Assembly (NCBI GenBank): GCA_003990765.1
Contig: RBNJ01000296.1
Span: 1-33,829 of the forward strand
Direction: 5' to 3'
Source: Jimgerdemannia flammicorona
Lineage: Eukaryota
DNA length: 33,829 bases
Each line of letters begins with the position of its first letter. The first letter of the stretch is position 1. The notes beneath the pieces were generated by a model, which was not told the DNA's origin, made no database searches, and worked only from the letters and a program-made list of their open reading frames with translations. A program made the translations under genes and the position numbers. Shown here piece by piece: positions 1 through 33,829 of this stretch.

Positions 1-215
1 TTTTTTCTTATTTATAAAAAGTAAGTTTATTTTAAATGTACTTTTTATTATCTAAAATATAATAAATATTGATGATTTATATTACACAAAATATTATACT
101 ACTAACACTTTAAAACTATACTGTTTAGTTTTATTTTAAAAATAAAGTTAAAAGAAAACAAATGCTAATAGTATCAAAGTATACATATATAAAAAGAGAA
201 TATATTTAACATGCT
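1..215. other. AT-rich, CpG-free stretch, probably the edge of a mutated repeat relic
   Basis: Very AT-rich with no CpG, ending abruptly just before the methyltransferase stop codon; same composition as other TE relics in the window. Confidence 0.4.
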
Positions 216-237
216 GGAGATATCGCAATGTACAGTA

Positions 238-1008
238 TCACCCCCGTTTAGCATAAATCATAAAATTGACAACACTATCTGAAAGCTGAAACCTCTCGAC
301 GTTCACTTTGAAGCCATGCCTCTGAAGAATATCATAGATCACATCGACTCTCCTTTCTTGTCTGCCATCCTCTCCAATCTCTTCAACATCTGGTACCTCC
401 ATCGCTATCTGCCAGATCCGATCCCAATGTTCGTCATGAATACCCCGCAACACGAGTAATTCGGCCCCTTCGACATCAATCTTGAGAAAATCAACCCGGT
501 CAACTTCATGCTCGGTCAAGACGCCCGACAGAGTGCGCATCGGCACGCGATAGTCCGTTGCACCTTCGAATGCCTGGAGTCCTAATAGACTACCCTGCAA
601 TCGCACCTTTTCGGCGTGATTCAGAGTCGAGTTGCCTGGTATGCGTGGATAGAATGTGAAAGACACGGCATCGCACGCCTCATGCCCAAGAGCCACGTTG
701 AAAAGCTTGGTCGAAATGCGATCCGAATGAGAATCGCAGTTCCGACGGACATTCCGGCAAAGGACATCGAAGATGGGTGGAAGCGCCTCGAACCCATAGT
801 ATTTCACTTGCGGTAACGGGTACTCTGTTGGCTGTCCTTCGAACGCCGCGTGCATTGCATATTGACAGAAGACGCCAATGTTCGCTCCGATATCAAATAC
901 AACGTCACCCGGTCTTAGCGCAATTCCGTGTGCAGAGTAAATGGTATCTTCGAAGATCTCCTTGTAGATAAAGGCGGCCTCGGAGAATGACCCCTGAAGG
1001 ATGTCCAT
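238..1008 (-). CDS. FkbM-family SAM-dependent methyltransferase (256 aa, intronless)
   Basis: Motif I VVFDIGANIGVF, GFEALP, FNVALG, VDFLKIDVEGAELLVLRGI and QIAMEV are the typical FkbM/Methyltransf_21 pattern; the ORF is uninterrupted. Confidence 0.9.
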   Translation of the reverse strand: MDILQGSFSEAAFIYKEIFEDTIYSAHGIALRPGDVVFDIGANIGVFCQYAMHAAFEGQPTEYPLPQVKYYGFEALPPIFDVLCRNVRRNCDSHSDRISTKLFNVALGHEACDAVSFTFYPRIPGNSTLNHAEKVRLQGSLLGLQAFEGATDYRVPMRTLSGVLTEHEVDRVDFLKIDVEGAELLVLRGIHDEHWDRIWQIAMEVPDVEEIGEDGRQERRVDVIYDILQRHGFKVNVERFQLSDSVVNFMIYAKRG

Positions 1009-1248
1009 GATACAGCCGGCAATAATATTTTCGCTGGATTGTATTGCGAGTCACATGAAATCACGTGCATTCCATGGCATCTCCGCTACCAAAATGCAGA
1101 ATGGCTCAATAATTATTTTTATTTTCATTTTTTAACAATTTCACGAAGAATATTTTACTAATTTCAAGCCATCAAAGGAAAGTGAATATGTGTTTGTTTA
1201 CATTCTCAAATTGTGATCCCACAGAAGGGAAAAACATAATACGGAAAT

Positions 1249-3258
1249 TTAGTAACTCAAGACGGTGCATTGGTTTTCCGACTGAAAATTGATGTTAGAC
1301 CGGTCACAGTTAGACCAGTCACCATTCGTCTTCAAGCTGGCGACCCCGGGGAAGACGGTCAAGAGAACTGATCGGTCCTCTTGATGCTCCTCACCCTTTT
1401 TCGATCGGTTGACGGATTGTGTAGCGTTGTGCCAATCGCTCCGTAACGATACGACGCCAGACCCGGTATCTTCGCCTAAGATAGAAATACGGTCGAGGGC
1501 AGTCCCTGCAAAGATTATCGCCAATCCCTCGCCCTCCATGATTTCCATTTGCAAACGAATATGGATACAGGTGTACACGAGAGAAAATATACTAGACGTC
1601 CATGCCTCTTGATCTCCTAGCCGGTTAAGAACATCCATTACAGTCCTGCACCTCAGTATCCAGAAGTCATACAATTTGTCTGCGATATCTGATGGCAAAT
1701 TACAGCTGTGGAATGGGCCATCGCTGAGTGTCATCTCGATACCCGGTTTCGGTAGCTTGTCTATCAGAAGTCTGGCGAATTCCGATTTCGTTCGTGTTAC
1801 TAGAACCTTGATCTCCGACTCCTTGCTTGAATTCGGTCTCAAAGATTGTAATACGGCAAACGTCTGCTCTAACTCGGGGAATATCGTTTCGGCTGGGACG
1901 AACTCGAATACGTCACCGAGAATGGCAGTATCCCAAATAGTAGTCAGTTTGCTGATGATTATATGTTCGATAAGGCGTTTTTGGATGGGTTTGTTGAACC
2001 GAGCAACTCCGGAAGCATTGTTCATCGATACTATGCCACCCACAAAATCTTCATAAAAGCTGCGAATCGTATCTGTTTGCAATGAGTTTTGTGTGATCAT
2101 GTTGTCCACCAATTTGCGCAGGGTCTGATACAGTTTCAACCACGATTGGTTGAACGTAACAGGGTTAACGCCGTCCATCGCATGCAGGCCGCTATTGCTG
2201 CCACCGTCTCCGCTACGTGGGCGGAGGCTTAACTCGGTGTGCAATTGTTTTTCCATTTCCATGAGTTTTCCATACATTGTCGTTTTCTCGGCCGCCAAAA
2301 TTTCGACGTCCTTCAAATGCTGCTCTTGTAGGCGCTTATTCTCGTAAGTCAGTTCGCGGCTCGCGCCGTCTTTTTCAAGGTGAATGACCCTGATCTCGTC
2401 TTCGAATCGTTTGATCTGGCCCTTGCTTTTACGATTTTCGTCTTCGAGTCGTTTGATCTGGTCCTTGCTTTTACGATTTTCGTCTTCGAGTCGTTTGATC
2501 TGGTCCTTGCTTTTACGATTTTCGTCTTCGAGTCGTTTGATACAGTCCTGGCTTTTACGACAATCGTCCGTCAAGCGTTGGTTCTGTTGGCTCATATCTT
2601 TATAACGCTTTTCAAGATCGTTCCAATCTTGATCGAGTGGACGAACGGCTCTGCCTGGGTCTTCTCGGATCTGGCGTTCGGATGTGCCGTTGATCCTTCC
2701 CTTGTTGCCATTGCCAATCGAAAAATGGCTGTGATTCCCAGTGCCTTGAGCGTCGTATATTGAGTGTCGGGTCCGTTTGCTTTGTACTGCTTTCTCGGAA
2801 CCACCTGCATTATGAGACTCGCTAGTAGATATTGCGTTTTGCTTTCGACCCTGTGTTGTGTTTTTGTCGCTGTCGCCTTCGAGTTTGTACTGTGTTGTGT
2901 TTTCGTCGCTGTCGCCTTCGGGCTTGTACTGTGTTGTGTTTTCGTCGCTGTCGCCTTCGGGCTTGTGCTCGGTGTCCTTGCTAACGCCGTTGGTCTCCCA
3001 CCTGCGTGGAGGCTGTTGAGCCTTTCCGTGTACTGTAGCCGTGGTCATAGTTGGCGGGGCTGGTGGTGCCTTGTCCTTGCCGACGGCCTCTTGGATTTTT
3101 TTTGGCTTGGATTGTTGTTTCTTGGTTGGACTGACCCATTCGTAGAATTTCTCTTGGACCATCCCGATAACCCCCGTCGATCGATGAGCCGTTTGCTGGC
3201 CGTTTCGGTCTTCAGACATTTCCTGAGGCGCGTCAGAGGGGAGTTGGGATGTTACCAT
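1249..3258 (-). CDS. Coiled-coil protein (about 669 aa, intronless): disordered N-terminus, heptad repeats, helical region, GrpE-like C-terminal beta motif
   Basis: Long open frame; first ATG at 3258 (MVTSQLP; the track start at 3378 is TTG); K/E-rich heptads; C-terminal SDWHNA...VLLTVFPGV...QCTVLSY. Confidence 0.8.
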   Translation of the reverse strand: MVTSQLPSDAPQEMSEDRNGQQTAHRSTGVIGMVQEKFYEWVSPTKKQQSKPKKIQEAVGKDKAPPAPPTMTTATVHGKAQQPPRRWETNGVSKDTEHKPEGDSDENTTQYKPEGDSDENTTQYKLEGDSDKNTTQGRKQNAISTSESHNAGGSEKAVQSKRTRHSIYDAQGTGNHSHFSIGNGNKGRINGTSERQIREDPGRAVRPLDQDWNDLEKRYKDMSQQNQRLTDDCRKSQDCIKRLEDENRKSKDQIKRLEDENRKSKDQIKRLEDENRKSKGQIKRFEDEIRVIHLEKDGASRELTYENKRLQEQHLKDVEILAAEKTTMYGKLMEMEKQLHTELSLRPRSGDGGSNSGLHAMDGVNPVTFNQSWLKLYQTLRKLVDNMITQNSLQTDTIRSFYEDFVGGIVSMNNASGVARFNKPIQKRLIEHIIISKLTTIWDTAILGDVFEFVPAETIFPELEQTFAVLQSLRPNSSKESEIKVLVTRTKSEFARLLIDKLPKPGIEMTLSDGPFHSCNLPSDIADKLYDFWILRCRTVMDVLNRLGDQEAWTSSIFSLVYTCIHIRLQMEIMEGEGLAIIFAGTALDRISILGEDTGSGVVSLRSDWHNATQSVNRSKKGEEHQEDRSVLLTVFPGVASLKTNGDWSNCDRSNINFQSENQCTVLSY
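2395..2560 (-). repeat. 42-bp coding tandem repeat (about 3.8 copies) encoding IKRLEDENRKSKDQ
   Basis: Near-identical units start at 2407, 2449, 2491 and 2533. Confidence 0.95.
2851..2967 (-). repeat. 39-bp coding tandem repeat (3 copies) encoding (Y/H)KPEGDSDENTTQ
   Basis: Units start at 2851, 2890 and 2929 (ctgtgttgtgttttcgtcgctgtcgccttcg...). Confidence 0.95.
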
Positions 3259-4242
3259 GACTGCTTGAAAACACTCCACGGGGATGAACTTCAGAGTGTT
3301 ATAAAACTGCGAATGTAGAAATAAAAACGGAAATCCGAGACCCTTACGTTGATATAACGACAACTGCGATAACGACAACGTGATCCCTCAGAAATGGGGT
3401 GGTTTAATTTATAACTGCGGTATACGGCGGGGTCCGTGTATCCTGCGGAACGATTTTAGGAAGCGGGCGGTGTGGCCGTTTTCGACAGTCTTGGTCATGC
3501 CGAGGTCATTGTTTTTTTGGGTAGAGTTCGAGTGCATGGCCCATGACCCTCTGACCGCCCAATCCGGAAATCGGGATGGGAAGTAGACACGGTTTGCTCA
3601 CTGCGGCCGCAACGTCGATCATATACACAGGTCTTTTGATCAACACCGGTACTGCAAACACAGCAATTAGTTACTTCATTCGTCACTGCCATGCTGTCAG
3701 CCATATAACCTAGGGACATGCACGAATATTCGACACCAATAAGGTTTGCGCCCCTGAGAATTAGTTTGACAGAGAAGCGAACAATCCTTTTTTAGTTACC
3801 AAGGGATGGGATGCGCAGTAAAAAAAAAGTCGAAACCTGCATGAACGATTGAAAATGGAATACCCTCCCAGCCTACTGATGCTGGGGTTTGACCACATTT
3901 GTAACTTAGACCTGCGTTCTGAGAAAGGATGTCGGCCTGACATGTTTGTGTTTGTTTGACGGACCCGATTGAGTTACAAGCTATCATGCGGCGTAGTGTG
4001 ACACGCCACCAAACAATGAAAAAGCCGAATAAATATGCGCGATGGCCTCTTGAACTGCCAAGATACAACTAGATAATATGCTCATTGACCCCGCTCAAGG
4101 TATGCTCGCGTCTTCATTGAACGGTTTAGTGCTGGAGGGAGTTTTGGTAACAGCGATATCGAATGGATATGAACGTTGGCTCAAGTTATATTCTTTTTAT
4201 TATCCTCCAAAATATATACATAAAATAAAAGCCAAACTTAGC
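3259..4242. promoter_or_regulatory. Intergenic region between divergent genes, putative bidirectional promoter
   Basis: Lies between ATG 3258 (-) and ATG 4243 (+); TATAAA on the minus strand near 3407-3412; no TE-like composition. Confidence 0.5.
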
Positions 4243-7200
4243 ATGACCAATTTGTTGTCAGCATCGCAGCCAAACAGCGTGCAACCGCACTTTGGTCTCA
4301 ATGCCCGAGTTATCGCCGCAATCGACTTTGGGACCTCTCACTCGGGCTATGCAATGGTAAACGATCCCGACATGAGTGATGCTAAAACGAACATGCGTAT
4401 AATGGGAAAATGGCTCACCTCATACCAAAATTAGGTGCATGTCGCGGACCCCAACACTGTCGTCGAAGCACATTACCTGTGGAAGGACCAGCCAGCTCAA
4501 TACAGCAAGAACCTTACGGCTATCTTGTATGAGTATGATACTCCTACGTCAACGCCCATGGTGGAATCGTGGGGCTACACTGGTACGAAGTACTATTATT
4601 CACCCGTCCACCCGCTCACCCTCCCTTATCGATGGTTGACACGTTATTCTGTTCTGTCTGTGGGGTTTTCTCCACACTTAACGCTTCCAGCCAGGAAAAA
4701 CGGTATTAAGACGAAAGCTGCTGACACCTATTGGTACGTGTCTCGCTTCAAACTCTACCTCGACGAGGACGTCGCGAGCACTTTGCCGGCCCTGCCACCG
4801 GGCCGGACAGCGCTAACCGTGATCGCCGATTATCTGCGTAACCTCTACGACATGGCTCTCAAGGATATCCACGGCAGATGGGGTGGAACCGTGACGGCGG
4901 ATAACGTTGTATGGTTCTTGACCGTGCCTGCGATGTGGACAGAAAAGGCAAAGCAACAGATGAGGGAAGCTGCAGTCATGTCTGGACTGGTAAGAGTTTA
5001 ATTAGTACGTCTGCCCAACCTTGCATAGATGACATGTTCACGGAGATGAAATTCATGAATGGTCCGTCACTTTCCGGTATCACAAGGTTTCCGAGAACGA
5101 TAAGAACAATCCCAATCGATTGAACATTGTTTTGGAGCCCGAAGCCGCTGCAATGTTTTGCTGTCAACAATCGCAACAAAATCTGTTGAGCCGCGGAGAG
5201 ACGTTCATGATCGTCGATGCCGGCGGTGGTACAATTGACTTGGTAAAATCAGTTTCCTCTGAACCTCGTTTAAATCGTATGTTGGAGGAATGTTTGGTGC
5301 TCATTCTCTGATCCGTGTATCATCGTCTCTTTGATTTTGAAGACCGTCCATGAAGTCCAGGGCGATCCAAACACTAATCAGGAATCGTTACGAGAAATTT
5401 CTCACGGTAGCGGCAAATCATGCGGATCGACATTCATCGACGAAGCGTTCATCAACTTTGTCAAGGCGAAATGTGGCGCTGATACCATAGACGAATTTCG
5501 GAAGACCTACGTTTCGGATTGGTTGCGAGTAATGAAGGAATGGGAAGAACACAAGGTAATAGGTATTTTCCTATAGAAACACATCACGGATCCATAGTCG
5601 ACAACCATTAAAGGTATAACTGTATTTTTTTTTTTTTTTTTACTTTATCTAGCGTGCGTTCAATGGCGATATGCGCAGTCAAGAAGATATCCCGATTCCG
5701 ATGAAATTGCGCCAGATGATTGAACGGAACAGATTCAAAGACGACGAAAGCGACGAGGATGACGACTTCGAACAGATCACCATAACTGCCGCAGATTTCT
5801 TTGCCATGTTCGACCCCGTCGTCAATAGCACCCTTGACCTTATCGAACATCAGCTTGACCGTAGTATTCGGAATTTGACTCACTCAAGCCTCGCGGAAGG
5901 CCGAAGTGCTGGCGCCTGCAAGATCGACAAGATGTTCTTTGTCGGCGGGTTCTCGGATAGCGAGTACCTGTGGAAAAAAGCCCAAGAGAAGTTCCAATCT
6001 CGTATACAGTTATTCCGTCCAAATGACCCTGGTAGCGCTGTTGTTAAGGGCGCGGTACTGTGCGGCAAGTTTCCACGGTATGCGATGTTTTGCTTTTTTT
6101 TTTTTTTTTTTTTTTGACTGATCCCACCATGCAGTAGTATCGATTTACCAATACCACCTCTGATAACTGAACCTATGAATGTTTGCAATTATAGGTTTAT
6201 AAGTAGCCGCCGCTCCCGTGTTGCATATGGTGTGAAAACATCTGGGACTTGGACAGCTGATAATCCGGCTGGGGAATCCGCAAAGAAATGGATTGCGGTG
6301 GGTATCCCTGAGGCCATTACAGTACATTTGTGAGGTACAATAATAAGCCATCGATATTGAGTGCATGGATAATCAAATACTAATACGGCTGTCTTTATTT
6401 TATTTTATTTTATTTTTTCTCAACCTACAAGTCTGAAGGAACATATTTTGCGGAAAATCTATTCCATCAGATTGTCAATGTCGATGAACTAGTTGGTATA
6501 GATGAAAGAAAATCGACTATGTAAGTACCATTTCTCCGTCGCACATTTTTTCTATATCATTCTCTTCAGGCTTTTGATAATTTGGACGTTACCCATTCCT
6601 TGCGGATGCACAAACCAGATTTGTTCCCGTCCTCACCACTCAAGATTTCGCGACATTGGAGTTATACACGACCGATTTTGCAAACGAAAAATACATGTTA
6701 TCCTCCATGGTCCTTGCAGGAACTGTGCAGGTTCCGCTGTCCAAATATGTAGCGGATATCCACGTGCGCATCCAGTTCGTGCAGGACGTAAGCGGCAGCA
6801 TGGACGGAACCAAACTCGTCAGTTCGCAGGAAGGTTTGAGAAGGATATGTAGGAAACTGTCACAAGGTGACGAGGTTGGTCTCATCAAGTTTGGTGACTT
6901 TGCCGAAGTCGTCAGGTATGTGTTTCATACATTTTCCAATTCATCTCCAATTTTGTGGTTGCTCGTTTCTCGTTTAACGTCGCTGCTTTAATTACAGTGC
7001 CATTCAGCCGTATACAAAGAGTATCTACAATAACATCAACTATTTGCAACCCCACGGTGGGACCGCTCTGTACGATGCCATCTCCATGGGGGTTCAGAGT
7101 CTCAAAAAGCGTGCCGGGCTCTCGCTTGAACAAACGCACCAGAACGTTCTACTAATCTCCACGGACGGAAAGGAGAACTATTCGAGCGCCAACAGTTTTG

Positions 7201-7559
7201 CCGATATCGAAACCCTGCTCCAGAATCCGCTCATTGCCAACTTCCGCCTCGTACTGGCAATCGCGGGGAACGATAACGTGGACGCCAAGCTCGTCAAGCT
7301 GTTCAACTCGGAGAAATGTAAGGCATATTGCGAGGTCATCAACGTCGATAACTCCAGCGAGGGTATCAAGGAGGCGTATACTCAGATGGGTCAGAAGGTG
7401 CAGCTTCTGAAGTCTGGACATTCGCTGGCGAGCATTAATAAGGCCATTAAATTGGAGATGAAGTTTGGAGCAACAGAAGTATCGGCGGACGCGTTCGTTG
7501 CGAATTCTGGGGTGAAAAAATCTGTTTCCATCAAATTTCATGCAAAAAAATCTGATTGA
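4243..7559 (+). CDS. Atypical HSPA12-type Hsp70 (actin-like ATPase) with an inserted von Willebrand factor A domain; 10 exons, 801 aa
   Basis: Exons 4243-4356, 4435-4582, 4691-4989, 5087-5242, 5343-5555, 5653-6077, 6195-6297, 6432-6520, 6619-6915, 6998-7559; all GT-AG, total 2406 nt in frame. Hsp70 motifs AIDFGTSHSG, LTVPAMW, LEPEAAA, IVDAGGGTIDL, CGSTFIDEAF, VGGFSDSEYL, AVVKGAV, SRRSRVAYGV, MKFGATEV. vWA MIDAS DVSGSM, GGTALYDAI, STDGKEN. Confidence 0.88.
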
Positions 7560-8649
7560 TTCAAATTGCAAATTTTAGCGTAGAGTGGGTCGTTTTATGT
7601 CGTGAGGTAAATGAGGAATTCGTTTAGCTTTGATGATTCTGCAAGGAAAATAAAACACGTGTCATTGTGGTGTATGCTCATGTCAAAGGGACCCGGGATA
7701 TGGTCGGACAAGGAGGATGCAGTCAATGCGGAAATGGTGAAGGTGTAGAATATAAAATGTGAACGGTTATCTTTGGAATTTGCACATCATAGGTCATTTT
7801 TTCAGGCTCGACAGGTTGTATTTCGAAGCTTTACTTATGGAATCCCCTAGCGAGGATGAATGGCGTAACATCAATCAGGGTAGTCGTCGTGTCAGTCGTT
7901 TGCGTGTTCCTACTGCCCTGACAGCTCTCAAAATAGAGATATGTGCCGAAACGTTGGGAAATTCCTCGCGTCCCCCGTGTACGCGACATTTCAATGGTGA
8001 AGAGGCCGAAAGTTCGCATCGAAAACGTTTCGACGTGTCCGCTCAGAGAACACCCCTTGGAGTAAAATTTTGGCCGGTTGGAAGTGAGGAGATGATGGAG
8101 TGCGGATGAGATGCTGGGAAAAGTATGAATACGGCGCAGAGACGTGGCGGCAGTCGTGGTCGTGGTTGCACCTTATATCCACTTCCACTTCGTCGCGACC
8201 TCCACTCCGCTTCTCCACATCTCCGTCTCCAGTATCTACCGGTACCTCCAACAATTGCAACCCATATCTGATTCCTCAGGACGCCACCAACTGCTGGCTT
8301 CTTTTTCCTTATCGATGCGAGGAGGGAAGGAGGGGGGGGTTAGAGGATTTGCACGATTTCGATACTCACGTTCGTGGCAAGCTCCGTTTGATCCCTCTGG
8401 TGTTTGGCAGTTTGGGCCTGCCATCGTTGGCACCCTTCACCGCCATGTGACCTGGTTCCCTAGATGTTGTGGAGGCTGACTTTATTTGCTCAGAAGAGGC
8501 ACCTGATCCTGTAAGAGGCATGACTATAGTTGTGTAAGACAGCAAGGCTACACGTTTGCTCATGCTCGCTTGTCATTTCAGTACTCAGTTGCTCATTGAT
8601 CTAAATTTATAAAAATTAAAACAAAAATATTTGTTATTTATGTTATTTA

Positions 8650-11600
8650 GGTCATGACAGCGACTCTATGAAGATAGAGATAATACTTATAATTCTAATA
8701 TAAATATAAATTATAATGTAGGGATAACTCTAAATACAAACCTACCAGTTATAGAAAGATTATTTTTAGGAATTAGGCGCGAATATAAAACATCACTAGA
8801 TACAGATTCATTAGAAAATCACAGATTTCATGTCAGACCTACTTTTGAGCATAGAAGGCCTGGCTCCAAGCCATCTACTACACAGATGAGATCAAGCAAG
8901 CCCTGAAGGATCAGCTTAACACAACTTACCAAGAAATGAGTGAGGATCTAAACACATTCTACACCAGAATCTGATATTAGATAATTCTTACAAATTATAC
9001 TGCCACTATCTGAGATTAAGTAGCTGGGATAATCTTTATGAAAAGAGTTCACCCAGAGATAGTCCTAGCTATCTACTTATCACCAATAGTCTTAGATCTA
9101 TCACAAAAAGTCACTTATGCCCAGTGATACTGGATAGCCAGACACCCACAAGACTATATAATGGAAAGTATCACCAGAGTTAGAATCAAAGCACCTAAGG
9201 CAACTAGTGTGATCCTTACTATAGTAATCAATTAAAATACACCTCAGTCAAGAGCTACTAAGTAACAGAGAAATAGTGACCCTATGGAGGAACTTGTCAA
9301 GAAGTTTGCCAAAATGACAGTTTATCTAGAAGATATGATAAAGAAAATTAAAGGAAGAGACTAGTACCTAGTTCAGAAATTTGCCACTACCTTAGACAAG
9401 AAGATAGATATCTGCTACACTTGCAGAAAAGAAGACTACTACTCATATAAATATATAAGTGAAATTAAGTGCAAGGTCTAGCTAAGTAATACTATTTGAA
9501 ATAAGAAATAGATCAATATCATTATCTTTGAAAAGATTGAGGAATCAGATGAAGAGGAATGGGAAGTCTACTCTGCTGAGACTATCAAGAAAAATATCTG
9601 CAAACAACCCTATAAGAGACCACCAGAGAGATCTAAGAAGAACTCTATAGAAAAGCAGATAGAGACTGCTATGGAAAGTTAAGATAAAGAGACAGATTAA
9701 GATATAGAGCTAGAACAGGCTATTCAAGATATCATCTAAGGAATCACTCTAGCTAGTAAAGAAGAAAAGGAGAAGAAGCTTTACAAAATCAAAACCTTCA
9801 AGTATAATATCTTCAAAGACCTCAGTCAATAAAAGGTCAATACAATCTTTGGCAAGTTGGCAGAAATACTCACATTTAGACAGCAAATGAGATATAGACT
9901 GGCTGAGACAACCAAGAAGCAAGGTTGGAAGATAACCAAGGCCAACAATGTTTAAGAAGACTCAGGAGATGAGAGCAAAGATAATCATAAGACCTCTGTC
10001 TATACAACCTATCAGATTAAAGATAGAATCTTCAAAGCTATCATTGATACAGGAGCAGAAGGATGTCTCCTCAGCAAGAAAGCAGCAGACCACCTAGGTT
10101 GAGAAGTTGAAGAAGTAATCAAATTGGTATTTATCACAGCAGATAGCACAAGAGCCACACCTCTAGGAAAGATCCAAGATATTCCTATCAAGTTTGAGAG
10201 AACAACTATTCTAGTATATATGATCATGACCAATGCCACCAACTATGATATCTTCATCAGCAACCAGTGGCTTTACATATAAAGCCAAGGTAATAATCAA
10301 TCTGAATACCCAGAAGATGCAGATCATCTGCTGAGATCAGAAGATGCAAATTCCCATTAATGTCAACAAAAGAGTACTGCCTGAAATGGAGGAAGAAGAA
10401 AGCAAGCAAGAAGAAGCCTATATAGTGACTACTGAGAAAAAGAAGAAGAAAGTCAGAGAGATCAGTAAAGAAGACTGGTGCAAGAAGATTACAGAAGAAT
10501 ATACACTACAAGGAGTCTGCCTCCATGGAATCAAGATGTACTATAGTGAGCACATTAATGACTGCTACCAATGTAGCATTAGTATCAGAAAGATCTACTA
10601 GGAAAGAAAACAAAAGGCTCTCGAAAAGCAGGCAAGAGAAGAGGAGGAAGAGGATGATGAACCACTAGCCCTTCTGGAGGATAGTGATGATAAAGAAGAA
10701 ATCAAGATCAAGATTTAGAGAATCTACCTCAATGCAGTTCTACCAGAATACAAGTCAGAGAATACAGCCAAAATACAGTAAAAGAAACCATATTAGAGCC
10801 CCAGACAACTACCCTACTAGCAACTGGTCTAGAGATAACCATTCCAAAGGACTATATCAGAATCCTCAAGACAAGAAGCAGCCTGGCTAGGAGTGAAATT
10901 ACAATTGAAAGAGGAGTCATCAATGTAGATTACATTGAAGAAATACTACTTATTGCTAGAAATCACAATTCTATGATTCTATTTCCAATCAAGAAGAAGA
11001 ACCAACTGGTACAGATATTGATCTTCTCAGTTTTTCAGTCAAGAATAATAGAAGTTAAGAAGTTGAAGGAAATGGAAAGAGGAAGGAAAGAATTCAGATC
11101 CATAAAAAGAGGAGTATTTGCTAGTACCAAGATTACTGAACTGGATCACAAGAAGGAAGAAACTACAAACAGAGATAGCTATACTATTGGAAATAAATTT
11201 CCACTCAAGAAGGAACTCAAGAAGATACTCTATGAATTCAAGGATATCCTAGCCATGGATTTCAAGGATATCAAAGAATAGATCCCACACTACTATTATA
11301 ATGTAGATATACATAGAAGATACTGAACCAATCTATCAAAAAGCAAGGCCAATACTATCAGCCTACTGTAAATGGCTCAGAGAAGAAATCAAGCAGATAA
11401 AAGAAGCCAGTATCATTAAAGAAGCCAGCAGTCCCTGGGCTTCACCAGTTGTACTAGCTCCAAAAAAAGAAAGCAAGCCAGGAGAATTTGCCCCAAGACT
11501 CTGTACTGATTATAGGAAGCTTAACTTAGATATCAAGAAAGATTATCAATCATTACCTCTTATTAGTGATATCTTCATAATCTTAGAAGATGAAGTACAG

Positions 11601-14600
11601 TACTATAGTATCTTAGACCTATAATCAGGATTCTACCAAATAAGCCTCACTGAAGCAGCAAGCAAAAAGTCAGCCTTCATCATCTCAGATAGAACCTATG
11701 TCTATCTGCAAATACCATTCAGAATGTGCAATGTCCCTACAAGCTTCCAGTGAATAATGAACAAAATCTTCCACTATGATATGGGAAGATGGATGATAGT
11801 TTATATAGATGATATTATTATCTATAGTAAGATAGCTGAAAAATATCTACAGTATATCCAGCAGATGATAGAGAAGCTAAGATAGTATGGTCTTTACATC
11901 AAGCCCAAGAAGTGCAAGTTTGCAGAAATTGAGATTATCTATCTTGGCCATATCATTAATCAAGATGGAACACATACAGACCCCCTCAATATTCAAGCAG
12001 TAGCAGTATATCTAAGGCCTACCACAGTTACTGAAGCCTAAGCCTTTATGGGACTCACCTCTTACTACTAAAGATTTATCAGAGAATTCTTTAATATCAC
12101 AAATCCAATCTATGAACTCAATAAGAAGGATATTAAGTTCTAATAAACTGGTAGATAATAAAAAGTATTTGATAAACTTAAGGTCAGACTGATCTAGGCA
12201 GCCATTCTCAGAAGACCTAATTGAACTCAAGAATTTATCCTATAGATAGATATATATAAGTACCTAAGAACTAGGAGTAGTCCTGGTCTAGAAGAAAGAT
12301 AAGATAGAATATATTATCACATATCTTAGCTGAGGAGCTCAAGGAGCTGAAAAAGAGTATGAATCCTATAAGCTGGAATATCTTGCAGTTATCTGGACTA
12401 TAGAGAAGTTCCACTATTATCTAACAGGAAGATACTTCACCATTCAGACAGATCACTCAGCCCTCACTTAGCTACTGACCACTGGGTAACCTAAAGGAAT
12501 CTATGCTAGATAGATCATAATTTTGCAAGTCTATAATATAACTATTGTGCACTACTCAGGAAAAATCAATGCCAATGTAGATACTCTCTTACAGATACTC
12601 CAAAGGACCCCCAATCAGTAAATCAATTATGAATAAGGAGCTCTACTACAGAATCATTATCTATCTGAAATAGCAAAAGATGCCCCAACATCTGGAAGAA
12701 TAGACACAAATGATTATCAATAGAATATAAAAACAATTTGAAACTGATAGAGAAATACTAAAGAAAGAAAAACTACTAGTTATACCTAAATATAAGAATG
12801 AGCAAGTAATGAAATCAGTATATAAACTTAGCTATCTAGGAGGAATAAATACATATGATAAAGCAAGAAGAACAATATAGTGGTCAGGAATGGAGAAAGA
12901 TATTAGACAATTTGTCAAGATCTGTGATAAATATCAGAAACAGAAACAAGACTAATGAAATCAGACTCTGGAATCAGCACACATCAAACTAATATTCTTT
13001 ACACACATTGCAATAGATGTAATCACCTCTTTACCCTTGACTTTGATGGACAACTAATATATCATAGTTATTGTAGACCTTTTCACAAAATAGATAGAGA
13101 TAAGACCTCTCAAAAAAGCCAATACACAGTCAATTGCTAATTTTTTCTATAAAGAAATTATCTGCTGATTCAAACCCCTAGCACAAGTAACTACAGACAG
13201 AGGAACAGAATTTGTGAATTAGTTCTTTAAGATTCTCTATAAGAAGTATAAGATCCAGCACATTTGGACTATAGTGTACTATTCTTAAGAAAATGGACAA
13301 GCAGAAAGGACCAATAAGACTCTCAAGAATATCATTATCAAGATCTGCAATAATTATGAAAATTGGAATCACTATCTGCCAATAGTATTATTCACTCTTT
13401 GAGATATCTAATCACAAAGTATTCATTTCACCTCTTGAGAGATGCTGTTTAGAGAAGAAAGTTCTCAAGAAACTCTATTGTCTAATAGAGATACTATATA
13501 GAAATACATGAATACAGAGATATGAAAACTATATCAAATTAGAAAGAAGGCTGAGAATTATATAACCAAGGTACAGATACTATAATAGAATAATGCAGAA
13601 AAGATTTACAAGACCCTAGAGATTATCAAGATAGGAAATAAAGTTCTGGTATATTGAAATATAATAGAAGCTTCATGATTATAAAAACTGAAGCCTAAGT
13701 AGGAAGAATCTTATCTCATATAAGATATAAAAGAAACTACCTTTTGGCTATAGAAACTCTCAAACACAATCATCTCTACTATCATTTACTGAAACCAACT
13801 CAAGAAGTATCATGACTAACCAATAGAGTACTGTCACAGCCCTCAAGATCATCAGTGCTACATAGTGAGCTATAGAAAGACAATAGTATATTACTGAGCT
13901 ACTGACCATAGAAGAATCCTTTGACAGTATACAGAGTATAGTCCAGACATACTTGTTATAAATCTCATACTTCAAAGTCTATTAGAACTGAACTGAGTTT
14001 CAAGAATACTTCAAGTTGAGACAACTACTAAACTCACAGCTAGATATGGGAAAAAAAGACTAGATTAGAGTGTGTCAGCTCTCTCATGCTCAGATCACAA
14101 CTACTGAATGAGTCAATAAGATATTCAAGAATGATGAGCTGGCCCTAGCCTATCTTCATAAAGTAGTCTCAGGAGACTTTGAATATATCAAGAGATATTA
14201 CTGAGAGTATATAATAATACAAATTACACAATATAAGAAGATATAAATTGTAGAAGCTTAGAAGTTTGAATAGGATATTTCAGAGATAAATCACCTATTT
14301 AAGAGGAAGTTATAATGGTCAATCCAAATTAAGAATATGAATCAGAAGAATTAGACATTTGATCATGGTACCTAAACTCAATTTCTGATATAGTATAGTC
14401 TTACAAACAGCAGTTATTGTTATTTTACAACTGTTAAAGTTTTCACAAATGTTAAACTTTTTGCAAATATTAAACTTTTAGCAATTGTCAAAGTTTTAGC
14501 AGATATTAAAAGATTTAACACTTGTGAAAAGTAACTCACAGAAAACATAATTATAACTTAGCCACCCTAGAGTGAGCAAATTTATATAAATATCCCAATA

Positions 14601-14792
14601 TTTAGAGTGAATAAACCTCAGATCAAAATAGTTCAAGTAAAGAGAAAGCAAAGAAACTAGTAAGCCTGCAGGCAGATACACTTCAAACTCACTCCTCTGT
14701 ACCCTGAGGACTCTGCAAGAGTCAGAACAAGTCAAGTTTTCAAGATACAGAAATCCACCATACTTCTGAGGTTAGGCATCTGCTATATTACA
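8650..14792 (+). mobile_element. Degenerate Ty3/gypsy LTR retrotransposon (gag-PR-dUTPase-RT-RNaseH-INT plus an extra 3' ORF); many stops; boundaries approximate
   Basis: Decayed zinc knuckle CYTCRKEDYY (~9413); protease AIIDTGA (~10036); dUTPase TGL..IP, RSSLA, GVINVDY (10820-10945); RT SSPWASPVV, RLCTDYRKLN, LDL*SGFYQI, VYIDDIIIYS (~11800); RNaseH TDHSAL (~12450); integrase VTTDRGTEF, NGQAERTNKTLK (13187-13327). The RT-RH-INT order is gypsy type. Confidence 0.93.
14523..14792 (+). repeat. Putative 3' LTR of the gypsy element
   Basis: TG...CA bounded, TATA-like box and AATAAA; shares agagtgaataaacctcag with 22057-22074; no matching 5' LTR or clear PPT found. Confidence 0.35.
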
Positions 14793-15115
14793 ACAGTAAG
14801 CACAGTAAGCACAGCAAGTATAGTAAGCACAACATGCATAGCAAGTGCAGCAAGCACAGTAAACACAGTCAATACTGTAAGAACAACAAATATAATAAGT
14901 ATAGCAAGCATAATAATACAGTATTTATTAATAACAAATATATATATAGTAATAAACACAATAAGTACAGTAAGCACAGCAAGCATGGTAAGCACAGTAA
15001 ATACAGTAAGTATAGTAAGTACAGTAAGTGCAGTAAGTGCAGTAAGCACAGTAAGCACACAGTAAGTGCAGTAAGCACAGTAAGCACAGTAAGTGCAGTA
15101 AGTACAGCAAGCACA
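14793..15115. repeat. Degenerate 9-bp satellite (agtaagcac)n
   Basis: Repeated agtaagcac/agtaagtgc/agcaagcac units; it generates the spurious CTY/VLT ORFs. Confidence 0.85.
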
Positions 15116-17488
15116 AATACAGGTAGTATGAATGTCAGAAATTATTATTTGAGAGTCAGAGCAGAGTAATCTGGTAGGTGGCATGAATGTCAGAAATTGA
15201 TAAGACATTATCGAAATACTAAATAGTTAGATGGATAATAGTAGGATATATCAGATAGTTGTTTATTATAAAGTATCTGTAGTGAGCACAGTAAAAATAT
15301 ATATGGCATACATTTATAGAGTGGTACTTTCATATAATGGGACCGGAAAATCACTTGCAGATGTAGAATATGGAGGGTGTGCATTTAGCTACAGGTCCAA
15401 GCTTGGGACTGAGCCTGAGCGTGCACTTAGGGAGGGTGAACTGTATCCCCTGATTGTTGTTCCTAATTTGGATCAACCGTCATATTATTATAATTAATTC
15501 ATGCGATGTGGAAGGAAAACCTCTTGTGATTATGGTGATCTCTAAAGCACGTTTGCAAACTCGTGTAACTCTTAACTGGCTTTCAATGATGGTAGAACTT
15601 GTTCAGTGTCAACAATAATCTGCCGCGTGAGTTATGCCTATATATATATATATATTGCCTTTCTAAAACGGGTTCGATTATTTGGCTGATCCACGTTTCG
15701 ATTTTGCGCTAGCTCGGAAATGTAATTTGGCCCATTCCGGTTAATTAAGCACGAAATTAAAACGTAGGGTTCACTAATCCCGAGGTAAGCAGTCTCGTTA
15801 TTAACAGCGAGAATCCGAGGAGGAATTTTATTCTCGCATATGTGCTTTGTGCAATGTACTGGTGGTTGTACCTTTGCATAGACAGCTACTTCGAGTCATC
15901 CGTTGTGGAAGAATCAAAGCCTCATGAACAGTCCCAGTCAGATTATAGTGACACTTTGAGTTGTAATAAATAAACGATTTAAAATCGTCAGTATCAGTTG
16001 TCACAAACTTCGACCAACAGACACCAAAATGTAATTATCCTTCGCTGCGCCCCAGACATAATTAGATAGCAACAATAACCTAGAATGAGACGATTTTTAT
16101 GTCATCCGACTTGGCGGTGGAAACCGACGTACTATATAGTCAACGTGTCAAACTGCTTTCCTGACCATCACGTGCTAACGACATGACTATGAGAACATTC
16201 ACCTGTAAAAACAGCTTTTGACCCTACCTGCCGTCGCCATTACCAACCATATAACCTGATAGTCTCCAATGAGTACGTCTATTTATTTTTTTCATTGCTG
16301 TATAGGGTAGGGAGTTCGGGAACACAGGAACGAAATCATGTCTCGATCGAGAGACTTGATCAAGATTGTGACATTACATGACCGTGACAGCCTGGTGGCC
16401 CGATGATATGTGGTCTGGGAGTTCGGTGATTTTCACGGTTTGTTTACTGCAGTTAATACCACAAAACAATAACGATTAACCGCAGAACACCATAACCGGC
16501 GAACGATGACGAATAACTGTGGAAACAATAACTTACTGTATGAAGGGTTATTGTTTTGCGTCTCGCGTAAACACGTCGTGGTCACTCAAGACTCGAGACG
16601 TCTCGGTCTCATTTGGAGCACTGGGCAACATTTGACTCCCTTTTACGATTCTCCTAGTTTTAAATTAACCATGGAACCACAGCTGCTTTACATATAGTGT
16701 AAGGATGTAAATACAATACCTCTGATCAAAAAACCACGAGCTAGCCCCCTGCAGTCGCATACAAAATAATCAGGTAGATCTCTCTTCCATAATTAAAAGT
16801 TACACGGTGGGATGGAATGATAAATTTGCGGGCCTGGTACATATAAAGACCTTCCCAAATGGATTTCAAAAGAATTAAATATTTGTCAATCGGCGTGTTT
16901 TGTTTACTGCGGTCCGAATTTAATGTTCCCGGGCGTTGGAACGGAATGACGGATGTGTTTCTGTAAACCCGACCCGACCCGCCCAAATTTAGAAACCCGT
17001 ATAATTGACGGAATTGATCCTCCGAACGTCTCGCTCTTTCTCCGAGGAGACCGAGGAGACCGAGACGATGACGTAATCACGTGTCTCGCACGTAGCTGCG
17101 ACAGGTGATGTTTTGTTCCATTCCGAATTGGTGGTTTTGGCCTGTTGGAGTAGATTATTATATTGGATTTTTCTATGAGAGTAGCCGCGGAAATGCCTAT
17201 TAGGCAAAATTAATTCTACACACGCTTTATCTGGTAGAGATTTCTGCGTGCAGGAAATCCTACTGGACTATTTTGGTTTAGATCGACTGAATTGTTTCAT
17301 TTGTGTGGGTTTCGGCAACTTCGTTTATGAGTTTCACGGCGAAATAAACATGGCTGTGTGACGCTAAAGAAGGCTGATGCGGATGATAATATAAACACAT
17401 GGAGGGGTTTGCCATCCGCAGTTTATATTATAAAGGGTCCGTTTGTCCTTTCCCAAACCGCAGAGCCACCTTCCAGACCTTGCCCAAT

Positions 17489-18740
17489 ATGAAGGCAGTC
17501 TCCGCTATGTACACTGCGACCGCCATGGTCGCTATACTCCTCTCTGCATACACTACTCCAGTAAGCTCTAAGTGCTGGCCCTCCGACACCTATACATACA
17601 TCATCCAGCACGGCAACAATAGCAATTGGCATTGGAGTTTAAATAATGGCAGCACGTGGGTTTTCGTCACGTTCTTGCTCATCGATATTATCCATGTTTA
17701 TATTTACTTACATTCCACACATCTTCACGATAAATAGGGAATTGGGCACCGCAATTATCAATTCGCCGGGCCAAGACTATACACTTAATGACTACTTCAC
17801 ACTTTCCATGATCAACAGTACCTATCTGTTCCACCCAAGGAATGTGCGGAATAATAGCGCATGCGTCGTCGTTGACAACAGCGGCTTCCTCCAGCTCTCG
17901 GGCTGCGACACCAGTTCCGGGGACGCGAGACTGTTTTGGATCAGTGAGTATCAAGATGAATTTCAGAACGCTTATAGGGTGATTTTGTTCTTAAAATGCT
18001 GAATGAACACTCTTTTTCTGTGCTGTCTATTTCCAGACTGTGATTCCGAAGATCCCAACCTTACGCTCTCCGGCTGTCTTATCCAACCCAATAATGGCAA
18101 TCCCCAAAACTTGGTTGTTGCGGCGCTTGCTGATCCCGATACCGGCGGTAGGTGCTCTTTTTATTTGATGCTTCAACTTCCTCCTGATAATTATCCAAGA
18201 TGGAATCAATAGTTTCGCACATTTTAAAATAGCTTTCAATCACTACTCCCTATAGTAAGCAGGATCGTTATCAACAGCAATATCAAAAGCAACAATCAGA
18301 CATGGAATTTAATTCTCGTGTAAGTATTCTGTATGCAATGTACTGGAGGTTTCAGCATGTTCTACCTTTGAGTAAAATCTCATAACTATCTCAAACCTGC
18401 ATATACCTAAAGGAATAGAAACCCCGCCCCCTCTCCTCCCAATATTACAAATATCACATCTCCAAACGATCCTGGTACGGGGTTGAACGCCGTCACAATC
18501 GCCACTATTGTGGTTGGAAGCATCGTGTTTCTCATGGTGATATCTCTGGTGTTTATATTCTATATGCAGCGAAAGCGGAGAATAACCACGGTGCATTCGA
18601 GAAGTGACAGCTCTGGTGGTTTAGAGTCATCTCCGCTGGAAGGGTCCACAAATAACACCATCGCGGGAGTGTTAAAGCCTCACGATCCAAACGAGATAGA
18701 GTATAAACCTGAACAATTCGATCCAAAACCCAACTCCTAG
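17489..18740 (+). CDS. Type I single-pass membrane protein with a ricin-B/beta-trefoil-like ectodomain; 5 exons, 291 aa
   Basis: Exons 17489-17655, 17738-17943, 18037-18147, 18256-18319, 18413-18740 (876 nt, in frame, GT-AG). Signal peptide; ACVVVD...LQLSGCD; LFW; NQTW (QxW); Pro/Thr linker; TM AVTIATIVVGSIVFLMVISLVFIFY followed by basic QRKRR. Confidence 0.72.
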
Positions 18741-19059
18741 GAAGAGGATGTCATAGTGACACTATTCATTCTATATATTTATCTTGAAGCCATTTAGGTA
18801 ATATATTTTACATGCATTCATAACAAACTAATAACGGCTAATTTATTGAAATAGATCCAGGAAAAGGGTCGTGAAGTGGTTGTGAATGGTTCGTTTATTT
18901 TCCTTAAGTGGGTCGTAATACGGCGTTCGGTTCGTGGACGGAATTTATAAAGTCGCAGGGTAGCGAAAAGTGGCATAGGTGAAGTCGGCTAGTAAGCGCG
19001 AGGTAAATAGGTAACTTTGTCAGTTACCGGCTAGAAATTTAAGGCGTCAAACCTATCAA

Positions 19060-19128
19060 AACGTGGATCGACAACAAAATTTGGATCGACAATCAAAAAT
19101 CGGATCGACAACAAATCTGGATACGTCA
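19060..19128. repeat. MITE-like end with ggatcgacaacaaaa subterminal repeats
   Basis: Three ggatcgacaa units ending in aaatctggatacgtca; related to 21079-21270. Confidence 0.5.
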
Positions 19129-19269
19129 CCAGAGTTCTGTAAACCATGATCTTTATTGCAAACATAAGCATCTATGATGAATTGTCACATGAGTCTGAGC
19201 TAAAGAAATGGCAGTCTGTTCTCTCTCCTTTATCCCCACTTGCACCTGCAACAACCTTTCTATACGTCT

Positions 19270-19912
19270 CCTCCCTTGCCATTTTGCCGAAATTTCCCTC
19301 CACTGCCAAGTTTCCGTTCCCTCCCCCTGCTGAGTTTCTGTTCCTTCCACCGCCAAGTTTTCTTTCCTTCCACTGCCAAGTTTCCATTTTCTCCACTGCC
19401 GAGTTTCTATTTCCTTCACTCCCGAGATTCCGTTCCCTCCACTGCCAAGTTTCGTTCTCTCCACCGCCAAGTTTCCATTCCCTCCACAAAGTTTCTGTTC
19501 CCTCCATTGCCAAGTTTCTGTTCCTCCACTGCCAAGTTTCTGTTCCCTCCACCACCAAGTTTCTGTGCCACGTTTCCGTTCCTTACACTGCCAAGTTTCT
19601 GTTCCATCCAGCGCCAAGTTTTGTTCCCTCCACCATCCACTGCCAAGCTTCCGTTCCCTCCACTGCCAGGTTTCCGTGCCCTCCGCTGTTCCCTCTTGCC
19701 GCAATTTCCGTCCGCTGCCAAGTTCCATTCCCTCTTGCTGCAATTTCTCTCCACTGCCAAGTTTCCATTCCCTCTTGCTGCAATTTCCCTCCGCTGCCAA
19801 GTTTTCGTTAGCTGCAATTTCCCTCGGCTGCCAAGTTTCTTTTTGTCGCAATTTTCCTCTGCCGCCAAGTTTCCACTTGCTGCGATTTTTCCTCCGCCGT
19901 CAAGTTTCTGTT
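19270..19912. repeat. About 23-bp degenerate minisatellite (ccactgccaagtttctgttccct)n
   Basis: Roughly 25 gccaagttt-cored units; explains the overlapping low-complexity ORFs on both strands. Confidence 0.85.
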
Positions 19913-20569
19913 TGCTGAGATTTTCCTCCATCATGGGCGTACTGCGTATGCACGTGCACTCGGTCAGTTCGCAATCGCGCAATCGAAGTAGCGGGAAAAG
20001 AGATATATATGGAGGCAGGTGGGAGTGCAAATAAATGCAAGAGTGATGATGAAGATCTGAAACCCGGTAAATCAATTATCGTGGCCTTTGACCTGGATTC
20101 GGCCGAGATATACTTTGCTCTTTGCTGATTCTCTATCACTTCGTCAAGGTATGATGGATTCTCACTCAATACATTCCCTGCTATTCTTCAATTAATCAAG
20201 ATGATTGTATAGTCAGGCTCTTCCTTGTCCGAATTCCTTTCATATCCCTTGTCCAAATTCCCTTCCATTGTCCAAACCCCTTCACGTTCTTCCCTCACCC
20301 GAATCTCTCGTCCGAGCCCGTTCTGATTCCGACCCTGCCAAAGTTGGGCACCGAAGTGTCACTCTAGTTTTCAGCGTTCTTCTAATTTCATATCTCTCTT
20401 TCCAATTCCATCATCACTTCAACGCTTTCTGACACGGCGTTCGCAATCTGATCCCATCTTCCGTTCTAATTTCTCGAATATATTCTGCCTGCCGCTCAAG
20501 TTCAACACAGCCGATCCAACACCGATGACATTATATTTTGAGAGCTCAGCAAGTATAACTGTATCTTGG

Positions 20570-20640
20570 TTCGCATGGTTTGCACGATTTGCACGGTTTG
20601 CACGGTATGCGCGGTTTGCACGGTTTGCACGGTTTGCACA
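20570..20640. repeat. 9-bp tandem repeat (tgcacggtt)n
   Basis: About 8 units seen directly. Confidence 0.85.
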
Positions 20641-20663
20641 GCTTGTATGGCTTCTGTTGGCTT

Positions 20664-20972
20664 TAGGGATCCCAGATGGCTGGCTATATGGCCAATGGCT
20701 GGCCAGGGTGGCTCGGCTTTAAATTTACAGCCAACTGGCCAAGTGGCTTGGCCTTAGATTTAGTCTGATCAGCTAGCCAATCCATAAATTTAAGGCCGAG
20801 CCACCTTGTCTCAGTCAAGTGGCATTATGGACCTTTTATTTAATTTGGAAAATTTGGAAATCAAAACAGCCAAATAAGGCCTGGCCACTTGGCCAATTAG
20901 TCAATTTATAAATTTAAGACCAATCCACCCTGGCCAGCCATTGGCCATATGGTCAGCTATCTGAGATCCCTA
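20664..20972. mobile_element. hAT-type MITE (309 bp)
   Basis: Long imperfect TIRs starting TAGGGATC...GATCCCTA; perfect 8-bp target-site duplication GTTGGCTT at 20656-20663 and 20973-20980. Confidence 0.9.
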
Positions 20973-21078
20973 GTTGGCTTGTATGATTTGTAGGACTTGG
21001 GTGGTGTAAGCTTAAGTGCTTTGTTCAATAACCTAAGGTTAAGTGGATATAGCAAGGATAAGCCCAGCCGCCTAAAAA

Positions 21079-21270
21079 CGTATCTAATTAAAATATTATT
21101 CCATTATGTGATATGAATATATTACTGTCAATCCAATTTTTGATATTGATTCAATGTCGTCGATCCAATTTTTGTTGTCAATCCAATTTTGTCGTCGATC
21201 CAATTTTTGTCGTCGATCCAATTTTTGTCGTCGATCCATTTTTTTTTTTCGATCAAATTTGGAGACGTCA
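21079..21270. mobile_element. MITE-like element with tandem gtcgtcgatccaattttt subterminal repeats
   Basis: About 6 units of 17-18 bp, the reverse complement of the 19060 units; ends in aaatttggagacgtca and starts with acgtatc. Confidence 0.5.
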
Positions 21271-21746
21271 TACCAAAACCAATAACACCAGTGCCGATCG
21301 GCCACGTATGAAACAAAACAAATGCCAATCTCCAGCGAGCAATAATTCAAATGCAACTTGTGCAAGAGCATTCTTGGCAATTATTCATGGGGTACCCATA
21401 GCTGATTATCAAATTGAAAGAAAAGTGAATAATAAAGGGTTTTGTCAATTTTGGGTTCACATGAGTGGTAAGGGCCTAAATCGTCAAACCTACCTTGGAT
21501 CAACCCAAACAAAGGCATACTTTATGTCTGGGAAATTTAGCAGTGGCCCGGAAGCTCAAAAGCATTTGAATGTACAACACAAGCTTCACATTAGTCTGCA
21601 AGATATAATTTTTTTCTTTTTATTAAAATAGATATAGGTTGCTAAACAAAACATATATATATATATATATATATATATTCATAATATTTTAGATCTAGAT
21701 AGAATATTATATATGTAGTTTAAAATCTATTAATATTTCTAATTAT

Positions 21747-22926
21747 TGTGACAAGCCAGCAGAAAAATGTACCAAGTCACTATCTGAATTAGTCACTATA
21801 ATTTAGCCATATACCATATCAAGTATATACACCAGGCAACCAGGACTGCCCTACTGCACCAACTTGTATAAATAACCCAGATAGCTAAAGAAGGAAACAT
21901 TACTGATAGTAAATGTCACCCTAACAGTGAATATCACCCTGACAGTGAATATCACCCTGACAGTCAATGTCTGCCCTTTCCCCATAAATAACAATTTATA
22001 GTTAGCCACATAGCAACCAGATAGTAACTACAACTGTATAAAATACCCCAGAGACAAGAGTGAATAAACCTCAGTCTGAAAATCAAAAGCAAAAGCCAAT
22101 TGTCTGGTACACTTAGGAGGAGAAACCTGCCAACAAGCCACTGCCAAGAAGTTGTGAGCTATTTTCCACTCCAGTCCACTTTCTGATACAAAGCCTGAGT
22201 TTGCCGCCAAGTTCGAGTGAAGAACTTCGCCGCCATTTGAAGAGAAGTCCGCCATAGGAACCTTGCCACAAAGCCAGTCTATTTGACGCAACTTCGCAGT
22301 GAACTCACGTTCGCGCAAACGAAGCCAGTCTTTGACGTAACTTTGCCAAGAATCCGCCGCCATTTGAGAAAACCGCTATATTTTGGTACGCTCGCCAGAC
22401 AAAGCCAGAAGTCCGCTGATTCAGGAAGAATCCGCGCCAACCGAGTTATCCGCCAACCGAGTTATCCGAGTTATCCGCCAAACCGAGTTATCCGAGTTAT
22501 CTAAGAAATCCGCCGATTCAGGAGAATCCGCGTCATCCGCCGTTTTCGAGTAAATCCGCATCACCCGCCATCTGAGTTAAAGAAGTCGTCGATTCAGGAA
22601 GAATCACCGTGTTACGCCAAGATCGTCACGCCAGAAATTGGAGATCGTCGCGCTACACAGAGATCGTCACGCAGAAATCGCATACTTTTGGAAGACAGAG
22701 ATCGTCACGCAGTAATCGCATAAGGAAACCGCTCGCGCTACACACAAATCGCTGCTACTCCCAATAAGGATACCGTACAAATCGACCGCCACGCGAACAG
22801 GAGAATTAGCTCAGATATCCAGATTCCAGGAATTATAGAACATTTTGTTGCTTTTTGACAAAGTAACTGGGGCTCAAGCCAAACTACATAGCACCCCCAA
22901 CATTGTAATTTGCCTCGCACGTTACG
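21747..22926 (+). mobile_element. Solo-LTR-like element with internal tandem repeats; right end uncertain
   Basis: Starts TGTGA; TATA plus AATAAA core similar to 14540-14625; internal repeats of atcaccctgacagtgaat (x3), ccgagttat/ccgccaa and gagatcgtcacgcag. Confidence 0.45.
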
Positions 22927-23310
22927 CTATTAAAAATTATATAACTAATATATATTAGTAGTTATTTTGTTTACTTTTTGTAATATTTTATTCAATTTAA
23001 TAATAATAATTATTTATTTATTATTTATGTAACTTATTAAAGAAGATATTAAGTAAAAATAAAAAATAAAAAATAAAAAACAATTCTGCAGTTATAGGAG
23101 AATCTAATTAGTATACTGGTTCTATATCACCACTTATGCTGCTCATCACCTAACATTATTCCAATGATGTAACACATGCACGGTATCGATATAAATGTTG
23201 AATAATAAACCATTTCCTAATAGTAACACCTTCCCTGCAACCACCGCCTCAACTCAAATCACCTCAACACACCTATTTACGTGTACAACTCCATGATGAG
23301 TGAGTTTACG

Positions 23311-24770
23311 TCAAGGATTTCGCCCACGAGGGCGAACCATGTTGAGGAACAGGTACGGGAACTCGACAAAGTGGCCGCGAATCGTGCTCAGCGTCTCGCG
23401 AATCTCCGACACGCTGAGATCTGTGTTGGCGACGTGGTTGACTGAAGGTCGGCCGGGACCCATTCCTTGTAATCGTCCCAGTCGGAAACTGGTTGGTGGG
23501 GGGAGGGATTGAGGATGTAGCATAACGAGCAGAAGAAAGAAAAGAGTCCCATTGAATGAAAAAAAAAAAACTCACCTCCGCTGTCGGGCACAGAGCGGAA
23601 CACTTTGCGGAATGCCTCAGTGCTGCGGCGGGCGGTGCTTGTACAGCAGTCGTAGAACTCGTCGCTCAGCGGGTCTTCGACGAGACGGTCAGCGTGGGCG
23701 TCGTTGTACGAGTGCTGCGGGTGCGGCGGCGGCTGGCTGCCACTTATCACTGATTCGACCTCCGTCGAAGGAAACAGGCCCTCCTTGAAGAGGTGGCGGC
23801 GGAGCGTGGCAGCGAAGCGCGAGGCCTAATGCTGTATTGCGAATACAATTGATTATGCGGGCTGAGTGGAAGAACATATGAAGGAGCAACGAGGAAGGAA
23901 GTGGGGAGACGTACAGGCTGGCCTGGCCGTTCATTTGAGAGTGGATCGGGGTCTGGATCTCCACGATGACGGCGATCTCCGAATCGCGGTCGCCGCACTG
24001 CGATCTCCGAATCGCGGTCGCCGCACTGCGATCGGTCATTCAGGTTGGCCGAGAAGCGGTCTGATCGTGGCCGTTCGTGGAGAAAACAAATAGGAACGGA
24101 GATTAGAATATCAACTCCAGCAGAAATCGTAATCGAACAATCGACTGACAATCCAAAACTCCAACGAAATGTCCAAACAAGCAACACCACATACCATCAA
24201 CAATCATAAGCGTTGTATGGATATATAATTCCTCACAAACATAATTAGCCTTCTCATCCTGATGCGAAGGATCGCCAGGAATTTTCCTCCCATACGGCCC
24301 CTTCTCGCCGCCTTCTCCTTAAGATCTTCGCCACTCATTGCACACTTAGCGATGGTACCCTTTGCTTCACCACCCCAAGGCCCAGCACTATCATACTTCT
24401 CCTCGAGCTGCTGAACCTCACCCTTGAAAGGCACCTGGGTGCAGTCCTCAGCACGTCCAGCCTCGCGCTCGAACCAGCCAGCGATGCCAGACTTTTTTCT
24501 CGATCCGTCGGTTGCCTCCACAAAGTTCGCCTCGGCATCGTCCGTCGTGATCACCGTCGCGTCACGCCTCGATCCGCCGCGCCGGCTACCGTCTGCGCGT
24601 TAGGCTCAATCCCCGCCTCCGCCGTCAGAATGTCGTCAATCACCGAGCAGTTGATACGGTCGTATGATCGCAGAGACCGAAGGAAATGTAGTCCACGGGG
24701 TCGATGTGTCTTTGTCTTAGGCGGGCAAAGATGGACTTCTCACCAGGGTAGATTGACGAGAATTTCCAGG
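23311..24770 (-). pseudogene. 5'-truncated phospholipase D (PLD1/Spo14-type) pseudogene, C-terminal part
   Basis: GEKSIFARLRQRHIDPVDYISF; EELYIHTTLMIVD (second HKD with K to T); SANLNDRSQCGDRDSEIAVIVE; DPLSDEFY...VFRSVPD; IRGHFVEFPYLFL; 28-bp frameshifting duplication at 23972-24027. Confidence 0.85.
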
Positions 24771-24849
24771 GCATTTCAAGACTAAGGGGGGAAGGGGGAT
24801 TGTCATTAGAATATATATATGCTGGTAATCCATTGATAGATCTGCTCCT

Positions 24850-26280
24850 GATCATTTTTTTTAGGCTTGAATTGCCTATATGTCATAAGTATTGATATAT
24901 CAGGTATAGTTATTATTGCATATGCAGTAGCTGTCAAATATTTTCTGTTTAGCATGCTATTAATCATATTAAAGATTGCCTTGTTTGGATGCCATCATGA
25001 CTTCCATATTCTGTATATTATAGATCAAAGTATTCTTTAAATATATATGTATTTCTTTATTACTGCAAGCCATTATTTTACCTATAGAGAAGAGGTTCTT
25101 ACCTATCTCAGGAGTGTATAATATATCTAGAAAAATACCAGTAGGCTCTACAATATTTCTATATAGATGTATACTGATATTACCCTTGCTCTGAGTATAG
25201 ATGATATTGTTATTATCTAGTCTGATGAGTACAGGATGCTTAAATAGCTTATATATGGAGAACTACTTCCAGTAGACTGTTATATACTGTATAGCATCAG
25301 AATTCATAAGCCATACATCATTATTGTCAGCTATATTGACACATTCATTAGCAGTAGAAATGGATTTCATACTGCATTATATTACTTATATATAGAATAA
25401 ACTACCTTGGTTTTTATCAGTCTCAGCCATATAGTTTGCTTGTTTTTCTTTACTATCATATCTATGGTTCTTTTTGTTTTTGTCTTCACTTTCTCTTTTC
25501 TTATAATAGCAATTACTTAAATAACTATACTTGCTATAGTAATGATAACTATTATCAAACTTGGCTGATTGATCATACTTTTGACCTTGTTATTAGCTCT
25601 TTTGACTTTGTTGACCAGTCTTGCCTTGATTATATTATTTATATCATTGTTGATACTGTTTTTTTTAAAATGTTTCCTTATTGATGAAGCTGTAATCATA
25701 TATTAATAATCTGATAATTTGCTGCTTTTTCTCATTACTACTATGATAATATTATATATATCAAAGAGGTCTTTTATAAGTATTAGAACCTTGTCTTTAT
25801 CTCTAATAAAATCTACTAATATACTTAGAGAATTTATCTAATTTACTAAATTATATATATAGTTGATATATTTACAGATTATTTTCTTAGACTTTATTTA
25901 AAGATTGAATAGTTGTTATTTTAGATAAAATCTGTTAGATATAGATACTTATTAATAGTAATTATATAAGATCATCTATATTTTATTTACTATAGATATA
26001 TTAATTATATATTTTATTTAAGAATTTATAAGTATAAATATGATCTCCATTAGTACTTTATAATCTTTTACTATATTATAGTTATTGATTTATATATATG
26101 GCTTAGTATACTCTACCAGACTATACTTCTTCAGAAGATTGCTTATATAGAATACTCAGATCACATCATTCTTACTGTCAAAGACTAGGATTTTTCTCTT
26201 GACTATATTTACAATTATTACAGAGACTGCTATTATAACTATCATATCCATTCCAGGATTACTTATACCTATGGCTAGTG
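24850..26280 (-). mobile_element. Heavily mutated Ty1/copia relic (gag-protease-GAG-pre-integrase region); boundaries approximate
   Basis: Minus-strand VWLMNSDAIQYIT (copia protease WxxDSGATxHMT, ~25275-25320), LDILYTPEIGKNLFSIG (~25080-25130) and a decayed LWH.RLGH (~24870-24905); no CpG. Confidence 0.7.
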
Positions 26281-26745
26281 CTTAGAATGAATTGAATTAA
26301 ATTAAATTTACCTCTAATTTGATTTAATTTAAAATATTCAAATCAAATTAAGGATTAATTTAATTTAATTTAATTTAAATTAAGGCTTAATTCAATTTAA
26401 TTTGAATCAAATCAAGGTCTAATTCAATTCAAAGTCCAATTTAAACCTAATTTTTCAAAATTCAATAACTTGACCAAAACATATCCAAATTTAAAGAATT
26501 TTAGCTTATTCAATATACCTTATAATAGTAAATCTAGTATAATAAAGAATATTAAATTTAGATATATTTTCATTGAGTTATTATATTTTGAATTTGAGAT
26601 AAATATTTCAAATCAAATCAGACTCCAATTTGATTTAATTGAATCAAATCAGATCTCAATTCAATTTGAATTTAATTTAAATTCAAAAATCCCTAATTCA
26701 ATTTAATTTGAATAATCCTCAATTTGATTAAATTCAAATTGATAT
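26280..26745. repeat. AT-rich quasi-palindromic repeat relic, possibly a decayed MITE
   Basis: Dense aattcaa/ttgaatt/aatcaaat units in both orientations. Confidence 0.4.
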
Positions 26746-27159
26746 AGCTGTATTTATATTTTGACTTATGCTGGTTCCTTAATTTATATTTATCATTGAT
26801 ATCTCATTAATATAGAGTAGTATATAGTATAAACATACCTTTCACTAGTATAATTCACATTATACAAATATCTTTCAATATTTTTTGCACAGTTTTGGAG
26901 AAAAGGTACTAGTAATATAACAATGCACAGGAGTTCTGATAGATATGCTAAATTAGATAGATCTGGGATCTTTGAGTGGCAATATGTTAGGAGGGATTAT
27001 GGTATAAAGATGGGGTTTTTCAGCAGTGAGGGTGGATAAAGTGGGCCTACTCATCCAATCATATATACGGGTGGCAGTTAATAGATGGTACGGGTTATCG
27101 GAGGAGGAAGGCGAGGATTTAATTAAGGTTCATGTCGAGACTAGATGTCCCGCACTATA

Positions 27160-27323
27160 TAGCGGCTTTAGCGGCTTTAGCGGCCTTTTAGCGGCTTTAG
27201 CGGCTTTAGCGGCTTTAGCGGCTTTAGCGTCTTTAGCGGCTTTAGCGTCTTTAGCGGCTTTTAGCGGCTTTAGCGGCTTTTAGCGGCTTTAGCGGCTTTA
27301 GCGGCTTTAGTGGCTTTAGCGGC
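27160..27323. repeat. 9-bp satellite (tttagcggc)n, about 18 copies
   Basis: Near-perfect tandem array with occasional 1-nt insertions. Confidence 0.95.
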
Positions 27324-27479
27324 TTGTGACTTGCAATTAATGACTTTTTATTAGAGGTCATAACTTCAAAGCCAAAGAGTTGAAAATAAAGTTAAATCGA
27401 GATTGACTGGGCTTAGGTCCCGTTTTTTGGCTTTGAAAAGTATGTCACAATACTCTGAATTTAAGGCTGAAATTCAATA

Positions 27480-27574
27480 ATTGATATAAAATTCTATTAT
27501 ACTGAAATATTATAAATAATAATAATAATAAATCTTTACTTAATTAAACTCAATATTATTTTATATTAATTTAC

Positions 27575-27609
<35 letters not shown>

Positions 27610-28055
27610 CTTTTTATAATTACTATTATTATCAATATTAATATTAGAGTTTTGACAGACTTCTTTATTAAATAATTTTATTATAATATACTTATTATAT
27701 TACTATTATATGTATTTATATTATATATTATAAATGATCTATTTATTGAAATAAGTTTTTTAACTTTAACTTTTAATGTCTATTATTACAATTACATTAA
27801 TATAATTTCTATATTTACAAATAGTCTTCTTTTTATTTTTTAAAGACTAAAAATATAAGTTCTGAAATATAACTAATTAATAGAACTTGAGTATATGATA
27901 ATTTTTAAAACAGCTTATATTTTATTTACTGTTTTTATATTAATATTATTATAAGTATTATGTTAGAGTTTAATATTATAAATAGAATCTCTATAAGTAT
28001 CTTATAATTTTATAATATTATAGTTCTTAGTTTCTATTTTAAACTTTTATTAGTA
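27480..28055. other. Extremely AT-rich, CpG-free relic
   Basis: Composition only; no readable domain motifs. Confidence 0.4.
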
Positions 28056-28845
28056 ATCTACAGGCCTGAACCCCTACTTATTCATATGCCTACCTACTTG
28101 CATATATGACTGTCTTACGAAACCAGCGAGGGATTTTATTTGCACATTCCCATTATTGTGTATATACAACCCTAAGATCTTTGTCCTTGTGTCCACCAGA
28201 CAGATCGCCCATCCATCCTCGCAGGCCTTGGTTTGAAACCACGTGAGATGGAACCGTCGTCATGGAACCCACTGCGACTTTTCCTCAATTTTTTTGAAAA
28301 AATTCTGTTGAGTGTCTCATGATTTCATTCCCGGTATGCAAAAGCCTCGGAATTTCCATTTTCAATATGGACTAAATTCGTTCTGTTGAAAATACATCAT
28401 AATCAGTATCAAGATTCCGTAGTAGCCTTATAAATTTGTTTTTTTTTTTTTTGGCAACAGTTCAACCAATTTTCCCGTGAACATCAAGGCCCGCTGTTGA
28501 CGTCTTTCTACCAGAACTGGCATGCAGCAGCAGCAGTTAAACTTAAGACCATTATATAGAGTGATTTTTTGGAATTCCGCATGGCCTTGACACTGTTAGA
28601 ATTTTGTGAAGCCATGTTATTTGTTACGAAAACTGTGAGTTGAGTTCACTTGTTTAAATAATTACCCCTATGGAGTGTCATCATCAGTCTAAGTTATAAA
28701 ATTTATTAACTGGGATAAAAACTCGGTAGGACTCTAATAGTCTCGACTCCCGTTATTTGTATTTGATATTTGTGAGTCTATTCGTTGAGAATAAGTATAT
28801 GCTGATCTTTAACAATTTTCCAAATGCAAAGTATATATATACATA

Positions 28846-31101
28846 TTAAGCATTTGATTTCTTGGGGAATGGATTGCGGGACGGGCAATGCGCATTTTGC
28901 AGCTGCACGAAGCCATTCGCGTGGCTCGCGGCGGGCGTGATTTCGCGCTTCGCCTTTCTGGAGGTTGAGTTGAAGCACTAAAATAACAAAATTATTCGGA
29001 TATTAATTTAAAGCGGAATTAGTTCAAGGACACGAGGACAACACGAGAGTGGAACCCACCTTTTTCCACAACTGCCTCTCCTTCATCTCCCAGATTTTTC
29101 CAGTTTTTGCCTTGGACCAGGGACCGATTTTACCTTCGACCCCCCAGTCGAGCTTAACGTCACCATCAACTCCAACGCAGGTGTGAGTGACCTTGCCCGA
29201 GGAAGGTTTGAAATTGGAATTACCGCGAGCAGTCAACCCCGCCGACAGCATCAGTGCGAGGTCGGCTTTCACTGACCCTCCAAAAACGTCCACTCCGATA
29301 CCGAGCTGTGGCTCCAGAGTCTGGGTAAGCTTGGCACCAAGTTCCAACTTGTCGCTGAGCGTGACGTTAGCAATGTTCTTTCCTTGGGAGGTTAATTGCG
29401 GGTCCTCACTAGCGCCAATTGAGATTTCAACCGTGGGGGAGGTGAAAACCGTATTAATGCTTACGGATCTGTAGTAGGTAGATGAAGGCAGCTTTGGTAA
29501 GTAAAAATTATTTTGTGTTTGACGATGACATATAGAATGTGGCTATAATTATGCATACCCATCCAAGGTGATTGTTCCCATCAGATTGGAGTCCATTTTA
29601 AAGTAGGGGCCAATTGCCAACAGGTAGGGATAATTCAAACCCGGCAGCGTTGTTTTTGGTATAATGGGGATAGTTAACATCGGAGAAGTGTATTGCACAA
29701 GGCCATCCAAGCTCAGGGTGGCCTGGGCATCAAGCTCGCCCCCTAGAGGTTTAAAGAGAGATGTCAGAAAGAGAAAATTCGAAAATAATTTCATTGGAAA
29801 CTAAAAAAGCACTAATACTTACTCAGGTAGGCAAAATGCTCTTTGATTTTGAGCGGGAGAATGGTCCCAGTGACGTAGTAACCAAAGTGCGCGGAGCCTG
29901 TCAGTTTTCTGGTGAAGAAATGTAATTACCGAATTCAGTGAAAGAGATAACTTTTATTAGAAACGATGCACTTTCCACAAGAGCAGCTTGTTGAAAATCG
30001 ATTTTGAAGATAATGGAAGCATACCCTTTGGCGTCAATCGACAGCGACATTTTAAAATCATGGCATTGCTTCGACAACGTAGCTAGTTTCAGCGAAAAAG
30101 GTTCACTGATAGACCCGGACTTAGTACCTTTCGCTATCAAGATATTGTGCGCGTGGCTATTACTCTTGATGCTCGTTAACCTGAAAGGTTCATTATTGTC
30201 ATTGTTATTAAATCATTAGATACAGCATATTTCTAGGACAAAAGTTGCACGTTAATGCTTGAAAATGACTTGTAAAGTACCAGGCATCATGAGAACGTTC
30301 TTTTCCGAAATCTGTATTGTCAATATATCCAGCGACATTGCTAAATTCCATAAGTATCGTCGTGGGCACCTCCTTACTTTCGTTGTATGGAATTGCTTCG
30401 AAATCGTAATCAAACTGGGAGTTTTCGAGGTATATAAGACCAATTAAATACTTTGATATATTATAACGTAAAATAAATGTACCAGCAAGAATGTGGACGT
30501 ACCTTGATTTCGTAGACGGAAACGTTTTTTTTTCCGATTTTCTTCGTTAGAAACGACGGGAACTGCCCAGATGATTTCGGTACAAAGCTCACGACGTGCA
30601 CGAAAGGAGATCTTCCGCATCCGTCAGGAAGTTTAACAATGGTGTCTTTCGCGCCGCCGATGAAAATGCCCGAGCAGTTGGCCGCTTCCGCTTCCGCGCA
30701 ATAGGCGAAAACAACCTGGCTGCCTTGGTCGGAAGCATTGCATCCGACCAACGTCCACGAAGACGTGACTTGGTGAAGATCAGCGAGGCGCGACGAAGGA
30801 CCGGCGATCGTGATTCCGCCTTGGATATCCAAACTCTCTCCACGAGCGTAGCTGCGGGCAACTTTAGACTTGCCAAGGATGTGGGTCAGCTCGACAATTG
30901 TGTCGGATGACTTGGATTTTTGCACACGAGCAGCAATGGAGCCTGATGGAAAGGACCACAGTATGGTAAGCAATTTGGGATTAAGGCTTCTCGGAAAGTC
31001 GTGAGTGCAATAAGTTGCGTACCCGACGGATAAGCTGCAGCCACAGAGCTATACAGCATAAGGCCCAAGAAATACAGGGAAAGCAGTCCAGCTTCCTTCA
31101 T
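28846..31101 (-). CDS. Secreted, Cys-containing, beta-rich fungal protein of unknown function; 8 exons, 539 aa
   Basis: Exons 31101-31023, 30942-30503, 30414-30281, 30180-30025, 29908-29823, 29742-29559, 29468-29060, 28977-28846 (1620 nt, in frame). Signal peptide; WTLVGC, GAKDTIVKLPDGCGRSPFVHV, FDYDF, LPGLNYPYLLAIGP, LWKKCF. From memory it resembles a module in fungal secreted proteins and in C-terminal extensions of some GH18 chitinases. Confidence 0.8.
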
Positions 31102-31330
31102 GATGGGTCTCGGTACAAGTTTGAATATCGGTGGGTAGGGTATTGTTGCCGTATTGATAAAACGGGCTTATATATATACAAAACACACGCCTTTAATTAT
31201 CTACACAAATCAATATGGCCATAGGCTGCTGGAAGTGATACCCGATCATTCTTTCCACAATTACGTTAACTTCAAGTCAATAATATTTAGTGTAACTAGT
31301 AAGTAGCCCTACCCTGGTAGGTGGCGCGCT

Positions 31331-31331
31331 G

Positions 31332-31384
<53 letters not shown>

Positions 31385-31385
31385 C
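31331..31385. repeat. G-T27-A26-C homopolymer palindrome
   Basis: Seen directly, about 230 bp upstream of the ATG at 31101. Confidence 0.85.
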
Positions 31386-31920
31386 GAGAGCGTGGGAACC
31401 GCGATTAAGGAACGCCACAAACCGAACTAAAACTGTGGCCTGTATGTCCAAAAGGCTGTTCTGAAAACAAGAATTTCATTTAGTGAAATGTGGTGCCAAG
31501 GGCACATACAATTTCGGACGCCGCTTATTTCGGTTACTGAATTCTACGTTCTATTTTAACACCTAATCCTGAGATCCAATAAGAAGTTCCCCCCTTTGGC
31601 AACAACTTAATAAACCACGCGGGCTGTGGCGACAGCACCAATTAACGTGACATTCATGCTAAAATACTCCGACGGACGAACTTGCGTTGGTTTGGACGTA
31701 ATATAGAACCGTTGAGCTTAAATGTGTACTGTTGCTACTAGAATGGCAGGGGGTGTTATGCTAGTGCAGTGTTTCTCTGTAACCTATAGTAGGTTTCTTC
31801 GAACACTGTTCCAGCATATTAATAATAAATAAAATAATAATAAAATCTCATCGCAGACGATTGATTTATTTTGGAATTGGAATGCAATTTAAGGATGACC
31901 GTAGGGTGCGTTTTCGGCAA

Positions 31921-31996
31921 AGGGAATCTCGCCAATGGGAATCTCGCCAACGGGAATCTCGCCATTGGGAATCTCGCCAATGGAAATCTCGCCAAT
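31921..31996. repeat. 15-bp tandem repeat (gggaatctcgccaat) x5, probably the subterminal array of a DNA-transposon end
   Basis: Five units seen; flanked by agggtgc on both sides. Confidence 0.75.
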
Positions 31997-33829
31997 CTAC
32001 AGGGTGCTTGCCACCACAAACGTACTATTGAATGGTTCTACTTCGTTCACAACAGTCTTATACCCCTGTATCTCATTTCGCACTTTCACATTGCTGACAC
32101 GCAACTCACAATGTTGGACATTTCTGGCAGGTCCATCTTCGCCAAGCAGTCCACCCCGCATGACTGGCAATGCGACGCCACCGTGCCCCACGCCATCCTA
32201 TCTCTCCATGTATTCGACAGACAGTTACATGCTAAACCGTCCGCCTTCTACGCCGCACGATACCGCGATGGCGTAGGTCATGCCAGTGATGGAGGTGTAG
32301 CAAAAGGAATCTCTGGTGGGAAGATGGCAACAGTGGGCCCTCTACCGAGTTTCCTCTCTGCTCGCTGAGATCTTCCGCCCTCCAAAATTTCTCTACACTC
32401 CAACTACAACATTTATTTTTGTTCTTATATTGTTTCTGTGGTCGCCTACAAAGGTGACGACATTGATTCGAGGTCACATGAACTTTCCACACTCGTTCCC
32501 AAACCCTTAATTTTGGGGATAGTCAATGCACAATGTGGCCTCTAATATACACCACATGTATGCCAGAAGCACAATTAATTTTATTTTGGACACATGATCA
32601 TGTTGTCATTTTGAGCACGTGGAATGCACTATTGGCATTCTATTGATAAAGGGTTAAAAATTAGTCATGTGCTTGATTTTATGAGTAAATACTGTATCAA
32701 TTCAATGTGTTTTTACGCGTTTTCACAGGATCTGACAGGTTTGTGATCATAAATAATTAAAATAAGAGCTAATAGCTTTGATAAAAATGGCTCATTTATT
32801 TTGGAGGTGCATGTAATAGAGCGAGTGCAGGTCACCACCCCACCGACACTGCCACAGAAGAGCCCACAACGTACAAGTGGAGTATCACAGAAATCCGACT
32901 GGAAAATTTCCCTCCTCGTACCCCAACTCTCTCTTATCGTCTTATTGATCTCTCTTATCGTCTTATTGATGAGACTACCAAAGAGGTATACTTGGCCTGC
33001 TTATCCTCGACGACGTGAGGAGCGATGCGGGAGCCAGTGCCCGCTGAAGGAGTGGAGCTGACCGTCCGTGAATTGGACCGTTGTGATGTCTTGTAGAGTA
33101 GTGGGAGAGAGATTGAAAATTACGTTATGGACCTTTGAGGATAAGTCGGGCGAGCTCGGGGCAGGTAATCTTTATGATGCAAAAAAAGTCTTGATAAAAA
33201 AGTTTGTCGCAATTAACAAGCCTCCTCACTATTAGATACTTACATAGTGTTACGGGTTAATATAGATAGCAAAGTGCAGATTCCACTGGCAAGCAGATAC
33301 AGAGAGATTGAGTTGAGGAAACCGGATTTGATAATTTGAGATCCGTGGTAGTAAAATAGGTCAGATCGAGCTAGCTCAACGTATGTGCTGGCGGCAAAAA
33401 CTTTGAGGTATTCAGTGTCCGTGAGGTTGCATTGGACGTCGGAGAATCAGCGAGTCGATGTTGGAGTGTGTGTGCCGTGCATTAAAATATCCAGCCACCT
33501 GCAAAACATGTGATTCCCACAACCGTGCGCTGGGGGGTCAAAACTGGTATTGATAAGCTAGCATCTTCCATATACAGTTTAGTGTTGTGGTGAAGGCATT
33601 CTAAAGACACATCGACTAGCGCCTAAGGGGGGCACGGTTTCGTGGCGGTCGGGCCGCATTATAAGTTCGGATACTGGGGAAAGCCTGGCCTTCGGGGGAA
33701 CATTTCAGATTCCATAGCTCGTATTCCCGATTGATGCGTGCCCCTGCTGTGATATATACCTTTGCGCTCTCGCTCATGCTAGCCACGCTGTACTCTATTC
33801 ACGTCATCTCACAAAAGCATCCACTAAAA

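What the first reader, a model, noticed from the sequence alone, without database searches (positions are those of the whole stretch)
1249..7559. Head-to-head pair of an atypical Hsp70-vWA fusion and a GrpE-like coiled-coil protein: candidate dedicated chaperone/surveillance module
Seen: two intact genes diverge from about 985 bp of intergenic DNA, in a CpG-rich island bounded by dead transposon sequence. One is an HSPA12-type Hsp70 with a vWA domain; the other is a long coiled coil ending in a GrpE-like motif set. Established: GrpE is the nucleotide-exchange factor of DnaK-type Hsp70; vWA domains act as substrate adaptors for ATPase chaperones (e.g. MoxR-vWA); paired neighbouring genes are common in fungal and plant immune or allorecognition loci. 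Inference: a co-regulated Hsp70/cognate-cofactor pair with a variable recognition module, perhaps for non-self recognition or defence rather than housekeeping. I know of no description of this exact architecture.
Basis: partly seen in the sequence, partly recalled or inferred. Interest (0 to 1): 0.85.

Follow-up and report, generated by a model that had tools for sequence, protein, structure and literature searches.

The report
Hsp70-vWA ATPase and partner gene pair
A fungal contig carries two expressed genes back to back: an unusual Hsp70-type ATPase with a built-in vWA docking domain, and a coiled-coil protein that also sits beside it in related fungi and may be its helper, which gives a handle on an Hsp70 branch whose job is unknown.

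Summary
The pair is real. The plus gene (10 coding exons, 4243-7559, 801 aa) is a lid-less HSPA12-class Hsp70. It has intact ATP-binding motifs and a MIDAS-complete vWA domain. That domain is inserted into the SBD-beta-like domain, not appended. The minus gene encodes 656 aa and starts at 3219, not 3258. It has a repeat-rich N-terminus, about 140 aa of coiled coil, and a conserved 326-aa C-domain with no Pfam family.

Spliced RNA contigs support all nine coding introns and a 5'-UTR intron in each gene.

The partner domain has only 6 relatives among 1.84 billion representatives. Five are from Endogone or Jimgerdemannia, the genera that also hold the vWA-bearing Hsp70s. In two further loci the two families share a contig with adjacent or near-adjacent locus tags.

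GrpE homology of the fungal partner is not shown. Pfam, PDB sequence and fold searches are negative. HMM-HMM comparison gives only weak, collinear matches (P 0.014 and 0.007).

In bacteria, 17 of 24 HSPA12-like genes are followed by a partner whose tail matches the GrpE beta domain (P 2e-5).

This scan noted the same pairing earlier in Naegleria and bacteria. Fungi are a new lineage for it. No evidence bears on the immune reading.

The parts
1249..3219 (-). CDS of the partner gene (656 aa plus stop), with no intron in the parts covered by RNA contigs
   Evidence: ORF. The 5'-UTR intron joint places the first ATG after the acceptor at 3219, and no ATG lies in the 5' exon. It equals P0001. RNA contigs cover 1177-2450, 2512-2914 and 2937-3221 without joints.
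1252..2229 (-). Conserved 326-aa C-terminal domain of the partner (no Pfam family)
   Evidence: 6 relatives in 1.84 billion representatives, E 6.7e-68 to 3.3e-4. 16 invariant columns. AF2 model pLDDT 64, mostly helical with a few short strands.
1345..1356 (-). VFPG motif in the tail of the partner; the P and G are invariant in the family
   Evidence: It aligns with the 'GY' position of GrpE and of the bacterial partners only in a weak HMM-HMM alignment (P 0.0073).
2230..2646 (-). Coiled-coil segment (about 140 aa), including 3.9 copies of a 14-residue unit
   Evidence: Weak matches to coiled-coil Pfam families over residues 194-344. 42-nt tandem repeat at 2396-2560, 95% matches. Translation.
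2851..2966 (-). 39-nt x 3.0 tandem repeat encoding a 13-residue unit in the low-complexity N-terminus
   Evidence: 96% matches.
3223..3347 (-).
   Evidence: Joint 3221>3347 in one contig each of X1 and X2; GT-AG placement.
3348..3446 (-). 5' non-coding exon of the partner gene (minimum extent)
   Evidence: 99 letters lie beyond the joint in the X2 contig. No ATG lies in it.
3447..4068 (.). Spacer between the two mapped 5' exons (about 0.6 kb at most); presumed bidirectional promoter
   Evidence: Inferred from how far the spliced contigs reach. No heat-shock-element excess.
4100..4231 (+). 5'-UTR intron of the Hsp70-vWA gene (132 nt, GTATGC..AG)
   Evidence: Joint 4096>4229 (cut +3) in an X2 contig.
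4243..7559 (+). Hsp70-vWA gene. Coding exons: 4243-4356, 4435-4582, 4691-4989, 5087-5242, 5343-5555, 5653-6077, 6195-6297, 6432-6520, 6619-6915, 6998-7559 (801 aa plus stop).
   Evidence: Model. RNA joints and loose ends. Collinear with Endogone P0002, 783 aa.
4324..4335 (+). Phosphate-1 motif DFGT of the Hsp70 nucleotide-binding domain
   Evidence: D, F, G and T are nearly invariant in the 32-sequence alignment.
5216..5233 (+). Phosphate-2 motif DAGGGT
   Evidence: invariant D/G columns.
6764..7433 (+). vWA domain (about residues 565-760, interrupted by intron 6916-6997), inserted in the SBD-beta-like domain. MIDAS DVSGS lies at 6785-6799; GGT and STDG follow downstream.
   Evidence: Pfam VWA_2 E 1.1e-5 on exon 9 (26.4 bits, cut-off 27). 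VWA 46.6 bits on ortholog P0002. Insertion shown. Motifs.
7434..7556 (+). C-terminal strands (FGATE...F) shared with HSPA12-like proteins that lack a vWA domain
   Evidence: 30 of 32 aligned homologs have 16-111 residues here (most 31-55). 27 of 32 have only 2-9 across the vWA span.

Best explanation
This is a two-gene module so far seen almost only in Endogonales, transcribed divergently from a spacer of about 0.6 kb at most.

Gene 1 is a lid-less HSPA12-class Hsp70 ATPase. Its nucleotide-binding motifs are intact. Its SBD-beta-like domain carries an inserted vWA domain with a complete MIDAS site, so the metal-dependent vWA face probably replaces or adds to peptide binding as the docking site for the target.

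Gene 2 is a dedicated partner: a disordered repeat region, a coiled coil of about 140 aa (presumably for dimerisation), and a conserved 326-aa domain.

Most likely the partner binds the ATPase as its private cofactor. My preferred version is that its tail is a much-diverged GrpE-type 'wing' that promotes nucleotide exchange, as in DnaK-GrpE.

Shown: gene structures, transcription, domain content, co-occurrence of the two families and their recurrence as neighbours.

Inferred: physical binding, exchange activity and the client.
For: - Gene models and transcription.
- Hsp70 identity: DFGT, EPEAAA, DAGGGT and VGGFS motifs. The ortholog model best matches full-length or lid-truncated DnaK (4b9q E 7.9e-20; 7krv TM 0.57).
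- vWA with MIDAS. Inserted rather than appended.
- Partner family: only 7 proteins including itself in 1.84 billion representatives. Five of the 6 relatives are from Endogone or Jimgerdemannia; the sixth comes from an unnamed Logan contig.
- vWA-bearing HSPA12-like proteins were seen only in the window and those two genera. Among the 32 aligned homologs, 4 fill the vWA span, all from those genera. Among 11 relatives scanned with Pfam, 1 has VWA.
- Neighbour recurrence: 2 further loci by locus tag and shared contig, at 31-47% partner identity and 46-52% ATPase identity. The pair has therefore stayed together over deep divergence.
- Analogy: in 17 of 24 bacterial loci with an HSPA12-like gene, a partner ORF follows on the same strand. 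Seven of the 17 built the HMM, so 10 are independent. That family's tail aligns with the GrpE beta domain (hhalign Prob 76.7, P 2.1e-5, 50 columns). Of 16 weak GrpE-HMM hits among 2133 six-frame fragments, 9 fall on the 17 partner ORFs.
- Fungal tail against GrpE: P 0.014, score 23.3, against column shuffles of 12.1 +/- 2.5, maximum 18.9, 0 of 40 reaching it.
- Fungal tail against merged GrpE plus bacterial partners: P 0.0073, 29 columns joining the LH.A and FPG motifs, 0 of 40 shuffles reaching it.
Against: - No significant sequence or profile match of the fungal partner to GrpE. Pfam has none at E<=1 for the whole protein or at E<=10 among the families shown for 7 members. PDB phmmer and hmmsearch find none at E<=10.
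- hhalign probabilities are only 3-16%. A global alignment fails (P 0.78).
- The fungal and bacterial partner families are not detectably related (P 0.34-0.43).
- The partner domain (326 aa, about 8 helices) is twice the size of a GrpE core.
- Its AF2 model is of middling confidence. The tail is below pLDDT 50, so the fold searches could not test it.
- Column shuffles are a lenient null.
- Orientation in the two other fungal loci is not known; only tags and shared contigs are.
- Three Jimgerdemannia partner paralogs (P0006, P0007, P0008) have no known Hsp70 neighbour. This could not be checked.
- Segmental duplication of a two-gene block would also keep neighbours together.
Confidence: 0.5

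Rival explanations
1. The partner is functionally linked but is not a nucleotide-exchange factor and is not GrpE-related. It would be the client, an adaptor or a scaffold captured by the vWA MIDAS face, for example through the acidic stretch just before the VFPG motif. Its C-domain would belong to another coiled-coil-plus-tail family of the MIEAP or GIL1/IRKI kind.
For: - Complete MIDAS site in the inserted vWA.
- An acidic run (EE.QED / EECEED) lies upstream of VFPG in most members.
- The language-model look-up gives PF24994 GIL1_IRKI_C (0.82) and PF16026 MIEAP (0.79-0.81) as the nearest named clusters, both for the whole domain and for residues 205-326. The top unnamed clusters score 0.94 with 189 shared features.
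- The GrpE tests are statistically weak.
Against: - Atlas scores under 0.9 are leads only, by the tool's own calibration.
- Neither family appeared in the Pfam output at E<=10 (member 1's full table and the 25 most-shared families of 61).
- Nothing tests vWA binding.
- The bacterial analogues keep a partner although the 12 ATPase ORFs scanned have no vWA. A partner is therefore not tied to the vWA domain.
Confidence: 0.22
2. The two genes are neighbours by descent only. An ancestral two-gene block was duplicated and inherited within one fungal family, the genes share a bidirectional promoter, and the proteins do not act together.
For: - All fungal examples come from one order.
- There are only three loci, and orientation in the other two is unknown.
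- No paralogous pair lies elsewhere in the window.
- Three partner paralogs have no known Hsp70 neighbour.
Against: - The two families have the same narrow taxonomic range although HSPA12-like proteins without vWA are widespread in fungi.
- Adjacency persists at 31% partner identity.
- Bacteria, and by earlier notes of this scan Naegleria, independently keep an HSPA12-like gene beside a coiled-coil or GrpE-like partner.
Confidence: 0.18
3. This is the first reader's reading: the module is an immune or allorecognition device whose vWA or repeat region is a fast-evolving recognition part.
For: - Lineage-restricted families with several paralogs per genome.
- Near-identical tandem repeats in the partner N-terminus (95-96% matches), and a very diverged N-terminus (13-23% identity).
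- Many RNA contigs 90-95% alike indicate further copies (31 of 105 laid in X1, 31 of 79 in X2).
Against: - No NLR, HET, TIR, death-like or other immune-type domain was found in either protein.
- The vWA is conserved with an intact MIDAS site and is only moderately more diverged than the ATPase part.
- No polymorphism or dN/dS data could be obtained.
- This reading is compatible with, not an alternative to, the cofactor mechanism.
Confidence: 0.1

Closest known systems
DnaK-GrpE (Hsp70 with its dimeric coiled-coil nucleotide-exchange factor; Pfam PF00012 and PF01025)
   Same: An Hsp70-fold ATPase is encoded beside a protein with an N-terminal coiled coil and a C-terminal domain. The last ~70 residues of that domain show a collinear, weak resemblance to the GrpE beta domain (LH.A ~ HEA, FPG ~ GY, C.VLS ~ A.V.V).
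   Different: - The ATPase is HSPA12-class, has no helical lid and has a vWA insert.
- The partner is 656 aa with a 326-aa domain, against about 160 aa for a GrpE core.
- There is no Pfam GrpE match.
- No J-protein was seen in the window.
- The genes are divergent rather than in an operon.
Vertebrate and mollusc HSPA12A/HSPA12B, and fungal 'actin-like ATPase domain-containing' HSPA12-like proteins
   Same: These are the best named sequence relatives (25-35% identity over about 520 residues). They share the lid-less architecture and the same C-terminal strands. A 2026 review states that their function is unknown (PMC13580251, passages read).
   Different: Among the 32 homologs aligned, only 4 fill the vWA span, and all 4 are from Endogone or Jimgerdemannia. 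No partner gene is described for HSPA12 in the papers my searches listed.
Bacterial HSPA12-like ATPase plus downstream GrpE-tailed partner operon, and the Naegleria HSPA12-vWA plus coiled-coil genes noted earlier in this scan (e1-672721, e1-1911981, e1-636974)
   Same: The logic is the same: an orphan Hsp70 keeps its own partner gene. I re-tested the bacterial part: 17 of 24 loci have the partner, and its tail against GrpE gives P 2.1e-5. By those notes, Naegleria also has the vWA fusion.
   Different: The fungal partner family is not detectably homologous to the bacterial one (P 0.34-0.43). The 12 bacterial ATPase ORFs scanned have no vWA. I had no Naegleria sequences to compare.
MoxR (AAA+)-vWA pairs
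   Same: An ATPase works together with a MIDAS-bearing vWA domain that docks the target.
   Different: Here the ATPase has the Hsp70 actin-like fold, not AAA+. The vWA lies inside the same polypeptide, not in a neighbouring gene.

Membership tests
Hsp70 superfamily, HSPA12-like branch (plus gene) | Actin-like ATPase motifs of the Hsp70 NBD (phosphate-1 DxG, connect EPxAA, phosphate-2 DxGGGT, adenosine GG motif) | tested here: met
   DFGT at residue 28, EPEAA at 204, DAGGGT at 231, VGGFS at 407 of the 801-aa model. These columns are invariant or nearly invariant in 32 homologs.
Hsp70 superfamily, HSPA12-like branch (plus gene) | Closest named relatives are HSPA12A/B rather than canonical Hsp70, Hsp110 or HSPA13/14 | tested here: met
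   With ortholog P0002 as query, the named animal hits are HSPA12A/B-like (E 1e-39 to 1e-24, 25-29% identity). No canonical Hsp70 is among the 120 listed. The Pfam HSP70 match is only weak on relatives (14.7-46 bits).
Hsp70 superfamily, HSPA12-like branch (plus gene) | Hsp70 fold: NBD plus beta-sandwich SBD, without the alpha-helical lid | tested here: met
   AF2 model of ortholog P0002 (pLDDT 76; residues 20-545 mostly above 85). Foldseek best matches are DnaK 4b9q (E 7.9e-20) and lid-truncated DnaK 7krv (TM 0.57, rmsd 6.9 over 579 columns). The window's own spliced protein was not folded.
vWA domain (PF00092 / PF13519) | Pfam match above the curated cut-off | tested here: inconclusive
   Window exon 9 alone: VWA_2 26.4 bits against a cut-off of 27, E 1.1e-5; VWA 18.9 bits against 23.8. 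The domain is split by an intron, so the whole could not be scanned. Ortholog P0002: VWA 46.6 bits, VWA_2 42.4 bits. P0011: 38.1 and 36.1 bits.
vWA domain (PF00092 / PF13519) | MIDAS residues DxSxS ... T ... D | tested here: met
   DVSGS (572-576), GGT (635-637), STDG (669-672) of the model.
GrpE (PF01025) for the partner | Sequence or profile match to the GrpE family | tested here: not met
   No PF01025 match at E<=1 for the whole protein, nor in the output at E<=10 for the 7 family members (member 1's table and the 25 most-shared of 61 families). A local GrpE HMM against the 7 fungal domains gives E 0.3-0.9 in a database of only 7 sequences. No GrpE chain appears in PDB sequence searches at E<=10.
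GrpE (PF01025) for the partner | HMM-HMM similarity of the tail to the GrpE C-terminal beta domain (FDP..HEA ... GY ... RvlRpA.V.V) | tested here: inconclusive
   hhalign gives P 0.014 over 16 columns; P 0.0016 with tails only, 17 columns; and P 0.0073 over 29 columns against GrpE plus bacterial partners. Probabilities are 3-16%. 0 of 40 column shuffles reach the real score in each of the two tests. The global alignment gives P 0.78.
GrpE (PF01025) for the partner | Fold: long dimerising helix, helical bundle, small beta wing | tested here: inconclusive
   The AF2 model of the C-domain has pLDDT 64, and the tail (252-326) is mostly below 50. Foldseek against PDB finds no match at E<=0.001. VIA wide gives a best Z of 5.7 on a helical hairpin only. 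The coiled coil upstream is inferred from weak Pfam coiled-coil matches.
GrpE (PF01025) for the partner | Binds the Hsp70 NBD and accelerates ADP release | not testable with these tools
   This needs pull-down and nucleotide-release assays.
Bacterial partner family of HSPA12-like ATPases | Profile similarity to the family built from 7 or 17 bacterial downstream ORFs | tested here: not met
   hhalign gives P 0.43, 0.41 and 0.34. hmmsearch E values are 0.24-1.5 in a database of 7. The best, non-significant alignment does place VFPG on the bacterial VV.PaY motif.
MIEAP (PF16026) / GIL1_IRKI_C (PF24994) for the partner tail | Pfam match | tested here: inconclusive
   Neither family appears in the Pfam output at E<=10, but HMMER's filters drop most weak matches. 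The language-model look-up scores 0.79-0.82, below the tool's 0.9 mark. No sequences of these families were on hand for a profile comparison.

The most novel reading that the evidence does not exclude
HSPA12-class Hsp70s, whose function is unknown, generally work with a private GrpE-derived exchange factor encoded next door. The Endogonales pair would be the fungal form of a module also present in bacteria and Naegleria. In it the peptide-binding domain has been re-equipped with an inserted MIDAS vWA domain, so the machine grips one specific metal-bridged target instead of unfolded peptides. It would be a dedicated remodelling or surveillance device, not a general chaperone.
Probability: 0.25. 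Interest if true: 0.8.

Novelty: new variant of a known kind. Interest (0 to 1): 0.6.

Why it matters
HSPA12 proteins are the least understood Hsp70 branch. A 2026 review (PMC13580251, passages read) states that their function is unknown.

A partner gene that stays beside the ATPase in fungi, and by analogy in bacteria and amoebae, gives a concrete and testable pair for biochemistry: binding, nucleotide exchange, and the role of the vWA MIDAS site.

The insertion of a vWA domain into the substrate-binding domain would be an unusual way to re-target an Hsp70.

The organisms are plant-associated Mucoromycotina. Near-identical spliced fragments of both genes occur in two root metatranscriptome libraries, so the module is expressed in that setting.

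Tried and rejected
- **Complex prediction.** The natural Jimgerdemannia pair (P0004 1-555 with P0009 269-602) gave no verdict: score 0.00, and the alignments were not used. This is neither for nor against binding.
- **Whole genome.** None is held, so paralog and neighbour counts in the source genome were impossible.
- **Metagenome scans for partner relatives.** The first alignment was too diverse (error). The 4-sequence alignment and the single protein found none.
- **Direct DNA context.** Adjacency there rests on locus tags and shared contig length, and orientation is unknown.
- **Partner domain searches.** No significant hit came from Pfam, PDB sequences, Foldseek or VIA wide (41, best Z 5.7).
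- **Atlas look-ups.** They gave only sub-threshold leads (GIL1_IRKI_C, MIEAP) that I could not test.
- **Fungal against bacterial partner families.** No relation was found.
- **Heat-shock element scan.** 12 matches against 13.2 expected; one lies in the spacer. There is no sign of HSF control.
- **Second copy in the window.** None of either gene.
- **RNA contigs.** No contig was laid on 3497-3723, and next to none on 3724-3950. This is no evidence of a silent spacer. Contigs cannot rank expression, so co-expression is untested.
- **Earlier scan notes.** By place and by sequence there were none.
- **Literature.** HSPA12 with von Willebrand and fungi; Mieap (40, 0 papers); vWA (42); fungi, expansion and actin-like ATPase (43); GrpE (77); and GrpE-like, Hsp70-like and operon (84). 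I saw listings and abstract starts only. None describes this pairing. Subscription journals are not covered.

Full report
**What is in the sequence**

The window is a eukaryotic contig; no whole genome is held. Its closest proteins are from Endogone sp. FLAS-F59071 and Jimgerdemannia flammicorona, both Endogonales, Mucoromycotina.

On the plus strand I built a 10-exon model: 4243-4356, 4435-4582, 4691-4989, 5087-5242, 5343-5555, 5653-6077, 6195-6297, 6432-6520, 6619-6915, 6998-7559. It gives 801 aa, and all nine introns are GT..AG of 78-134 nt. It is collinear with Endogone P0002 (783 aa). Identity is 65% over the ATPase part and 56% over the vWA part.

**RNA evidence**

Four public runs were laid on 1000-7800. 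All are Logan contigs, so they carry no expression levels.

- Contigs of X1 and X2 carry exact spliced joints for five introns: 4357-4434, 4583-4690, 4990-5086, 5243-5342, 6916-6997.
- Loose ends read the neighbouring exon for two more: 5556-5652 and 6078-6194.
- Joints in diverged copies support the last two: 6298-6431 and 6521-6618.
- An extra joint (4100-4231) is a 5'-UTR intron of the plus gene.
- A CT..AC joint (3223-3347) is a 5'-UTR intron of the minus gene.

The first ATG after the acceptor is at 3219, and the upstream exon has no ATG. This gives 656 aa, the same as database protein P0001.

Contigs cover the minus CDS at 1177-2450, 2512-2914 and 2937-3221 without joints. The mapped 5' exons reach at least 3446 and 4069, so about 0.6 kb at most separates the two transcripts.

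Two root metatranscriptome runs (X3, X4) hold a few contigs on both genes, at 90% identity or more. One of them is spliced across intron 2 with 0-2 differences.

**The ATPase**

The Hsp70 nucleotide-binding motifs are intact: DFGT, EPEAA, DAGGGT, VGGFS.

With ortholog P0002 as query, 128 proteins match.
- After the Endogonales proteins, the nearest are fungal 'actin-like ATPase domain' proteins at about 30-35% identity.
- The named animal hits are HSPA12A/B-like at 25-29% identity.

An AF2 model of P0002 (pLDDT 76) best matches full-length and lid-truncated DnaK (4b9q E 7.9e-20; 7krv TM 0.57). The fold is therefore NBD plus beta-sandwich without a helical lid.

The vWA domain has a full MIDAS set: DVSGS, GGT, STDG. 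Pfam support is as follows:
- On the window's exon 9 alone, the VWA_2 match falls just under the cut-off (26.4 bits against 27, E 1.1e-5).
- On P0002 and P0011 the match is clear (46.6 and 38.1 bits).

The vWA is an insertion, not a C-terminal fusion. In the 32-sequence alignment, 27 homologs have only 2-9 residues across the 191-residue vWA span. Thirty of 32 have 16-111 residues in the 41-residue stretch after it, most of them 31-55. The window's last 41 residues (…KFGATEVSADAF…IKF) match that shared tail.

Only 4 of the 32 fill the vWA span, and all 4 are from Endogone or Jimgerdemannia. Twelve bacterial relatives scanned have no vWA.

**The partner**

Pfam finds only weak coiled-coil families over residues 194-344 of the 669-aa ORF, and no GrpE.

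The N-terminal 200 residues are low-complexity with a 39-nt x 3.0 repeat. The coiled coil contains a 42-nt x 3.9 repeat (95-96% matches).

The last 326 residues form a conserved domain. A full HMMER pass over 1.84 billion representatives finds 7 proteins including itself:
- Endogone P0005.
- Jimgerdemannia P0006, P0007, P0008 and P0009.
- One 253-aa protein from an unnamed Logan contig.

Sixteen columns are invariant, including P294 and G295 of the VFPG motif. The N-terminal halves are barely alignable (13-23% identity), against 27-48% for the domain.

**Is the adjacency conserved?**

By locus tag and contig length:
- Endogone partner BC937DRAFT_91693 and Hsp70-like BC937DRAFT_91694 lie on one 6979-bp contig.
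- Jimgerdemannia Hsp70-vWA BC938DRAFT_472784 and partner BC938DRAFT_472786 lie on one 21526-bp contig.

With the window, that makes three loci in three genomes, at 31-47% partner identity and 46-52% ATPase identity.

I could not read the DNA, so orientation is unknown. The neighbours of P0006, P0007, P0008, P0002 and P0012 are also unknown. Two metagenome scans for further partner loci found none.

The two families share the same narrow range: the vWA-bearing Hsp70s and all but one partner relative come from these two genera. HSPA12-like proteins without vWA are common in Mortierellaceae, Mucorales, Blastocladiales, Basidiomycota and animals.

**Is the partner GrpE-like?**

The direct tests are negative.
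- No Pfam GrpE match.
- No GrpE among PDB sequence hits at E<=10.
- An AF2 model of the domain (pLDDT 64, tail below 50) has no Foldseek match at E<=0.001. Its best VIA-wide match is Z 5.7, on a helical hairpin. The tail was therefore not really tested at the fold level.

After earlier notes of this scan pointed to GrpE-like partners of HSPA12-type genes in Naegleria and bacteria, I tested the bacterial part myself.
- 24 bacterial loci encode HSPA12-like relatives.
- In 17 of them a homologous ORF of about 240-290 aa follows directly on the same strand (E<=6e-24). Seven of the 17 built the HMM.
- The misses are L008, L010 (short contig), L013, L014, L016, L017 and L020. L017 and L020 give only weak hits.
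- L013 and L014 have 644-657-aa downstream ORFs instead. The L013 ORF gives a sub-threshold Pfam GrpE match (17.1 bits, E 0.0045).

I built a GrpE alignment from nine GrpE genes of five of these genomes. Against it, the 17-sequence partner profile gives hhalign Prob 76.7, P 2.1e-5 over 50 columns. The match lies exactly on the GrpE beta domain (G..FDP..HEA … GY … RvlRpA.V.V). Nine of 16 weak GrpE-HMM hits among 2133 six-frame fragments fall on the 17 partner ORFs (Fisher 1e-16).

For the fungal partner the same tests give only weak signals.
- P 0.014 over 16 columns, on LH.A against HEA.
- P 0.0016 with tails only.
- P 0.0073 over 29 columns against the merged GrpE-plus-bacterial profile, joining LH.A and FPG in the expected order.
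- In both shuffle tests, 0 of 40 column shuffles reach the real score. That null is lenient, the probabilities are 3-16%, and a global alignment fails.
- Fungal and bacterial partner families are not detectably related (P 0.34-0.43).

The 'GrpE-like motif set' is therefore real as a conserved, collinear pattern. Homology is unproven. I put it near even odds, mainly because of the context.

**Other leads and negatives**

- The language-model atlas gives GIL1_IRKI_C and MIEAP as the nearest named clusters (0.79-0.82) and unnamed Ascomycota clusters at 0.94. These are leads that I could not test.
- The spacer has no excess of heat-shock elements.
- The window holds no second copy of either gene. 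However, many RNA contigs 90-95% alike indicate further copies in the organism.
- No immune-type domain was seen.

**Surroundings**

CpG observed/expected is 1.0-1.4 over 1-8000. There are no CpGs in 8780-15212 apart from one at 10622, against about 190 expected. There are none in 24757-27068, against 37.5 expected. These blocks hold a dUTPase fragment and a retrotransposon Pol beta-barrel remnant. Left of the pair is an FkbM-type methyltransferase ORF.

**Literature**

Six searches (listings and abstract starts only) found no description of an HSPA12 partner or of an HSPA12-vWA protein. A 2026 review says the function of HSPA12 is unknown (PMC13580251, passages read).

**Verdict**

This is a real, expressed gene pair that recurs in relatives. 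The ATPase assignment is solid and is refined: the vWA is an insertion. The partner is a new family of 7 known members.

A dedicated-cofactor role is the best reading (0.5), with a GrpE-type mechanism plausible but unproven. The immune reading is untested.

The same kind of pairing was already noted by this scan in Naegleria and bacteria. The fungal lineage and the insertion architecture are what this window adds.

Noticed in passing
window 8780-15212 and 24757-27068: These blocks are completely CpG-free. The only CpG in 8780-15212 is at 10622, where about 190 are expected; 24757-27068 has none, where 37.5 are expected. GC is 25-36%. They hold a dUTPase fragment (10694-11278) and a retrotransposon Pol beta-barrel remnant (24972-25262). 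The pattern looks like methylation- or RIP-type decay of repeats, sharply bounded against CpG-normal genes.
   Followed up: partly
window 238-1008 (-): A 256-aa ORF with an FkbM-type methyltransferase domain (PF05050, E 2.7e-18) lies next to the 3' end of the partner gene.
   Followed up: no
window 2396-2560 and 2851-2966: Two in-frame tandem repeats lie in the partner gene: 42 nt x 3.9 and 39 nt x 3.0, with 95-96% matches. This suggests recent expansion. RNA contigs break at both repeats.
   Followed up: partly
window 4200-7600, runs X1 and X2: 31 of 105 (X1) and 31 of 79 (X2) laid contigs are only 90-95% alike, and several carry the same intron positions. Further transcribed copies of the Hsp70-vWA gene therefore exist in the organism.
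   Followed up: partly
window 4078-4099 joined to 4232: An upstream ATG at 4078 becomes in-frame with the main ATG once the 5'-UTR intron is removed. It would add 11 residues (MLIDPAQAKLS). Ortholog P0002 starts at the position of 4243.
   Followed up: partly
L013:6747-8717 and L014:6747-8678: In two cyanobacterial loci the gene after the HSPA12-like ATPase encodes 644-657 aa instead of about 240-290 aa. The L013 protein has a sub-threshold Pfam GrpE match (17.1 bits, residues 122-248).
   Followed up: partly
proteins P0119 and P0125: Hydnum rufescens has two HSPA12-like proteins with consecutive locus tags (BS47DRAFT_1384888 and 1384889) on one contig, which implies tandem duplication of the ATPase in a basidiomycete.
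   Followed up: no

What the first reader, a model, noticed from the sequence alone, without database searches (positions are those of the whole stretch)
6619..7559. vWA domain is inserted inside the Hsp70 C-terminal beta-domain rather than appended
After splicing, the HSPA12-type tail FVPVLTTQDFATLELYTT...LAGTVQVPL is followed by a full vWA domain (DVSGSM, GGTALYDAI, STDGKEN; MIDAS residues intact). The Hsp70 tail then resumes with KAIKLEMKFGATEVSADAFVANSG...SIKF, matching the FGxTE terminal strands of HSPA12 proteins. The vWA therefore sits in a loop of the substrate-binding-like domain, like an integrated sensor or adaptor.
Basis: partly seen in the sequence, partly recalled or inferred. 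Interest (0 to 1): 0.75.

Follow-up and report, generated by a model that had tools for sequence, protein, structure and literature searches.

The report
Sensor-like vWA inside fungal Hsp70
A root-associated fungus has a family of unusual lidless Hsp70 ATPases in which a whole metal-binding vWA docking domain sits inside a loop of the client-binding domain, and the rim of that docking site is changing fast, as expected if it picks out varied target proteins.

Summary
Confirmed. The window holds a 10-exon, 801-aa HSPA12-type (lidless) Hsp70 gene. A complete MIDAS vWA domain (aa ~565-752) sits between strands 5 and 6 of the substrate-binding beta-sandwich; three Hsp70 strands follow. Both insertion borders lie inside exons. 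An own-genome paralog without vWA matches the window in two collinear pieces flanking the insert. The tail profile matches uninterrupted HSPA12-like proteins (0 of 100 shuffles), and two structure models of a homolog superpose through the tail on DnaK/BiP or HSPA12A. At least 18 copies exist; named homologs are Endogonales only. Copies lie head-to-head with a co-diverging coiled-coil gene. Bacterial Hsp70-vWA proteins examined append the vWA instead. Best reading: the vWA selects targets for the ATPase (function inferred, untested). The scan noted this insertion before on other pieces of this genome. New variant of a known kind.

The parts
4243..7559 (+). HSPA12-type Hsp70-vWA gene, 801 aa; exons 4243-4356, 4435-4582, 4691-4989, 5087-5242, 5343-5555, 5653-6077, 6195-6297, 6432-6520, 6619-6915, 6998-7559
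   Evidence: open frame after splicing; joints for introns 1-4 and 7-9 and loose ends fitting introns 5 and 6 in RNA-type contigs; 47% identical over aa 5-799 to a 797-aa annotated homolog P0272
4318..6072 (+). Actin-like nucleotide-binding domain (aa ~26-450) with IDFGT, EPEAAA, DAGGGT, VGGFS motifs
   Evidence: HMM of 111 uninterrupted HSPA12-like proteins matches aa 22-547 at E 2.9e-99; motifs; DnaK NBD Z ~30-32 on the homolog model
6202..6739 (+). Linker and first five strands of the SBD-beta sandwich (aa ~455-556; exons 7, 8 and start of 9)
   Evidence: strands E456-464, 487-496, 507-512, 521-529, 542-550 in the homolog model; linker/beta1 aligns to DnaK DVLLLDVTPLSLGI
6740..6763 (+). N-side linker of the insert (aa 557-564), first half of the opened loop
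   Evidence: empty-site paralog match ends at 6742; variable among paralogs
6764..7409 (+). Inserted vWA domain (aa ~565-752), split by intron 9
   Evidence: Pfam VWA; vWA fold Z 19-21 to ITIH1, vWF A1 and others
6785..6799 (+). MIDAS DxSxS (D572, S574, S576); G575 and D578 (6803-6805) beside it are under positive selection
6916..6997 (+). Intron 9 (82 nt, GT-AG), inside the vWA
   Evidence: joint 6912-6995 (cut +3) in run X2, loose end at 6915 in run X4
7059..7064 (+). G636 (selected site) and MIDAS T637
7164..7181 (+). MIDAS D671 and the loop after it with selected site Y676
7410..7439 (+). C-side linker of the insert (aa 753-762)
   Evidence: empty-site paralog match resumes at 7410
7440..7541 (+). 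Resumed Hsp70 tail: last three SBD-beta strands (aa 763-796, MKFGATE motif); no helical lid follows
1249..3258 (-). Head-to-head neighbour: one ~669-aa frame, coiled coil plus conserved C-terminal domain; 984 bp from the Hsp70 ATG

Best explanation
Shown: an HSPA12-type, lidless Hsp70 ATPase of an Endogonales-type fungus carries a complete MIDAS vWA domain inside the loop between strands 5 and 6 of its SBD-beta sandwich; the family is expanded, spliced and transcribed, keeps its metal ligands, and diversifies the residues around them. Inferred: this loop is L5,6, one of the two outer loops beside the client groove on which the lid of ordinary Hsp70s latches. Because a vWA begins and ends on the face opposite its MIDAS (recalled), it can hang from this loop with the MIDAS free. 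Most likely the vWA is the target selector: its Mg2+ site takes an acidic side chain of a target protein, the fast-changing rim sets which target, the SBD-beta groove grips a nearby stretch, and the ATP cycle of the NBD (perhaps helped by the head-to-head partner) docks and undocks SBD-beta to release or remodel the target. Each paralog would serve a different target; a non-self (defence or recognition) target is plausible but not shown.
For: Insertion: (beta5-to-MxFG spacing 20 aa in 97 of 104 measurable uninterrupted proteins, 215 here); AlphaFold2 model of homolog P0272 (pLDDT 83) aligns residues 23-797 to DnaK 2-506 (4b9q, 459 aligned, rmsd 5.0, Z 31; NBD-only chains align about 345); the Atlas's own model of P0272 aligns 555 residues (19-797, TM 0.86 by target) to a 592-aa Hsp70 and 554 (4-795, TM 0.71) to a chordate HSPA12A cluster. 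Working site: DxSxS in 15 of 15 own-genome exon-9 rows, T and D in 12 of 13 exon-10 rows. Diversifying rim: in 8 young paralogs pN 0.267 on MIDAS-face loops vs 0.098 rest of vWA, 0.089 opposite-face loops, 0.059 SBD-beta; M2a vs M1a p 1.2e-4, omega 4.4, four sites above 0.8, all MIDAS-adjacent (4 of 33 vs 0 of 251); M8 vs M8a p 3e-5; no recombination signal. [quoted passage not shown]
Against: No ligand, metal binding or ATPase activity was measured. The NBD of 7 young paralogs also favours M2a (p 0.01, omega 1.9 on 15% of sites, diffuse), so part of the signal may be family-wide relaxation; the codon models are my own implementation on 8 sequences, two of them damaged copies (result holds without them, p 7e-4). 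The L5,6 label rests on strand counting plus a weak profile match (E 0.053). A sister paralog lacks the vWA and keeps an open last exon, so the domain is not needed by every family member.
Confidence: 0.6

Rival explanations
1. The vWA binds the dedicated head-to-head partner (or another self protein), and the rim changes to keep pace with that fast-evolving partner: a paired self-recognition or toxin-antidote style module rather than a sensor of outside targets.
For: All 11 own-genome matches of the partner lie on contigs with a family Hsp70 gene or remnant, in divergent orientation; partner and NBD distances co-vary over 8 pairs (Mantel r 0.88, 2 of 40320 permutations) and the partner evolves about 2.3 times faster.
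Against: The vWA-less paralog on C301 keeps its partner, so pairing does not need the vWA; only 2 of 5 tree splits are shared; co-divergence follows from joint duplication alone.
Confidence: 0.15
2. The vWA is a structural lid substitute: it folds back over the groove and slows client release, with the MIDAS holding a residue of the same chain or of the client.
For: It hangs from a loop that latches the lid in DnaK (PMC8215388 passages); bacterial DnaK-type proteins put a vWA where the lid would be (24 of 119 pattern loci).
Against: Uninterrupted HSPA12-type proteins do without a lid; a purely structural cap would not be expected to diversify exactly at the MIDAS rim.
Confidence: 0.13
3. Passenger domain: an old insertion tolerated in a surface loop and now drifting under relaxed selection in a redundant family.
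For: Many copies, some damaged (frameshift on C5766, remnants on C2523); NBD also shows raised omega; possible clean loss on C301.
Against: Metal ligands kept down to about 36% identity; omega above 1 only at the rim, 8 of 28 face sites with pN of 0.5 or more against 0 of 1000 neutral simulations at matched pS (3 of 1000 at inflated pS; threshold chosen after seeing the data).
Confidence: 0.08
4. The vWA is appended and the tail is unrelated, or the Hsp70 and vWA parts are separate genes.
For: The tail alone scores weakly as one sequence (E 0.05-0.06); near-identical contigs for this locus's exons 8-10 are not among the rows shown; public models sometimes call the vWA part alone (P0122).
Against: Both borders lie inside single exons; split match of the empty paralog; profile and structure matches of the tail; spliced homologs P0123, P0126, P0272 hold all three parts in one chain.
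Confidence: 0.02

Closest known systems
HSPA12-type atypical Hsp70s (vertebrate HSPA12A/B; ~553-aa Mucoromycota 'Hsp70 family/actin-like ATPase' proteins; Streptomyces plasmid 'Hsp70 family protein')
   Same: Divergent NBD, lidless C-terminal beta domain ending in MxFGxxE strands; function unknown or nearly so (PMC13580251, passages).
   Different: About 195 extra residues, a whole vWA, in the beta5-beta6 loop; expanded, paired with a head-to-head gene.
Bacterial DnaK-type Hsp70-vWA fusions (Atlas clusters in Bacillota, Actinomycetota, Myxococcota; loci L055-L133)
   Same: One chain with NBD, SBD-beta, MIDAS vWA and no lid.
   Different: In the 24 examined the vWA follows a complete DnaK-type SBD-beta and ends the chain (the pattern used could only find that form); their Hsp70 part hits Pfam HSP70 at E 1e-133, P0272 not at 1e-3; their vWAs form a separate clade, though a joint clade is not rejected (AU p 0.35).
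vWA domains inserted in beta-rich hosts (integrin I domains, inter-alpha-inhibitor heavy chain 1, pilus adhesins)
   Same: Same fold (Z 17-21) and the same trick of hanging from a loop of another domain (recalled).
   Different: Those are extracellular adhesion proteins; here the host is a cytosolic-type Hsp70 client-binding domain coupled to an ATPase.
Plant NLR pairs with integrated domains (rice Pik-1/Pik-2)
   Same: Logic only: integrated domain, head-to-head gene pair, positive selection in the integrated domain (PMC8294853, passages).
   Different: No NB-ARC or LRR; no pathogen ligand known; NTPase is an Hsp70 fold.
Prokaryotic conflict systems with vWA, Hsp70 and GrpE (MoxR-vWA ternary systems, GAP1-N2 GTPase systems, CoCoNuT type III)
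   Same: vWA and Hsp70-like ATPases used together in predicted defence loci (PMC7159879, PMC11090510, passages).
   Different: There they are separate genes; no Hsp70-vWA insertion is described in the passages read.

Membership tests
HSPA12-type Hsp70 | Divergent Hsp70 NBD with DxGT, EPxAA, GGxT and GG motifs | tested here: met
   motif list from PMC12692333 (part 1 of 5 read)
HSPA12-type Hsp70 | C-terminal beta domain ending in MxFGxxE strands | tested here: met
HSPA12-type Hsp70 | No alpha-helical lid, no EEVD | tested here: met
   chain ends 5 residues after the last strand; homolog model ends with strand 785-791, aligned to DnaK 506
HSPA12-type Hsp70 | Whole-chain structural match to vertebrate HSPA12A | tested here: met
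   model against model, on homolog P0272: TM 0.71 by target, 554 aligned
HSPA12-type Hsp70 | Orthology to vertebrate HSPA12A/B by phylogeny | not tested
   no vertebrate sequence was in hand; trees used fungal and one bacterial outgroup
HSPA12-type Hsp70 | Nucleotide-dependent client binding | not testable with these tools
   shown only for human HSPA12A (PMC6345817, passages)
Canonical DnaK/Hsp70 | SBD-beta eight-strand sandwich docking on the NBD | tested here: met
   5+3 strands; ATP-state DnaK/BiP rmsd about 5, several undocked forms about 20
Canonical DnaK/Hsp70 | Helical lid and hydrophobic DVLLLD linker | tested here: not met
   no lid; linker reads FISSRR
vWA (MIDAS-bearing) | Rossmann-type vWA fold, complete | tested here: met
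   (170-198 residues aligned, Z up to 21)
vWA (MIDAS-bearing) | DxSxS...T...D | tested here: met
   D572 S574 S576 T637 D671
vWA (MIDAS-bearing) | Metal-dependent ligand binding | not testable with these tools
   needs a binding assay
Bacterial Hsp70-vWA (lid-replacing) fusion | vWA appended after a complete DnaK-type SBD-beta | tested here: not met
Bacterial Hsp70-vWA (lid-replacing) fusion | Shared origin of the vWA | tested here: inconclusive
   separate clades, AU p 0.35
Paired NLR with integrated domain | STAND (NB-ARC/NACHT) NTPase with repeats | tested here: not met
   actin-like ATPase fold
Paired NLR with integrated domain | Head-to-head pair and selection in the integrated domain | tested here: met
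GrpE (for the head-to-head partner) | Sequence or profile match to GrpE | tested here: inconclusive
   no Pfam, PDB or profile match; resemblance by eye only; partner not folded

The most novel reading that the evidence does not exclude
A paired, Hsp70-based intracellular recognition system of early-diverging fungi: the inserted vWA is an integrated sensor whose rim is in an arms race with non-self proteins (endobacteria, viruses, other fungi or the plant host), the Hsp70 ATPase is the switch, and the head-to-head coiled-coil gene is its dedicated exchange factor or executor, an analogue of plant NLR-ID pairs built on a chaperone fold.
Probability: 0.2. Interest if true: 0.85.

Novelty: new variant of a known kind. 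Interest (0 to 1): 0.62.

Why it matters
HSPA12-type proteins have almost no known function, and their C-terminal domain was once described as a complete substitution of the SBD (PMC2266713, passages). This family shows that the domain is a true SBD-beta that tolerates a 195-residue insert in an outer loop, and it supplies a handle: a metal site that can be switched off by one or two changes, four named specificity positions, a natural vWA-less sister gene as control, and a linked partner gene. If the vWA selects targets, pull-downs with paralog vWA domains would name clients for an HSPA12-type ATPase, and possibly a new kind of fungal non-self recognition. The limits: narrow lineage, function inferred.

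Tried and rejected
Protein searches for full-length relatives by word index: none of 772 candidates and 1 of 1815 (P0179); weak tools for this, since P0272 itself was missed. Metagenome contig scan with the exon-10 profile: 75 pattern hits, none confirmed. PDB sequence search with exon 10: only chance-level hits. A mixed 131-row alignment (A2) misaligned the NBDs and was dropped. The model from vWA-bearing rows only gave no usable test of sandwich closure, and its fold search listed only vWA chains in the top 50. GrpE identity of the partner: no match in Pfam, PDB or profile comparisons. Complex prediction of homolog P0272 (20-795) with the C-terminal 220 aa of a partner: no verdict, score 0.00, alignments not used, partner fold uncertain; no evidence either way. 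Gain versus loss at C301: nested among vWA-bearing genes but vWA monophyly not rejected (AU p 0.19). Exon shuffling at intron borders: not supported, neither border is at an intron. Other domains at the same loop: none seen in the 8 own-genome loci screened or 104 measurable database proteins. Pfam hits of single NBD exons at E about 0.1 were treated as chance. Literature searches that found no description of an Hsp70 with an inserted vWA; the library lacks most subscription papers and no supplements were read.

Full report
Gene model. All quoted motifs are at the stated places. An own-genome paralog is 100% identical over 413 aa to a protein labelled Jimgerdemannia flammicorona, so the genome is an Endogonales fungus by source label. 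An HMM from 111 uninterrupted HSPA12-like fungal proteins (111 of 120 hits kept, length 480 or more; 0 of 111 carry a DxSxS[MT] motif) matches aa 22-547 at E 2.9e-99 and only one other stretch, aa 765-787, at E 0.049.

Is the vWA inside the Hsp70 domain? Yes, on five lines. (1) Both borders lie within exons: exon 9 runs from Hsp70 strands into the vWA, exon 10 from the vWA into the tail. (2) A sister paralog on contig C301 has the same last-intron position and an 89-aa last exon with no vWA; searched against the genome it hits the window twice, residues 2-43 at 6617-6742 and 43-86 at 7410-7544 (E 0.005 and 0.03). (3) The tail profile of 17 paralogs matches the last strands of the 111 uninterrupted proteins (prob 66-74%, E 3-6e-5; 0 of 100 column shuffles; vWA control no match) and the end of a Streptomyces plasmid HSPA12-like protein (35% identity, prob 81%). 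MAFFT opens one long gap there unprompted; the spacing from strand 5 to MxFG is 20 aa in 97 of 104 measurable proteins (5 of the other 7 are parsing failures; 7 of 111 lacked the motif) and 215 here. (4) An AlphaFold2 model of the 797-aa homolog P0272 (47% identical; pLDDT 83) has five strands, the vWA, then three strands, and superposes residues 23-797 on DnaK 2-506 with 459 aligned (rmsd 5.0), against about 345 for NBD-only chains; ATP-docked DnaK/BiP forms fit best. That alignment included uninterrupted homologs, so it is partly circular; a second model from vWA-bearing rows only folded the vWA well but left the beta parts at pLDDT 45-76. (5) The Atlas's own model of P0272, made without my alignment, aligns 555 residues over 19-797 to a 592-aa Hsp70 (TM 0.86 by target) and 554 over 4-795 to a chordate HSPA12A cluster. 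The opened loop is most likely L5,6: strand count 5+3, and a weak profile match (E 0.053) that places it on the GIPxxxxG loop of DnaK-type proteins; calling that loop L5,6 is recalled. L3,4 and L5,6 are the outer loops that latch the lid (PMC8215388, passages).

Expression. Four runs were laid at 90% likeness; two are RNA by guess, two root metatranscriptomes. Near-identical contigs splice introns 1, 2 and 4. Joints for introns 7, 8 and 9 and pieces across both insertion borders come from contigs about 90% identical, i.e. paralogs or strain variants; 192 pieces were not shown and none listed spans the gene. Spliced homologs P0123 and P0126 from other samples carry strands, vWA and tail in one chain.

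Range. The genome holds at least 18 copies of exon 9; 17 of 18 have a tail hit within 1.2 kb and the 18th shows it. In a 1.84-billion-protein search with the exon-10 profile, 6 of the 150 listed hits cover vWA plus tail (E below 1e-30) and 2 more are partial models; the named ones are Jimgerdemannia and Endogone, four are unnamed. The next vWA relatives are stand-alone or fused to CCCH fingers, U-boxes or alpha-kinases, with protist labels where named. Bacteria have Hsp70+vWA proteins too. This does not exclude inserted forms in bacteria. Inserted vWAs form one clade (98), the bacterial ones another (100), but their union is not rejected (AU p 0.35). Whether C301 never had the vWA or lost it is open.

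Signs of function. MIDAS residues are kept: DxSxS in 15 of 15 exon-9 rows, T and D in 12 of 13 exon-10 rows. In the 8 closest paralogs, non-synonymous divergence is 0.267 on the three MIDAS-face loops (metal ligands left out), 0.098 in the rest of the vWA, 0.089 on opposite-face loops and 0.059 in SBD-beta, at synonymous divergence 0.22-0.31; 12 of 5000 random window sets reach the face value. The windows were drawn after I had seen the alignment, so I ran window-free site models over all 284 codons: M2a beats M1a (2dL 18.1, p 1.2e-4, omega 4.4 on 3% of sites) and the four sites above 0.8 are G575, D578, G636 and Y676, all beside metal ligands; without two damaged copies p is 7e-4; M8 beats M8a with free branch lengths (p 3e-5; 7 of its 11 sites above 0.5 are on the face). 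No recombination signal (PHI p 0.14 and 0.51). Against this: the NBD control (7 paralogs, 363 codons) also favours M2a (p 0.01, omega 1.9 on 15% of sites, scattered, with a cluster at aa 318-351), so the family is generally fast and the vWA signal is sharper rather than unique. These are my own implementations, with naive posterior values.

Surroundings. A ~669-aa coiled-coil gene lies head-to-head, 984 bp away, a lead from earlier scan notes that I checked: its 11 genome matches all lie on contigs with family members or remnants in divergent orientation, the vWA-less C301 gene has one too, and pair distances co-vary (Mantel r 0.88; 2 of 5 splits shared). A GrpE identity was not shown by any sequence test.

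Mechanism. Shown: architecture, intact MIDAS, diversifying rim, pairing, splicing. Inferred: the vWA hangs beside the client groove, binds an acidic residue of a target through Mg2+ (as integrin I domains do, PMC6275225, passages), the rim sets specificity, and the ATP cycle releases or remodels the target. Human HSPA12A binds acidic clusters of SorLA in a nucleotide-dependent way (PMC6345817, passages), which fits but does not prove this. Rivals: the vWA binds the partner; it acts as a lid; it is a passenger.

Known or new. HspA12 proteins lack the lid and have no known function; that review has no vWA mention (PMC13580251, passages). Conflict-system papers use Hsp70 and vWA as separate genes (PMC7159879, PMC11090510, passages). 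A fungal immunity review has no hsp70 or vwa hit (PMC10197012, term search); PMC8778642 notes Hsp70 expansions in chytrids and Glomeromycotina without vWA (passages). Searches found no description of this insertion; supplements were not read. The scan noted the same insertion on at least three other pieces of this genome; the selection result was not among its notes. Verdict: real, new variant of a known kind, interest 0.62.

Noticed in passing
window 1249-3258 (-): Head-to-head coiled-coil gene with short tandem peptide repeats (about 2350-2570 and 2830-2990); conserved C-terminal domain looks GrpE-like by eye only; paired with family members throughout the genome.
   Followed up: partly
L020:2475-2741 (-) = G000:C301: Family member with an empty loop (no vWA) that keeps its partner gene; a natural control.
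   Followed up: yes
L013:1236-1844, L015:3698-4309, L028:706-1305, L027:691-1245; P0121, P0124: A subgroup has up to 20 extra residues in the loop just before the MIDAS threonine; either a longer specificity loop or an unrecognised in-frame intron.
   Followed up: no
window 5674-5775 (aa 318-351): Cluster of fast-changing NBD sites in the region of subdomain IIB, where exchange factors bind in DnaK.
   Followed up: no
L019 (G000:C5766): Two convergent copies; one has a frameshift in exon 6, an in-frame stop-free intron 9 and a shortened C-terminus. Degraded copies with intact-looking partners lie on C2523.
   Followed up: partly
L174:5019-7527 (Streptomyces plasmid NZ_CP107922.1): Bacterial HSPA12-like gene followed at once by a 229-aa gene whose end resembles a GrpE head by eye; no Pfam GrpE hit, no profile match to the fungal partner.
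   Followed up: partly
window about 8600-15000: Low-GC stretch with decayed reading frames, including a dUTPase hit at 10694-11278 (E 4e-12); looks like an old mobile element.
   Followed up: no
window 14664-15226 and 19143-20075: Simple and minisatellite-like repeats giving long spurious frames.
   Followed up: no
window 29024-31048 (-): Two exon-like frames of an unidentified, cysteine-bearing protein; no Pfam hit above cut-off.
   Followed up: partly
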